Source: Acidimicrobiales bacterium
GTDB taxonomy: Bacteria > Actinomycetota > Acidimicrobiia > Acidimicrobiales > JAHEJN01
Direction of reading: 5' to 3'
Assembly: GCA_024638845.1 (NCBI GenBank)
Contig: JAHEJN010000005.1
Span: forward strand, 8,468 to 72,467
Length of the DNA stretch: 64,000 nt
Shown here one piece after another: positions 1-64,000 of the stretch (the stretch's first letter is position 1; each line of letters opens with the position of its first letter). The notes under the pieces are model-generated. The model was not told where the DNA came from. It made no database searches and saw only the letters and a program-made list of their open reading frames with translations. The position numbers and the translations under genes were made by a program.

Positions 1-2570
1 GCATCGGCCTGCACGTACAGCGGCCGGACATAGACGATGGAGTTCTCGATGGGCAACAGCAGCAGGTTGGCCAGCCGCACCTGGGAGCCCTGCTGGTTGA
101 GCTGGGTGATGCGGTCGGCGATGGTCTCCTCGGTGAGGATGTTGCTGTTCACGTTGAGGGGGCCATCGACCTGGGTACCCGGCATCTCGTACGCGAGCAG
201 CTCGCCGTAGCGCTCCGGGTCGGAACGGGCCACCATGAACGCCGTGAGCTCGGGGCGTTCGCTGTCGCCCGACACGGGGACGAAGGACCGCAGGACCACG
301 AACTCCTCGCCCTCCTCACCCGGCAGCTTCAGGAGGACGTAGTAGGGGTCGATGCGACCGAGATCGGTGGGCACGGTGGGGTCGGGGGTTCCCGTGGTCG
401 CCGTGGTCGACGTCGTCGGACCGCCGCGCACTGCCTCGCCCGGATCCTGCGCGACCTCCCAGAAGTTCGACCGCTCACCGGCATAGAACTCGTCGGGATC
501 ACCGACGTGGTAGCGGGCCCACATGTTGGTCTGGACCCTGAACAGGTCTTCCGGGTAGCGGAGATGGTCGACGAGATCGGCGGGCATCTCGTCGAAATCG
601 GTGAACAGGTCGGGGAAGGCCCGGCTCCAGGCCTGGATGATGGGGTCGTCCGGATCGATCACGTAGAAGTCGACGTTGCCGTCGTAGCCGTCGACGACCG
701 CCTTCACCGAGCCGCGCACGTAATTGAAGCCGTGGGCCAGACCGCTGCTGCGGGGAACCGAATCGGTGTCGGCCCGCTGACTGTAGGGGTAGCGGTCGGT
801 GGTGGTGTAGCCGTCGACCATGTAGACGATGCGACCGTCGTGGATCACCGGGTACGGGTCGCTGTCGAAGTGCAGGAACGGGGCCAACGCCTCGACCCGA
901 CCCCGAATGTCCCGGTTGTAGAGCACTCGGCTGTCGGAATCGAGCTGTCCGGAGACGAGCGGGTTGATGTCACCGAAGCGCATGGAGAAGGCCAGCCGGC
1001 GGAACAGGCCTCCGAGCGGCACCCCGCCGTCGCCGTCGTACCTCGACGTGACCTGATCGCCGGCGTCGCTCACGAAGTCGATCTCGGGCCGGGCGGCCCC
1101 GACGATCGCGTAGCCGCCGAGCTGTTCGCCGACATAGAGCTGCGGACGGTCGAGCACGACGTCGAGTCGGTTCTCCTGCGGCACGCCCTCGATCAGGAAG
1201 TCGGGACGCCCGGAGGCGTCGACGCCGTTGGCCGGCGACAGCGCAACGCCGTAGCCGTGGGTGTAGGCGAGCGTCTCGTTCTCCCACGATTGATCGCCGA
1301 TGTCTCCGGGCTGCACGGTTCGGGCGGCAATGACGACCTGAGTGGTGCGACCGTCGATCTGGTAGCGGTCGACGTCGAGGTCGACGAACTCGTAGAACGC
1401 CCGCTCGGCTTCGAGCCGCTCGAAGGTGTCCTGGACGATCGAGGGATCGAGTAGCCGGATGTTGCGGATCGTCGGCTCGTTGTTGCGGATGTCCGCGGCC
1501 GTGAGCTCGGCAGTGTACGGGAATGGCTGGGTCTCGACGGCCAGGCCGAAAGCGTCGCGCGTGGCCTCGATGTTGCGGGCGATGAATTGCGCCTCGCGAG
1601 CCGACTCCTCGGGCTCGACCCGAAGACGCTGATACACGGCCGGGTAGATGGCCCCCATGACCACCGCGGCGAACGCCCACAGCAGCACGACCGCGGCCGG
1701 GAACACCCAGCCTCGGATGCGGATGTTCACCAGGAAGACCACGAATGCGAGGAGCGCGACCAACAACAACAGGTTGAGGGTGGGCAACGATGCGTTCACG
1801 TCGGTGGAGGTGGCCCCGTCGACCACGCCTCGGCGAGACAGCGTGAGGTCGAATCGAGCGAGGTAGTAGTCGACCGCCTTGATCAGGGCCAAAAGGGCCA
1901 AGAGCACCGACACGTGGGCCTTCACCGCCGGCCGCACCATCTGCCCGCTGGTCTGGAGGCGGATCCCGCCGTTGATGTAGTGGGCGCCGATGGTGAACAG
2001 CAGCATCACCACGAGGGCCCGGAACGACCAGTCGACCACGTAGGACCAGAACGGCAACCGGAACACGTAGAACCCGACGTCGCGGCCGAACTGCGCGTCG
2101 TCGATTCCGAAGTCGACCGCGTTGTTGAACAGCAACCAGTTCTGCCACTGTGACGCCGCCGAGGCGCCGACCATCAGCGCCAACAGACCCGACACTCCGG
2201 ACCGGACCAGAACGGTGTGGTCTCCGACGGCCTCGTGATAGCGCCCGAGCACCAGCTCTTCGGGCCCGGTGGGCCGGAACACGGGCGCGATGCGATCGGC
2301 CATGTAGAGGTTGAGCCACATGCCGGCGAAGAAGATGATGGTGAACACCACGCCGAGGCCGAGCTTGGTGAAGAAGACGGTGGTCCACACCTGCCCCTCG
2401 CCGAGGGCGTCGAACCACAGATAGTCGGTCCAGAGCCGGGCCAGCCCGAGGCTCGACAGGAACAGCACGAAGACCACGACGGCGAGGCCGATGAGAACGA
2501 CACGAGCCGAGCGGGGAAGCCCCCGACGGCGTCGCAGACGGGGCGGAGGCATGTCGCCGGGGTTGCGCAT
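1..2570 (-). CDS. UPF0182 family membrane protein (3' end runs off window start)
   Basis: Hand translation from ATG 2570: MRNPGDMPPPRLRRRRGLPRSARVVLIGLAVVVFVLFLSSLGLARLWTDYLWFDALG...; also YTHGYG, NYVRGSVKAVVDGYDG and HLRYPEDLF motifs typical of UPF0182. Absent from the ORF track because truncated. Confidence 0.9.
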   Translation of the reverse strand, partial: MRNPGDMPPPRLRRRRGLPRSARVVLIGLAVVVFVLFLSSLGLARLWTDYLWFDALGEGQVWTTVFFTKLGLGVVFTIIFFAGMWLNLYMADRIAPVFRPTGPEELVLGRYHEAVGDHTVLVRSGVSGLLALMVGASAASQWQNWLLFNNAVDFGIDDAQFGRDVGFYVFRLPFWSYVVDWSFRALVVMLLFTIGAHYINGGIRLQTSGQMVRPAVKAHVSVLLALLALIKAVDYYLARFDLTLSRRGVVDGATSTDVNASLPTLNLLLLVALLAFVVFLVNIRIRGWVFPAAVVLLWAFAAVVMGAIYPAVYQRLRVEPEESAREAQFIARNIEATRDAFGLAVETQPFPYTAELTAADIRNNEPTIRNIRLLDPSIVQDTFERLEAERAFYEFVDLDVDRYQIDGRTTQVVIAARTVQPGDIGDQSWENETLAYTHGYGVALSPANGVDASGRPDFLIEGVPQENRLDVVLDRPQLYVGEQLGGYAIVGAARPEIDFVSDAGDQVTSRYDGDGGVPLGGLFRRLAFSMRFGDINPLVSGQLDSDSRVLYNRDIRGRVEALAPFLHFDSDPYPVIHDGRIVYMVDGYTTTDRYPYSQRADTDSVPRSSGLAHGFNYVRGSVKAVVDGYDGNVDFYVIDPDDPIIQAWSRAFPDLFTDFDEMPADLVDHLRYPEDLFRVQTNMWARYHVGDPDEFYAGERSNFWEVAQDPGEAVRGGPTTSTTATTGTPDPTVPTDLGRIDPYYVLLKLPGEEGEEFVVLRSFVPVSGDSERPELTAFMVARSDPERYGELLAYEMPGTQVDGPLNVNSNILTEETIADRITQLNQQGSQVRLANLLLLPIENSIVYVRPLYVQAD

Positions 2571-2630
2571 TGCCGCGAGCCTAGGGCGACGGCAGCCTCG
2601 GTACTCCGCGCGATCCGCGAATGGCGCCGC

Positions 2631-4601
2631 TCAGAGGTGCAGCGGCACCACCAGGCAGCGACAGTCGCCGAGGGGAACAGGGCGGACCTCCCCGGTCGGG
2701 AACTCGGCGCCGAGGCGGATCTCGACGCTGCCATTCGTAGCCGCGTGCTTCGCGTCGGCGGGTCCGTCACCGGCCACCCACCGAACCGGACAGCCGTCGG
2801 GCAGCGTGTCGAGGAGCCCGTCGAGGAACGCCGCCGCGGTCGCCGACTCGGCCAGCTTCGCCATGCGGGGCCGCAGGACCCGGACCACACCTCGTACTCC
2901 TTCGACCGGATCGTCGCTTCCCCGTGCGGCCTGCCCGAGCTCGTCGCGCAGCGGCGCGAACACCTCGGCCTCCAGCGCGTCGACGATCCGCCCGACCCGG
3001 GCGTCGGCGACGGTTCCGGGTCGACCGATGGCTGCGGCACCCGCGGCCCATGCCGTCGGCAACGACTCGGTGAGCGCGGCCTCGACGGCTGCGGTGCCGA
3101 TCGACACGTCCGACCCGGTGCGCAGCGACGCCAAGACGTCGTTCTGGAGGTCGCTGAGGGACCGTTTCGCCTGTTTGGCCATCACCGGTGCAACTGCGTC
3201 GATCAGCGAGGCGCGCGCCGCCACCAGATCGTGGGTGGAGGTCTTCGTGCCGGAGACATCGTCGCCGGCCGTGGTGTCTTCGGGTGCGGCATCGGCCAGG
3301 ACCGCCTCGGCCGCACGCACCTCGGCCGCACGTTCGGCTCGCAACCGATCGAACAACGACGATGCCTCGGTGACGACATCGGGCTCGGCCCCAGCCGCCG
3401 GCTCGGCCTCGGGCTCGGCCCCAGCCGCCGACCCTGGCTCGGCTTCCGGCTCGGTCTCGGGCTCGGGCGCCGATTCGGGCGCGGGCTCGGGCTCCACCGC
3501 CGCCCCGGCTTCCCCGGCCTCGGGCTCGGGCACGACGGACGCCTCGGGCTCGGGCTCCGCCTCCGGCTCGGGCTCCGCCTCGCCTTCGCTCTCGGCCTCT
3601 GCGGTCGCAGGCTCGGGCAGCGGCGCCGGCGCGAGGGGGAGCTCCACCCCACCGGCGGCGGCTGCCTCGGCGGCGATCACGTCGAGATCGCCGAGCAGGC
3701 CGGCCCGGCGAGCCTCGTCGAGCTCGCTCTCGAGCGCTTCGATCGATCGCGGGAGGTCCTCGTCGGCGCGCCGAGCGGCACGGTCGCCGGCGATCTTGGC
3801 TTCGGGTAGCGCCACCTTGAGGTCGTGGCGGGCCGTGTCGATGGTGCGCTGCACGACCTCGTAGGCCTCGAGGAGTCGATCGCGTCCGGCCTGGAGGCGC
3901 TCGACCTGATCACGGATACGACGACGACGTTGCTCGAGGTTCTGGAGCAGCTGCTCGCGATGGTGCCGGGCTTCGATCAGTAGGACGCGACCCTGTTGCT
4001 TGGCGTCGACGATGATGCGTTCGCCCTCCACTCGGCGCTGCGCCACCTCGTCGTCGACTGCGGCGACCCGCCGGGCGGCTTCAGCGTCGGCCTCGGCCGT
4101 TCGTTCGTCGAGCACCGCTTCGGCCGCGACCAGCACCTCGGCTGCCCGCTCCTCTGCGTTGCTCAGCAGCGTCTGGGCCTGGGCCTGGCTGTCGGTCGAC
4201 AGCCGCTCGGCCTCGTTGCGGGCCTGCGCCAGGGCGGCATCGGCCTCTTCGCGGCTCGAGGTGGCGAGCCGCTCGGCCTCGGCCTGGGCCTCGGCCAGGC
4301 GTGCGGCTGCCGACTCGCGTGCGACGTTCAGGATGGCAGCGGCTTCTGCTCCGAGTCGCTCGGTGAGCGTGTGCTCGTCGATCTCGGCCGCGTCGACGAG
4401 CTTGGCGTCGAACTCGGCGATCGACGCCCGCAAGCGGTCTTCGGTGCGATACGCGACGCGCAGGGAAGCCGAGAGGTCGCGAAGGAACTGGCGAACCTGC
4501 TCCTCGTTGAAGCCTCGGCGCACCACGTCGAACGACGCGACGGCGACCTTGTCGGGGTCGAAGCGCGGCTCCGGGGACTCTCGGGGGGCCGGATCGATCA
4601 T
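2631..4601 (-). CDS. DivIVA-domain coiled-coil protein with acidic Pro/Glu linker and C-terminal MuF-like domain
   Basis: N-terminal FDPDKVAVASFDVVRRGFNEEQVRQFL is a DivIVA signature; long Ala/Glu/Arg heptads; C-terminal RW...HAATNG...FPTG...P...CRC. ATG 4601 is preceded by TACGAT-N6. Confidence 0.8.
   Translation of the reverse strand: MIDPAPRESPEPRFDPDKVAVASFDVVRRGFNEEQVRQFLRDLSASLRVAYRTEDRLRASIAEFDAKLVDAAEIDEHTLTERLGAEAAAILNVARESAAARLAEAQAEAERLATSSREEADAALAQARNEAERLSTDSQAQAQTLLSNAEERAAEVLVAAEAVLDERTAEADAEAARRVAAVDDEVAQRRVEGERIIVDAKQQGRVLLIEARHHREQLLQNLEQRRRRIRDQVERLQAGRDRLLEAYEVVQRTIDTARHDLKVALPEAKIAGDRAARRADEDLPRSIEALESELDEARRAGLLGDLDVIAAEAAAAGGVELPLAPAPLPEPATAEAESEGEAEPEPEAEPEPEASVVPEPEAGEAGAAVEPEPAPESAPEPETEPEAEPGSAAGAEPEAEPAAGAEPDVVTEASSLFDRLRAERAAEVRAAEAVLADAAPEDTTAGDDVSGTKTSTHDLVAARASLIDAVAPVMAKQAKRSLSDLQNDVLASLRTGSDVSIGTAAVEAALTESLPTAWAAGAAAIGRPGTVADARVGRIVDALEAEVFAPLRDELGQAARGSDDPVEGVRGVVRVLRPRMAKLAESATAAAFLDGLLDTLPDGCPVRWVAGDGPADAKHAATNGSVEIRLGAEFPTGEVRPVPLGDCRCLVVPLHL
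3380..3620 (-). repeat. Low-complexity coding repeat (EPEPEAEP / AAGAEPE)
   Basis: Repeated ggctcg / ggctcggccccagccgccg units on the + strand within the DivIVA-like gene; boundaries approximate. Confidence 0.8.
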
Positions 4602-4700
4602 GGAACGATCGTAAGCGGCGAGTTCTGAACGTTCGGGCATACCCGCGCGGTCCTTTGTGCAGACCCCGCCCGCCGAACGAGCATAGCAACTTCGTTGGGT

Positions 4701-5828
4701 CTAGTCGCCCAATGCCAGTTGGTCGAGCTGGGTACCGGACCCACCCATGGCCTCCAATACCGCCACGGCCTCGTCGATCGTGTCGGCCGCAGCAACCTGC
4801 ATGTCCCCTGATTGCGTGAGGGCCAGGTCGAGCTCGCTCGCCGGAACGATGAACAGATCGACCCCCGCGTTGCGAGCCGCAACCGCCTTCTGAGCCACAC
4901 CTCCCACCGGGCCGACGCTGCCGTCGAGGTTGATGGTGCCGGTGGTCGCGACGGACTTGCCGTCGGTGAGCTCCCCAGGCGTGAGAACGTCGATCACCCC
5001 CAGTGTGAAGGCCAATCCGGCCGATGGGCCGGTGACCTCGCCCGAGTCGATCACCACGTCGATCGGGAAGTCGGCGGTGAGCTCGTGGGTGGTGACCTCG
5101 ACGCCGAGCTGGGCGACGGCGGGATCGTCGGGGACCGCACCGAGGACGATCGAGACGGTCTCGACGGAGTCGTCGAAGTGGCGAACCGTCAGCTCGAGCG
5201 AGTCGCCCGGCGAGCGTTCCTGGACGGCGGCAACCAGCTCGTCGGCGAACTGAATGGGCTCGCCTTCCACCTCGAAGATCACGTCGGTGACCACGAGCAC
5301 TCCGTCGGCGGCCGACCCGTCCCGAACGCCCCGAACGAGGGCGCCGGAACCGGTCGGTTCTCCGTCGAGGCCGAGGAACTGCAGGGCCACCACCGTCGCG
5401 ACGTCCTTCGAGCGCTCCATCTGCACCAGGTTCGCGGCACGGCGTTCGTCGTCGGTGCGGTCGCCGTTGATGACCTCGGCCGGGAGCAGGCTGATGGTGG
5501 GATCGTCCTCGTAGCTGCGCTTCTCCCAGTTCGTCACCTTCGACTCGAGCGAGATCGTCGTGAAACCGATCTCTCCTTCGGGCTCGTAGCGCTCGGCACC
5601 GATCACTTGGATCACATCGGTCGTGTTGGTCACCGCTCCCGGCCGAAGCGCGTAGAACTCGGTGGGCTGAATGGCCCAGATCACGACACCAGCAACGATC
5701 ACGGCGAGGAGGATCGACACACCGACGATCCACCAGAGCACCATCGAGCGGAATCGCCTCACCTCGCGCTCCGCGGCGGACGGCGTCGGCTCGTCGGGCG
5801 AAGGTAGGCTTGGGGGGAACGTGTCCAC
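4701..5828 (-). CDS. YlbL-family PDZ / Lon-like (S16) membrane protease
   Basis: TM helix, PDZ region, GPSAGLAF (Ser) and VGGVAQKA (Lys) dyad; start GTG 5828 is inferred. Confidence 0.9.
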   Translation of the reverse strand: MDTFPPSLPSPDEPTPSAAEREVRRFRSMVLWWIVGVSILLAVIVAGVVIWAIQPTEFYALRPGAVTNTTDVIQVIGAERYEPEGEIGFTTISLESKVTNWEKRSYEDDPTISLLPAEVINGDRTDDERRAANLVQMERSKDVATVVALQFLGLDGEPTGSGALVRGVRDGSAADGVLVVTDVIFEVEGEPIQFADELVAAVQERSPGDSLELTVRHFDDSVETVSIVLGAVPDDPAVAQLGVEVTTHELTADFPIDVVIDSGEVTGPSAGLAFTLGVIDVLTPGELTDGKSVATTGTINLDGSVGPVGGVAQKAVAARNAGVDLFIVPASELDLALTQSGDMQVAAADTIDEAVAVLEAMGGSGTQLDQLALGD

Positions 5829-6069
5829 TTCGCTGATCCTCACGAATCTTGCCGGCCTCACGGCCGTTGCGATCGGCATGCTCGCGCGCGGCGGGCGGAT
5901 GAATTCTGCCACCAACGCCGCGACTTCGGCGCTCGCCCCTGCTTTGGTGATGCGCAGCGGCGCGCTCGGACAGAACGATCAGCATGCCGGCGGCAACAGG
6001 AAAACCGTCCGTCCGACGGTTCGCCGTGTGTCACCACTCACCGAGCGGCTCAACCGTTCCCGCGACCCC

Positions 6070-6240
6070 ATGTCCAAGTACCGCGAGGTCACGGGCCGGC
6101 GGGCTCGGGTCCGGTGGTGGCAGCGGGTTCGCGCCCTCGTGGTCCTGGCGCTGATCGTGACCTCGCTCGGCGTGCTGGTCGCGATCGTCATCGGTATCGC
6201 CTTCCTCGGCGGCACCATCCTGCTCGAAACCGTCTCCTGA
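6070..6240 (+). CDS. Small membrane protein (56 aa)
   Basis: MSKYREVTGRRARVRWWQRVRALVVLALIVTSLGVLVAIVIGIAFLGG...; basic N-terminus then a long hydrophobic stretch; ends 5 nt before the HEAT gene. Confidence 0.6.
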   Translation: MSKYREVTGRRARVRWWQRVRALVVLALIVTSLGVLVAIVIGIAFLGGTILLETVS

Positions 6241-6245
6241 CCGCC

Positions 6246-6866
6246 GTGGCGACCGATTCGCCTGACGCGGCGAGTCGCCGGCGCCGTCGGGAGGTGGTGA
6301 TCGCCGGCCACACGGGCGACGCGGCAACGGGGTTGTCTCACGTGAGCGATCCCGACAGTCGCGTGCGGGCTTCGGCCCTGCGTGCGTTACGGCGCCGCGA
6401 CCGGCTCTCTTGCGCGCTCCTCGACCGAGCCCTCGCCGACCCCGACCCGACGGTACGCAGAACCGCAGCCGAGTTGGCGGCATCCAGCCCGGGCGTGGCC
6501 CTCGAACCGTTGCTCGCCGACCCCGACGCCACTGTCGTCGAGGTCGCGGCGTGGGCGCTGGGCGAATGGGGTGACCACGCCGCCGGCGCTGTCGGCGCCC
6601 TGAGCGAGGTCGCCACCGGTCACTCCGACAGCCTCTGCCGCGAAGCCGCCACTGCGGCGCTCGGCGCCATCGGTGCTCAGGGCGGGCTGGCGGCCATCCT
6701 CGAGGCCCTGAGCGACAAAGCCACCGTTCGGCGGCGCGCCACGATCGCCCTCGCCGCCTTCGACGGGGCTGCGGTCGACGCCGCCCTCGAGCGCTGCCTC
6801 GACGACCGCGACTGGCAGGTGCGACAGATGGCCGAGGATCTCCTCGACCGTCGCACCGGGTGCTGA
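6246..6866 (+). CDS. HEAT-repeat (PBS lyase-like) protein
   Basis: Repeated L.DPD..VR..AA.ALG units. Confidence 0.85.
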   Translation: MATDSPDAASRRRRREVVIAGHTGDAATGLSHVSDPDSRVRASALRALRRRDRLSCALLDRALADPDPTVRRTAAELAASSPGVALEPLLADPDATVVEVAAWALGEWGDHAAGAVGALSEVATGHSDSLCREAATAALGAIGAQGGLAAILEALSDKATVRRRATIALAAFDGAAVDAALERCLDDRDWQVRQMAEDLLDRRTGC

Positions 6867-6882
6867 GCGCTCCGATCGGTCG

Positions 6883-7887
6883 TCAGCGGGTCTGGTCCAT
6901 GAACATGACCTGCACGGCCTCGTAGGACTCGATGCACCGTCCGGCACCGAGCACCACGCACTCGAGCGGGGTGTCGACCAGCCGGACCGGCACATCGGAC
7001 TCCTCGCTGATGCGCCGCGCCAGCCCGCGCAACAGTCCGCCGCCTCCGACGAGATGGACGCCCTGGGTGATGAGATCCTGCGCCAGCTCCGGAGGCGCCT
7101 GCGCCATGCACGCCAGCACGGAGTCGACCATCGTCGACACCGGCTCGTCGATGGCCTGACGGACTTCTTCGGGGGTCAACACGATCGTCTCGGGCAGGCC
7201 GCTCATCAGTTGCCGCCCGCGAACCTCGGCCCGGAACTCACCTTCGGTCGGCGCGGCCGAGCCGATCGTGATCTTGATCTCCTCGGCGGTTCGTTCGCCG
7301 ATGGCGATGCCGTACTCGCGACGGACATACGACTGGATGGATGCATCGATGTCGAACGAGCCCACCCGCACGGCCTCGATGGCCACGACGCCGCCCATCG
7401 AGATCAGTGCCGTCTCGGAGGTGCCGCCACCGATGTCGATCACCATGTTGCCGACGGGCTCGTTGATCGGCAGTCCGGCCCCGATGGCCGCCGCCACCGG
7501 CTGCTCGATGAGCTTGGCGTCGGCGGCCCCGGCCCGCTTGGCCGCCTCGGTCACCGCCCGGCGCTCGACCGCAGTGATCGCCGACGGCACGCAGATGACC
7601 ACCCGCGGACGATTGAAGCGATTGACGCCGACCCGCTGGAGCAGGAGCCGGATCATGCGCTGGGTCACGTCGAAATCGGTGATCGCTCCCTTGCGGAGCG
7701 GGCGAACCGCCACGATGTAGCTCGGCGTCCGGCCGATCATCTGCCAGGCCTCGTGACCCATCGCCAAGACGTCGCCGGTGCGGTCGTTGAGCGCAATGAC
7801 CGAGGGTTCGTTCAAGACGATGCCGCGACCCCTCGCGTACACCAGCGTGTTGGCCGTCCCCAGATCGATGGCGAGGTCACGAGCCAC
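6883..7887 (-). CDS. mreB: Rod shape-determining actin homolog MreB/Mbl
   Basis: DLAIDLGTANT, VIDIGGGTSE, GERTAEEIK and GGGGLL motifs. Confidence 0.95.
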   Translation of the reverse strand: MARDLAIDLGTANTLVYARGRGIVLNEPSVIALNDRTGDVLAMGHEAWQMIGRTPSYIVAVRPLRKGAITDFDVTQRMIRLLLQRVGVNRFNRPRVVICVPSAITAVERRAVTEAAKRAGAADAKLIEQPVAAAIGAGLPINEPVGNMVIDIGGGTSETALISMGGVVAIEAVRVGSFDIDASIQSYVRREYGIAIGERTAEEIKITIGSAAPTEGEFRAEVRGRQLMSGLPETIVLTPEEVRQAIDEPVSTMVDSVLACMAQAPPELAQDLITQGVHLVGGGGLLRGLARRISEESDVPVRLVDTPLECVVLGAGRCIESYEAVQVMFMDQTR

Positions 7888-8056
7888 GGCGACCGCTCTT
7901 CTTCTCGTGCTCGGGTGGAGCGAGCGCACCCATGTTCTTCCGGAAGTCCTTGATGCTCGAATCGTAGGTGCGCCGCTCGCGGGAGAACAGCCACAGCAGG
8001 CAGGTGCCGAGCACCGACACCCCCACGGCGATGGCCAGGAAGACGAGGCTGCTCAT
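7877..8056 (-). CDS. Small single-TM protein (59 aa)
   Basis: MSSLVFLAIAVGVSVLGTCLLWLFSRERRTYDSSIKDFRKNMGALAPP...; ATGA overlap with the moaE stop and 11-nt overlap with the mreB start. Confidence 0.75.
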   Translation of the reverse strand: MSSLVFLAIAVGVSVLGTCLLWLFSRERRTYDSSIKDFRKNMGALAPPEHEKKSGRRGS

Positions 8057-8523
8057 GAGGTCGAGTCGACTTCGGTCACCGGCTGTGACTCGAGCGCCCA
8101 GCTGGTGCCGTCGCTCCACGTCTCACGTTTCCAGATGGGCACGGTGGCCTTCAGGGTGTCGATCCCGAACCGAGCCGCCTCGAATGCCTCGGGCCGATGC
8201 CCCGACGAGACCGCGACCACGACGGATGACTCGCCGACGGGCACGATGCCGGTGCGATGCAGCAGGACGACCCGCCCGATACCGCTCCAGCGTTGGCGAA
8301 TGGCATCGGCAATCGCGACGAGGCGGGGCTCGACCTGCTCGGCGTAGGCCTCGTACTCGAGCAGGGAGACGTCGATCCGACCCTCACTGTGATCGCGCGC
8401 CGTGCCCGAGAACACCACCACCGCGCCGCAATCGGGGCGCACCACCCATGCCGACGCCGCGTCGATGGGTAGGGGTTCGGAGGTCAGTCCGACCCAGGTG
8501 TCGGATGCGGCAGGACGTTGCAT
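8053..8523 (-). CDS. moaE: Molybdopterin synthase catalytic subunit
   Basis: GAVVVFSGTARD, LEYEAY, HRTG, SGHRPEAF, LKATVPIWKRE. Confidence 0.92.
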   Translation of the reverse strand: MQRPAASDTWVGLTSEPLPIDAASAWVVRPDCGAVVVFSGTARDHSEGRIDVSLLEYEAYAEQVEPRLVAIADAIRQRWSGIGRVVLLHRTGIVPVGESSVVVAVSSGHRPEAFEAARFGIDTLKATVPIWKRETWSDGTSWALESQPVTEVDSTS

Positions 8524-8608
8524 GGCGGACCCAATGGTAGGAGGGCACGACCACAACTGTGGTCGCCCGCGAACAACGACGCCGCTTCGATGAGTATTCT
8601 GACCAACC

Positions 8609-9703
8609 GTGTCGGAACAGGGGTCACAGCCACCGGAGGACGATCGGTCGTCGGACGCGGAGCCTCACCGTCGATTGCCCTCGCCCGATGATCGCCTGTG
8701 GCGGCACCCGGCCGAGGTTGCCGCCGAGTTGCGAGCGCAATCCGAGCGCAGTGCACCGTCGTCCCGGTCGAGCGAACGGAGCTCCAACCTGGCCGCAGTC
8801 GTAGTGGCGGTGGTCGGAGGTGGATTGCTCGTGACCGGACTGTGGGTCGTGATGAGCTCGACATCGACCACTTCGGTGGCCCGCGCCGGTGGATCCTTCG
8901 ATGCGGTCCTCGATCGCACCACAGTCGAGTCGACGGGCACGCCGACGATCGACCTCTCGATCGTCGATCTCCGCACGACCGACGGCGCCGAGCTGGGGCA
9001 GGCAGTTGCGCTCCACACCGGGACCGAACTGGTCGCGTCACTCGACCTCGACCCCGGCACGCCGCTCGAGGCGATCCTGCCGGATGGCTCCCGGCGGCAG
9101 GCCACGGTGCGCGGCCACGACGGGCTCACGGGCGTTTCGGCCGTCCGTCTCGACGGGGGCGCCGTTCCCGGTGCCACGATCGAGCCGCACGGCCACCTCG
9201 TCGCCTCCGACCATCCACCGATGGTCACCGAAGCCCGAGCCGATGGGTGGTCACACGCCACCATGGCCATTGCTGCCCCCGACGCCGAACCGGGCGACGT
9301 CGTTGTCGATGACGACGGCAAGGTGACGGCGCTGGTCACGTCACGAACCGACGAGGGTGCCACGGCCACGCCCATCGCAGTGGTCGCACGGGTGGCGGCC
9401 CAGCTGTTCGAGTCCGGCGAGGCCGCTCATCCCTGGCTCGGCGTTCGAGCTCGCGACGCCAGGGACGGCGAAGGCGTCGTGATCACCCACGTGGTACCGA
9501 ACAGCCCCGCCGACCGCCACGACATCACCGCGGGCATGATCATCACCGGTGTCGGCCAGACGCCGGTCGTCTCGGTCGGTGAGCTGCTCACCGAGCTCCG
9601 TGCCCATCGGCCCGGCGACAAGGTGACCATCGAGTTGCTCGTCGGCGCCATCACCCGTCGGGTCGTGCTCGACGTCGGCGACACCGTCGACGCACCCGGC
9701 TGA
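8609..9703 (+). CDS. HtrA/S1C-like membrane protein with PDZ domain, catalytic triad apparently absent
   Basis: TM helix, V.GHD.LT.VSAVRL segment, HPWLGV PDZ start; no TNAHV or GNSGG motif. Confidence 0.75.
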   Translation: MSEQGSQPPEDDRSSDAEPHRRLPSPDDRLWRHPAEVAAELRAQSERSAPSSRSSERSSNLAAVVVAVVGGGLLVTGLWVVMSSTSTTSVARAGGSFDAVLDRTTVESTGTPTIDLSIVDLRTTDGAELGQAVALHTGTELVASLDLDPGTPLEAILPDGSRRQATVRGHDGLTGVSAVRLDGGAVPGATIEPHGHLVASDHPPMVTEARADGWSHATMAIAAPDAEPGDVVVDDDGKVTALVTSRTDEGATATPIAVVARVAAQLFESGEAAHPWLGVRARDARDGEGVVITHVVPNSPADRHDITAGMIITGVGQTPVVSVGELLTELRAHRPGDKVTIELLVGAITRRVVLDVGDTVDAPG

Positions 9704-9715
9704 TCTCGCCTGCCC

Positions 9716-10735
9716 TCAGCGGCGACGGAGATACCGGGTCAGCGCGGTGGCCCCGGCCGCGACCCCTGCCACCGCGGAGACCGCACCGCCGAGCGCAAGC
9801 TGTTGGCGGCGCTTCGGGCTCATCATCGCCCACGGCTTGGCGGGGAACGTGTCGACGATGGCCTGCTCGGTGGTGAACTGGGGCTTGAAGCCGGCCGCAG
9901 CGAGACGTCCGTTGGCGACCACCCACGGGTGCATCGTGTAGGCCACTACACCTGGCGGGGTCTGCGCCAGCCGGTACCGCCACCGAAAGGAGGCGACGCT
10001 TCCCGCGAGGCGCTCCGACACGCGCAGTCGTGGTGGCGACCCCTCGAGCGCCCTCGCCGTCTCGGCGTCGATCCATCCGTCGGGAGCCACGTTGTAGGCG
10101 CCCTCGAGTGGCCCCTCGACGGCCAGCACGACCGCATCCCGGAGGTCGTCGAGGTGCAGGTACTGCACCGGGGGCGCTTCGCCTTCGACACTGAGCGCTC
10201 CAGCCGAACGCATGGCCTGGGAGACCCAACTGACCTCGCCGGCGGCTCCGGCGACGGTCGGACGCAGCACGACGACCTCGTTGCCGTCGTCGAGGCTGCC
10301 CCATTCGCAGACCAGCCGCTCCTCTTCGGCCTTGGCGGTGGCGAAGGCGAACTCCGGGTTCGGACGCAGCGGTGCCTGCTCGGTGATCGGCAGGGGATTC
10401 GTCGGCCACGCGCCGTACACCATCGCGCTGGAGAGCAACACGATGCGGCGAATGCCGGAGTTGTCCGCGGCCGCCACCAGCCGCCGAGTGGTCTCCAGAT
10501 CGATGCGAGCAGACGCGTCGGCTTCGTGAACACCGTCGAAAGCCGAGGCGAGGTGGACGACGACGTCGGTATCGGCGATGGCCTCGGCGATGTCACCGTC
10601 GACCAGATCGAGCTGCTCGATGCCCGGCGCGGCGATCACGTCGAGCGCGAGAACAACGTGGCCACGGGCTTCGAGCGCCTCGACGACACGGACTCCCAGG
10701 CGCCCGGCGGCGCCGGTGACGGCGACCGTGGTCAC
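9716..10735 (-). CDS. NAD-dependent epimerase/dehydratase (extended SDR)
   Basis: VAVTGAAGRLG Rossmann motif, VVHLA, LLSSAMVYG; FATAK at the YxxxK position; hydrophobic C-terminus. Confidence 0.85.
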   Translation of the reverse strand: MTTVAVTGAAGRLGVRVVEALEARGHVVLALDVIAAPGIEQLDLVDGDIAEAIADTDVVVHLASAFDGVHEADASARIDLETTRRLVAAADNSGIRRIVLLSSAMVYGAWPTNPLPITEQAPLRPNPEFAFATAKAEEERLVCEWGSLDDGNEVVVLRPTVAGAAGEVSWVSQAMRSAGALSVEGEAPPVQYLHLDDLRDAVVLAVEGPLEGAYNVAPDGWIDAETARALEGSPPRLRVSERLAGSVASFRWRYRLAQTPPGVVAYTMHPWVVANGRLAAAGFKPQFTTEQAIVDTFPAKPWAMMSPKRRQQLALGGAVSAVAGVAAGATALTRYLRRR

Positions 10736-10790
10736 CTGAGGACTCCGGCGGGGGGCGCAGCGGCATCGTTCATTCCAATACGATGCCCTT

Positions 10791-11978
10791 GTGGCCGACT
10801 CGAATCCACCCGACGGGCCCTTTGGTGGCCTTCCGTTCTTCGGCGATCTGTCGAAGCTCTTCTCCGGCGCCTCCGCCGGTCCCTGGGAGATCGCCAAGCA
10901 GCTGGCCGCCCAGATCGCCACCAACGACGAGTCCGAGGCCAATGTCGATCCCATCGAGCGGCTGGCGATCGAACAGCTCGTGCGGGTGGCAGAGCTCCGG
11001 GTGAACGATGTCACCGGCCGAACGATCGGCGGCGCCGAGGGGCTCCACACCGAGATCACGAACCGTGCCGGTTGGGCGATACGAACCGTCGCTGACTACC
11101 AGCCACTGTTGCAGGGCTTGTCCGATGCGTTGGCTCGACCGCCACAAGCCATGCCCGACGAGGCTGCCGATGACCCCATGGCCGGCATGTTCACCGCAGT
11201 GTTCGGCATGCTCGGACCGATGATGCTCGGCTTCACGTCGGGCTCGATGGTCGGCCACCTCGCCCAGCGCTCGCTCGGTGGCTACTCCCTGCCGATACCG
11301 CGCCCCGCCGGTGCTCCGTTGCTGTTGTCGCTGCCGGCGATCGACCAGCTCGTCGACGAGTGGTCGCTCGATCGCAACGACGTCCGCCTCTGGACGTGTC
11401 TGCACGAGGTGGCAGCTCATGCTGTGCTCAGCGTGCCGCACATCCACCACGAGCTGACGTCGTTGCTCACCGGCTACGTCGGTGCCTTTCAGGCCGACTC
11501 GAGTGCGCTCGAGGAGCAGATCGGGTCACTCGATCTCAGCGATCCGGCGTCGCTCGCCGGCCTCCAGGAACGGTTGGGGGATCCCGACGTCATCCTCGGC
11601 GCCCTCAACTCCCCCGAGCAACGCAGCCTTCAACCTGCCTTGGCCGCCCTCACCGCGGTGGTGGTCGGGGTCACCGACCACCTCGTCGAGCGGATCGGAA
11701 CCGATCTCATCGGCACCCACGCACAGATCACCGAGGCCATCCACCGTCAGCGCGTGTCGGCGGGAGCCTCCGACCGGTTCGTCGAGCGACTGCTCGGACT
11801 CGAGCTCGATCAGGCGCAGTACGACCGCGGCGCAGCGTTCGTTCGCGGGGTACAGGACCGCGAGGGCGATGCCGGGCTGTTCCGTCTGTTCCACTCGAAG
11901 CGCGAGCTGCCCACCGTGGCCGAGGTCGACGCCCCGGGCCTCTGGTTGGCCCGTATCGACCTTCCCGACGACGACTAG
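10791..11978 (+). CDS. Zincin-like DUF2342 family putative metalloprotease
   Basis: GHLAQRSLGGY, LWTCLHEVAAH, QYDRGAAFV, LPTVAEVDAPGLWLARI family motifs. Confidence 0.85.
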   Translation: MADSNPPDGPFGGLPFFGDLSKLFSGASAGPWEIAKQLAAQIATNDESEANVDPIERLAIEQLVRVAELRVNDVTGRTIGGAEGLHTEITNRAGWAIRTVADYQPLLQGLSDALARPPQAMPDEAADDPMAGMFTAVFGMLGPMMLGFTSGSMVGHLAQRSLGGYSLPIPRPAGAPLLLSLPAIDQLVDEWSLDRNDVRLWTCLHEVAAHAVLSVPHIHHELTSLLTGYVGAFQADSSALEEQIGSLDLSDPASLAGLQERLGDPDVILGALNSPEQRSLQPALAALTAVVVGVTDHLVERIGTDLIGTHAQITEAIHRQRVSAGASDRFVERLLGLELDQAQYDRGAAFVRGVQDREGDAGLFRLFHSKRELPTVAEVDAPGLWLARIDLPDDD

Positions 11979-12043
11979 TGCCCTGGTCCTTCCCGACGAC
12001 GACTCGTGCCCGCGTCCTTCCCGACGGCGACTCGTGCCCTAGT
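11960..12043. repeat. Three tandem 28-bp repeats between convergent stop codons
   Basis: ccttcccgacgacgactagtgccctggt / ccttcccgacgacgactcgtgcccgcgt / ccttcccgacggcgactcgtgccctagt at 11960, 11988 and 12016. Confidence 0.9.
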
Positions 12044-13592
12044 CGTCCCACAGGGGCAGCTGTTCCTCGGAATCGCCGGCCGCTTCCATCGCCGTCGGGT
12101 CGGCACCGGGCCCACGCGCCATGTCGTCGGCCGGACCGGAGTGCCCGGGCTCGTTGGTCCAACCGGTCGGCATGCGCACCGCCGAGCGCAGATTCATCTG
12201 AGGATACGACGGCCGCAGATCGTCGTCGTCGAGCTCGATCGGTGCCTCTGAGGGGTCGTGACGAGGTCGCCGCGGCACCGCGGTGCCGGTGCCACCGCCG
12301 CGCGACCCGAGGAAGTACGTGACCGCCGCCACCAGGGCGGCGACGGCGATGACGAAGAAGCCGAACCCCGCCGGCGTCTTGACGACGACGGGCAACAGCG
12401 CACCGATGACCCAATACACCTGGAAGCGCGTCTCGAACCGTGCGAAGGAGCGGCCGTAGTTGGCGTCGGGCGCATCACGCTGGACGATCGAATCGAACGC
12501 CAGCTTGCCTCCGCTCGCGGCCACGCCGACCGACATCGACACGAGAGCCGCGGCGGTGAGATCACCCGCCCAGGCACCGAACAACCCCATGATCACCAAC
12601 AAGACGAGTGAGCCGAGCAGGATGTTCTCCTCGGGCGTCGAGCGGCGCAACCTGGGCGCAAGCACCGAACCCGCGAGCATGCCCAGGACGTTGAAACCGA
12701 CGACGACGCCGAGTTGCCAGGCAGGAACACCACCCTCGCTGCCCACGTCGAAGCCGAACGCATTGCGGGCGGCTGCACCGAAGGCAGTGCCGACGCCCGA
12801 GAGATCCACGCCGTCGGTTCCGCCCCGGAAGGCGAAGGCAACCAGGAACGTCAGGTAGCCGACGATGCCGCGCAGAATGCCCATGGCGGTGCCGGCCAAA
12901 CGGATGCCGATGCCTCGCAACTCGAGCCGCTCGGTCGAATCGGCGGGGATGGCTGCGACGGCGACCGTCGGGAGCTGGAACGCGGCGAACGACGCGGCCG
13001 CGAAGGCAACCATCGCGAGCGCGACTGCGGCACCGGAGCCGAACAAGAAGCTGGCCAGGGCCGCCGGCGCCGCGCCGACCAACCCGGCCATGCCGGTGAT
13101 GAGCGCGAGGCGCGAGTTGGCCTCGACCAGCTCGTTCTCGTCGCGAACCACCGTGGGAACCAGAGCAGCCTTCGAGATGGCATGGCTCTTGCCCCCCACG
13201 AGAATGGCGAAGGCGAGGGGGAACAACAGCAGCGAGTCGATGTTCGAGATCATCAGCAGCGCGATCACCGCCCGCGCGGCGTTCACCGCCACCATCATCA
13301 GTCGCCGACCTCCTCTCGCTCGGTCGAGGGCAGGCCCGATGAGGGGTCCGACGATGGCGAAGGGCGCAACGGTGAAAGCGAGATACAGGCCCACCCGCCA
13401 TCGCGCGGCACTGGGGTCGATCGAGAAGAACAGCGAGCCGGCGAGGGCAACGGCGATCATCGCGTCGCCGGCGGCACTCAACGCCTGGACACGGGCGAGG
13501 CGGGCGAAGGCCGAGGTGGGCCGGGGCGCGGCGCTGGCCTTCGGGCGATCCGGCGTCTCGAGTCTGCGCCAACCGCTGGAGCTCTGCGTCAC
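12039..13592 (-). CDS. MFS-type membrane transporter
   Basis: About 11-12 hydrophobic helices; GPALDRARGGRR loop motif; ELVEANSR. Confidence 0.8.
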   Translation of the reverse strand: MTQSSSGWRRLETPDRPKASAAPRPTSAFARLARVQALSAAGDAMIAVALAGSLFFSIDPSAARWRVGLYLAFTVAPFAIVGPLIGPALDRARGGRRLMMVAVNAARAVIALLMISNIDSLLLFPLAFAILVGGKSHAISKAALVPTVVRDENELVEANSRLALITGMAGLVGAAPAALASFLFGSGAAVALAMVAFAAASFAAFQLPTVAVAAIPADSTERLELRGIGIRLAGTAMGILRGIVGYLTFLVAFAFRGGTDGVDLSGVGTAFGAAARNAFGFDVGSEGGVPAWQLGVVVGFNVLGMLAGSVLAPRLRRSTPEENILLGSLVLLVIMGLFGAWAGDLTAAALVSMSVGVAASGGKLAFDSIVQRDAPDANYGRSFARFETRFQVYWVIGALLPVVVKTPAGFGFFVIAVAALVAAVTYFLGSRGGGTGTAVPRRPRHDPSEAPIELDDDDLRPSYPQMNLRSAVRMPTGWTNEPGHSGPADDMARGPGADPTAMEAAGDSEEQLPLWDD

Positions 13593-13632
13593 GCGGTCAT
13601 ACTAGAACCCGATCTCGGATCCGGGTTCCCGC

Positions 13633-14343
13633 TCACTCGTCGGCGGCGTACTTGTACCCGAGCCCGCGAATGGTCACGATCCTGGTCGGGGCCGACGGGT
13701 CGTCCTCGATCTTGCTCCGCAAGCGTTTGATGTGCACATCGAGGGTCTTGGTGTCGCCGACATAGTCACTTCCCCACACCCGATCGATGAGCGATTCCCT
13801 GGTGAGCACCCGACCGGCGTTCTCGGCGAGCAGGGTGAGCAGATCGAACTCCTTGAGGGGGAGCGAGATCTCCTCGGCGCCGAGACGAACCTCGTGGCGT
13901 TCGGTGTCGACCAGCAACTCGTCGACCTCGATGACCCCACCCATGCCTTGGGCGGGGAGCGCGTCGGGAGCGGCCACCCCCCGGCGCAGGACGGCTCGCA
14001 TGCGGGCCACCAGCTCGCGGAGACGGTACGGCTTGGTGACGTAGTCGTCGGCCCCGAGCTCGAGACCCACGACCGCATCGATCTCCTCGGTCTTGGCGGT
14101 GACCATGATGATCGGCACGTTCGACGTGGTGCGTATCCGCCGGCACACATCGACACCCGACAGCACCGGCAGCATCACGTCGAGCAGCACGATGTCGGGT
14201 TCGGCGGCATCGAACCGGACCAACGCCTCCCGCCCGTCTCGGGCGATGTCGACGACGAAGCCTTCGCGGGTGAGGCCGATGCGAAGGGCCTCGACGAAGG
14301 ATTCCTCGTCGTCCACCACCAGGACACGGGTGGGCTTCGACAC
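13633..14343 (-). CDS. regX3: OmpR-family response regulator RegX3/PhoP
   Basis: VLVVDDE, LLDVMLP, GADDYVTKP, VWGSDYVGDTKTLDVHIKRLRSKIE. Confidence 0.9.
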   Translation of the reverse strand: MSKPTRVLVVDDEESFVEALRIGLTREGFVVDIARDGREALVRFDAAEPDIVLLDVMLPVLSGVDVCRRIRTTSNVPIIMVTAKTEEIDAVVGLELGADDYVTKPYRLRELVARMRAVLRRGVAAPDALPAQGMGGVIEVDELLVDTERHEVRLGAEEISLPLKEFDLLTLLAENAGRVLTRESLIDRVWGSDYVGDTKTLDVHIKRLRSKIEDDPSAPTRIVTIRGLGYKYAADE

Positions 14344-14345
14344 GT

Positions 14346-15608
14346 TCAGGAGTCCTCTCGCATCGACTCGGCGATCGGTTCATCGGTCGCCGAGAACGCA
14401 ACCGGCATCGTGAGGGTGAACACCGAACCCTCGCCTTCGACCGAGCTCACCGACACCGTGCCGCCGTGGTTCGCCGCAACGTGACGCACGATCGCCAGAC
14501 CGAGCCCGACCCCGCCGTCGCCGGCGTCGCGACGGCGCGACGAGTCGACCCGGTAGAAGCGTTCGAAGACCCGGTCGAGCTCACGGCGGGGAATACCCCG
14601 CCCGGTGTCACGAACCTCGATGACCACCGTGTCGCCGACCGCTCGACTGCGGACGACGACGGTGGCGCCGGGCTCGGAGAACTTGACCGCGTTGTCGATC
14701 AGGTTCGAGACGGCTGAAACCAGTTGGCGCCGGTCGGCCCACATCTCGATGGGGGCGACCGGCCGATTGACGGAGACCTCGACGCGGCGCCTCGACGCCG
14801 CGATGCGGTGGCGGTCGGCGGCTTCGTCGAGCACGTCCTGAACGGCCACGATGTCTCGTTCGGCCCGTTCGTCGTGCTCGATGCGACTGAACTCGAGCAG
14901 GTCTTCGACGGTGCGGCCGAGGCGGAGCACTTCGCGACTGATGCGTTCGCCGAGGCGTCGGACCACCTCGACGTCGCTCTCCCCTTCGAGGGTGTCGGCC
15001 AACAGGCTGATGGCGCCGACCGGGGTCTTCAGCTCATGACCGATGTTGGCCACGAAGTCGCGCCGGATGGCGTCGAGGCGTTGATGGTCGGTGACATCGT
15101 CGATCAGGACCACCGCACCGACCGTTTCGTCGTCGCCGGAGAGCAACGGCAGCGCATGGAGCAGGAGCGACCGGCGGGGCGGGCCGAACAGCACGAGCTC
15201 GTCCTCTCCGGCTTCGCCCCTGCGTGCGCCGTCGAGGAGTTGATTGAGACGACCCTCGACGACCGCATCGCTGTGGCGGGCACCGAAGAACGACGAGGCG
15301 AACGTGTTGGTCAGCACCACCCCACCGTCGGCGTCGACGACCACTGCACCCTGGGTCATCGTGTCGAGCACGAGGGCCAGCCGTCGTTCACGACGCCGAA
15401 CATCGTCGAGCGCGGCGGCGGCGGCTCGAACCCGGAGCGGGAGGCGGGCATCGAGCCGCTGGGTGAGCTCGGCACCGGAGCCACGCGAGTCGAGGTCGAA
15501 GAGCCGGGCCTGGCGGCGAGCGAACTCGGCATGGCGGCGAGTGACGACCACGAGGGCTGCGGCGGTCGAGAGCAGTGCAGCCGCGAGGAGCACCGCCACC
15601 AGCGTCAT
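14346..15608 (-). CDS. senX3: Sensor histidine kinase SenX3/PhoR
   Basis: RRDFVANIGHELKTP H-box, NLIDNAVKFS, FERFYRVD, GVGLGLAI; ATGA overlap with phoU. Confidence 0.9.
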   Translation of the reverse strand: MTLVAVLLAAALLSTAAALVVVTRRHAEFARRQARLFDLDSRGSGAELTQRLDARLPLRVRAAAAALDDVRRRERRLALVLDTMTQGAVVVDADGGVVLTNTFASSFFGARHSDAVVEGRLNQLLDGARRGEAGEDELVLFGPPRRSLLLHALPLLSGDDETVGAVVLIDDVTDHQRLDAIRRDFVANIGHELKTPVGAISLLADTLEGESDVEVVRRLGERISREVLRLGRTVEDLLEFSRIEHDERAERDIVAVQDVLDEAADRHRIAASRRRVEVSVNRPVAPIEMWADRRQLVSAVSNLIDNAVKFSEPGATVVVRSRAVGDTVVIEVRDTGRGIPRRELDRVFERFYRVDSSRRRDAGDGGVGLGLAIVRHVAANHGGTVSVSSVEGEGSVFTLTMPVAFSATDEPIAESMREDS

Positions 15609-16321
15609 CGGGCTTCGGGTTCCTCGGTGCGGGAGAGTCGGACGCGGGCTGCGGCGGCGTGCGCGGGCATCCAACCGTCGACCATGTACCGCACTCGCTC
15701 GCCGATATTCACCGCATGATCGCCGATGCGCTCGTAATACCGGGTGATGAGCGCCAGCTGAATGGCGGCCTGGAGATCGAAGTCACCGGCGGCATGGGCC
15801 TCGAAGATGGCCACCACGCACTCGTACTGGAGGTCGTCGAGGCGATCGTCGATGTCGTCGAGAGCGGCCGCCAGCCCCGCGTTCTTGTCGACGTAGGCGT
15901 CCATCGCCAGGCGGTAGAGGCGAGCCGCCTCCTCGCTCATCTGCACGATGATGCCGCGCAACCGGGGCGAGAACATGGTGGTGCCGTAGATGCGGCGGGC
16001 GCCCTTGGCGATGTTGACGCACAGGTCGGCCGAGCGTTCGATGTGACTGTTGGCCCACAGCGCCGTCACGATCGATCGCAGGTCGGTCGCCATGGGCTGC
16101 TGGAGGGCCAGCATGCTGTAGCAGCTCTCTTCGAGCGCCACCGACATCTCGTCGATCTCGTCGTCCTCGTCGATGATCTCCTGGGCACCGACCAGGTCCA
16201 GGTCGAGCAGGACCTCGGTGACACGGGGAATGAGCTCGGTGACCAGTGCGGCCTCGGCAACGATGCCCGACCGGACGTCCTCGAGGGCCTCGTGGAACGA
16301 CTTGCGAAGTTCTTCGGTCAT
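15605..16321 (-). CDS. phoU: Phosphate signalling protein PhoU
   Basis: LQQPMATDLR, ERSAD, YYERIGDHAVNIGE. Confidence 0.95.
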   Translation of the reverse strand: MTEELRKSFHEALEDVRSGIVAEAALVTELIPRVTEVLLDLDLVGAQEIIDEDDEIDEMSVALEESCYSMLALQQPMATDLRSIVTALWANSHIERSADLCVNIAKGARRIYGTTMFSPRLRGIIVQMSEEAARLYRLAMDAYVDKNAGLAAALDDIDDRLDDLQYECVVAIFEAHAAGDFDLQAAIQLALITRYYERIGDHAVNIGERVRYMVDGWMPAHAAAARVRLSRTEEPEAR

Positions 16322-16335
16322 GGCCGTACCCCTGC

Positions 16336-17220
16336 TCAGCCGAATCGGCCGGTCACGTAGTTCTCGGTGCGCTCATCTGACGGGTTGGAGAAGATCTTCT
16401 CGGTGCGGTCGAACTCGATGAGCTCACCGAATCGTACGCCCGCCTCCTCGTCGACCGCCGCGGTGAAGAAGGCCGTCCGGTCGCTGACCCGCGCCGCCTG
16501 TTGCATGTTGTGGGTCACGATCACGATGGTGTACTCGGCCTTGATCTCCTGCATCAACTCCTCGATGCGGGTCGTCGCGATGGGGTCGAGCGACGAGCAC
16601 GGCTCGTCCATGAGCAGCACATCAGGGTCGACGGCAACGGCGCGGGCGATGCAGAGACGCTGCTGTTGCCCACCGGACATGCCCATGGCCGAGGTCTTGA
16701 GGCGATCCTTCACTTCTTCCCACAGTGCGGCCTTCTTCAGCGAGCTCTCGACGATGTCGTCGAGGTCGGACTTGCTCTTGGCGATGCCGGCCACGCGCGG
16801 TCCGAACGCCACGTTCTCCCAGATGGTCTTGGGGAACGGGTTGGGCTTCTGGAACACCATGCCGATGCGGCGCCGCACCTCGACCGGGTCGACCCGACGG
16901 TCGTACAGATCGACGCCGTGGTACTCGATGGATCCCGCGACGCGAGCCGAGGCGATCAGGTCGTTCATGCGGTTGTAGCAGCGCAACATCGTGGACTTGC
17001 CGCAACCCGACGGCCCGATGATCGCGGTGATCTCGTTTCGGCGCACCTCCATGTTGCAGTGCCGCACGGCCCAGTGGTCGCCGTAGTACACGTCGACATC
17101 GGCGGCGCGCAGCACGATCTGCTCAGCGAGCTGCGCGTTCTCGGCGGCCTCGGTTGTGCTGATGTCGGCCTCGATCCCGTCATCCACGACTTCGTCCATC
17201 GCGAGCTCCTCTGCGTCCAT
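16336..17220 (-). CDS. pstB: Phosphate ABC transporter ATPase
   Basis: [43 protein letters not shown]. Confidence 0.97.
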
Positions 17221-17222
17221 GG

Positions 17223-18218
17223 TCAGCCCCGCTTCTTCTCGAAGCGATTGCGCATGACGATCGCCGCAGAGTTCAACACCAACACCAACACCATCAACAC
17301 CACGATGGCCGCGGCCGCGTGTGACGCGAAATCGAGCCCGGCGCCACCGTCGTCGGAGCCCCCGTTGGCCTTCTTGACCCAGTCGGTGATCACGATCGGC
17401 ATGGCGGTGAATCGGTCGCGCAGCCCGCCGAGGTCGAGGATGCCGGGATCACCGCCGAGTCGGCCCGTGACGGCGCCCACCAGGATGAGCGGAGCAGCCT
17501 CGCCGATGGCCCGCGACAGTGACAGCAGCGTGCCGGTGAGGATGCCGGGGGCGGCGTAGGGCAACACGTGACTCCGGATGACCTCCCACTTCGTTGCGCC
17601 CACGCCGTACCCGCCTTCACGGAGGCTGTCGGGCACGGCGCGGATCGCCTCGGCGGACGTGATGATCACCACCGGGAGAACCAACACGGCAAGGGTGATC
17701 CCCGCCGACACGAGACTGCGGCCTCCGGTGAGGCCACCCGTAGAGCTCGTGCCGCCGAGAAGCTTGACGAAGATCGCCAGGCCCAGCAAGCCGTAGACCA
17801 CCGACGGCACGCCGGCGAGGTTGCGGATATTGAGCTGGATGAAACGGGTGAGTCGCGTATCGGTGGCGTACTCCTCGAGATAGATCGCGGCCGCGATGCC
17901 GATCGGGAAGGCGAGGAATGTGACGAAGATGCCGATCCAGATGGAACCGCGGAGCCCCTGGTGCACGCCGAGCTTTGCATCGCTCGAACGCGATCGGAGG
18001 GTGCCGGAGAGGAAATCGCCCAGACGCTCGGTGAGCACGGTCGAGCCGTCGGTGATCACGTCGAGCAACAACACGACGATGATCAGGAGCGTGAGCAGGA
18101 GACCGAGGAGCAGCAGTGCCCGAAAAACCGTGCCCCTGACGTCGATCCCCCCGGCCGCCAGCCGGCGACGGACCTCGGTCTCGACGCCCCCGGCGTCGCC
18201 CAGCGTGGTGAAGGCCAT
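17223..18218 (-). CDS. pstA: Phosphate ABC transporter permease
   Basis: [32 protein letters not shown]. Confidence 0.95.
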
Positions 18219-19198
18219 CAGTAGACCTCCCGAACCCGGCGCACGAATCGGTCGGCGATGATGTTGAGCCCGAAGGTGATGACGAACAACACGAGACCGA
18301 CGAAGTACAGACTGGGGAACGTGAGCCCTTCACCGACCACAGCATCGGTACCCGATGCGAGCGAGGCCATCGCGGCCGTCATGGTGAGGCCACCGTCGAT
18401 GGGATTGTCGGTGTAGAGGGCGGTATCGCCCGCGCCGCCGGCGATGAACACCACCATCGTCTCTCCGAGTGCTCTCGACACCGCAACGATCAGCGCGGCG
18501 GCCAGGCCGGAGACGGCCGCGGGCAACACCACCTGGATGCTCGTCGTGACCTTGCGGGCACCGAGGCCGGCCGAGGCCTCGCGCAGAGCATGGGGCACGG
18601 CCTGCATGGCGTCCTCGGAGATCGAGGCGACGAGGGGGATGGTGAGAATGCCGACACCGATCCCTGCGGCCATCAGGTTGCCTCGGTTCGCGCTCTGGAA
18701 CGCGTTCTGCACCAGGTTGGGTGAGATCCACAGCAGAGCAAAGAAGCCGAGCACCACCGACGGGATGCCCGCGAGCACTTCGAGCATGGGCTTGAGGACC
18801 CTACGGACCCGGGGATTGGCGTACTCCGACAAGAATATCGCTGCTCCGAGACCGAGCGGTGTGGCCACGAGCATGGCGATACCGGTGACGATGAGCGACG
18901 CCACGACGAGTGTCTTGATGTCGTAGATCCCGTTGCGGGGGAACCAACCGGTCGACCACACCGCCGACCAGTCGACGTTGACCATGAACTCCCATGCCTC
19001 GAACAGCAAGGAGACGACGATGGCGCCGCTGACCACGACGGAGATCATGGCGGCAGCCAGGAGAACCACTCGCACGGTGCGTTCGCGCCGTGCCCGCTTG
19101 GGTGTGGCCTGGAGATCGCTGAGATCAAGTGGTGGAGGGCTGACCGCATCGCTCATGCCGGGCTCGAATCTAGTCGTGGTGACGGGTCGGAGCGCCAC
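18218..19198 (-). CDS. pstC: Phosphate ABC transporter permease (true start may be ATG 19156)
   Basis: LSEYA, LAGIPSVVLG, SRALGETMVV. Confidence 0.95.
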   Translation of the reverse strand: MALRPVTTTRFEPGMSDAVSPPPLDLSDLQATPKRARRERTVRVVLLAAAMISVVVSGAIVVSLLFEAWEFMVNVDWSAVWSTGWFPRNGIYDIKTLVVASLIVTGIAMLVATPLGLGAAIFLSEYANPRVRRVLKPMLEVLAGIPSVVLGFFALLWISPNLVQNAFQSANRGNLMAAGIGVGILTIPLVASISEDAMQAVPHALREASAGLGARKVTTSIQVVLPAAVSGLAAALIVAVSRALGETMVVFIAGGAGDTALYTDNPIDGGLTMTAAMASLASGTDAVVGEGLTFPSLYFVGLVLFVITFGLNIIADRFVRRVREVY

Positions 19199-19200
19199 CG

Positions 19201-19227
19201 GGGGCCGGACGAAGATGGTCCGACCCC
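19201..19227 (-). terminator. Stem-loop between pstS and pstC (mRNA stabiliser or attenuator)
   Basis: mRNA GGGGUCGGAC-CAUCUUC-GUCCGGCCCC forms a 10-bp stem with one G-U pair; no U-tract. Confidence 0.6.
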
Positions 19228-19245
19228 CACGGCGTCCGTCGGGAT

Positions 19246-20283
19246 CTAACGGCCGCTCCAGGCGGCGAGGGTGGCGGCCTTGGCGTCTTCGGTCAGGGCG
19301 ACGTAGCCGACATCAGCGACCGCGACGTCGAGGCCGTCGGTCATATAGAAGTCGACATAGGCACTCAGGGCAGGATTCTCTGCCGCCTCGGCCGCGTTCA
19401 CGTAGATGTACAGCGACCGGCTGATCGAATACTCACCCGACGCGATCGTGTCGGCATTGGCCGGAGTGCAGCCATCGCCACCATCGACCTCGAGCACCTT
19501 CACGTCGGAAGCATTCAAACCGAACGCCGCACCTACGAAGCTCAACGAGCTGTTCGAACCCTGCGTGTTCCCGATGATCACGTTGTCATCGGCCGCCGAA
19601 ACGTAGTCGGGCCGGTAGAGGTTCTCCTGGCCGCGCTCCTCGGCGATGTCTTCGAGCACCAGCTCGCCGAAGCTGTCATAGGTACCCGACTCGGTACCCG
19701 GCGCCGTGATGTCCAACGGCGCATCGGGCATGGCCAAGGACCCGCCGACCTCATCGGCCAGCCCCTGGGCGTCGGACCACGCGCCGAAGCCCTCGGCCTC
19801 GGCACTGAACAACGAGTACAGGTCACCGAAGTTGACACAGTTCACCGACTCGTTGGCCGGATTGGTCAGCACCGTGATGCCATCGATACCGACCTCGAGC
19901 TCGATGTACTCGATACCGGCCTCGGCACACAGTGCCGCCTCCTCGTCCTTGATCTGGCGAGACGCACCGGAGATGTCGGTCTCACCACCACAGAACAACT
20001 GAAAACCATCACCGGTGCCCGGACCATCGACATTCACCACGACACCCGGGGCCACCTCCTCGAACAGCTCCGCCGTCCGAACCGACACCGGCTCCACCGT
20101 CGACGAACCGGAGATGTTCACCTCACCCTCGACGTCGGCCATGGCGCCGTCGTCCATCGCCGGCTCATCGGCGGGCGCATCAGTGGTTGCGGCGTCTTCT
20201 CCGCTATCACTTCCACAGGCTGCAGCCACGAGGCCGAACGTCAGAAGAATGGCCAGCAGAAGCCAACGCTTGGAGGTCTTCAC
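19246..20283 (-). CDS. pstS: Phosphate-binding lipoprotein
   Basis: Lipobox VAAAC, ISGSSTV, GTGDGF, SGASR, SGTYDSF, YSISRSLYIY; RBS GAGGAG. Confidence 0.95.
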   Translation of the reverse strand: MKTSKRWLLLAILLTFGLVAAACGSDSGEDAATTDAPADEPAMDDGAMADVEGEVNISGSSTVEPVSVRTAELFEEVAPGVVVNVDGPGTGDGFQLFCGGETDISGASRQIKDEEAALCAEAGIEYIELEVGIDGITVLTNPANESVNCVNFGDLYSLFSAEAEGFGAWSDAQGLADEVGGSLAMPDAPLDITAPGTESGTYDSFGELVLEDIAEERGQENLYRPDYVSAADDNVIIGNTQGSNSSLSFVGAAFGLNASDVKVLEVDGGDGCTPANADTIASGEYSISRSLYIYVNAAEAAENPALSAYVDFYMTDGLDVAVADVGYVALTEDAKAATLAAWSGR

Positions 20284-20331
20284 GGATCTTTGCTCCTCGG
20301 GGGAAACGAGACAGTCAGCTCGACTCGTCGG

Positions 20332-20386
20332 ACGCTAAGGAGACCGGATGTCTACAGAGTGGACCGAATGTGAACGACGGGTGAAC
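20332..20386 (-). promoter_or_regulatory. PHO-box direct repeats plus -10 element of the pstS promoter
   Basis: Minus strand GTTCACccgtc-GTTCACattcg-GTCCACtctgt-AGACAT at an exact 11-nt period, followed by TAGCGT (20332-20337); matches the Streptomyces PhoP GTTCACC repeat unit. Confidence 0.8.
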
Positions 20387-20405
20387 CCTTGTCGGCCAGT
20401 ACAGG

Positions 20406-22559
20406 TCAGCCGAAGAGCCGACGAAACGACCACCGTCGCCGGGGGGCCTCGGGCGCCGTGACCGGCAGGGGCTCGGCCGCACTGCCTCGTTCGATCTCGA
20501 GGTTGCGTAGGGTCACGTGGGTGGAGATCCCGTCGACGTCTCCGATGCGCGTCCAGAAGCCGTTCTCGTCGAGGGTCCACGCCAGCGCGGTGTCGGCCAG
20601 GCACGTCGACAGAACCGTCGCGAGCCGGCTCTGGAGGGTGGGATCGTTCACGGGGGAGACGGCCTCGACGCGTCGGTTGAGGTTGCGGGGCATCAGATCG
20701 GCCGAACCGATGTAGTACTGCGGATGGTCCGGGCCGCCACCGTTGGCGAAGTAGTAGCACCGCGAGTGCTCGAGGTACCGGCCGACGATCGAGCGCACCC
20801 GGATGTTCGCGCTGAGCCCCGGCACACCGGGCCGGAGGCAGCAGATGCCACGGACGATGAGATCGATCGAGACTCCCGCCTGCGAGGCGCGGTAGAGCGC
20901 ATCGATCATCTCGGCGTCGACCAGGCTGTTCATCTTCATGACGATTCGCCCACCGGAGCCGTGCGTGATCTCCTGGTTGATGCGCTGGACCAGCGGCTGA
21001 CGAAGATGATGCGGGGCGACCAGCATCGCTTCGTACTCGATGTCGGAGCCGTACCCGGTGAGCACGTTGAACAGCTGGCCGATGTCGGCACCGATCGTGT
21101 CGTCGGTGGTGAAGAGCCCGAAGTCCTCGTAGAGGCGGGCCGTCTTGGAGTTGTAGTTGCCGGTGCCGACGTGGCAGTAGCGGCGGATGCCGCCACTCTC
21201 GCGTCGAACCACCAGGGCCACCTTGGTGTGCACTTTGAGACCGGCCAGGCCGTAGGCGACGTGCACGCCCGATCCTTCGAGTCGTTTCGCCCACTCGATG
21301 TTCTGTGCCTCGTCGAATCGCGCCTTGAGCTCGACCACCACGGCCACCTGTTTGCCGGCCTCGGCTGCCCTGACGAGCGACTCGACGATGGGCGTGTCGC
21401 CCGAGGTTCGGTAGAGGGTGAGCTTGATGGCCATCACCCGTCGGTCGGTAGATGCCTGATGGATGAATTCCGAGACCGAACCCGAGAACGACGTGTACGG
21501 GTGATGCACCAAGACATCGGACTCCCGCATCACTTCGAAGAAGTTGCGATAGCCGTCGGGGCCGTGGAACTCGGGCGGTTGCACCGACTTCCAGCTGGGT
21601 TCCTTGAGATCGGGTCGGTCGAGGCCGTGGAGCTGCCACAGATCGGCCAACGCCAGCGGCAGCGGACTGAAGTACACGTCGCGATCGCCGATATCGAGCT
21701 CCTCGATGAGGACCTGACGGGCGGCGGGGCTGATGCTGCGCTCGATCTCGAGCCGGACCACGCTGCGGAAACGGCGTCGGCGCAGCTCGATCTCGACCGC
21801 TTCGAGCAGATCCTCGGCCTCGCCCTCGTCGATGGCGAGGTCGCCGTTGCGGGTGACCCGGAAGATCACGTGATCGACGATCTCGGTGCCGGGGAACAAT
21901 TGGTCGAGGTGGGCCGCGATCACCTGTTCGAGTCGGACGAAGCGCTGGCCGGTGGGCAGCGCCACGAACCGCGGGAGGATGGGCGGAACCTTGATGCGAG
22001 CGAACAGCGGCTTGCCCTCGCTCTGGAGGATCACACCGAGGCTCAACGAGAGGTTCGAGATGAACGGGAACGGCCGGCCGAGGTCGACGGCCAGCGGCGT
22101 GAGCACCGGATAGACCTGCTCTTCGAAGTACCCGCCGATCCACTGGTGCTCGGTGACGGTCAGGTCGTTGAAGTCGACCAGGTCGATGCCGGCGTCGGAC
22201 AGGGCAGCCAGAAGCGACTCCCAGGTGTCGGCAACCACCGCCAGTTGGTCGTCGACAGCCACGTGAATGGCGTCGAGCTGCTCGAGGGGGGTGCGGCCGT
22301 CGGGTGTCAGCGCAGTGACCTCACCGGCCACCTGGTCGTTGAGGCCGGCCACCCGGACCTGGAAGAACTCGTCGAAGTTCGAGCCGTGGATGGCGAGGAA
22401 CTTGAGCCGCTCGAGCAGCGGCATGTGCGGGTCTTCGGCCTGGGCGAGGACCCGGCGGTTGAAGTCGAGCCAGGACATCTCGCGGTTGATGAACCGCTCG
22501 GGTTGGCCCGCCAACGCCGTGAGCTCGGTTCCGGCCGAGGCCGGTTCAGCGACCGCCAT
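20406..22559 (-). CDS. ppk1: Polyphosphate kinase 1
   Basis: FINREMSWLDFNRRVL, LDE-like NFDEFFQVRVA, HHPY, ELKARFDE, KVHTK, GRYLEHSR, GSADLMPRN. Confidence 0.96.
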   Translation of the reverse strand: MAVAEPASAGTELTALAGQPERFINREMSWLDFNRRVLAQAEDPHMPLLERLKFLAIHGSNFDEFFQVRVAGLNDQVAGEVTALTPDGRTPLEQLDAIHVAVDDQLAVVADTWESLLAALSDAGIDLVDFNDLTVTEHQWIGGYFEEQVYPVLTPLAVDLGRPFPFISNLSLSLGVILQSEGKPLFARIKVPPILPRFVALPTGQRFVRLEQVIAAHLDQLFPGTEIVDHVIFRVTRNGDLAIDEGEAEDLLEAVEIELRRRRFRSVVRLEIERSISPAARQVLIEELDIGDRDVYFSPLPLALADLWQLHGLDRPDLKEPSWKSVQPPEFHGPDGYRNFFEVMRESDVLVHHPYTSFSGSVSEFIHQASTDRRVMAIKLTLYRTSGDTPIVESLVRAAEAGKQVAVVVELKARFDEAQNIEWAKRLEGSGVHVAYGLAGLKVHTKVALVVRRESGGIRRYCHVGTGNYNSKTARLYEDFGLFTTDDTIGADIGQLFNVLTGYGSDIEYEAMLVAPHHLRQPLVQRINQEITHGSGGRIVMKMNSLVDAEMIDALYRASQAGVSIDLIVRGICCLRPGVPGLSANIRVRSIVGRYLEHSRCYYFANGGGPDHPQYYIGSADLMPRNLNRRVEAVSPVNDPTLQSRLATVLSTCLADTALAWTLDENGFWTRIGDVDGISTHVTLRNLEIERGSAAEPLPVTAPEAPRRRWSFRRLFG

Positions 22560-22833
22560 CCTCCTCTTCCTCTGCATAACCGAGGTCCCATTCGATGAGC
22601 AGATTCGCTCGCTCTGCGTCGCGATTGACGCGCTCGCGATTACGGCGGAACTGCGGATCGTGGGGCGGCAGCAGCATGAGGCGGGCGTGGGCCCGGGCAC
22701 GGAATCCGTCGATCATCGCCGGATCGCCGAAATCGGACCGGAACTCCCAGTGCGGAGCGACAGGACCGAGGTAGACGACCTTGACGTTGCCGACCGGTGG
22801 CACGGTCTCGGCATCGGCTGCAATGTCGGTCAT
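22546..22833 (-). CDS. Hypothetical protein (95 aa) overlapping the ppk1 start
   Basis: RBS AGGAGA; globular-looking VKVVYLGPVAPHWE...LLPPHDPQFRRNRERVNRDAER; 14-nt overlap with ppk1. Confidence 0.75.
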   Translation of the reverse strand: MTDIAADAETVPPVGNVKVVYLGPVAPHWEFRSDFGDPAMIDGFRARAHARLMLLPPHDPQFRRNRERVNRDAERANLLIEWDLGYAEEEEDGGR

Positions 22834-22918
22834 GAGGTCTCCTGAACGGTGGAACGATGAATCCTAGTGTGCGAACGGCTCGCTGCACGCAGACCGCTGA
22901 CGGGGCGACGGACCTGCG

Positions 22919-24139
22919 TCAGTTGCCGCGGGCGCCGAGCGTGGCGTCGACGCTCTGGCGCTGACCGTTGCGTTCGATGTCGATCGTGAGCGTGTCGCCG
23001 GGGGACGCACCGCGCACGATTCGGCCGACGTCCTCGCTGGCATCGACGGCCTCGGTGCCGATTCCCACGATCACGTCACCCGCCTGGATTCCCGCGTCGG
23101 ACGCGGCGGCGCCGGGCACCACGTCGACCACGAAGGCGCCTGTGGCGGTGTCGACACCCGACTCGGCCAGCAGGTCGGGCGAGAGATCGGCGAGCGTCTG
23201 GGTGGTCACGCCGAGAAACGCGGTGTCGGGCGTGATGTCGCCCTGGCCCGCGGCGAGCTGCTCGACGAGTGGTTTGACCACATCGATCGAGATGGCAAAA
23301 CCGACGTTCTGGGCGTTGTCGATGATGGCGGTGTTGATACCCACCACCTCGCCCGCTGCGTTCACGAGCGGACCACCCGAGTTGCCGGGGTTGATGGCCG
23401 CATCGGTCTGGATGAGCTCGGACAACGAGATGATCCCTGCTTCGATGGTCCGACCCTTGGCCGAGACGATGCCGCGCGTGACGCTCGGCGTGGCACCGAG
23501 GTTGAGCGCATTGCCGATGGCCACCACTTCGTCTCCGACGCGGAGCGACTCGACCGTACCCAGAACCGCCGGGGTGGTTCCGGCCACATCGAGGGTCTGG
23601 ATGAGGGCGATGTCGTCGTCGGGAAAGCTCCCGACCATCTCGGCCAGGGCCGAGGTCCCGTCGAAGAAGAACACCTCGATCTGGTCGGCACCCGAGATCA
23701 CATGGGCATTGGTGAGGATGAGGCCGTCGTCGGAGATGACCACACCCGAGCCGGAACCCTCGAACACGCCCCGAATCGTTTCCTGACCGGTGCGAAGGGT
23801 CACGACCGACGGCTGTACGCGCCCCAGCACGCCCTGGATGTCGATGGCCTCGCCGTCGAAGGTCAGATTCGAACCCTCGTCGAAGTCCGGGGGAGTGGCA
23901 ACTTGTTGGGTGACCGTCGAATCATCGAAGATCCAAACCAGCCCGAGCGCGCCGAGCAGCGCACTGATCAGGGTGATCATCGCGGCGAGCCACAGCGTGC
24001 GGTGCGAGACCGACGGGACCTCGACCACCACGCGCTCGACCTCGGCTTCCACGACCGGCTGGCGAGCGAGATCGTAGGACGCTGCGTCGAGCAACGGAGG
24101 AAGACGGGGTTCGGACTCGATGCACCCATGGTTGCTCAC
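22919..24139 (-). CDS. htrA: HtrA-family serine protease (S1C) with PDZ
   Basis: GSGSGVV, ILTNAHV, DIALI, QTDAAINPGNSGGPL give an intact triad; TM helix; start uncertain. Confidence 0.92.
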   Translation of the reverse strand: MSNHGCIESEPRLPPLLDAASYDLARQPVVEAEVERVVVEVPSVSHRTLWLAAMITLISALLGALGLVWIFDDSTVTQQVATPPDFDEGSNLTFDGEAIDIQGVLGRVQPSVVTLRTGQETIRGVFEGSGSGVVISDDGLILTNAHVISGADQIEVFFFDGTSALAEMVGSFPDDDIALIQTLDVAGTTPAVLGTVESLRVGDEVVAIGNALNLGATPSVTRGIVSAKGRTIEAGIISLSELIQTDAAINPGNSGGPLVNAAGEVVGINTAIIDNAQNVGFAISIDVVKPLVEQLAAGQGDITPDTAFLGVTTQTLADLSPDLLAESGVDTATGAFVVDVVPGAAASDAGIQAGDVIVGIGTEAVDASEDVGRIVRGASPGDTLTIDIERNGQRQSVDATLGARGN

Positions 24140-24223
24140 CCAGAGGCCGCATCCAACGCGGATGGTCCGTTTTGTTCGTTTTCTTGGCGCGACTCGCTTT
24201 ACTACGGTTTTCTGTTGGATCCG

Positions 24224-24249
24224 GGAACCTACACAGGCGCGCCGGCGTC
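24224..24249 (+). promoter_or_regulatory. Putative ECF-sigma promoter for whiB
   Basis: GGAAC-N17-CGTC ending 33 nt upstream of the whiB ATG; overlaps a minus-strand TGTGTAGGTT that could instead be the htrA -10. Confidence 0.5.
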
Positions 24250-24282
24250 ATATCAGCACCGAGCGGGCTGAGGAGGACCTTG

Positions 24283-24522
24283 ATGGACACGACATGGATG
24301 GCAGACGGGAACTGCGCACACCATCCACCGGAGACCTTCTTCCCCTCTGATGGAGTCGGTGTGATCGAAGCCCAGAAGATCTGCGCGACCTGCCCCGTCC
24401 AGGCCCTCTGCCTCGAGTACGCCCTCCGGAATCGTGTCGAGCACGGTGTCTGGGGCGGACACTCGGAGCGCTCTCGTCGCCGACTCGTACGCGAACGGAA
24501 CAAGGCGAAGACGGCAGTCTGA
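24283..24522 (+). CDS. WhiB-family Fe-S transcription factor (79 aa)
   Basis: W...GNC, FFP, CATCPVQALC, GVWGG; RBS GAGGAGGA. Confidence 0.93.
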   Translation: MDTTWMADGNCAHHPPETFFPSDGVGVIEAQKICATCPVQALCLEYALRNRVEHGVWGGHSERSRRRLVRERNKAKTAV

Positions 24523-24547
24523 GGCGCGCCTCCGAGATGTCGGCGGC

Positions 24548-25261
24548 CTAGATGTCGGCGGCCTTCATCATCATGTCGTCCATGCCGGGATCGGCCACGA
24601 CGGTGACCACGTGGTCGCGGCGCTCGACGACCACCACGGCGAACCCATCGGCCTCGTAGTGCCACATCTTGTCCTCGTCGACCTGGTCGACAGTGCCCCC
24701 CCGCTCTTCGATCGAGTCCCAGTCGACCCGGCCGGGTTCGCGATACACCGACAGCTCGTGGGTGCCGTCGGAGTAGACCGCCTGCACCACGTCGTCGCGC
24801 CGGTATGCGCCCATCATGGCCAGGCCGGTGTCCTCGTCGACCATGGGCGGCATGTCGTCGGTGTCGATGGCGAGGAAGCCATCGGATTCACCCAGGTCGA
24901 TGGCGCTGGCGTGGCGGTCGACGTAGTCGTCGACGGCCGGAACCAATCGCGCCACCCCGGTTCCCGAGAACACCCCGAGTACCAACAACCACACCGCGGC
25001 GACCCCGAGCACGGCAACGGCGGGAACGGCCAGCCCGAGGCCACGTCGACGACGACGGGCGTCGAGGGACACGACGACGGGATCGAAGATGCCCGGAGTG
25101 GGCTCGACGTCGCCCATGCTGCGGAGCAGCTGGCGGGTGCGGCCGAGGGTGGCCAGATCGGCGGCCAGCTCGGGTGAGGTGACCAGGTCGGCCTCGAGGG
25201 CCGTGATCTCGCTCGGGGCGAGCTCACCGTCGAGGTAGGCCGAGAGCCGTTCGTCGGTCAT
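24548..25261 (-). CDS. Membrane-anchored anti-sigma factor (no Zn-ligand Cys)
   Basis: ERLSAYLDGEL N-terminus, one TM helix, C-terminal extracellular domain; ATGA overlap with the sigma gene. Confidence 0.85.
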   Translation of the reverse strand: MTDERLSAYLDGELAPSEITALEADLVTSPELAADLATLGRTRQLLRSMGDVEPTPGIFDPVVVSLDARRRRRGLGLAVPAVAVLGVAAVWLLVLGVFSGTGVARLVPAVDDYVDRHASAIDLGESDGFLAIDTDDMPPMVDEDTGLAMMGAYRRDDVVQAVYSDGTHELSVYREPGRVDWDSIEERGGTVDQVDEDKMWHYEADGFAVVVVERRDHVVTVVADPGMDDMMMKAADI

Positions 25262-25782
25262 GGCGTCACGTCTCCGGATGCCACCAGGCGATCCCGCAAC
25301 TGCGTGCGCCCGCGATGAATGCGGCTGCGCACGGTGCCGACGGGTACGTCGGTTGCGTCGCTGATCTCGTCGTAGCTCATTCCGACCACATCACACAGAA
25401 CGACGGCGACCCGGAAATCGTGCCCGAGAGTGGCCAGCGCCGCTTGGAGGTAGTCCGGTAGCCCGCTGGAGGCCGATGCGACATCGGCGCCGGCTGTTCC
25501 CGCGATGACCCGATCGGGATCGTCGGGCAGCGGATCGGCGGGCCGACGCTTGCGGCGGCGGGTCTCGTCGTAGAAGGCATTGGTGGCGATGCGGGCGAGC
25601 CAGCCCGTCATCGAGCGCGGCTCGTAGGTCTTCAGTCCTCGTCGCACTCGCACCATCACCTCCTGCACCAGGTCGTCGGCATCCGAACGATTACCGGTGA
25701 GTCGGTACGCCACGGTGTAGATGAAGCGCCCGTAGTCGCGCGCCACGTCTTCCCAGGTCGGTACGTCGTCGGCGTCGGTCAT
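25258..25782 (-). CDS. ECF sigma factor, actinobacterial SigE-like
   Basis: PTWEDVAR, AYRLTGN..DADDLVQE, WLARIATN, SYDEIS, GTVRSRIHRGR. Confidence 0.92.
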   Translation of the reverse strand: MTDADDVPTWEDVARDYGRFIYTVAYRLTGNRSDADDLVQEVMVRVRRGLKTYEPRSMTGWLARIATNAFYDETRRRKRRPADPLPDDPDRVIAGTAGADVASASSGLPDYLQAALATLGHDFRVAVVLCDVVGMSYDEISDATDVPVGTVRSRIHRGRTQLRDRLVASGDVTP

Positions 25783-25846
25783 CGATCTCCGACGACACAA
25801 CGTCGGCCATGGGGCTGTGGTTCCCGCGGCATCGCCGAGCGGGAGG

Positions 25847-26014
25847 TCAGACCGACGATTCGTCCTCGTCGCTGACGCCCTCGTCGATGCCCTTCTTGAA
25901 TTCCTTCTGGGCCTGCCCGAGCGAACGCGCCAGCTTGGGGAGCTTGGCCCCGCCGAAGACGACAAGCACGATGATCAAGATGATGAGGAGTTCACCACTT
26001 CCGAGACTACCCAT
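25847..26014 (-). CDS. tatA: Twin-arginine translocase TatA
   Basis: Hand translation MGSLGSGELLIILIIVLVVFGGAKLPKLARSLGQAQKEFKKG...; below the ORF-track length cutoff. Confidence 0.95.
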   Translation of the reverse strand: MGSLGSGELLIILIIVLVVFGGAKLPKLARSLGQAQKEFKKGIDEGVSDEDESSV

Positions 26015-26035
26015 GGTTCAACACTACCCCCGAAG

Positions 26036-26344
26036 TCAGGCGGTGATGCTGTCGGCCTGGGCCGCGGCCGCCGCCGCCTGCCGGGCCAGGGCCCGCTGAC
26101 GACGGATGCGGCGGCGCTCGCGTTCGCTCATACCGCCCCAGATGCCGAATTTCTCGCCGTTGGCCAGGGCGTACTCGAGGCAGTCGCCGCGGACCACACA
26201 ACCGCGGCAGACGTCCTTGGCCTCGCGGGTCGATGCACCGCGTTCGGGGAAGAAGAGATCGGGATCGACACCGAGGCAGTTGGCCAGTTCCTGCCACGGG
26301 CGTTCTTCGGCCCCAGGTTCGACCTGGACCTCGAGTTCGCTCAT
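26036..26344 (-). CDS. whiB: WhiB (WhiB2/WhmD-like) transcription factor
   Basis: WQELANCLGVDPDLFFPERGASTREAKDVCRGC...CLEYAL...FGIWGGMSERERR. Confidence 0.93.
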   Translation of the reverse strand: MSELEVQVEPGAEERPWQELANCLGVDPDLFFPERGASTREAKDVCRGCVVRGDCLEYALANGEKFGIWGGMSERERRRIRRQRALARQAAAAAAQADSITA

Positions 26345-26499
26345 GTGTGCCTCCCTGCCCTGCCGGCCCGTGCCGGCCAGGACACCGCGATGCCCGCTGC
26401 CTGGACACGCGTGTAATTACGTCCATGTGATTCTGGACCCTGAGCAGGCAAATCGCAAGACCGAGTCCGATTTTTCTGGAATTTCGCCCGGCGGCTCGA

Positions 26500-28536
26500 T
26501 CAGGCGGTCCGACGACCCTGCACCATGGCCCGGCGGTGCTCGACGAAATCGACGAGCACGTAATCGCCCAGATTCTCGTTGGTCGTGAAGAACGCACGCC
26601 CACCGTTCATCTTGGTGATCTGCTCGATGAACCGGGTCAGATGGGGCGTGGCGTCGAGCATGAAGGTGTTGATGCGGATGCCCTCCCGGGTACAGGCCGC
26701 GACCTCCGACAACGTGCGATCGACCGTTTCCTGCGACGGCGGATAGCTGAAGAACGGTTTTCCGCTCGCGGTGATGTGGGCGGTGGGCTCACCGTCGGTG
26801 ATCATGATGATCTGCTTGGTACCGCTCTGGCGGGCCAACAGCTCGCGGGCCAACAGGAAGCCGTGTTGCATGTTGGTGCCGTACACGTAGTCCCAGGAGA
26901 CCTCGGGGAGCTGCTCGGGTCTGATCTTGCGGGCCACCTCACTGAAGGCCACCACCCCCAGGTAGTCCCGCGGGTACTGGCTGCTCATGAGGGCGTGCAG
27001 CGCCATGGCCACCTTCTTGGCCGGCAGGAAGTTGTCGCGCATCGGCATGCTCAACGACAGATCGAGCATGAGGACCGTGCTCACCTTCACCAGCGACTCC
27101 GTGCGCTCGACCTCGAAGTCATCGGGCGTGAGCGGAACCGGCGTGCCCCCACCGGTTCGACGGATGGCGTTGCGGATGGTGCGCTGGATGTCGAGGTTGA
27201 ACGGATCGCCGAACTCGTAGGGCTTGGTCGAATAGTCGCGCTCGTGGCCGACGCCGGTCTGGGCCAGCTCGTGGCCGCCGGGGCGGTCGTGGCGCAACTT
27301 GCGGAACAGATCGGCCAAGGCCTGCTGGCCGAGACGACGGATGGCTCGCGGGGTCATCTCGAGGCGGCCGTCCTTGTTCTCGATGAGGCCCGCGTCTTCG
27401 AGCAGCTTCGTCATCTCGGCCATCTGCTCGAGGCTGCGAGCGGCGTCGTCACCCATGAGCTCACGCGCCCGTTCGACGTCGACCTCGGCGAGAGCACCGG
27501 GGTTGGTGGCGCCCCGAAGGAGCTGTTCGAGCTGATCGATGTCGGCCAGCTCACCGAGGACCTGTTGACCGCTGCCCAGATCGAGGGGGTCGAGTCCCTG
27601 GAACTGCTGCTCGCTGTCCCAGCCGGCGTCGGGAAAGAGCTGCTGGAGGCTACGACCGAGCTGATCGGCCTGCCAGCGCAGGTCCATGTCCTCGAGCAGC
27701 TGATCGGACAGTGCCTCGAGCTGGGCCCGCTGTTCGGGCGTCATCGAGTTCAACATCGCCTGCATCGCGGCCATCCGGGCAGCCATGGCTTCGAGCAGCT
27801 CGTCGAGGGTCTCGGGGTTCTCGGGGAAGAAGTCGCCGAAACGGTTCATGAAGCCGCTGAAATCGGGCTCCTCGCCGTTGGCCCGCTGATCGAGCATGTG
27901 GTTCAGCTCGGCCATCATGTCCTTCGCCCGCTGGAGGTCCTCGGGCTGCATGCCGTCGACACCCTCGGTCATCTGGTCGACGAACTGCTGCATCAGCTGC
28001 TCACGGAGGCGCTCGAGCAGTTCGTCGAAGCGACGCTGCGCCTCGGCCGAGGTGAAGTCGTAGTCCTGGAGGCTCTTCGTCTGCCCCGCGAGATCGGGCG
28101 GCAACATGTCGAGGTGGAACTGTGCTTCCTCGGCGGCCCGCCTGGCGATCTCGTCGCGTCGAGCGTCGCCGGACTCAGTGCCGAGAACATCGTCGAGCGC
28201 CCGCTTCTCGGTCTCGATCACCTCGTTGAGATCGCGGGCGATCTCGTCGTACACGCCGCCCAGGTCGAACTGGTCGAGCCGATCCTGACGTTGCTGCCTG
28301 AGCTGCTCGAGCAGCTCGCGGATGCCCTGCATTCGCTCACCGTCGACATCGAACCCCTGCTGCATCAGACGCCGTAGCGCGGCGTTGAGATCGCCGTGGT
28401 ACACGAGGTCGTCGGCCATCTCGCTCATGAGATCGGCCGCCGACAGATCGAAACCGGTCTGGGTTCCGTCCCAGCGCGAGTACGACACGCGCCGGTCGGC
28501 GGAGCGGCGACGGGAGCGGCGACGAAACAGAGCCAT
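26500..28536 (-). CDS. VWA-domain protein (partner of the AAA+ ATPase)
   Basis: YSRWDGTQ N-terminus; MIDAS DLSLS, GTNMQHG, ITDGEP. Confidence 0.9.
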   Translation of the reverse strand: MALFRRRSRRRSADRRVSYSRWDGTQTGFDLSAADLMSEMADDLVYHGDLNAALRRLMQQGFDVDGERMQGIRELLEQLRQQRQDRLDQFDLGGVYDEIARDLNEVIETEKRALDDVLGTESGDARRDEIARRAAEEAQFHLDMLPPDLAGQTKSLQDYDFTSAEAQRRFDELLERLREQLMQQFVDQMTEGVDGMQPEDLQRAKDMMAELNHMLDQRANGEEPDFSGFMNRFGDFFPENPETLDELLEAMAARMAAMQAMLNSMTPEQRAQLEALSDQLLEDMDLRWQADQLGRSLQQLFPDAGWDSEQQFQGLDPLDLGSGQQVLGELADIDQLEQLLRGATNPGALAEVDVERARELMGDDAARSLEQMAEMTKLLEDAGLIENKDGRLEMTPRAIRRLGQQALADLFRKLRHDRPGGHELAQTGVGHERDYSTKPYEFGDPFNLDIQRTIRNAIRRTGGGTPVPLTPDDFEVERTESLVKVSTVLMLDLSLSMPMRDNFLPAKKVAMALHALMSSQYPRDYLGVVAFSEVARKIRPEQLPEVSWDYVYGTNMQHGFLLARELLARQSGTKQIIMITDGEPTAHITASGKPFFSYPPSQETVDRTLSEVAACTREGIRINTFMLDATPHLTRFIEQITKMNGGRAFFTTNENLGDYVLVDFVEHRRAMVQGRRTA

Positions 28537-28644
28537 ACCGGCAAGCTACCCCACCGGCACCCCTTCCCTTCCGGCGCGCGATCGATGGTGTCCAGCCACC
28601 GCCGCGCGAGCCGGAAGCCCGGGGGCAGCGCATACTCGTCTCGT

Positions 28645-29850
28645 ATGGATCGGAGCAGATGGATCGGGGTGACGCAGTCGTCGGTGCAGGCCGAGGGGGC
28701 CGGCGCCGCGTCCGACTGGTTCGCCTGGGAACGCGAGCGCGAGCTCGGTCCGTCGAGCGACGGGAACGGGTTCGGCACCGACTTCGCCGACGACTTCGCC
28801 CTGTTCGCCTCGCTCGGGCACACCCACGTGCGCCTCACGATCGAGTGGGCACGAATCGAGCCGGCCGGCGGCAAGCTCGACCGCGACGAGATCGACCGCT
28901 ACCACGACATGTTGACGGCGGCTCGCCACGCCGGGCTCGATCCCATCGTGACCCTCGTGTCGACGTCGTTGCCGGGCTGGTTCCACGACGACGAGGGCGG
29001 CTTCCTCGACGCCAAGAACCGGCGCACCCGCTGGGTGACCCACGTCGAGCGTTGCGCCGAGACCTTCGAAGGGTTGGCGGCGGCCTGGGTCGGCATCGAC
29101 GATCCCATCGGCTGGGCGGTCCGGGGCTACGGACTGGGCTCACGACCTCCCGGCAGGAACGACCCCGAGAAGGCCATCGATGCCGTGGTCGCCGCCCTCG
29201 ACGCCGACCGGCTCGCGGCGACGGTGCTGCGGGCCGGCACGGCACCGGTGATCTCGTCGTTCGGACTCCCGACCATCTTCCCCGTCGGGCCCGATGCCGG
29301 CGCGAGTGCCCGGTTCTGGGACGACCTCTTCTGGCAGAGCTGGATCGGAGCCGTCGGCGACGGCGAGGTCCTGGTGCCCCATCGTCGGCCGCGCAAGAAC
29401 CAGGATTACGTCGGCATGTACGACATCGTCGGCTTCATCCACATGCCGCCGCTCGGTGTCGACCGTGAGGGAACGTGCCGTCCCTACCCTGGCGGTGGCC
29501 AGCCCGACGCCACCGGCTTCGTCCCTACCCCGCCCGAGCTGGGCGAGACACTCCGACGCCTCGACGAGGAGCTCCCGAACCAACCACTGCTCGTCACCGG
29601 TCTCGGCGTCACGACCGACGACGACGACTTCCGCGACGCGATCCTCGACGACATGTCGCAGGAGATCGCCTCGGCCATCGGCGACGGAGTGGCCCTGAAG
29701 GGATGGCTCCACGACACCGGTGTCGACGGCTACGAGTGGGCCGGCGGGTTCACACGCCGGCGCGGCATCATCGATCGCGACCGCAACCCCAAACCGAGCG
29801 CCCGCCGGGTGGCCGCACCCGATCGACCCGATCAGGTGCGGGACTTGTAG
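28645..29850 (+). CDS. Glycoside hydrolase family 1-like protein with degenerate catalytic residues
   Basis: QSSVQAEG, RLTIEWARIEP, DGYEWAGG; DDP at the NEP position and TGLG at the TENG position. Confidence 0.85.
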   Translation: MDRSRWIGVTQSSVQAEGAGAASDWFAWERERELGPSSDGNGFGTDFADDFALFASLGHTHVRLTIEWARIEPAGGKLDRDEIDRYHDMLTAARHAGLDPIVTLVSTSLPGWFHDDEGGFLDAKNRRTRWVTHVERCAETFEGLAAAWVGIDDPIGWAVRGYGLGSRPPGRNDPEKAIDAVVAALDADRLAATVLRAGTAPVISSFGLPTIFPVGPDAGASARFWDDLFWQSWIGAVGDGEVLVPHRRPRKNQDYVGMYDIVGFIHMPPLGVDREGTCRPYPGGGQPDATGFVPTPPELGETLRRLDEELPNQPLLVTGLGVTTDDDDFRDAILDDMSQEIASAIGDGVALKGWLHDTGVDGYEWAGGFTRRRGIIDRDRNPKPSARRVAAPDRPDQVRDL

Positions 29851-31259
29851 ATGGCTCTCGATCCACCGGAACCCGAGGTCGCCGTCTTGTTGAGGCGCTT
29901 CGACAGGTGGAGGCCCTCGAGCACGAACTCGATGCCACTCGCCACCAGGGCGGCGTCGTCGAGGTCGTCGTGTTCGAAACCGAGAGCCGTGAGGCACGCG
30001 CCGAGAGCCGGGACACGGTCGAGGAGCTTCAGGTAGAGGTCGCCGGGCACGTCATCGCCGGCATCGACCACCAGTTGGTCGTCGTCGAAGGCCTCGACCA
30101 CCGCCTGGCCCTCGGCCGGATCGACGACGTCCCGGAACACGGTGAGCACCGCCGACTTGAGGAGCGTCTGCACGATCTCACCGTCGCGGCCGTCGTCGAG
30201 CGATTCGATCTCGACCTTGCCCATCGTCGAGGGAGCGAGGGCATCGAGGTCGCACACGCGCGGCACCGCCCGGGCCTCACCCGCCCGGAGCGACCGTCGT
30301 ATGGCGCTCGCCGCCAACGTCTCGTAGTTGGCCACCGAGAGTCGGACCGAGACCCCCGAGCGCTGGTTGATGTGGGGGCTGTCGCGGGCCAGATGACTGA
30401 GCGTGGCCACGATCTCACCCATGAACTCGGGCACCTCGACGCTGACACCGTCGGTCTCGGGCAGGCGTGCCTCCTGCTCGGCGATGTCGAGCTCGATGTC
30501 GACCTCGAGCGGATAGTGAGTGCGGATCTGGGCACCGAAGCGGTCCTTCAGCGGGGTGATGATGCGACCCCGATTCGTGTAGTCCTCGGGATTGGCCGAG
30601 GCGAACAGCAACACGTCGAGGGGCAGCCGCACCTTGAAGCCGCGGATCTGCACATCGCGCTCCTCGAGCACGTTCAGCAGACCGACCTGGATGCGTTCGG
30701 AGAGGTCGGGCAGCTCGTTGATGGCGAACAGCCCCCGGTTCGTACGCGGCACCAGCCCGTAGTGGATGGTGAGCTCGTCGGAGAGATACCGACCCTCGGC
30801 CACCTTGATCGGGTCGACTTCGCCGATGAGGTCGGCGATCGAGGTGTCGGGCGTGGCCAGCTTCTCGCCGTAGCGTTGGTCGCGGTGCACCCAGTCGAGC
30901 GGCGTGTCGTCCCCGTCGTGGGCGATCAGTTCACGGGCGTGGCGCGAGACCGGGTGGTACGGGTCGTCGTTGATCTCGCTCCCGGCGACGATCGGCATCC
31001 ACTCGTCGAGCAGGGCGGTGAGCCCGCGGATCATGCGGGTCTTGGCCTGCCCTCGCTCGCCGAGAAAGATCACGTCGTGTCCGGCGAGGAGCGCGTTCTC
31101 GAGCTGGGGGATCACCGTTTCCTCGTAACCGATGACGTTGGCCACCAACGATTCGCCGGCCGCGATGCGCTTCACCGCATTGGCGCGCACTTCGTCGCGC
31201 ACCGAGCGCGACTGCCAGCCGGCTGCCTTGAGTTCACCGAGGGTGGTGGGTCGGGTCAT
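29832..31259 (-). CDS. Mg-chelatase/MoxR-like AAA+ ATPase
   Basis: GERGQAKT Walker A, INELPDL, ANPEDYTNRGRIITPLKDRFG. Confidence 0.9.
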   Translation of the reverse strand: MTRPTTLGELKAAGWQSRSVRDEVRANAVKRIAAGESLVANVIGYEETVIPQLENALLAGHDVIFLGERGQAKTRMIRGLTALLDEWMPIVAGSEINDDPYHPVSRHARELIAHDGDDTPLDWVHRDQRYGEKLATPDTSIADLIGEVDPIKVAEGRYLSDELTIHYGLVPRTNRGLFAINELPDLSERIQVGLLNVLEERDVQIRGFKVRLPLDVLLFASANPEDYTNRGRIITPLKDRFGAQIRTHYPLEVDIELDIAEQEARLPETDGVSVEVPEFMGEIVATLSHLARDSPHINQRSGVSVRLSVANYETLAASAIRRSLRAGEARAVPRVCDLDALAPSTMGKVEIESLDDGRDGEIVQTLLKSAVLTVFRDVVDPAEGQAVVEAFDDDQLVVDAGDDVPGDLYLKLLDRVPALGACLTALGFEHDDLDDAALVASGIEFVLEGLHLSKRLNKTATSGSGGSRAIYKSRT

Positions 31260-31295
31260 TCCCGGAACCTACACAACCCGACCGTCGAACGACGG

Positions 31296-32531
31296 TCAGT
31301 CGCGGAGGAACTCGGTCTCGAGCTCGTCCCACGGCTGGGCTCGGCTGTACAGCCACCCCTGCCCGCGCCGACATCCGAGACGGAGCAGCTCGTCGACCTG
31401 GCGAGGATGCTCGATGCCCTCGGCCACCACGCCCAGACCGACGGCCCGGGCGAGCTCGACGATGGCGCGCGTGATCGCCGTGTCCTCCGACGACAGGCCG
31501 AGGCCCGCCACGAAGCTCCGGTCGATCTTCAACACGTCGACCGGCAGACGCTTGAGCTGACTGAGCGACGAGAAGCCGGTGCCGAAGTCGTCGACGGCCA
31601 CCTCGACACCCGTGCGGCGCAGCTCGTCGAGCACGTCGAGAGCCGACGGGTCGGACATGAGAGCGGTTTCGGTGACCTCGACGCACAGACCGGAGGAATC
31701 GAGATCGGCGTCGGCGAGCGCCTGCCCGACGACATCGACCAGCTCCTCGTCGCCGAGCTGTTCGGCCGACAGATTGACCCGCAGGGTGAGGACGGTTCCG
31801 CCGAAACGACGAGCCCAGTTGCCGAAGTCGGCGCAGGCCCGGCGCATCACCGATCGACCGATCTCCTGGATCAGCCCCGAGGCCTCGGCCAGCTCCACGA
31901 AGTCGCCGGCAACGACCACGCCACGATCGGGGTGGTCCCAGCGCACCAGGGCCTCGGCACCGAGGGCCAGACCACTCTCGAGATCGATCTCGGGTTGATA
32001 GTGAACCGTGAGCTCGTCGGCCTCGATCGCCTCGACGAGCCGGCTGACTTCGTCAGGGTCGAACGGCTGTAGGACGGGTACCGGATCGGACAACACCCCC
32101 GGCGTCGACTCGGCGTCGTCCTCGGAACGAGTGGGGCGGAAGGTGAGCAGACGCGTGCCGGGCGGGCCGAGCCGCCCGGGGCGGTCGACGAACAACATGA
32201 GCGGGCCCGAGGCACCGAGGAGCAGCGACCCCGAGCCCTTCGGCGCATCGGCGGGGCGGGTCAGCGCCCGTTCCACCGCACCGACGTCGGCTTCGGAGAC
32301 GAGATCGACCAGCGTCGAACCGACCCACTCCTCGGCCGGCCGGCCCAGGATCGAGCCACTGTTCGGGCTCGCGTAGCTGACCACGCCCTCGTGGTCGACG
32401 AGCATCACGGCATCACGGAGGTGGGCCAGGACCTGAGCGTGCACGGGCGCGCCGAGGGTCGACACCGCCGTATCGGTGATGTCGATGACGTCGTCGGTCG
32501 ATTCGAGTTGCTCGAAACCCTGCTCGCGCAC
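31296..32531 (-). CDS. PAS-EAL c-di-GMP phosphodiesterase
   Basis: PAS-like segment (DAVMLVD..G...Y.SP); YQP, EALVRW, VNLS, EVTE, DDFGTG, KIDRSF, AEGIE, QGW all present; no GGDEF. Confidence 0.9.
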   Translation of the reverse strand: MREQGFEQLESTDDVIDITDTAVSTLGAPVHAQVLAHLRDAVMLVDHEGVVSYASPNSGSILGRPAEEWVGSTLVDLVSEADVGAVERALTRPADAPKGSGSLLLGASGPLMLFVDRPGRLGPPGTRLLTFRPTRSEDDAESTPGVLSDPVPVLQPFDPDEVSRLVEAIEADELTVHYQPEIDLESGLALGAEALVRWDHPDRGVVVAGDFVELAEASGLIQEIGRSVMRRACADFGNWARRFGGTVLTLRVNLSAEQLGDEELVDVVGQALADADLDSSGLCVEVTETALMSDPSALDVLDELRRTGVEVAVDDFGTGFSSLSQLKRLPVDVLKIDRSFVAGLGLSSEDTAITRAIVELARAVGLGVVAEGIEHPRQVDELLRLGCRRGQGWLYSRAQPWDELETEFLRD

Positions 32532-32612
32532 CGAAGCAAGTATGGCGACGGTGGTCAGCTCAGCCGTGGATGGCAGGAAGTTTTGCCCAGGCAACGACGC
32601 TACGGTCGAACA

Positions 32613-34772
32613 ATGTCCGAGGCCGGCGGCACGCTTCGCCCACCCCTTCTGCTCGCCGAAGATTGGCGGACGATCACGAGCGACGAGCAGCTCGCGCTGA
32701 CCTTCCACGAACCCGACCTCGACGACAGCGACTGGACACCGCTCACCATGCCGTCGACCTGGCGAACCGAGGCCGCACTTGCCGAAAGTGACGGTCCGGT
32801 CCTCTACCGCCGCCGCGTCCCGAGTTTCGAGCTCGGCGACGAGGAGCGGGCGTGGCTGGTCGCCGGTCGAGTCTTCTCGGAGGCCGACGTGTGGTGGAAC
32901 GGCCACTACCTCGGCGACGTCGACGGCTACTTCGCGGAGGACGCCTTCGAGCTCGATCCGATCCTGCTCGATGGCCCCGAACACGTGCTCGCGATCGAGG
33001 TGCGCCACCAGCCGAGCGGCGAGATCGACGGCAAGCAGTCGATCGTCGGCACCTTCGACGATTCCCGGGTGGTCGACCCCCGCGGCAACCCCGGCGGAAT
33101 ATGGGTCGCCCCCCGCATCGAGCGCACCGGACCGCTCCGCCTCAGCTGGGTGCGAGTGCGGTGCAACGAGGCCTCCCCTGCGGTCGCCGTCCTCACCGTG
33201 ACCGCCACCATCGACTCACTCACCCGGTGCACCGCACGCTTGTCGACGACCGTGGCCGACACCGAGCACTCGTTCGATCAACCCCTCACGATCGGGGAGA
33301 ATCGAGTGGAGTGGCTGGTGTCGGTGCCCGACCCCGAGCTGTGGTGGCCACGCGGGCTGGGCGATCCCCATCTCGTCGACGTGCAGATCGACGTTGCCGA
33401 GATCGACTCGTCCGTGGTCAGCGACCGTCGTCGGCTCCGAACGGGAATCCGGGCGGTCGAGATGAAGAACTGGGCGCTTCGCATCAACGGTGAGCGGATG
33501 TTCGCCAAGGGCGTGAATCTGGCCCCCGCCGGTCTCGATCTCGCTTCCATCACCGCCGAGGACGCCGAGCTCGACCTCCGACTCGCCCTCGACGCCGGGT
33601 TCGACCTCGTGAGACTCAGGGGCCACATCGCCCATCCGGGGCTCTACGACGCCGCCGATCGTCTCGGGTTGCTCATCTGGCAGGACTTCCCCCTCTGGCG
33701 GGGTTACTCCAAACGTGTGCGCCGGCGAGCCGTCCGCCTGGTGAACGATGCCGTCAACCAGCTGGCCCATCACCCGTCGGTCGTCATCTGGTGCGCGCAC
33801 GACACGCCGACGCCCGATGGCATCGACGATGCCGCCGCGCCACGGCCACGCTACGGAGGCGTGCGCGCCGCACTCGGCCAGCAGCTCCCGACGTGGAATC
33901 GGTCGGTGCTCGACCGGTCGGTCAAGCACACGATCGAGCGGTACGACGGAACCAGACCGGTGGTCGCCCATTCGGGACAGTGGCCGCATCCGCCACAACT
34001 CGACGGAACCGACACCCACCTCTGGTTCGGCTGGCGCTGGGGCGAGGGTCGCGACCTCGAGAAGCTGGCCGCCCGCATGCCTCGTGCGGTCCGATGGGTG
34101 TCGGAGTTCGGCGCCGGATCGGTGCCCGACTCGGCGCAGTTCTGCGAACCCGGCCGGTGGCCGTTGCTCGACTTCGACCGACTGACCGCCGACCACGGGT
34201 ACGAGCGCCACAACTTCGAGGCCCACCAGAACCCGGCCGACTTCGCGTCCTTCGACGCCTGGCGGATTGCGAGCCAGCGGTACCAGGCCCAGATCGTGCG
34301 GCGACAGATCGAGGTGCTCCGACGACTCAAGTACCGACCGACCGGCGGATTCTGCCTCGATCATCTCGTCGACTCGTGGCCGGCGATCAGCACCAGCCTC
34401 GTCGACCACGAGCGCGAACCCAAGCTCGCCTACGACGCTGCGTTCGAGGCGCTGGCTCCGGTCATCGTCGTGGCCGATCGACTTCCGACCGCCATCCGAC
34501 CCGGTCAGGCTCTCGCCTTCGACGTCCATGTCGTCAACGACCACCGCCACGAGGTGGCCGCAACCGTCGCCGCCGAAATGCGCTGGCCGAGCACCGGCGG
34601 CTCCCCGACCAGGCACCGATGGGCATGGCAGGGAGTCGTCGACGCCGACGACGTCGTGCGGGTCGGCACCATCAGCTGGGTCGCCCCCGACGTGCCCGGA
34701 CCGGTGACGCTGATCCTGGCGCTCACGGGCGACGCCGACGCCACGAACCGCTACGACACCGAGATCGCCTGA
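32613..34772 (+). CDS. Glycoside hydrolase family 2 (beta-mannosidase-like) protein
   Basis: PELWWPRG.G.P.L, RINGERMFAKGVN, ADRLGLLIWQDF, HHPSVVIWC, VSEFG. Confidence 0.85.
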   Translation: MSEAGGTLRPPLLLAEDWRTITSDEQLALTFHEPDLDDSDWTPLTMPSTWRTEAALAESDGPVLYRRRVPSFELGDEERAWLVAGRVFSEADVWWNGHYLGDVDGYFAEDAFELDPILLDGPEHVLAIEVRHQPSGEIDGKQSIVGTFDDSRVVDPRGNPGGIWVAPRIERTGPLRLSWVRVRCNEASPAVAVLTVTATIDSLTRCTARLSTTVADTEHSFDQPLTIGENRVEWLVSVPDPELWWPRGLGDPHLVDVQIDVAEIDSSVVSDRRRLRTGIRAVEMKNWALRINGERMFAKGVNLAPAGLDLASITAEDAELDLRLALDAGFDLVRLRGHIAHPGLYDAADRLGLLIWQDFPLWRGYSKRVRRRAVRLVNDAVNQLAHHPSVVIWCAHDTPTPDGIDDAAAPRPRYGGVRAALGQQLPTWNRSVLDRSVKHTIERYDGTRPVVAHSGQWPHPPQLDGTDTHLWFGWRWGEGRDLEKLAARMPRAVRWVSEFGAGSVPDSAQFCEPGRWPLLDFDRLTADHGYERHNFEAHQNPADFASFDAWRIASQRYQAQIVRRQIEVLRRLKYRPTGGFCLDHLVDSWPAISTSLVDHEREPKLAYDAAFEALAPVIVVADRLPTAIRPGQALAFDVHVVNDHRHEVAATVAAEMRWPSTGGSPTRHRWAWQGVVDADDVVRVGTISWVAPDVPGPVTLILALTGDADATNRYDTEIA

Positions 34773-34876
34773 ACCCTCACGGGTTTACCCATGATCGTGC
34801 CGACCCGGTAGCGTCGAAGCATCGCCTAACCGTCGTCGGGCTCGCCGTTCGGTGCGCCTCGGAAGGGATCTCCTCG

Positions 34877-35718
34877 ATGGCAACGACACTGTCTCGCACT
34901 CGCGGCGGGCCCACCCCCAGCACGACTGCCGAGCCGATTCGCTCCAAGCCACGTTCACTACCGTTCCCGCTCAGCCTGTACCAGACGGCGGTCGGCAAGA
35001 AGTGGGTCATGGCGCTCACCGGCATCGGACTGGTGGGGTTCGTCATCGCCCACATGATCGGCAACCTCCACATGTACGAGGGTCCCGTGCCGGTCGCCGA
35101 GTACGGAGAAACCCTCCGCGACATCGGCATCGACGTCATCCCCCGTACGTGGTTCCTGTGGGCCCTGCGCGGCGGACTCGTGGTCATGTTCGTCCTGCAC
35201 ATCCACTCGGCGGTCTCGCTGGCGAGGATGAACCACACCTCGAACGCGGGCTCGAAGCTCGACGGCAACAAGAGGTACACCGGCGGCCAGGACTACATCG
35301 CGGTCAACTTCGCCAGCCGCACGATGCGGTGGACGGGCCCGATCATCGCCCTGTACCTGCTGTATCACCTGGCCGACCTCACATGGGGCCTCCTGCCCTG
35401 GGTCGACTTCGAGCGGGGCGATCCCTACCACAACCTGGTCGGGAGCCTCGAGAACTGGCCGGTCGCCATCCTCTACATCGTCGCCAACGTGGCTCTCGCC
35501 GTGCACATCTTCCACGGCGTGTACAGCCTCTTCCAGAGCCTCGGTGTCAACAACCCCAAGATCAACAGCGTGCGGCGCCCCCTGGCCGGAGCGCTGGCGC
35601 TGATGATCCTCGTCGGGAACCTCAGCTTCCCGATCGCGGTGCAGGCCGGTCTGATCGACCAGGACAACTGCGAGGCACCGTGCGGAATCACCGGACTCGA
35701 AGCCGAGGAGGCTGCGGA

Positions 35719-35722
<4 letters not shown>
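34877..35722 (+). CDS. sdhC: Succinate dehydrogenase cytochrome b subunit
   Basis: [11 protein letters not shown]...[26 protein letters not shown] heme-ligand motifs. Confidence 0.93.
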
Positions 35723-37641
<1,919 letters not shown>

Positions 37642-37649
37642 GAGCCGTT

Positions 37650-38420
37650 GTGGAAGCAACGATCAATCTGACCCTCGATGTCTGGCGTCAGGCCGGACCC
37701 GACGCCGGCGGACGTTTCGTGCGCTACGAGGCCAACGACATCGCCGAGGACATGTCGTTCCTCGAGATGCTCGACGTCGTCAACGAAGCGCTGATCACCA
37801 AAGGTGACGAGCCGATCGAGTTCGCCAGCGACTGCCGCGAGGGCATCTGCGGAACGTGCGGGGTCATGGTGAACGGCAAGGCCCACGGGCCCGAGAAGGC
37901 CACCGCAACCTGCCAGCTGCACATGCGAAAGTTCGCCGACGGCGACCACCTGGTGATCGAACCGTGGCGCGCCGCGGCGTTTCCGGTCATCAAGGATCTG
38001 GTCGTCGATCGGTCACCCTTCGACCGCATCATCGAAGCGGGTGGCTTCATCGGGGTGAACACCGGCTCGGCACCCGACGCCAACCTCATCCCGGTGCCCA
38101 AGGACGTCGCCGAGACGGCGATGGACGCGGCGGCCTGCATCGGGTGCGCCGCCTGTGTGGCGGCGTGCCCGAACTCGGCGGCCCAACTGTTCACCTCGGC
38201 CAAGATCCAACACCTCAACCTGTTGCCCCAGGGCCAGGCCCAGCGCTGGAGCCGTACCGAGAACATGATCGAGACGATGGAGCAGTACTTCGGGTCCTGC
38301 ACCAATCACGGTGAGTGTCACGAGGCCTGCCCCAAGGAGATCTCGCTCGACTTCATCGCCTACACCAACCGCGACTACGTGAAGAGCAAGATCAAGAACC
38401 GCAAGCTCGCGGGTCAGTAG
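37650..38420 (+). CDS. sdhB: Succinate dehydrogenase iron-sulfur subunit
   Basis: [33 protein letters not shown]. Confidence 0.95.
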
Positions 38421-38439
38421 GCCAGACGGCCTCCGGGTC

Positions 38440-41400
38440 TCACGAATCAGCGCGTTCGAGGCGTTGCAGCGCGTCGGTCACCGCACGAGCCGTGACCGCG
38501 ACCTTCGGTTCGACGAGGAGGCCGCCGTGGTCGCCCGGCAACTCGATCACCTCCACGTTCTCCCCCAGATGGTCGCTCCATCCGAGGTCGGACCGACCGG
38601 TGGCCCGCCGCCGCTCAGCGGTGGCGACGACCACGGCCGGAACACCGACGACGGTCCCCGACCGACGATGGGTGTCGAGCATGATTCGGGACGCCCGAGT
38701 GTTCCGGCGCCACCGGACCGCCGGATCGCGGACATCGCGGTCCCGATCGGTGACGACGCCACGGAGGTCCGCAAGAGATCGTCGGCCGGAGCTCGCGGCG
38801 CGTGCCCGCCGCCGTTGCTCGACGGGTGCGGCGTCGACGATCAACAGTCCCTCCACCCACCCCGGAAGTCGTCGATGGAGCCGTCGAACCACCTCGACGG
38901 CCACGACCCCTCCGAACGAGTTGCCCGCAATCACCGGCGGTGGCCCGTCGAGGCTCACGAGCGTCTCGACGATGCGAGCGACAAGACGCCGGAGAACCAG
39001 ATTCGGGCGTTCGCCGATCTCGGATCCGGGGTACGGATACACGAGAACCTCGGGCGGAGCGGCGAGGTGGTGAACGAGGCGTCGTACCTCGACATCGAGG
39101 CTACCGCCACCAGGAAACCAGATCACGCGTCGACCGTCATGACCGGTGCAGATCCGCCGAAGCCGGCCCGGCAGGGGTCCGCCGAGGGAGGCGACCCCGT
39201 CTGCGGCCAACTCGGCAAGGGGTCGATCTCCGACGAGCATGGCCATGTCGAGCCTGACCCCGCGGATGTCGAACAACTGCTCCTGGAGTGAAATGGCGGC
39301 GAAACTGTCGCCTCCGTTGGCCTGGAGGGAGCGAGTCGGGTCGATCGTGGTCGGCGACCGGCCCAGCACACTCGCCACCACGGCGCAGATGTCGGCCACA
39401 TCAGGTGAGAGCGACACGACTTCGGCCGTATCCTGGGATCGGGCGAGAAGCGTTCGGGCCGTCATGTGGTCGATCTTCCCGCTATCGAGCACCGGAATCG
39501 CCTCGACGACCTCGATCCGGTTCAGAACGGCGAACGACGGCAGGAGCTCGGCGACCGCCGAACGCATGTCGGCCGCCGACGGGTGTCCGATGGGAGTGAC
39601 CAGGGCCGCAAGACTGGCGCCGAGCGGCGCCTCCGGATCGATCATGACGAGAGCCGAGCGCACGAGACCGGTCGAGACGAGTGCATGCTCTATCTCGCCG
39701 GCATCGATGCGATTGCCGTTCACGGACAGGCGGGAGTCGCGTCGACCGACGAAATGCAGCCGACCCGCGCCGTCCCACCACCCGAGATCGCCGGACCGAT
39801 GACCCCGATCACCGGCCTCCGACGGCGTGACGAGCGGACCATGGATGACGATCTCGCCTCGCACTCCGGGGGGTACCGCACACCCGTTGGCGTCGATCAC
39901 CTCGAGTCCGACGTTGGCGAGCGGACGACCGATGTCGGGATCCCGAGTGCCCTGCGGCACGGGACCGAGCGTGCTTTCCGACGTGGCTTCCGTACAGCCG
40001 TACTGGTTCACGATCGTCGCATCGGGGAACGCCTCGGCGACGGCGTCGGCGGTGCCCCGGGTCAGCCGATCGGCGCCCGAAACGACCAGTCTCACCTGCC
40101 GGTTCGGGCCGACGTGGCCGAGCACCTGACCTGCCACGGCGTGGAGCATGGCCGGGGTTCCCCGGTACCAGGTCACGGCGAGCTCGTTCAACCGCAGTGC
40201 GATCCGGAATGGATCTCGAACGGTGACGCCATCGAGGAAGTAGAGGGCGCTCCCGCTCAGCAACGGAGCCAACCACTCCGACAGGAACCCGACCACCGAT
40301 GCAGGTTTGGAGACCGTGGCGACCCCGACGGCGTCGGGTGGGACGATCTGATGCCACGCGTGCACGAGGTGGACCAGATTCGACTGCGTTCCCATGCTCA
40401 GGCGCGGCTCTCCGGTCGAGCCGCTGGTGAGACATCCCCACGCCGGCGATTCGGGGTCGATCGAGTCCGGCAGTTGGCCGGGAGGCGAGGCGGTCAAGAG
40501 CTCATCGAAGGAGACCTCCTGGTGACCGGACGGCATGGGTGCTCCGCCGACGTCGGCGACGACGAGGCGCACCGAGGCCGCGGTCAGCTGCGTGGCCATT
40601 CGCCGCTCGGATCCGTCGCACCCAACGGCGACCACCGCGCGGCCGATACGCCAGGCCGCGAGCTGGAGGACGATCTGCTCGAGGCCACCCGGCAGGACCG
40701 AGCCGATCGTCTCACCCTCCGTGGTGCGCCCGGCCAGGGCGATCGCGACGCGCCCGACCAACGCGTCGAGGTCCACGAAAGTGAGGTCGTGATCGAAGGA
40801 GCGCACCGCCGTTCTCCTCGGCCACTTGGCCACACACGTGCGGAACCAGTCGTCGACGGTCGTGAAGCCGGGAACGCCCTGAGGGCCACGGCACCACTCG
40901 TCCACGAGGGCCAGGTCGATCGAGCTGACCCAGCCGATCTCTTCGAGGAGACAATCGGGTGCGTCGACCAACGACTCGACGATCGCGGCGAAGGACCTCG
41001 CGTACGAAGCGGCGACGCTGCGTTCGACGAGTCGCGGATCGAACACGATCTCGAGGGACGCTGAAGAGCCGCCGAGGTGGAGATCGAGACTCACCGGAGC
41101 TCGGGCGACCGGCGGGTCGAGGGAAAGCGACTCGACCGTGAGGCGGCCCAGCTCGAGACGGTCGGTGTCGGTGCGCACCTGAACCCGAGCGTGGAGAATG
41201 GGTTCGCCGTACCGACGGCCTGCCGCATGCCGGATCTCGTCGAGACCCGAATCGGACCGCTCGTAGACGTCCAGGCACTCCTGACGCACGGATGCGAGCA
41301 AGTCCGCCGTCGACCGTGAAGCGGCCAGATCGACGACCACCGGGACGGAGTCCATCGTCACACCTACGGACCCGTCGCAGCTCGACGATCGATGATCGAC

Positions 41401-43965
41401 GGCGAGACCGACGGCGACCTTGTTGTCCCCGGTCAGGCGCTGCAAGCCGAGCGCGCTGGCCGCAACCTGAACCATCGTTGGCGTCACGTGGTGAGCAGCA
41501 CACACCTGACGGAGACGCTCGACCGTCGACTCGCCGAGCTCGATTCGTTCCACCGCCGGCCGAGCGCCAGCCAACCCCGCCGTGGCGGGCACTCGTGTCG
41601 GCCAGTCGAGCTCGACGGGAACATCACGAAAACGATCGGCCCACCACGCGCGGTCGGTCTCGCTCATCGGACGGTGGCGCGAACGAACCCGTGGAGCCGG
41701 GACCTGCCACGACTCGCCGGCGAAGGCCCGGGCCAGGTCATCGAGCACGACTCGGCGGCTGCGCCCATCGAGAACGGCGTGATGGTAGGCGAATCCGAGG
41801 AACCAGCGATCGGTCGACCCGAGGGGCCACAACGCGAAGCGGATCAGCGGGCCTTCGACGAGATCGTAGGACCGAGCAGCGGCGGCCTCGAACTCCGTCC
41901 GTGCCTGGTCGACGTCGAGAACCGCATCATCGTCGATCCACTCGTAGGCCTCGTCGACGTTGAGCGGCACGTAGTCGAGGGTCGGCGCGAAGACGAACGA
42001 CGCGCGCAGGGCTGGGTGGTGCTCGATCACGGTCTCGACCGCACGGCGCAGTCGACCGGCGTCGATCTCGCCTCGGATCGACCAGGCGAAGGCCATGTGG
42101 GAAGCCGCCGGATCGATGCCGAGTCGATCGGCGGCGAGCATCCGTCGCTGGGCCGCCGCAGGTGCCGTCACGCTCTGCATTCGATCGCGTCGACGCCGGG
42201 GCGGCCCGACGCGCAGTGACGCCATTCCCGAGAGCGACGTGTCGCGCAACAGGTCGACCAGTCGCACCTCGAATCCCCAGCGCTGTCCGAGATCGAACGC
42301 AACCGCCATGGCGGCCAACGAGTCGCCTCCGAGAGCGATGAAGTCGTCACTCCTGGCCATGGGCGCGAGCCCCACGGAACGCCACGCATCGGCAACCTCG
42401 GACTCGACCGAATCGAATGGAACGCGTGAACGCGCCGGCGCGCTGCTGCCGAACGACTCCGCCAGCCGATTCCGTTGCACCTTGCCGGTGGGTCCGACGG
42501 GTATCGCCTCGACCAGATGGACGACACGCGGCACCTCTGCGTCCCCCCGCCGAAGCGCAACCTCCTGCTGGAGACGAACGACGGGGATCGATGCGTTCTC
42601 GGTCACCACCGCCGCCGCCACCTGTTCGCCGAGGGTCGGATGCGGCGCAGCGAAGACGACGGCATCGTCGACCCCATCGAGGGAACGCAACACCTCTTCG
42701 ATCGGTCCGGGTGCGATCGTCTCGCCGCCGCGGTTGATCATCTCCCTGGTTCGGCCGACCAGGACCAGATGCCCGTCGGGATCGATTCGACCCAGATCAC
42801 CGGTGCGGAACCAACCGTCGACGAACGCGGCGTCGTTCACCACCGCATCGGCGATGTAGCCTCCCATCACGTTCCGACCTCGGATGACGACATCACCGAC
42901 ACCGCCGGGCTCGAGCGTCCGACCCTCGTCGTCGATCACCCGGATCCGGGCACCGTCGGCGCGTCCGACCGTGCCTCGGCGCAGATCATCGACGGTGTTG
43001 GACGTGATCTGATGGGCCGCCTCGGTCATGCCGTACGCCTCGAGCACCGGCACGCCGAATCGGCGTTCGAGCGACTCGGCCACCGATGCGGGCAGGGCCG
43101 ACGACGACGACCGAACCAGACGAAGACGCTCGGTCCAGGCCGAGTTGTCGCGCGGCGACGCCGTCAGGGCCCGGTGGATCGTGGGGACCGCGGTCACGAA
43201 AGTCGCGCCGAACGACGCGGCCGTGTCGGGGAGCGTGGCAGGATCGAATCGACCGCCGAGGAACACGGCCCCGCCGGCAGCGAGCGGGGCGAGGAGCCCC
43301 GCGACCATGCCATGGATGTGGGTGAGCGGCATGACCGTCAGCGACCGGTCGTCGGCTGCGAGCCCGAGCGATCCGACGATTCGTTCGATCGACGAGACCA
43401 GATTCCCGTGACGGAGGGGTACGACCTTGGGCTCGCCGGTGGTGCCTGACGTGGTCAGCACCAACGCGAGATCGGCGATGTCGTCCTGGGGACCGTGGGC
43501 GGATGGGCGATCGGGCCGACGAAGGCGGAAGCCGTCGTCACGGTGCGGGCTGACCACGGTGAGTCCGAGGTCGTTGGCCACCATTGCGGCCGGCGAGTCG
43601 ACCGTCGCCACCACTGCGGCCACCCGAGTCCGCGTGAAGTGCGCGGCGATCGCGTCGGGCGGGAGATCGGCGCGAACCGGCGCCGCCCCTCCCGCACCCA
43701 TCGCCGCCAGCACGGCCATCGCCAGGTCGGCGCCCTCGGGGAGGCACACACCGATCAGCGCCGAACCGAGCTCGTCTGCCAGCACCGCCGCACCGGCCTC
43801 GACCCGGTCGAGGAGCTCACGACGCGACCAGCCTCCACCCGGCGTGACGACGGCGAGAGCGAGGTCGGAGCCGGGCGCGGTGTGCAGCCGGGCGAGGACC
43901 GTAGGACCGTGCCGATTCACGGCACCCGCAGGTCCGACGTGGACCGATGGTTGCGCCCGCTGCAT
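38440..43965 (-). CDS. Stand-alone NRPS, A-T-C-A-T-TE (1841 aa)
   Basis: A1 TSGTTGEPK/YGMTE/FRTGD; T1 LGGDSL; C HHAVLDG; A2 TSGSTGEPR/NQYGCTE/RSGD/SGKID; T2 GGDSF; TE GNSFGG...GDH. Confidence 0.9.
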   Translation of the reverse strand: MQRAQPSVHVGPAGAVNRHGPTVLARLHTAPGSDLALAVVTPGGGWSRRELLDRVEAGAAVLADELGSALIGVCLPEGADLAMAVLAAMGAGGAAPVRADLPPDAIAAHFTRTRVAAVVATVDSPAAMVANDLGLTVVSPHRDDGFRLRRPDRPSAHGPQDDIADLALVLTTSGTTGEPKVVPLRHGNLVSSIERIVGSLGLAADDRSLTVMPLTHIHGMVAGLLAPLAAGGAVFLGGRFDPATLPDTAASFGATFVTAVPTIHRALTASPRDNSAWTERLRLVRSSSSALPASVAESLERRFGVPVLEAYGMTEAAHQITSNTVDDLRRGTVGRADGARIRVIDDEGRTLEPGGVGDVVIRGRNVMGGYIADAVVNDAAFVDGWFRTGDLGRIDPDGHLVLVGRTREMINRGGETIAPGPIEEVLRSLDGVDDAVVFAAPHPTLGEQVAAAVVTENASIPVVRLQQEVALRRGDAEVPRVVHLVEAIPVGPTGKVQRNRLAESFGSSAPARSRVPFDSVESEVADAWRSVGLAPMARSDDFIALGGDSLAAMAVAFDLGQRWGFEVRLVDLLRDTSLSGMASLRVGPPRRRRDRMQSVTAPAAAQRRMLAADRLGIDPAASHMAFAWSIRGEIDAGRLRRAVETVIEHHPALRASFVFAPTLDYVPLNVDEAYEWIDDDAVLDVDQARTEFEAAAARSYDLVEGPLIRFALWPLGSTDRWFLGFAYHHAVLDGRSRRVVLDDLARAFAGESWQVPAPRVRSRHRPMSETDRAWWADRFRDVPVELDWPTRVPATAGLAGARPAVERIELGESTVERLRQVCAAHHVTPTMVQVAASALGLQRLTGDNKVAVGLAVDHRSSSCDGSVGVTMDSVPVVVDLAASRSTADLLASVRQECLDVYERSDSGLDEIRHAAGRRYGEPILHARVQVRTDTDRLELGRLTVESLSLDPPVARAPVSLDLHLGGSSASLEIVFDPRLVERSVAASYARSFAAIVESLVDAPDCLLEEIGWVSSIDLALVDEWCRGPQGVPGFTTVDDWFRTCVAKWPRRTAVRSFDHDLTFVDLDALVGRVAIALAGRTTEGETIGSVLPGGLEQIVLQLAAWRIGRAVVAVGCDGSERRMATQLTAASVRLVVADVGGAPMPSGHQEVSFDELLTASPPGQLPDSIDPESPAWGCLTSGSTGEPRLSMGTQSNLVHLVHAWHQIVPPDAVGVATVSKPASVVGFLSEWLAPLLSGSALYFLDGVTVRDPFRIALRLNELAVTWYRGTPAMLHAVAGQVLGHVGPNRQVRLVVSGADRLTRGTADAVAEAFPDATIVNQYGCTEATSESTLGPVPQGTRDPDIGRPLANVGLEVIDANGCAVPPGVRGEIVIHGPLVTPSEAGDRGHRSGDLGWWDGAGRLHFVGRRDSRLSVNGNRIDAGEIEHALVSTGLVRSALVMIDPEAPLGASLAALVTPIGHPSAADMRSAVAELLPSFAVLNRIEVVEAIPVLDSGKIDHMTARTLLARSQDTAEVVSLSPDVADICAVVASVLGRSPTTIDPTRSLQANGGDSFAAISLQEQLFDIRGVRLDMAMLVGDRPLAELAADGVASLGGPLPGRLRRICTGHDGRRVIWFPGGGSLDVEVRRLVHHLAAPPEVLVYPYPGSEIGERPNLVLRRLVARIVETLVSLDGPPPVIAGNSFGGVVAVEVVRRLHRRLPGWVEGLLIVDAAPVEQRRRARAASSGRRSLADLRGVVTDRDRDVRDPAVRWRRNTRASRIMLDTHRRSGTVVGVPAVVVATAERRRATGRSDLGWSDHLGENVEVIELPGDHGGLLVEPKVAVTARAVTDALQRLERADS

Positions 43966-44017
43966 CCGCGAGAGTATGGCAGTGAGACGTCACACATGTC
44001 GGGTGGCACGAGCGAAT

Positions 44018-45472
44018 TCAGGTGATCGCCCGCCACGCCTCGGCCAGGCGCTCAGCGGCGTGGTCGAGGTGGTCGGGGGGCTGCACGAACGACATGCGCA
44101 CATGGTTGCGAGCGGAGTCGTCGGGTGACAGCAGGCGCCCGGGCACCACCGCCACACCTCGCTCGAGCGCCTCGGAAGCGAACACCTCGGCGTCGACGCC
44201 CGGCAGCCTCACCCAGAGACTGAGTCCACCGTTGACATCGGCGATCTGCCAGTCGGGCACCCGACTGCGCAGCCCGCCGACGAGCGCGGCCGCCTGGGAG
44301 CTGAGCTGTCGATTGCGCCAGCGGCGTACCTCGTCGTAGTGCTCGGCCAACAGCACCTGGCCGAGCGCTTGGGTCGGCATTGGGCTGCCGAGGTCGCTGA
44401 TGGTCCGAGCCGTGGTGAAGCGGGAGATGACCGACCGGCCGGCCCGGATCCAGGCGAGGCGCAGGCCGCCCCAGAACAGCTTCGACATCGACGCGAGATG
44501 CACCACGTTGGGTGCGGCGGCGAGCGGATGACGGTGCGGATCGGGAAACGGGCGACCGAGATCGAGATCGGCCAGCACCATGTCGTCGACGAACACGACG
44601 TCGGGGAACTGCTCGGTGAGCTCGAGCAGACGGGCGCGTGCCCGGTCGCCGAACCGGAGTCCGGTTGGGTTGTGCACGGTCGTCGCGAGGTAGACCAGCG
44701 ACGGATTGTGGGTGTCGAGAACATCGGCCAGCCGATCGAGATCGGTGCCTCCGGGCGGGATCGTCACCGGTCGCAGGCCGTGACGATGAACCAGGTCGAT
44801 CGCCCCGGCGAAGGTGGTGTCCTCGATCACGACTGCACCGCCGGGCCGCCCGGCCGTCTCGAAGACCACGTCGATGGCCTGCTGGGCACCCGTGGTCACG
44901 AGTATCTGGTCGGGATCGGTGGCCAACCCGAGCCGCTCGGTGTAGTGCTGGGCGATGGTGGTGCGAAAGCTGGGCAGACCGGCCGGGTGATAGCCGTGCG
45001 AGTCCTGCCAACCCGGTGCAACCGAGTCGAGGAGGTGGCCGTGATCGCGTAGGAGGTCGACCACGGGCGGCGCGCAGTCGGGCGCGGCGAGTGTGAGATC
45101 GAACTCCGGTGGCTTGTCGGTGAGCGAGCCGGCGAAGAGCCCATCGATCTTGTGGGGAGCCCCGGGTCGTGATCGGCGAGGCGCCACGGCGGTCCCTGAT
45201 CCCCGTCGGGAGCGAGCCAACCCCAGCTCACCCAGGCGGTGATAGGCCGCGGCCACCGTGTTCCGGCTCACCGCGATCGACGAGGCGAGCTCGCGCTCGG
45301 CCGGCAGCACCGCACCGGCGGGGAGCCGTTCGGTCTCGATGAGGATCTCGAGCTTCTCGGCCAGTGAGCGAAAGAGTGGCCCTTCCCCGGCCCAGTCGCC
45401 GAGCAGGTCGGTGACCTGTCGGGTGGTGACGCGATGGGAGGCCAACTGCTGGCCAATTGGCACTGTGCCCAT
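44018..45472 (-). CDS. MocR/GabR-family GntR regulator with PLP aminotransferase domain
   Basis: LPAERELA..VSRNTV HTH; TTGAQQA, HNPTG, SMSKLFWGGLR. Confidence 0.92.
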   Translation of the reverse strand: MGTVPIGQQLASHRVTTRQVTDLLGDWAGEGPLFRSLAEKLEILIETERLPAGAVLPAERELASSIAVSRNTVAAAYHRLGELGLARSRRGSGTAVAPRRSRPGAPHKIDGLFAGSLTDKPPEFDLTLAAPDCAPPVVDLLRDHGHLLDSVAPGWQDSHGYHPAGLPSFRTTIAQHYTERLGLATDPDQILVTTGAQQAIDVVFETAGRPGGAVVIEDTTFAGAIDLVHRHGLRPVTIPPGGTDLDRLADVLDTHNPSLVYLATTVHNPTGLRFGDRARARLLELTEQFPDVVFVDDMVLADLDLGRPFPDPHRHPLAAAPNVVHLASMSKLFWGGLRLAWIRAGRSVISRFTTARTISDLGSPMPTQALGQVLLAEHYDEVRRWRNRQLSSQAAALVGGLRSRVPDWQIADVNGGLSLWVRLPGVDAEVFASEALERGVAVVPGRLLSPDDSARNHVRMSFVQPPDHLDHAAERLAEAWRAIT

Positions 45473-45487
45473 GGTGCCAATTGTGCC
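45441..45487. promoter_or_regulatory. Putative MocR operator repeats
   Basis: GCCAACTG (45441), GCCAATTG (45452, inside palindrome GCCAATTGGC) and GCCAATTG (45476) around the divergent starts. Confidence 0.6.
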
Positions 45488-45518
45488 ACGCTGAGGGCCG
45501 CTGCAACAGGGAGTACCC

Positions 45519-46952
45519 GTGTCCGACCCGACGTCACCTCCAACCGAGCCCGGCGCCGATTCCGTTCGCGAGGGGTTGCGACAGCGAGACGACCTGCTCG
45601 CCGACGCCGCCGAGCGCGCGCGCCGCTACCTCGGCACCCTCGGCACCCGGTCGGTCGCCCCGTCGACCCGAGCGCTCGACGAGCTGACCCGACTCGAGCA
45701 CCCGCTGCCCGAACACGGGTCGACTCCAGGGGCGGTGCTCGAACAGCTCGATCGCATCGGCTCGCCGGCCACCGTCGCCCAGGCCGGGCCGCGGTACTTC
45801 GGCTTCGTCACCGGTGGCACCCATCCGGCCGCTCTCGCAGCAGCCTGGCTGGCCAACGCCTGGGACCAGAACAACGCGCTGTACGCGATGTCTCCCGTCG
45901 GCAACGCCCTCGACCGGATCGCCATCGACTGGGTGATCGACGCCCTCGGGCTTCCGAACGGGACAGGTGGCGCCTTCGTCACGGGCGCCACGATGGCCAG
46001 TGCCACGGCCCTCGCCGCGGCTCGCGACCACGTGCTCACCGAGGCGGGCTGGGACGCCCATGCCGACGGTCTGATCGGCGCGCCTGCGGTCCAGGTGATC
46101 ACCGGTGCCGAAGCCCACACCACGGTGAGCAAGGCGCTCGGCATCGTGGGCCTCGGCCGATCGCGGGCTCGCCTCCTCCCCACCGACGACCAGGGCCGCA
46201 TCGTCGCCCGCAACCTGCCCGACATCGACGGACCGACCGTCGTGATCCTGCAGGCCGGCAACGTCAACAGCGGCTGCAGTGACCCGTTCCCCGAGCTGAT
46301 CGAATGGGCGCACGCGGCCGGGGCCTGGGTGCACGTCGATGGCGCATTCGGTCTGTGGGCGGCCGCCAGCCCCGCCCGCCGGCGATTCGTCGTGGGGGTC
46401 GATCAGGCTGACTCCTGGGCGACCGACGGTCACAAGTGGCTCAACGTGAGCTACGACTGCGGCATCGCCCTGGTCCGCGATGCGGCCGATCTGCGGGCCG
46501 CGGCGCGGTCCGACGCGCCGTATCTCGTTACCGAAGAGAGTGTCCGCGAGCCGATGCACCTCTCCCCGCAGTCGTCCCAGCGCGCCCGTGGCATCGAGGT
46601 GTGGGCGGTGCTGGCCGCCCTCGGGCGCCAGGGTCTGGCCGAGCTGGTCGACCGCACCTGTGACCACGCCCAGCGCTTCGCCGCTGGTCTGGACGACGCG
46701 GGCTTCTCGGTGCTGAACGATGTCGAGCTCAACCAGGTCGTGGTCGACTTCGGCCCGGCAACCGACGAAATCGTCGCGGCCGTCCAGGCCGAGGGCACCT
46801 GTTGGGCGGGACCGACGACCTGGCGGGGTCGGCGGGCCATGCGACTGAGCGTGAGTTGTTGGGCCACAATGAGCAGCGACGTCGAGCGCAGCCTCGCCAC
46901 CATCGTCTCCATCGCACAGGCGCACACTTCCCGAGAGGAACGCCAGCCATGA
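45519..46952 (+). CDS. Group II PLP-dependent amino acid decarboxylase
   Basis: PRYFGFVTGG, WDQN, WVHVDGAFG, DSWATDGHKWL. Confidence 0.9.
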   Translation: MSDPTSPPTEPGADSVREGLRQRDDLLADAAERARRYLGTLGTRSVAPSTRALDELTRLEHPLPEHGSTPGAVLEQLDRIGSPATVAQAGPRYFGFVTGGTHPAALAAAWLANAWDQNNALYAMSPVGNALDRIAIDWVIDALGLPNGTGGAFVTGATMASATALAAARDHVLTEAGWDAHADGLIGAPAVQVITGAEAHTTVSKALGIVGLGRSRARLLPTDDQGRIVARNLPDIDGPTVVILQAGNVNSGCSDPFPELIEWAHAAGAWVHVDGAFGLWAAASPARRRFVVGVDQADSWATDGHKWLNVSYDCGIALVRDAADLRAAARSDAPYLVTEESVREPMHLSPQSSQRARGIEVWAVLAALGRQGLAELVDRTCDHAQRFAAGLDDAGFSVLNDVELNQVVVDFGPATDEIVAAVQAEGTCWAGPTTWRGRRAMRLSVSCWATMSSDVERSLATIVSIAQAHTSREERQP

Positions 46953-47941
46953 CCTCCGATCCCACCAAGGCGCCGTTCGGTTCCGTCTTCGGCGAGAACC
47001 TGCCGATCTCGTACTACGACGGCGAGTCGTGGAGCGATCCGGTCGTCGTGCCGATCGACTCGGTGACCTTCGGACCTGCGACCCATGCCCTCCACTACTC
47101 GAGCGAGTGTTTCGAAGGCCTCAAGGGTCATCGCCAGCCCGACGGCACGGTGAAGATGTTCCGCCCCCAGAAGAACATCACCCGCTTGCGAAACAGCACC
47201 GAACGGCTCTTCCTGCCCAAGCCGCCGGTCGAGTTGTGCGAGAGCCTGTTCGGCCTGGCCGTCGAGCACAATGCCGAGGTCACGCCCGACCCACCCGGTT
47301 CGCTGTACGTGCGCCCCACCATCATCGGCACCGAACACAACATCGGAGCCGCGGGTCGACCATCGAGGACAGCGGCGTTCTACGTGATCACCAGCCCGGT
47401 CGGTGAGTACCTGCCCCCTCACGCGCTACGCATCGTGGTCGAGACGGTGCACCCGCGAACCACGCCACAATTCGGCGTGGTGAAGAGCGGCGCCAACTAC
47501 GCCATGGCGCTCAGTCCCCTCCTGGCCGCCAAGCGCGATTGGAACGCCGACCAGGTGCTGTTCGCTCCCGGCGGCCTCATCGAGGAGACCGGCGCGGCCA
47601 ACTTCCTGCTGATCGACGAGGGCCATGTGCTCACCTCGGCGCTGTCGGAAGCCTTCCTCCACGGCGTGACCCGCGACTCGGTGCTCCAGGTGGCTCGGTC
47701 GCTCGGTTGGAAAGCCGAGGAGCGCGACGTGTCGATCGACGAGCTTCGTGAGTGGGCGGCACGCCCCACCGGCGAGATGGCACTGGCGGGCACGGCCGCC
47801 ATTCTGGGCGGGGTCGGAGAGCTGGTGCTCGAGGGTGAGATCGTCACCGTGGGCACCGGCCAGACCGGCCCCACCACCACGATGCTGCGAACCATGCTCA
47901 CCGAGATCCAGCAGGGGTTGCGCCCCTTCACCTTCCGCTGA
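46949..47941 (+). CDS. Class IV (branched-chain) aminotransferase
   Basis: ALHYSSECFEGLK, SLYVRP, KSGANY, EETGAAN, LHGVTR, GTAA; ATGA overlap with the decarboxylase. Confidence 0.9.
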   Translation: MTSDPTKAPFGSVFGENLPISYYDGESWSDPVVVPIDSVTFGPATHALHYSSECFEGLKGHRQPDGTVKMFRPQKNITRLRNSTERLFLPKPPVELCESLFGLAVEHNAEVTPDPPGSLYVRPTIIGTEHNIGAAGRPSRTAAFYVITSPVGEYLPPHALRIVVETVHPRTTPQFGVVKSGANYAMALSPLLAAKRDWNADQVLFAPGGLIEETGAANFLLIDEGHVLTSALSEAFLHGVTRDSVLQVARSLGWKAEERDVSIDELREWAARPTGEMALAGTAAILGGVGELVLEGEIVTVGTGQTGPTTTMLRTMLTEIQQGLRPFTFR

Positions 47942-47966
47942 CACAGCGCCGACCTAGCCTGCGGCG

Positions 47967-48788
47967 GTGGCCGTACTGCTCGCATCGTTGTCGTCGCTCA
48001 CGTGGGGCATCTCGGACTTCGTCGGCGGGATGACGACCCGGCGGGTCGCCGTCTTCGTCGTCGTCTTCTGGTCACAACTCGTCGGACTCGCGGTCGCGGG
48101 CGCAGCCGCGCCGCTCTTCGATGGATCGTTGTCGGCAGAGTCGGCCCTGTGGGGTGCCCTCGGTGGCCTCGGTGGCTCGGTCGGGATCCTGGCGCTCTAC
48201 CGGGGGCTGGCCAGGGGTCGGGCGGCCGTCGTCGCCCCGGTGGCCGCCGTAATCGGCGCCGCGGTTCCGCTGGTGGTCGGTGTCGCCACCGGCGACCGGC
48301 CGGTGGTCACCGCATGGATGGGCATCGGGTTGGCGTTGCCGGCGATCTGGCTCGTGTCGAGGTCACACCGGCACGAGTCGGCGGTCGGCCTCGGTGACGG
48401 GGTCGTCGCCGGGCTGGGTTTCGGCGCGTTCTTCGTGTTCCTGGCCTTCACGGCCGACGATGCCGGGCTGTGGCCACTGGTACCCGCCCGAGCCGCCTCG
48501 ATCACGATGGTCGGCCTCGCGCTCCTTCTCCGACGGGAGAACCCGCGGCCGCACGTATCGCCGCTGCTCGTCGGCGGCATCGTGGTCGCGGGAGCCGGTG
48601 ACATGTTGGCCAACATGCTCTACCTGGGTGCCACCCAGCGCGGCCTGCTGAGCGTGGTCGGGGTGGTCGCTTCGCTCTACCCCGCGGTCACTGTGGCCCT
48701 GGCTCGTGCCTTCGGTGAGCGAGTCGTCGCCACGCAATGGCTCGGCGTGGCTCTGTCGCTGGCGGCCGTGGGTCTCATCGCGGCGTGA
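47967..48788 (+). CDS. EamA/DMT family exporter
   Basis: WGISDFVGG, VVAPVAA, SLYPAVTV; about 10 TM helices. Confidence 0.88.
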   Translation: MAVLLASLSSLTWGISDFVGGMTTRRVAVFVVVFWSQLVGLAVAGAAAPLFDGSLSAESALWGALGGLGGSVGILALYRGLARGRAAVVAPVAAVIGAAVPLVVGVATGDRPVVTAWMGIGLALPAIWLVSRSHRHESAVGLGDGVVAGLGFGAFFVFLAFTADDAGLWPLVPARAASITMVGLALLLRRENPRPHVSPLLVGGIVVAGAGDMLANMLYLGATQRGLLSVVGVVASLYPAVTVALARAFGERVVATQWLGVALSLAAVGLIAA

Positions 48789-48790
48789 GC

Positions 48791-49594
48791 TCAACCGTCG
48801 CCGAAGGCCGCGTCGCGATCGGACCGAGAGAGCAGTTCCGGCCAGTAGGTCACCTCGCCGTCGAGGAGCGCCCGAGCCACTCGGGTCAAGGTCCCGTAGG
48901 CGGCGCCGGCGAGGGCGCCGCCGGTGGATGCACGCCGCACCCCAGCGTCGCCCAGCTCCGCCGGTGTCGGACCGCCGGGGAACAACAGTACGTTCACCGG
49001 AAGGCCGACCTCGCCGACGACCCGACGGATCTCACCCAGATCGGTCAGTCCGGGCGCGTAGACGGCGTCGGCGCCGGCGTCACGGAAGGCACACAGACGT
49101 TCGATCGTGTCGTCGAGATCACCGCCGCCGTAGAGCTTGTTCTCGGCGCGAGCCGTGAGCAGCATCGGATGCTCGACGCGATGTGCGGCCTCGGCCGCCG
49201 CCGCGCAGCGCTCGACGGCCTTTCCGAGCGGGTCGATCGTGTTCGTCTCGGGATCGAAGTCCTCGATCGAGAGCCCGGCTGCGCCGGTCTGCGCAATGAG
49301 CGACACGGTCTCGGCGACCGCCTCGGCGGTGGCTGCGAAGCAACGCTCGGCGTCGACGTTCACCGGGATGTCGATGGCAGAAACGATCGCCGCGACATGA
49401 TCCAGGAGTTCCGAGCGGGTCACCTGTTGGTCGAGCCTGCCCAGCGCCGCCGCGTGACCCGAGCTCGTGGTGGCGACAGCAGCGAACCCGAGGAACTCGA
49501 GCAATCTGGCCGAACCCACATCCCACGGATTCGGGAGCAGGAACAGGTCGTTGGCCGCATGCAGGGCGGCGAATCGTTCATAGGCCGTGGTCAT
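48791..49594 (-). CDS. Isocitrate lyase/PEP mutase superfamily protein
   Basis: LPNPWDVGSAR, ATTSSG, PVNVDAE, SIED, TARAE, AGADAVYAPG. Confidence 0.9.
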   Translation of the reverse strand: MTTAYERFAALHAANDLFLLPNPWDVGSARLLEFLGFAAVATTSSGHAAALGRLDQQVTRSELLDHVAAIVSAIDIPVNVDAERCFAATAEAVAETVSLIAQTGAAGLSIEDFDPETNTIDPLGKAVERCAAAAEAAHRVEHPMLLTARAENKLYGGGDLDDTIERLCAFRDAGADAVYAPGLTDLGEIRRVVGEVGLPVNVLLFPGGPTPAELGDAGVRRASTGGALAGAAYGTLTRVARALLDGEVTYWPELLSRSDRDAAFGDG

Positions 49595-49695
49595 GACCGC
49601 GATGGTCGCACCCCGGGGCGCGGGCGTCGACAAGAGGGGAACCCTCCGCTGGTGTCCGTCGCACGGCCTGGCGTCGTCGTGGGACACTGCGGGCG

Positions 49696-51114
49696 ATGGA
49701 TCTGCTGTTCCACATACTCGATCAGTCGCAATGGGACCAGGCCCGAGCGGCCGGAGTGTACGAGCCCGAGTCGCTGACGGCCGAGGGCTTCATTCATCTC
49801 TCGACCGCCGACCAGGTGCCCGGAACGGCCAACCGCCGCTATGCCGGGGGGACCGATCTGGTCGTGCTCGCCATCGACGCCGACGCCGTGACCCCCGAGA
49901 TCCGGTTCGAGGACCTCTACGATCACGGTGCCGAGTTCCCCCACCTGTACGGCCCGCTCGCCACCTCCGCCGTCCACCACGTGGTGCCGCTCGAAGCCGG
50001 CGAGGAGGCCACGTTCACGTTCTCGTTCCCTCACGAGGGGGGCGACGTCGAGGCCCTGGCGACGGACTATCCGTCAGCCCGGAGCAGCTTCCTCGATGCA
50101 GCCGTCGGCGCCGGCGCAACCGTCGAGTCATTCGGTCACCCGCGCCGCGGCCTGAACGACGAGGAGCTCTTCGTCGACGTGGCCCGCCTGGGACCCGACG
50201 AGGCCGACGTCTGCGTGCTGGTGGTGGCGGCCACCCATGGGGTCGAGGGCTACGCCGGGTCCGCCCTCCAGACCCATTGGCTCACCGAGCACGCACAACA
50301 GCGGCCCGACAACGCGGCAGTGTTCCTCGTGCACGCCTTCAATCCCTTCGGCTTCTCCTGGGTACGACGGGTGAACGAGGACAACGTCGACCTCAACCGC
50401 AACTTCATCGACTGGGACGAACCCCTTCCGACCAATGCCGCGTACATGCAGATCGCATCCGCCCTCGTTCCCGCCGACTGGTCGACCGAGAGCCAGCAAC
50501 GCTCGCTGGCCGATCTGCTCACCGTCGCCGGCGACTGGGGGCTCGAGCGCATGCAAACCGCCGTGAGCTCGGGCCAGTACGCCCATCCCACCGGCGTGTT
50601 CTACGGAGGCGACGGTCCCGTGTGGTCGCACCGATGGCTGCGGTCATGGGCGAGCGACCATCTGTCCGGAGCCCGTGACCTCGCCGTCCTCGATCTCCAC
50701 ACCGGCCTAGGGGCCTGGGGGGCTTGCCAGCTCATCGGCCACGACCGGGTGGGGACCGCCGGTCATGCCCGCGCCGGCGACTGGTGGGGTCCGGTCGTCG
50801 CCATGGGCGGCGAGAACAGCGTCTCCGCCTCGCTCACCGGCGACTGGCTCGGTGTCGTCCAGGAGCTGGCGGCGAGCGCCCGGACCACGCGTGTGGCGCT
50901 CGAGTTCGGCACCGTCGATGCCGTCACCGTGCTGCAGGCGCTGCGCGCCGACGCATGGCTGCACGCCCACGGCGACCCCCTCGGCGACGACGCGGCCGCG
51001 ATCCGCGCCCAGGTTCGGGCGGCGTTCGCCGACGACGACCCCCGATGGATTCGCTCGTGTTGGCCGCATTTCGCACGGGCCATGACGGCCACGTTCGCCA
51101 AGATCGGCCGCTGA
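49696..51114 (+). CDS. DUF952 fused to DUF2817/M14-like metallopeptidase
   Basis: N-terminal EGFIHLST...FPHLYGPL (DUF952), then Y..AR..FL, THGVEG, NEDNVDLNRNF, DLHTG, LEFGT (M14-like). Confidence 0.82.
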   Translation: MDLLFHILDQSQWDQARAAGVYEPESLTAEGFIHLSTADQVPGTANRRYAGGTDLVVLAIDADAVTPEIRFEDLYDHGAEFPHLYGPLATSAVHHVVPLEAGEEATFTFSFPHEGGDVEALATDYPSARSSFLDAAVGAGATVESFGHPRRGLNDEELFVDVARLGPDEADVCVLVVAATHGVEGYAGSALQTHWLTEHAQQRPDNAAVFLVHAFNPFGFSWVRRVNEDNVDLNRNFIDWDEPLPTNAAYMQIASALVPADWSTESQQRSLADLLTVAGDWGLERMQTAVSSGQYAHPTGVFYGGDGPVWSHRWLRSWASDHLSGARDLAVLDLHTGLGAWGACQLIGHDRVGTAGHARAGDWWGPVVAMGGENSVSASLTGDWLGVVQELAASARTTRVALEFGTVDAVTVLQALRADAWLHAHGDPLGDDAAAIRAQVRAAFADDDPRWIRSCWPHFARAMTATFAKIGR

Positions 51115-51196
51115 GGTCGCGCTCGGCCACCGGCCGCCACCACACGGCTGCGTCCGGATCCGCTGGAAATCCTCCGCGCCCTCCTACGCTTCCGGC

Positions 51197-52126
51197 GTGT
51201 TCCAACGGATCGGATTCCAGGCGGCGCGAGGATTCATGATGGGGGCGGCCGACATCGTCCCCGGAGTTTCGGGCGGAACGATTGCGCTGCTCCTCGGCAT
51301 CTACGACGATCTCGTGCACAACGTCAAGACCGGCGCGCGTGCGCTGGGTTCGGCGGCTCGCCTCGATCTCTCGGGCGCTGTCGAGCGCCTTCGTCGGGTC
51401 GACTGGCTGTTCATCGGTCCCCTCTTCGTCGGCCTCGGCGCAGCCGTGGCGGCGCTCTCGTCGGTCATCGAGACACTTCTGCACGACTATCCAGAAGAGA
51501 TGGCCGGTCTGTTCAGCGGGCTGGTGCTGGCCTCGGTCTACGTCGCCACCGGCATGGTGCGACCCTGGACGGCCCGTGCGGTCGGCCTGGGCATCGTCGT
51601 GGCCGTCGCGGTCTTCGCGGTCCTCGGGCTCCAGAACGGCCCCGTCGCCGATCCGACCACGTTTGCCTGGTTCGGTGCCGGCGCCGTGGCCATCTGCGCC
51701 ATGATCCTCCCTGGCATCTCGGGCTCGTTCCTGTTGCTCATGCTGGGCATGTACGCGCCGGTTCTCGCCGCAGTGAACGATCGCGAGATCGGCCACCTGG
51801 CCATCTTCTTCGTCGGACTCGTGGTCGGCCTTGCGCTCTTCTCGAACGTGCTCGGATACCTCCTCGACACGGCCAGAGATCTCACCATGGCCGCCCTCAT
51901 CGGACTCATGGTGGGCTCGATGCGCGTGCTGTGGCCGTGGCCCAACGGCGTGGGCACCATCAGTGACAACCAGGCCGAGGTGGTCGACGGAAGCGGCCTC
52001 GACTGGCCCGCCGACGACGAGGTCGCCGTTCCGGCTCTGCTGGCGGTGCTGGCGTTCGGGATCGTGGTCGGCCTCACCCGTCTGGCGGCCCGTCGCGCCT
52101 CGGTTGCAGGACCGATCGCCAGCTGA
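51197..52126 (+). CDS. DUF368 undecaprenyl-phosphate translocase family
   Basis: GAADIVPGVSGGTIA and AMILPGISGS signature motifs. Confidence 0.93.
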   Translation: MFQRIGFQAARGFMMGAADIVPGVSGGTIALLLGIYDDLVHNVKTGARALGSAARLDLSGAVERLRRVDWLFIGPLFVGLGAAVAALSSVIETLLHDYPEEMAGLFSGLVLASVYVATGMVRPWTARAVGLGIVVAVAVFAVLGLQNGPVADPTTFAWFGAGAVAICAMILPGISGSFLLLMLGMYAPVLAAVNDREIGHLAIFFVGLVVGLALFSNVLGYLLDTARDLTMAALIGLMVGSMRVLWPWPNGVGTISDNQAEVVDGSGLDWPADDEVAVPALLAVLAFGIVVGLTRLAARRASVAGPIAS

Positions 52127-52775
52127 GCACACCGTTCGGTCTGCGCACCAGGTCGTTGCGCCAGGCCCACCCACCGACGACGAGACCGCCGACGGCGACG
52201 TCGGCCTCCGATGCGGGCTCGGTTCGGCTCCGAGGCCCGGGCCACGGTCCGGTGCCGAAGCGATGGGCCCATGACCCAGACGTCGCGAGAGTGAGCTCGA
52301 TCCTTTCGGCGCCCACCAGGATCTCCCCTTCGACGCGAGCAGGAACCACGTGCCCGTCGTCGAGGCTCTCGACTTTCCCCGAGCGGTGCCACTCGACGTC
52401 GAGTCCCACGGGGCACCGGACGCCACGGCCCGAGCCGAAAACGTCGTCGACCTCGTCGATCTCCACGCCGAACGCCTCGAGGTCGACACTGAGATGCTCG
52501 CCGGGTTCGTTGATGCCGACCTCGGCCCACAGACCCGACGAGCGGATCTCGAGGTTGGGCCAACCCGGGAGCGGAACCTCGTCGTCGGTCACCAGCACCA
52601 GCGGCCGTCGGGTGCCGCACACCAGGGTCCACCACCACGCTCCGGCGCGGGTGAGGACCAGGCCCACCGCCAGGCCGACTACTCGGCTCGTGGGATCGAC
52701 GGCTTCGAGCTCCCACGATTCGTAGGCTCCCGAGCGGAGATCGTCGGTCGGGAAGTGACGCCGGTCGGGATGCAC
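52074..52775 (-). CDS. Hypothetical protein (beta-rich; possibly AttH/lipocalin-like)
   Basis: ESW, LEIRSSGLWAE, LEAFGV, PVGLDVEW; fills the gap between convergent and divergent genes; fold guess is weak. Confidence 0.6.
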   Translation of the reverse strand: MHPDRRHFPTDDLRSGAYESWELEAVDPTSRVVGLAVGLVLTRAGAWWWTLVCGTRRPLVLVTDDEVPLPGWPNLEIRSSGLWAEVGINEPGEHLSVDLEAFGVEIDEVDDVFGSGRGVRCPVGLDVEWHRSGKVESLDDGHVVPARVEGEILVGAERIELTLATSGSWAHRFGTGPWPGPRSRTEPASEADVAVGGLVVGGWAWRNDLVRRPNGVLSWRSVLQPRRDGPPDG

Positions 52776-52822
52776 GTGAACCAGCGTCGCACAGCCACGG
52801 TGAGCGGTCCTACGCTGGCGTG

Positions 52823-53179
52823 ATGGACTCGTGGCCGTCGACGGAGTGGGTGCAGCGATGCGACGAGGCTCTCCGTCGTTCCGAGCTGACCGGCGACGGT
52901 CTCTGCGTCGAGCACATCATCGGCACCGACGACCGGGCGTTCCGGTATCACGTGTCGGTCGACGCGTCGGGCGCCCACGCCGGCATCGGCTCGGCCGATG
53001 AGCCCACGGTCACCTTCTACCAGTCGCACGAGACGGCGCAAGCGATCCGGGCCGGTCGGCTCGGAGCCGGCGAGGCGGTGTTGCTCGGTCGGGTCGACGT
53101 ACGGGGCGACGCTGCGGCCCTCGTCGCCCACCGTGCCACGCTGCGCGCCGTCGATGCGGTGATGGGTGCCATCGACTGA
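52823..53179 (+). CDS. SCP2 sterol-carrier-like protein
   Basis: WPSTEWV N-terminus; G.L...AVLLGRVDVRGD C-terminus. Confidence 0.75.
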   Translation: MDSWPSTEWVQRCDEALRRSELTGDGLCVEHIIGTDDRAFRYHVSVDASGAHAGIGSADEPTVTFYQSHETAQAIRAGRLGAGEAVLLGRVDVRGDAAALVAHRATLRAVDAVMGAID

Positions 53180-54084
53180 TGCCCGAGCTTCCCGACGTGG
53201 TCGTGTATCTGGAGGCGCTCGAACCCCGCGTGATCGGCCACGTCATCGAGAAGATCGACGTCCGCGGCATCTCGGTCCTCAAGACCTACGACCCGCCGAT
53301 CGACGAGGTCGTCGGAAACGAGGTCGTGACGCTGCGGCGGCTGGGCAAACGACTCGTCTTCGAGCTCACCGACGATCTGTTCCTGGTCATCCACCTCATG
53401 GTCGGCGGTCGGCTCAAGTGGGCCGATGGCGGCGCCAAGGTGCCGGGGAAGGTCGGCCTGGCCGGCATCCACTTCGCCAATGGATCGCTGATCCTCACCG
53501 AGGCGTCGAAGAAGAAACGGGCGGCGCTGTGGCTGCACCGCGGCGAGGAGGCGATGCTGGCCGAACACGACCGAGATGGCGCCGAGCCCCTCGAGGTCGA
53601 CCGCGACACCTTCGTGGCCCGACTCACCGAGCGGAACCGCACGCTCAAGCGAGCGCTGACCGACCCGCGCGTGTTCAGCGGCATCGGCAATGCCTACTCC
53701 GACGAGATCCTGCTGCACGCCGGCCTGTCACCGGTACGACGCACCGATCAGCTCGACGCCAACGAGCTCACCCGGCTGTTCGACGCCACCACCCAGACCC
53801 TCGGCCTCTGGCTCGATCGCCTGCGAACCGAGGTGGGAGACGGATGGCCGACCAAGGTCACCGCCTTCCGGCCCGAGATGGTCGTCCACGGTAAGTATCG
53901 CCAGCCATGTTCGGTGTGCGGCACCGAGGTTCAACGCATCCGGTACGCCGAGAACGAGGTGAACTACTGCCCCAGTTGCCAGACCGGGGGCAAGGTGCTC
54001 GCCGATCGCTCACTGTCGCGTCTGTTGAAGGACGACTGGCCCCGAACCCTCGAGGATCTCGAAGAGGTCCGTCCGACCGAGTGA
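53179..54084 (+). CDS. Fpg/Nei family DNA glycosylase
   Basis: MPELPDV, LGKRL, GIGNAYSDEIL, CSVC...YCPSCQ zinc finger. Confidence 0.93.
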   Translation: MPELPDVVVYLEALEPRVIGHVIEKIDVRGISVLKTYDPPIDEVVGNEVVTLRRLGKRLVFELTDDLFLVIHLMVGGRLKWADGGAKVPGKVGLAGIHFANGSLILTEASKKKRAALWLHRGEEAMLAEHDRDGAEPLEVDRDTFVARLTERNRTLKRALTDPRVFSGIGNAYSDEILLHAGLSPVRRTDQLDANELTRLFDATTQTLGLWLDRLRTEVGDGWPTKVTAFRPEMVVHGKYRQPCSVCGTEVQRIRYAENEVNYCPSCQTGGKVLADRSLSRLLKDDWPRTLEDLEEVRPTE

Positions 54085-54099
54085 CGGCCGAGGAGCGCC

Positions 54100-55089
54100 T
54101 CAGAGCAGACCGAGCTCACGCACCGTGTCGCGCTCACCGACCAGCTCGGCCGCCGACGCATCGATCTTGCCCCGACTGAAGTCGTCGATGTCGAGACCCT
54201 GCACGATCGAGTACGAGCCGTCGGCACAGGTGACCGGGAACGACGAGATGAGCCCTTCGGCCACGCCGTAGCTGCCGTCGGACGGGATGGCCATGCTCAC
54301 CCAGTCGCCCTCGGGCGTGCCGAGAGCCCAGTCGTGCATGTGGTCGACCGCCGCGTTGGCGGCCGAAGCCGCCGAGGAAGCCCCTCGCGCCTCGATGATG
54401 GCCGCGCCGCGCTTTTGCACGGTGGGAATGAAGGTGTGCTCGATCCAGTCGTGGTCGTCGATGGCATCGGCGGCATTGCGGCCATGGACCTGGGCATGGA
54501 AGACGTCGGGGTACTGGGTCGCCGAGTGGTTGCCCCAGATGGTCATGGTGGTGACGTCGTTCACCGTCGCGCCGACCTTGTGCGCCACCTGGGCGATCGC
54601 CCGGTTGTGATCGAGCCGGGTCATCGCCGTGAACTGACCCGGATCGAGATCGGGAGCCGCCGACTGGGCGATCAGCGCATTGGTGTTGGCCGGGTTACCG
54701 ACCACCAGCACTCTGACCGCCGGGCTCGCACTGTCGTTGAGGGCCTTGCCCTGGGGGCCGAAGATGCCACCATTGGCCTCGAGCAGATCGGCTCGCTCCA
54801 TGCCCTGCTTGCGCGGCATGGCCCCGACGAGCAGTGCGTAGTCGCTGTCGCCGAAGGCGACGTCGGCGTCGTCGGTCTTCACCACGCCGTCGAGGAGGGG
54901 AAAGGCACAGTCGTCGAGCTCCATGTGTACACCGTCGAGGGCACCCAGGGCCGGGGTGATCTCGAGCAGCTGCAGGATCACGGGCTGGTCCTCGCCGAGC
55001 ATCTGGCCACTGGCGATGCGGAACAGCAACGCGTAGCCGATCTGACCGGCCGCGCCGGTGACGGTGACTCGTACGGGTGACTTGCTCAC
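54100..55089 (-). CDS. mdh: Malate dehydrogenase
   Basis: [33 protein letters not shown]. Confidence 0.96.
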
Positions 55090-55167
55090 GGTGGTTCTCC
55101 TGGTCGACACGACGTCGACGTGAGGCTACTCACCCTCACAGGTCGGCGAGAAGTCGCGGCCGAGTGA

Positions 55168-55818
55168 TCACGCCCCGCACGCGTCGAGAGCGATCTCGAT
55201 ACCGGCGGTCATCTGGGTCGTGTCCCGATCGAACAGGACGAAGTCGGTGAACGGCACGCTGGTGGCGAGCGAGTTCCAGGTGCATTGGCAGAAGTCGGCC
55301 TGCGATTCGCCCGCGTTGTCGATGCAGGCCTCCATGAAGTTCGTTTCGACCTCTTCGGTGTAACCGGCGAGCCACTCGTCGCTCTCGATGTCGAGGAGCT
55401 CGGGGGCCACGTCGGCCGCCGGCCCGACTCCGCAGTACTGCGAGACGATGTCGTCGTACTGCCCGCCGCAGCTTCCACCGAAGGCTTCGTACTCGCTGTC
55501 GAATGGCGAGTCGGCGTACAGCGCGTCGCAAGCGTCCATGTCGCCGGCGGCGCAGTCGTCGTAGAGACCGTCGAGGTAAGGGTCGGAGCCGTAGGTGCCG
55601 ACCGCAGGGATGTCGCCGACCCCCTCGCCGAGCCCGGGGGTCGCCTCCGGAGTGGCTGAGGGCTCGGGCGTCGGCTCCTGCGTGGGTTCCACCGCCGGTT
55701 CGGTCGGCCCGGGAGTCGGTTCGGCGACGCTGACCTCGACGCCGACCTCGCCGCCGCACGAGGCCGCGATCATCACCGCAACAATCGCCACGACCACCAC
55801 TCGCCCCACGGCGACCAC
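55168..55818 (-). CDS. Putative Cys-rich acidic lipoprotein
   Basis: Lipobox IAASC, PT/E linker, YGSDPYLD.LYDDC..GD..ACD.LY module and a second FMEAC...CQC module. Confidence 0.7.
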   Translation of the reverse strand: MVAVGRVVVVAIVAVMIAASCGGEVGVEVSVAEPTPGPTEPAVEPTQEPTPEPSATPEATPGLGEGVGDIPAVGTYGSDPYLDGLYDDCAAGDMDACDALYADSPFDSEYEAFGGSCGGQYDDIVSQYCGVGPAADVAPELLDIESDEWLAGYTEEVETNFMEACIDNAGESQADFCQCTWNSLATSVPFTDFVLFDRDTTQMTAGIEIALDACGA

Positions 55819-55949
55819 CTCCCGTGGCCACGAGTCTACGAAGGTGTCGACGGCGAACCGGGTACCTCGTCGCTCGGCAGGGAGCCGCCGCTCGCTAACC
55901 TCACAGCGCGAAGCCGAACCGACGATGCGTGAGGCCCAACGGAAGCGAC

Positions 55950-58184
55950 ATGACTGACACGACCCCCAAGATCATCTACACCAAGACCGACGAAGCACCC
56001 GCGCTCGCCACCGCGTCGCTCCTACCCATCATCGAGGTGTTCGCGTCGGCGGCCGACGTCGTCGTCGAAACCCGCGACATCTCGTTGGCCCGGCGCATCC
56101 TCGCCAACCTCGCCGACTGGTTGCCCGAACACCAGCGCGCCAACGACGATCTCGCCGAGCTGGGCGAGCTCGCCACCCGGCCCGAGGCCAACATCATCAA
56201 GCTGCCGAACATCTCGGCGTCGGTGCCCCAGCTCAAGGCGGCGGTGACCGAGCTCCAGGAGAAGGGGTTTGCGCTCCCCGACTACCCCGACGAGCCCGAG
56301 ACCGACGACGAGCGGGCCGTCCGCCGGCAGTACGACCGCGTGAAGGGCAGCGCCGTGAATCCGGTGCTCCGCGAGGGCAACTCCGACCGCCGGGCACCGA
56401 GGGCCGTGAAGGAGTACGCGCGCAAGTACCCGCATCCGATGGGCGCCTGGTCCGCCGGCTCCCTCACCCACGTGGCCACCATGAGTCATGGCGACTTCGC
56501 CCACAACGAGCAGTCGGTCACGGTCGATGCGGGCACCACCGTCGCGGTCAACCACGTCGCCATCGACGGAACCGTGACCCCGCTGCGCGACCCGATCGCG
56601 CTCGAGGCCGGCGAGATCATCGACGCCACGGTGATGGAGAAGCAGGCGTTGGTCGACTTCCTGGCCGAGCAGATCGACGATGCCGCCGCCAAGGGCGTGC
56701 TGTTCTCCGTGCACCTCAAAGCCACGATGATGAAGGTGTCCGATCCGCTGATATTCGGTCACGTCGTGAAGACCTTCTTCGCCGACGTATTCGCCGACCA
56801 TGCCGCCGAGCTCGACTCGGTCGACGCCGACCCCAACAACGGCCTGGCGAGCGTCCTCGCGTCGATCGCCGACCTGCCGGCCGACCAAGCCGACGCGATT
56901 CGTGCCGACATCGAGGCCACCTATGCTCGCCGACCCGGTGTGGCGATGGTCAACTCCGACAAGGGAATCAGCAACCTGCACGTGCCCAGCGACGTGATCG
57001 TCGATGCGTCGATGCCGGCCATGATCCGCTCGTCGGGGAAGATGTGGAACGCAGCCGGCGAGCTCCAGGACGCCAAGGCGGTCATCCCCGACAGCAGCTA
57101 CGCCGGGATCTACCAGGTGGTGATCGACGACTGCCGAGCCCACGGCGCCTACGACCCGGTGACGATGGGATCGGTGTCCAATGTCGGCCTGATGGCCCAG
57201 AAGGCCGAGGAGTACGGCAGTCACGACAAGACCTTCGAGATCGCGACGGCAGGTGTCGTGCAGCTCGTCGACGCCGACGGCGGTGTGCTCACCGAGCACA
57301 CGGTCGCGCCAGGCGATATCTGGCGTGCGAACCAGGTCAAGGACAGTGCCGTACGCGATTGGGTGAAACTCGCGGTCACCCGCGCCCGCGCCACCGGTGC
57401 GCCGGCGGTGTTCTGGCTCGACGCCGCCCGCGCCCACGACGCCCAGCTGATCGCGAAAGTGCGGCGATACCTCGGCGATCACGACACCGACGGCCTCACC
57501 ATCGAGATCATGTCGCCCATCGATGCCACCCGGTACTCCGTCGATCGCATCCGCGAGGGCCTCGACACGATCTCGGTCACCGGCAACGTCTTGCGCGACT
57601 ACAACACCGACCTGTTCCCCATCCTCGAGGTGGGCACCAGCGCCAAGATGCTCTCCATCGTGCCGCTGATGAACGGCGGAGGGCTGTTCGAGACCGGCGC
57701 CGGAGGCTCGGCTCCGAAACACGTGCAGCAATTCCTCGCCGAGAACCACCTGCGGTGGGATTCACTCGGTGAGTTCCTCGCCCTGGCGGTGTCACTCGAG
57801 CACCTGGCCGAGGCCACGGGGAACCACAGGGCCGCCGTGGTGGCCGACGCGCTCGACGTCGCCACCGAACGGTTGCTCGACGAGGGCAAGTCACCGTCGC
57901 GCGAGGTCAACGAGCTCGACAACAGGGGAAGCCACTTCTACCTCGCCCTGTTCTGGGCGACGGAACTCACGGCGCAGTCCGACGACGCCGAGCTGGCATC
58001 GCAGTTCGGTCCGCTGGCGGCGCTCCTGGCCGACAACGAGACGGTCATCGTCGACGAGCTCAACGCCGTCCAGGGCCACCCGGTCGACATCGGCGGCTAC
58101 TACCAGCCCGACCCGGCGCTGGTCACAGCAGCCATGCGTCCCAGCGTCACGTTCAACCGTGTCCTTTCCGCTCTCGACCGCTGA
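55950..58184 (+). CDS. icd: Monomeric NADP-dependent isocitrate dehydrogenase
   Basis: [53 protein letters not shown]. Confidence 0.96.
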
Positions 58185-58210
58185 TCACCGAGCCGTCGGT
58201 CGACACGCGA

Positions 58211-59071
58211 TCAATCGGCGGTCGTGGCTTCGGCCGCAGCCACGGTGTTGGCCATGAGCATGGCCCGGGTCATGGGCCCCACCCCGCCGATGCGGGGTGA
58301 GAGCCAGCCCGCGACATCGGCGACCTCATCGGCCACGTCGCTCACCAGCTTGGCGCCCTCGAAGCTGACGCCCGCGGCGACCACCGCCGCTCCCGGCTTC
58401 ACCATGTCAGCGGTGATCAATCGGGGCGATCCTGCCGCCGCCACGAGGACGTCGGCTTGGCGGGTGTAGACGCCGATGTCGCCCACGCCGGTGTGGACCA
58501 CGGTGACGGCGGCGTTGGCATTGCGCAGCTTGAGGGTGAGCAGATTGGCGAGCGGTCGACCGATGGTGAGCCCGCGCCCCACGATCACCACATGACGGCC
58601 CGGTATCTCCACGCCGAATCGCTCCAGCAGGAGCTGGATTCCCGCCGGCGTGCACGCGAGAGGAGCGTCGACTCCCTGCACGAGCTTGCCGAGGTTGACC
58701 GGGTGGAGCCCGTCGGCGTCCTTGGCCGGATCGACCCGGAGGAGTGCCGCTTCGTAGTCGAGACCCGGAGGAAACGGGTACTGGATGATGTACGCGTGGA
58801 TGGCGGGATCGGAGTTGAGATCGTCGACGACGGCGTCGATCTCGGACTGCGGGGTGTCGGCCGGCAGCTTCGTCTCGCGTGAGTGCATGCCGAGCTCGGT
58901 GCTGTCGCGGTGCTTCATGGCGACGTAGTTGGCCGACGGCCCGTCATCGCCGACCAGAACCGTGCCCAACCCCGGGACGATGTCCCGGTCGGCCAACGCG
59001 CGTATGCGCTCGCGAAGTTCGGCCTTGATCTCCGAGGCCAGGAGCTCGCCGTCGAGGGTGATGGCTGTCAT
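58211..59071 (-). CDS. folD: Methylene-THF dehydrogenase/cyclohydrolase
   Basis: [29 protein letters not shown]. Confidence 0.95.
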
Positions 59072-59090
59072 GGGGAACGGTCCTCTCGGG

Positions 59091-60620
59091 TCAGTGGCGG
59101 AAGTGCCGCTCGGCCGTGAAGACCATGGCCATGTTCGCCTCGTTGGCCGCAACGATCACCTCGTCGTCGCGAATCGAGCCACCGGGCTGGATCACCGCGG
59201 TGCATCCGGCGTCGATCGCCGCTTCGAGCCCATCGCTGAACGGGAAGAACGCGTCGCTGGCACAGACTCCGCCGGCGGCGCGTCCGTCGGCCTTCTCGGC
59301 GGCGATGCGTCCGGCGTCGCGACGGTTCTGCTGACCGGCCCCGATCCCGACCGCCTGGCGATCCTTGGCCAACACGATCGTGTTCGACATCACGCGGGCC
59401 ACGACCCGCCACGCGAAGTCGAGATCGGCCCACTCGGCGTCGGTCGGCTCACGCTCGGTGGCGACCGTCCACTCGTCGCGCCCGGCGATGATGCGGTCGG
59501 CCGTCTGCACGAGGAGACCACCCGAGATCGACCGCATGTCGAGAACCTCCGACGGTGGTGGGTCGGCCTCGATCACGCGGAGGTTCTTCTTCGCCTGCAG
59601 CGCCTCGAGGGCGTCGGCTTCGTACTCGGGGGCGACAATGACCTCGGTGAAGCGGCCGGCCATGGCCGCGACCATCGCGGCGGTGACCGGACGGTTCGTG
59701 GCGATGATCCCACCGAAGGCCGAGACCGGGTCGCATGCGTCGGCGCGCCGATAGGCCTCGGCCACGGTGGCGGCGACCGCGAGGCCGCAGGGGTTGGCGT
59801 GCTTGATCACCGCCACTGTGGGGTCGCCGCTGATCGACCAGGCGAGGCGCCACGCGGCCTCGGTGTCGTAGAGGTTGAGGTACGAGAGCTGTTTGCCGTT
59901 GTGCTGCACCGCCGTGTCCCACCATCCGCCACCGCTGGTCAGCCGGTAGCGCGCACCGACCTGGTGAGGGTTCTCCCCGTAGCGCAGATCCTGGACTCGG
60001 TCGAGGGTGAGATGCAGGGAGTCGGGAAGCGGATCGTCGGAGTCGGTGGTCTCGTCGGTGTCGTCGAGCCAGGCGACGATGGCCGCGTCGTAGGCAGCAG
60101 TGTGGGCGAACGCAGCGCGCGCCAGGCGGCGTCGGGTGGCCGCGCTCAGCCCACCGCCGGTGCGGAGCTCGTCGAGCACGGCGTCGTAGTCGTCGGGAGT
60201 GGTGAGAATGCCCACGGAATCGTGGTTCTTGGCGGCTGCACGCACCATGGTGGGACCACCGATGTCGATCATCTCGATCGACGGCTCGGCGTCGAACGGA
60301 TACAGGTTCGACACGACCAGGTCGATGGGCGCGATACCGCGCTCGGCAAGGGTCTCCAGGTGTTGGGGCTTGGACCGATCGGCGAGGATGCCGCCGTGAA
60401 TGCCGGGATGCAGGGTCTTGACCCGGCCATCGAGCATCTCGGGCGCCTGGGTGACCTCGGCGACCTCGAGTACGGGCAGGCCGGCATCGACGAGGACGCG
60501 AAACGTGCCTCCGCTCGACACGAGCTCCCAGCCGAGGTCGACCAGGCCGGCGGCCAGGTCGACGACGCCGGACTTGTCGAACACCGAGAGGAGGGCGCGG
60601 GGGGACGGATCGGTGGTCAC
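59091..60620 (-). CDS. purH: AICAR transformylase/IMP cyclohydrolase
   Basis: [45 protein letters not shown]. Confidence 0.96.
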
Positions 60621-61180
60621 AGGACGATGCCTCGTTCGAGTATGGCGAGCAGGGTTTCGGGATAGAGCCGGCGCTCGACCGCCTTGATGCGCTCGTGCAG
60701 CGTGGAGACCGTGTCGTCGGCGTGCACCGTCACCGCCTCCTGGGCGAGGATGGGCCCGGCGTCGACCTCGAGGGTTGCGACGTGCACCGTGCAGCCGGTG
60801 ACTTTCACGCCGTAGGCCAACGCATCGTCGACCGCGTGCCAGCCGGGAAAGGCGGGCAGCAACGCCGGGTGGGTGTTCACGATGTGACCGGGGAAGCGGT
60901 CGTGGATCGGCTGGTCGAGAATGGTGCCGAAGCCGGCCATCGCGATCAGCTCGATCTCGGCGAGCTCGAGCAGCTCCCGCAGTTGCCAGGTGTAGGCCGT
61001 TCGGTCGAAGGCGGGACCATACGACGACCGTTCGAGGAGCCGGGCCGGGATCTGATGGGTCGCGGCCACCTCGAGTGCGGGACATGGCCGGTCGGTCACG
61101 ACGAGACCGACCGGTACCTCGGCGCCAACCATGGCGTCGAGGATGGTGCCACTTCCCGACGCGAGCACTGCCAGTTTCAC
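60617..61180 (-). CDS. purN: Phosphoribosylglycinamide formyltransferase
   Basis: VLASGSGT, NTHPALLPAFPG, GCTVH, DAGPI. Confidence 0.95.
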   Translation of the reverse strand: MKLAVLASGSGTILDAMVGAEVPVGLVVTDRPCPALEVAATHQIPARLLERSSYGPAFDRTAYTWQLRELLELAEIELIAMAGFGTILDQPIHDRFPGHIVNTHPALLPAFPGWHAVDDALAYGVKVTGCTVHVATLEVDAGPILAQEAVTVHADDTVSTLHERIKAVERRLYPETLLAILERGIVL

Positions 61181-61287
61181 GGGGGCGAACCTACCAGCGC
61201 GGATTGCAGCGTCGTCGAGTCGCTCCCCCCTCGACCGAAACCGATTACGGTTGGAGCACATCGTCACAAAGGGGGGCGTGGAGCATC

Positions 61288-61722
61288 ATGGACATGAAAC
61301 CACCGGCAATGATGAAACTCGGAGGAGGTGCACTGCTCTTCATCGGCTCGTTCCTCGACTGGTACGGGGCCTCCGAAGGCGGGTTCAGCCTCGGATTCTC
61401 GGGCACCGACGTCGACTTCAACGGCCTGCAGGGGATCTTCGCCCTGCTCATCGGCCTGGCAATCGCCGCCGTCGCCGGGCTTCGCGCCTTTGCGCCTCAG
61501 GTGAACATCCCGGCCGCGATCGCCGGGTTCTCACTCGACAAGCTGCTGTTCATGTTGGGCATCGGTGTCTTCCTCATGTGCTTCGGTGGACTGTTCCTGA
61601 GCGCCGGCCCACTCGGACCGAAGATCGGGCTGTTCCTGTGCACGATCGGAGCTGCGCTCGCCGTGATCGGCTCGTTCATGGAGAGCAAGGAAACGTCAAC
61701 CGCCCCGGCCACGAGCTTCTAG
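61288..61722 (+). CDS. Four-TM small membrane protein (paralog 1)
   Basis: LGGGALLFIGSFLDW...; four hydrophobic segments. Confidence 0.8.
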   Translation: MDMKPPAMMKLGGGALLFIGSFLDWYGASEGGFSLGFSGTDVDFNGLQGIFALLIGLAIAAVAGLRAFAPQVNIPAAIAGFSLDKLLFMLGIGVFLMCFGGLFLSAGPLGPKIGLFLCTIGAALAVIGSFMESKETSTAPATSF

Positions 61723-61731
61723 GAGACGACC

Positions 61732-62136
61732 ATGGACGATCTCAAGCCCAGCGCCATCGCCCTGCTCGGCGGCGGCGGCCTGCTCTTCATCAGTAGCTTC
61801 CTCAAGTGGCGCGGAGACCAGACCGGCATCAGCTTCGACGCCGCCGGCGCTCAAGGTCTCATCTGCCTCGTCATCGGGGCCGCAGTGGTGATCCTCGTCG
61901 CCATTGCGAACTTCGGTGGCAAGTCCACCGACATCAACATCGGCGGACTCACGACCAACGACGTGTATCTCACCCTCGGCCTCACGGCCTTCCTCATCAC
62001 CTTCGGTCTGCAGTTGGCCGACAGTGCGAAGTTCGGCCTCTTCGTCGGATGGGTCGGTGCGGCCGCCATAATCGTCGGCGCCTTCATGGACTCGAGGTCC
62101 GACTCGACGGCCACCACGCCACCCACCCCGTTCTAG
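61732..62136 (+). CDS. Four-TM small membrane protein (paralog 2)
   Basis: LGGGGLLFISSFLKW...; RBS AGGAG overlaps the upstream stop codon. Confidence 0.8.
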   Translation: MDDLKPSAIALLGGGGLLFISSFLKWRGDQTGISFDAAGAQGLICLVIGAAVVILVAIANFGGKSTDINIGGLTTNDVYLTLGLTAFLITFGLQLADSAKFGLFVGWVGAAAIIVGAFMDSRSDSTATTPPTPF

Positions 62137-62180
62137 CCACCGCTGGCTCCCCACCGCGCGTGGTCGACCGGCCGCCGCCG

Positions 62181-63185
62181 TCAGTCGGCTTCGGGAACGC
62201 GGGCACCCACCAGCACGGCGTCGGAGGGCACCAGCACGTGGGGGCCCACCATCGTGTGCCCCTCGATCGAGGCACCCGCAGCCACCGTGGCGCCGGGGCC
62301 CACGATGCTGTCGCTCACCTGCGCCCCCGCGGCGACCGTGGCCCCGTCCATCACGACCGACCGCCGCACCGATGCGTGGGGCCCGACCGTGCAGCCGGCA
62401 CCGACCACCGCCTGATCGATCACCGCACTCGAGTCGACGCTCGCACCGTCGCCGATCGGGTCGATGGGGTCGGACCACGCGCCGGCGAGGGCATCGAGGT
62501 TCACCTGGAGATAGGTCTCGGGCGTGCCGGCATCGACCCAGTAGCCGTCGTGGTGAAACCCGTTCAGCTCCCCGCGAGCGACGAGCGCAGGAAAGGTGGA
62601 CCGCTCGATCGAGACGGCTTCGCCGTCGGGAATGAGGTCGAGGACCCTCGGCTCGAGCACATAGGTCCCGGCGTTGATGAGATTCGACGGTGCTTCGTGC
62701 CGAGGCGGTTTCTCGACGAACCCGACCACGCGATTTGCCTCGTCGATGGACACGACGCCGAAGCGTGACGGATCGTCGACCGACACGAGGTGCATGGTGG
62801 CCGCCCCCCCGGCGGCGCGATGGCGGTCGACCTGGTCGCGGACGTCGAGCGAGGTGATGACGTCGCCGTTGATGGCAACGAAGGTGTCGGCGATCCCGGC
62901 CCGAGTGGCGGCGAACCGGATGGCGCCTGCCGTGTCGAGCGGATACGGATCGACCGCATAGTCGACCTCGAGTCCTCCGATCCTGGCATCGGGCCATCGC
63001 TCGCGGAACACCTCCGGCCGGTATCCGAGTGACAGAACGGCCCGGGTGATTCCCTGCGCGGCCAGACGGGCGAGGACGACCTCGAGCATGGTCGCATGAC
63101 CGATCGGGAGCATCTGCTTCGGTATCTCGCTCGTGAGAGGCCGCAGCCTCGTACCGAACCCGCCGACGAGCACCACAGCATCCAT
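62181..63185 (-). CDS. NDP-sugar pyrophosphorylase (mannose-1-phosphate guanylyltransferase-like)
   Basis: LVGGFGTRLRPLT..PK, NGD, FVEKP, INAGTY, YWVDAGTP; C-terminal hexapeptide repeats. Confidence 0.9.
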   Translation of the reverse strand: MDAVVLVGGFGTRLRPLTSEIPKQMLPIGHATMLEVVLARLAAQGITRAVLSLGYRPEVFRERWPDARIGGLEVDYAVDPYPLDTAGAIRFAATRAGIADTFVAINGDVITSLDVRDQVDRHRAAGGAATMHLVSVDDPSRFGVVSIDEANRVVGFVEKPPRHEAPSNLINAGTYVLEPRVLDLIPDGEAVSIERSTFPALVARGELNGFHHDGYWVDAGTPETYLQVNLDALAGAWSDPIDPIGDGASVDSSAVIDQAVVGAGCTVGPHASVRRSVVMDGATVAAGAQVSDSIVGPGATVAAGASIEGHTMVGPHVLVPSDAVLVGARVPEAD

Positions 63186-63278
63186 GGCTGTAGTGATACC
63201 AGGTCGAAGGGCTCAACCCACATGGGCTGGGTAGATCATCCTGTGGGCCGATTCGCCCAGAGCCGTTAGCTTGGCCAC

Positions 63279-64000
63279 ATGAAGCGAATCCCTGCGTTGG
63301 CGCTGTTCGCCATCGCCGCTCTCATCGGCGCCGGGCTCGTGGCCCTTTTCATCACCCTCAGTGACGACGACAGCTCCGGCGGCGACCAGACGACGCCTGC
63401 TGCGGCTCAACCGACACCGGCTGCGACTCCGACCGCCCAACCCACCCCCGACACCGAACCCCCGACCCCCACGGTCGAGCCGACTCCGGCACCCGAGCCG
63501 ACCGCCACGACCGAACCGACACCCACACCCACAGCCGAGCCGACCCCCACGACCGAACCGACAGCCGAACCGCTGCCCGAGGGCGTCGAGGAATCGCGGG
63601 CCTTCGTGAAGGACGGCCAGATCGTGCTCGAGGGAGCGGTGCCCGACGAGGCGAGCGCCGAGGAGATCGTGGCCCTCGCCGCATCGATCCTCGGCCCCGA
63701 GAACGTGATCAACAACTACGTGATCGACCCCCGGGCCGGCGACCCCAACCTGGGGAACATCCGTGTCGACGACACCGTGTTGTTCGCCACCAACAGTGCC
63801 GAGATCGCGCCTGACTTCGAGCCCCTCCTCGCCCAGGCACTGGCGCTGATGTTGACGCGGCCGAGCGTGACCATGACCGTCGAAGGCCACACCGACGACG
63901 TCGGCTCCGACGAGAACAACCTGGTCCTGTCACAGGATCGCGCCCAGGCCGTGGTCGACTGGCTCGTCGACCGAGGGGTCGAACGCAGTCGGCTGACCCC
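63279..64000 (+). CDS. Membrane-anchored BON-like + OmpA C-like peptidoglycan-binding protein (runs off window end)
   Basis: Hand translation: MKRIPALALFAIAALIG TM, PT/E linker, IVLEGAVPDE, VLFATNSAEI, VEGHTDDVGSDENNLVLSQDRAQAV. Confidence 0.88.
   Translation, partial: MKRIPALALFAIAALIGAGLVALFITLSDDDSSGGDQTTPAAAQPTPAATPTAQPTPDTEPPTPTVEPTPAPEPTATTEPTPTPTAEPTPTTEPTAEPLPEGVEESRAFVKDGQIVLEGAVPDEASAEEIVALAASILGPENVINNYVIDPRAGDPNLGNIRVDDTVLFATNSAEIAPDFEPLLAQALALMLTRPSVTMTVEGHTDDVGSDENNLVLSQDRAQAVVDWLVDRGVERSRLT

Follow-up and report, generated by a model that had tools for sequence, protein, structure and literature searches.

A two-module NRPS with an oxalyl-CoA synthetase-like starter domain in an Acidimicrobiales genome

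The NRPS gene and its surroundings

The window analysed here is a 64,000-nucleotide stretch of DNA from an uncultured Acidimicrobiales bacterium. Its minus strand carries a single open reading frame at 38440..43965 that encodes a 1841 aa NRPS (P0001), as given by the ORF listing and its translation. The GC contents at the three codon positions are 0.75, 0.52 and 0.80, the pattern of a real gene in a 68% GC genome. Counted from the ATG at 43965, the first 15 codons look like the remnant of another gene. Translation probably begins natively at the GTG at 43920, giving a protein of 1826 aa, as in the database protein P0002, which has this start. The features of the locus are as follows.

38440..43965, minus strand: whole NRPS ORF, A1-T1-C-A2-T2-TE (ORF, translation, Pfam)
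42436..43965, minus strand: A1, oxalyl-CoA synthetase-like adenylation domain, aa 1-510 (Pfam, PDB alignment, AF2 fold)
43426-43452, minus strand: P-loop of A1, TSGTTGEPK
43309-43323, minus strand: gate and pocket of A1, THIHG
43093-43116, minus strand: VRSSSSAL of A1, containing S288
42997-43035, minus strand: YGMTEAAHQITSN of A1, containing H318
42472-42492, minus strand: PTGKVQR of A1, containing the catalytic K495
42190..42414, minus strand: T1 carrier domain, about aa 518-592, phosphopantetheine site LGGDSL at 42316-42333
40924..42159, minus strand: condensation domain, aa 603-1014, intact HHAVLDG at 41764-41784
39430..40878, minus strand: A2, orphan adenylation domain, about aa 1030-1512
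39202..39393, minus strand: T2 carrier domain, aa 1525-1588, NGGDSF at 39301-39318
38443..39129, minus strand: thioesterase domain, aa 1613-1841, GNSFGG at 38908-38925 and GDHGG at 38521-38535
43966..44017, minus strand: 52-bp spacer between regulator and NRPS, with a CACTGCCATACTC box
44018..45472, minus strand: MocR/GntR-type regulator, YczR-like (398 bits, cut-off of 487.4 not reached), directly upstream of the NRPS

Pfam detects AMP-binding (aa 38-370 and a second stretch, E 1e-109), AMP-binding_C (422-495), two PP-binding, Condensation (603-1014, E 1e-37) and Thioesterase (1613-1738) domains. The hallmarks of a modular type I NRPS are present in collinear order, namely A, T with the serine of GGDSL/GGDSF, C with HHxxxDG, and TE with GxSxG and a histidine. 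Pfam domains and motifs thus agree with the A-T-C-A-T-TE order proposed in an earlier, sequence-only reading, and the five motif strings quoted there are all located in the translated ORF: MPLTHIHGM (aa 212-220), LRLVRSSSSAL (about aa 281-291), PVLEAYGMTEAAHQITSN (about aa 306-323) and EMINRGGE (aa 408-415) in A1, and LGGDSL (aa 545-550) in T1. The interval that the reading had singled out, 42200-43965, corresponds to aa 1-588 and hence to A1 plus T1.

The upstream regulator is 95.5% identical in the related locus L001 and is therefore regarded as a core-like neighbour. The CACTGCCATACTC box of the spacer recurs ahead of two genes in L001; a sigma-70 consensus scan returns no promoter there. 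A terminator scan gives one terminator-like site, not above shuffled expectation. Identities to the sister genome lie between 86 and 97% for SdhA/B, the regulator just described, a PLP decarboxylase, an IlvE-type BCAT and an EamA exporter, as against 60% for the NRPS itself, with C at 48% and A2 at 56%, and in L001 inserted genes part the NRPS from the genes on the MocR side. These neighbours are therefore treated as core genes and not counted in the cluster. No oxalate-forming, oxalate-transport or oxalyl-CoA decarboxylase genes are recognised near the NRPS. A neighbour of the PEP-mutase/isocitrate-lyase family at 48791-49687 was considered as a local oxalate link and set aside, as it matched only structural-genomics entries labelled 'lyase/mutase'; its similarity to the oxaloacetate decarboxylase PA4872 is weak (36 bits).

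The low identity of the NRPS relative to its neighbours could also mark a decaying remnant that makes no product, diverging faster than its surroundings after its upstream partners were deleted. Compared with L001 about 3 kb are missing upstream of the NRPS, including a GT-like gene and a 324-aa gene, the L001 copy of the NRPS carries a frameshift near codon 88, and no MbtH gene was found in the genome. Decay is nevertheless distinctly improbable, as the frame is open across 5.5 kb, the catalytic motifs checked across the NRPS are all intact, and the frameshift in L001, which comes from a metagenome-assembled genome, may have arisen during assembly. Furthermore, A1 has a dN/dS of 0.20 against the orthologue and the other domains have values of 0.23-0.40, so that all six fall between 0.20 and 0.40; the gene is under purifying selection. 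Among 41 related genomes the gene was detected in only 2, and a Sfp-type PPTase is encoded in the genome on C78.

Ancestry and pocket of the starter domain

Among all PDB sequences the 588-aa query is most similar to LsOCS (6qjz, 261.4 bits, E 1.8e-76), followed by Pcs60 (8aff, 247.4 bits, E 3e-72) and AtAAE3 (5ie0, 240.9 bits, E 3e-70), with MatB (162.2 bits) and FadD13 (121 bits) as the next single-domain classes. LgrA reaches 187.7 bits, spread over two stretches, because the query includes T1 as well as A1. Foldseek searches with the AF2 model of A1 (mean pLDDT 83.4) place 5ie2, 5ie3, 5ie0, 6qjz and two 8aff chains at ranks 1-6 (E 8e-47 to 2e-43) and MatB after them at ranks 7-11. The resemblance to oxalyl-CoA synthetases (OCS) that had been noticed from motifs is therefore far beyond chance, and by these sequence and fold comparisons A1 is a descendant of the oxalyl-CoA synthetase (AAE3/Pcs60/'FadD7-like') branch of the ANL superfamily.

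The best NCBIfam model of A1 is the FadD7 family NF004511 (equivalog), with 344.8 bits against a cut-off of 650 that is not reached. This model bears the name of a fatty acid-CoA ligase, and acyl-ligase-type starter domains that load fatty acids are known, for example from PvdL, so that A1 might be a fatty-acyl or aryl-acid starter ligase of the lipopeptide or aryl-capped siderophore type. Such an activity is highly improbable. The FadD7 name is generic, and among 12 of the 20 papers that mention FadD7 or Rv0119 neither title nor abstract opening describes a substrate assay. The grouping with fatty-acyl or aryl ligases that the sequence-only reading had named as evidence against oxalate is not seen: FadD13 (121 bits), FadD5 (122.1), DhbE (116.6) and EntE (109-111.6; the two aryl ligases at roughly 110-117) compare with 241-261 bits for the OCS enzymes. 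A FAAL-type insertion is absent, aa 333-434 aligning to LsOCS without gaps through the hinge GRTREMINRGGE, and the pocket is closed by I217, H218, M313 and H318 in an OCS-like manner.

The pocket description in the LsOCS paper, which cites the AtAAE3-oxalate structure, names Ser289, His319 and Lys500 as direct oxalate contacts within a pocket made up of V215-H216, C288-S289, A313-M314, H319 and K500, and describes the Ser/His pair as conserved only among OCS enzymes (PMC8905533). The arginine of the RS.S motif had earlier been proposed to contact oxalate, but that description names the serine instead, and the word 'Arg' is absent from the text of the Pcs60 preprint; the histidine of TEA.H, proposed alongside it, is indeed listed there as a direct contact, His319, and aligns with H318 of A1. 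In the alignment all three direct contacts are kept, as S288, H318 and K495. The corresponding A1 pocket reads I217-H218, S287-S288, G312-M313, H318 and K495, in which the other His and the Met are identical to AtAAE3 and the V to I, C to S and A to G exchanges are conservative. The complete 14-site signature of A1 is also present in its sole orthologue, P0003, with identical contacts, and the combination of RSxS and H318 occurs in none of the 14 other ANL paralogues of the genome. It is plausible on this evidence that A1 loads oxalate.

A1 is nonetheless a divergent member of the OCS family as judged from its sequence. Its full-length identity to the characterised enzymes is 30-32%. Two proxies were used to place it, the PDB bit-score ranking and a tree built from the OCS-like set and, as its root, the 14 ANL paralogues of the same genome. 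In this tree A1 and its one orthologue split off together at the base of the OCS-like proteins on a long branch (0.93 substitutions/site), and the remaining set forms a clade with a support of 0.757. Among 237 relatives 119 positions are conserved to at least 90%; A1 keeps 97 of them and has lost 22, and so falls short of the conservation typical of the family (median 116, 5th percentile 108, minimum 86), the outgroup paralogues keeping 64-87. The losses include F215T beside the gate His, W256F/Y257V, K477E and K416T, the last at the site of the AMP contact Lys427 of LsOCS. Given this divergence (about 31% identity, the long basal branch and the 22 lost positions), A1 has plausibly, but not certainly, kept its specificity for oxalate.

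The same features could reflect drift of an OCS-derived A1 towards another tiny acid such as glyoxylate, glycolate, formate, acetate, malonate or oxamate, in which case the product would start with that acyl group. Several of the lost positions lie near the active site (F215T, W256F/Y257V, K416T) and three pocket residues differ from the plant enzymes. Moreover, certain NRPS-fused subgroups of the family have clearly re-tuned pockets that alter exactly the S288/H318 sites, for example HAH/AS/S in Bradyrhizobium and HGH/AS/T in Variovorax, and change of specificity is therefore common among OCS-like proteins. Against drift, the three contacts and the 14-site signature of A1 match the signature seen most often in free-standing bacterial relatives and are conserved in the orthologue at a dN/dS of 0.20, and the I/S/G variants are the majority state among bacterial relatives and not peculiar to A1. 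Drift is a possible reading, somewhat doubtful in view of this conservation.

Carrier-fused relatives and the second module

The idea that an A1-type domain might be unique to this gene does not hold, since OCS-like domains fused to carrier proteins are frequent in metagenome-assembled genomes. S288 and H318 occur together in all 82 short and all 38 mid-length relatives, the latter with this pair all being carrier-fused according to Pfam, and in 81 of 121 of NRPS length (241 relatives in total). The homologue sets for these counts were chosen by shared 5-residue words or by the peptide pattern MTEAAHQI, and the frequency of H318 is therefore inflated. A free-standing bacterial relative with 43% identity to A1 reaches 467.6 bits with AtAAE3. 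An assayed bacterial member of the OCS-like family was not found in the literature searched, and full-text searches likewise returned no characterised NRPS with an oxalyl or oxalate starter, as the sequence-only reading had stated.

An Oxc/HACL-like ThDP enzyme lies immediately after the carrier-fused A domain in 5 of 80 related loci, the order being [A-T][ThDP][C-A-T-C-A-T-TE] in L053 and [DctM][A-T][ThDP][NRPS] in L077. Enzymes of the Oxc/HACL family act on oxalyl-CoA and 2-hydroxyacyl-CoA thioesters, and, if A1 does load oxalate, the recurrent pairing suggests further chemistry on carrier-bound oxalyl. Oxalate could be a masked one-carbon unit here too, with a ThDP enzyme in trans converting oxalyl-S-T1 by decarboxylation into formyl-S-T1 and an N- or O-formylated product. 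A formyl-carrier-protein starter is described in an account of lactacystin (PMC11730586). For the present gene this route is improbable: the 85-kb contig holds no Oxc/HACL-like ThDP gene, the ThDP enzymes of the genome are 21-28% identical to E. coli Oxc with none anywhere above the oxc cut-off, and T1 runs straight into C in the same protein, no docking partner being evident. Queries with E. coli Oxc, Frc and YfdE retrieve nothing closer than distant paralogues of the CoA-transferase and ThDP families in other parts of the genome.

The second adenylation domain retains its core motifs (TSGSTGEP, NQYGCTE, SGDLG, GRRDSRLSVNGNRIDAGEIE and SGKIDH). Position 235, numbered after the GrsA convention, is taken here to be the anchor site of the alpha-amine; FDGSALD of LgrA pairs with VVGFLSE of A2, which has Val at this position and thus lacks the Asp235 of an amino acid-activating A domain. 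The stretch KPASVVGFLSEW (40273-40308) contains no Asp at all, and neither does that of the orthologue. The inferred 10-residue code is V G S R V G Q S E K. A2 is an orphan in other respects as well: its best PDB match amounts to 161 bits in total, a homologue search restricted to its region gave, apart from the orthologue, nothing above 32% identity, the same ceiling applying to the whole C-A2-T-TE portion, and in the protein atlas it falls only into generic 'adenylation domain' clusters. With no amine anchor and a polar pocket that contains Arg and Glu, A2 probably activates a unit other than a standard alpha-amino acid. The earlier suggestion that the starter is condensed onto a second unit therefore stands as far as the architecture is concerned, but one would not by default expect it to yield the oxalyl amide of an ordinary amino acid.

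Proposed route and comparison with known systems

The gene is proposed to be a functional, genus-restricted, two-module NRPS that starts with oxalyl, a reading for which the case is evenly balanced. A1 would adenylate oxalate, or another tiny polar acid much like it, and pass it as an oxalyl thioester to the phosphopantetheine arm of T1, the expected acyl acceptor since A1 is fused to PP-binding and C domains. A2 would activate an acid other than a standard alpha-amino acid and load it onto T2, the C domain with its intact HHxxxDG would join the oxalyl group to an amine or hydroxyl nucleophile of the T2-bound unit, and the TE with its GxSxG and His would release a small oxalyl amide or ester. 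If the acid chosen by A2 has no nucleophile, the condensation is impossible as drawn.

More tentatively, carrier-protein-coupled activation of oxalate may be a widespread and hitherto undescribed way of starting an NRPS, by direct oxalyl transfer in this gene and with processing by a ThDP enzyme in sister systems. Direct transfer would give a small compound carrying an N- or O-oxalyl group, which might mimic 2-oxoglutarate or chelate metal much as N-oxalylglycine does. In the sister systems the adjacent enzyme could convert the oxalyl-S-carrier by decarboxylation to a formyl starter, or extend it to a 2-hydroxyacyl starter. Were oxalate loading to hold, this would be the first oxalate-derived NRPS starter within the literature searched, adding a C2 dicarboxylate to the NRPS building blocks and tying oxalate metabolism to secondary metabolism. 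It would also give a function to a large family fused to carrier proteins across many uncultured phyla, whose members are currently annotated only as 'AMP-binding' or 'acyl-CoA synthetase'; as the domain type occurs in so many phyla, one test on a 1.8-kaa enzyme would assign it. Should A1 prove not to load oxalate, what remains is a divergent small NRPS.

The closest characterised counterparts are AtAAE3 (5IE0/2/3), LsOCS (6QJZ) and Pcs60 (8AFF), all EC 6.2.1.8, which share with A1 the ANL fold, intact adenylation motifs and the Ser/His/Lys contacts and are its top matches in sequence and structure. These enzymes are free-standing and thioesterify CoA, making oxalyl-CoA for catabolism or for beta-ODAP synthesis in grass pea, whereas A1 is carrier-fused within an NRPS, is 30-32% identical to them over its full length and lacks 22 of the 119 positions conserved in the family, among them the equivalent of Lys427.

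The bacterial OCS-like proteins, known from metagenomes and in some cases labelled 'oxalate---CoA ligase' by JGI, are either free-standing proteins of about 500 aa or occur as A-T, A-T-TE, A-T-LbH and NRPS loading modules. They are 40-47% identical to A1, with none above 50% besides the orthologue, and most share its 14-site signature HIH/RSSS/GMT/H/K. In the NRPS-type relatives the domain is N-terminal and followed by T and C as in A1, which differs in its long basal branch and, from those relatives that adjoin an Oxc/HACL-like ThDP enzyme, in the lack of one at its locus.

MatB (4FUQ, 3NYQ) is the next-best solved class of ANL enzymes for small dicarboxylates (149-162 bits, Foldseek ranks 7-11), about 80-100 bits below the OCS enzymes. 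The acyl-ligase-type NRPS starters, such as the first module of PvdL and the AL/FAAL loaders of lipopeptides, follow the same logic, in that an ANL domain loads a non-amino acid which the C domain then condenses. Those loaders take fatty or aryl acids, whereas the relatives and the pocket of A1 point to a C2 dicarboxylate.

The NRPS gene and its ligase-type first domain

The NRPS under study is encoded by an ORF of 1841 codons whose codon-position GC contents (0.75/0.52/0.80 for positions one to three, in a window of about 68% GC) mark it as a real gene.

38440..43965, minus strand: NRPS ORF, read from 43965 down to 38440, with the domains A1-T1-C-A2-T2-TE

The Pfam matches of its product follow the order AMP-binding with AMP-binding_C, PP-binding, Condensation, AMP-binding with AMP-binding_C, PP-binding and Thioesterase. 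The P-loops and A10 lysines of both adenylation domains are intact, as are the TGD motif of A1 (FRTGDLG) and its A2 counterpart (SGDLG), the carrier-domain motifs GGDSL and GGDSF, the HHAVLDG motif of the C domain and the GNSFGG and GDHGG motifs of the TE. The five strings quoted in the sequence-only reading were all located in the translation, each at the place assigned to it.

That reading had also likened A1 to oxalate-CoA ligases, a resemblance borne out by both sequence and structure. When aa 1-588, which include T1, were compared with the entire PDB, the three best matches were the three solved oxalyl-CoA synthetases (OCS), from grass pea (LsOCS, 6qjz; 261.4 bits, E 1.8e-76), yeast (Pcs60, 8aff; 247.4 bits) and Arabidopsis (AtAAE3, 5ie0; 240.9 bits). 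LgrA comes next with 187.7 bits across two stretches, a rank that it owes to the presence of T1 in the query, and is followed by MatB (162.2 bits), FadD13 (121 bits) and aryl-acid ligases (~110-117 bits). A Foldseek search of the PDB with an AlphaFold2 model of A1 (aa 1-510, alignment of 61 sequences, mean pLDDT 83.4) placed AtAAE3, LsOCS and Pcs60 in ranks 1-6, with MatB next. The assignment of A1 to the OCS family is well supported, at a full-length identity of only 30-32% to these three enzymes. Among NCBIfam models the 'FadD7 family' equivalog matches best, but its 344.8 bits fall short of the cut-off of 650; in M. tuberculosis fadD7 adjoins oxcA. Among the 12 listed of 20 papers naming FadD7 or Rv0119, no title or abstract opening mentions a substrate assay.

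According to passages of PMC8905533, which cites the AtAAE3-oxalate structure, the oxalate pocket of AtAAE3 comprises V215-H216, C288-S289, A313-M314, H319 and K500; S289, H319 and K500 contact oxalate directly, and conservation of S289 and H319 is confined to OCS enzymes. The equivalents in A1, taken from an ungapped HMMER alignment, are I217-H218, S287-S288, G312-M313, H318 and K495, so the motifs originally singled out are the right ones for the oxalate pocket. The Arg of 'RS.S', which had been named as an oxalate contact, does not hold that role: the same passages of PMC8905533 give the last Ser as the contact, and 'Arg' is absent from the accessible part of the Pcs60 preprint (bioRxiv 10.1101/2022.08.30.505785). 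The combination of RSxS with H318 occurs in none of the 14 other ANL paralogues of the window's genome, G000 (3.70 Mb in 220 contigs, 96.9% complete), the closest of which is 41% identical to A1.

A1 within its wider family

Numerous relatives with 40-47% identity to A1 were retrieved by word-index searches, in several architectures:

Free-standing proteins, ~500 aa, some called 'oxalate---CoA ligase' by JGI
A-T proteins, ~600 aa
A-T-TE proteins, ~860-900 aa
A-T-LbH proteins
NRPSs opening with an A1-type domain, of which there are many

Against AtAAE3 the free-standing relative P0131 reaches 467.6 bits. When 241 relatives were sorted by length only into short, mid-length and long proteins (a PP-binding domain is present in four 'short' ones), S288 and H318 occurred together in 82/82 short, 38/38 mid-length and 81 of the 121 long proteins, frequencies that are biased upward because the set was picked via shared words and the 80 related genomic loci partly via the pattern MTEAAHQI. 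In the long relatives that lack this signature the changes fall at the pocket sites themselves, as expected if these sites set specificity. Bradyrhizobium NRPSs of ~2150 aa (P0032, P0041, P0043, P0053 and others) have an A1-type first domain with the pocket HAH/AS/S, and Variovorax NRPSs of ~2750 aa (P0015, P0017, P0018) have one with HGH/AS/T. These altered pockets suggest that, in these cultured genera, related loaders are adapted to different small acids.

In a FastTree phylogeny of 240 family sequences, with the 14 ANL paralogues of G000 as outgroup, A1 and its orthologue lie on a 0.93-long branch at the base of the family, with a support of 0.757 for the other 237. Of 119 positions with at least 90% conservation in 237 relatives, 97 are retained in A1, against a family median of 116, a 5th percentile of 108 and a minimum of 86; the outgroup paralogues keep 64-87. 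Its losses include F215T (beside the gate His), W256F/Y257V, K416T, E421P, H429L and K477E, and Lys427 of LsOCS, at the K416T site, is an AMP contact according to PMC8905533. The long basal branch and the lost positions mark A1 as an OCS-derived but atypical domain.

A tblastn search of the 80 related loci with E. coli Oxc as query identified five (L039, L051, L053, L064 and L077) in which a ThDP enzyme gene directly follows the OCS-like A(-T) gene and precedes the NRPS modules. The labels of these loci name five different groups: Rhodobacteraceae, Chloroflexota, Acidobacteriota, Binatia and a betaproteobacterium. For the four of the five enzymes that gave a clean translation, NCBIfam matches best, though in every case under the cut-off, to PRK05858, oxalyl-CoA decarboxylase and 2-hydroxyacyl-CoA lyase. 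Two of the loci are arranged as follows:

L053, 9215-20735: [A-T][ThDP][C-A-T-C-A-T-TE]
L077, 8179-21100: [DctM transporter][A-T][ThDP][NRPS fragments]

The Oxc/HACL-like ThDP subfamily acts on oxalyl-CoA or 2-hydroxyacyl-CoA thioesters, and the pairing therefore fits carrier-bound oxalyl groups. The A(-T)-ThDP arrangement may be a conserved operon that processes such a group, and the pairing points tentatively to formyl or 2-hydroxyacyl starters in these five systems. On the window's contig tblastn with E. coli Oxc found no Oxc-like ThDP gene, and no oxc above its cut-off was found in G000.

Neighbourhood, orthologue and 5' end

The neighbours of the NRPS encode SdhA/SdhB, a MocR-like regulator, a group-II PLP decarboxylase, an IlvE-type aminotransferase, an EamA transporter, a PEP-mutase-family protein and a DUF952-DUF2817 protein, and no sign was seen that any of them belongs to its pathway. 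L001, the nearest related locus, belongs to an uncultured Acidimicrobiales MAG, and its counterpart among the genomes is G002, of the same genus. Two of the neighbouring ORFs in the window are:

34852-37641 (+): SdhA/FrdA flavoprotein ORF, 929 aa; the family match spans aa 293-929 only
49696-51114 (+): DUF952 + DUF2817 fusion, succinylglutamate desuccinylase/aspartoacylase-like; 82% conserved in L001

The first ~290 codons of the SdhA/FrdA ORF show little conservation in L001, where their matches lie in other frames; the ORF probably either has its true start farther 3' or is overlapped by a gene for a small membrane subunit.

With the C-A2 part as query (E <= 1e-20), matches were obtained in 10 of 41 related genomes; orthologous ones are confined to G000 itself and G002 (52%, E 8e-289), the remainder being at most 34% identical, and G001, the other same-genus genome searched and only 58% complete, gave none. 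Between G000 and G002 the flanking genes are 86-97% identical and the NRPS 60% (1019/1707). Nei-Gojobori estimates of dS are 0.16-0.55 for the flanking genes, 0.57 for A1 (dN/dS 0.20) and 0.82-1.31 for T1, C, A2, T2 and TE (dN/dS 0.23-0.40), and the dN/dS values argue that the NRPS gene is constrained, A1 most so. The orthologous NRPS shifts frame once at L001 ~10290-10300, near codon 88 past its GTG start, which reflects a genuine frameshift or else a fault in the assembly.

Where the window has only 43920-44017, L001 (6909-10037) carries two extra genes between the MocR-like regulator and the NRPS:

L001 ~7901-8989: GT4/GT1-like ORF
L001 9063-10037: 324-aa ORF whose atlas neighbours are 'Rv3785_N' hypothetical proteins, with no Pfam or PDB match

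This 324-aa ORF ends in a TGA that overlaps the GTG start of the NRPS. The first ~12 codons of the window's NRPS ORF (MQRAQPSVH...) and a CACTGC(A/C)ATACT box upstream are common to this 324-aa gene, on which grounds ~3 kb seems to have been deleted in the window's lineage and the remnant fused in frame to the NRPS. A tblastn search of the rest of G000 found neither extra gene. On contig C78 of G000 (~19592-31848) lies another NRPS cluster, larger and with several C domains, which adjoins an Sfp-type PPTase, the only obvious candidate to activate the window's NRPS; no MbtH gene was found in G000.

The oxalyl-starter proposal and the second module

The statement that no characterised NRPS is known to have an oxalate starter agrees with the open-access literature searched, where no such report was found. 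Nor was oxalate activation tied there to an NRPS or carrier protein, the matches being plant or yeast OCS papers or irrelevant. It is reasonable to suppose that A1 could load oxalate as a starter, with confidence evenly balanced, chiefly owing to its atypical, OCS-derived state. The proposal is weakened by the divergence of A1 and by the fact that no substrate can be assigned to A2. The NRPS is an enzyme with an unusual ligase-type loader and belongs to a broad, uncharacterised class.

The best PDB score of A2 is 161 bits in total, and A2, 56% identical to its orthologue and at most 32% to all others, is an orphan adenylation domain. The C domain is at most 27% identical to others, and together with the TE it is likewise lineage-specific. 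The specificity code of A2, read from LgrA alignments and numbered by the GrsA convention, is V235 G236 S239 R278 V299 G301 Q322 S330 E331 K517, that of the orthologue being identical save S330A. No Asp occurs within KPASVVGFLSEW of A2, and a standard alpha-amino acid is an unlikely substrate. The cereulide and valinomycin synthetases have Val-Gly at 235/236 in their alpha-keto-acid-activating domains. Unlike those domains, which carry an inserted KR, A2 has no such insertion and only ~70 aa between A8 and A10.
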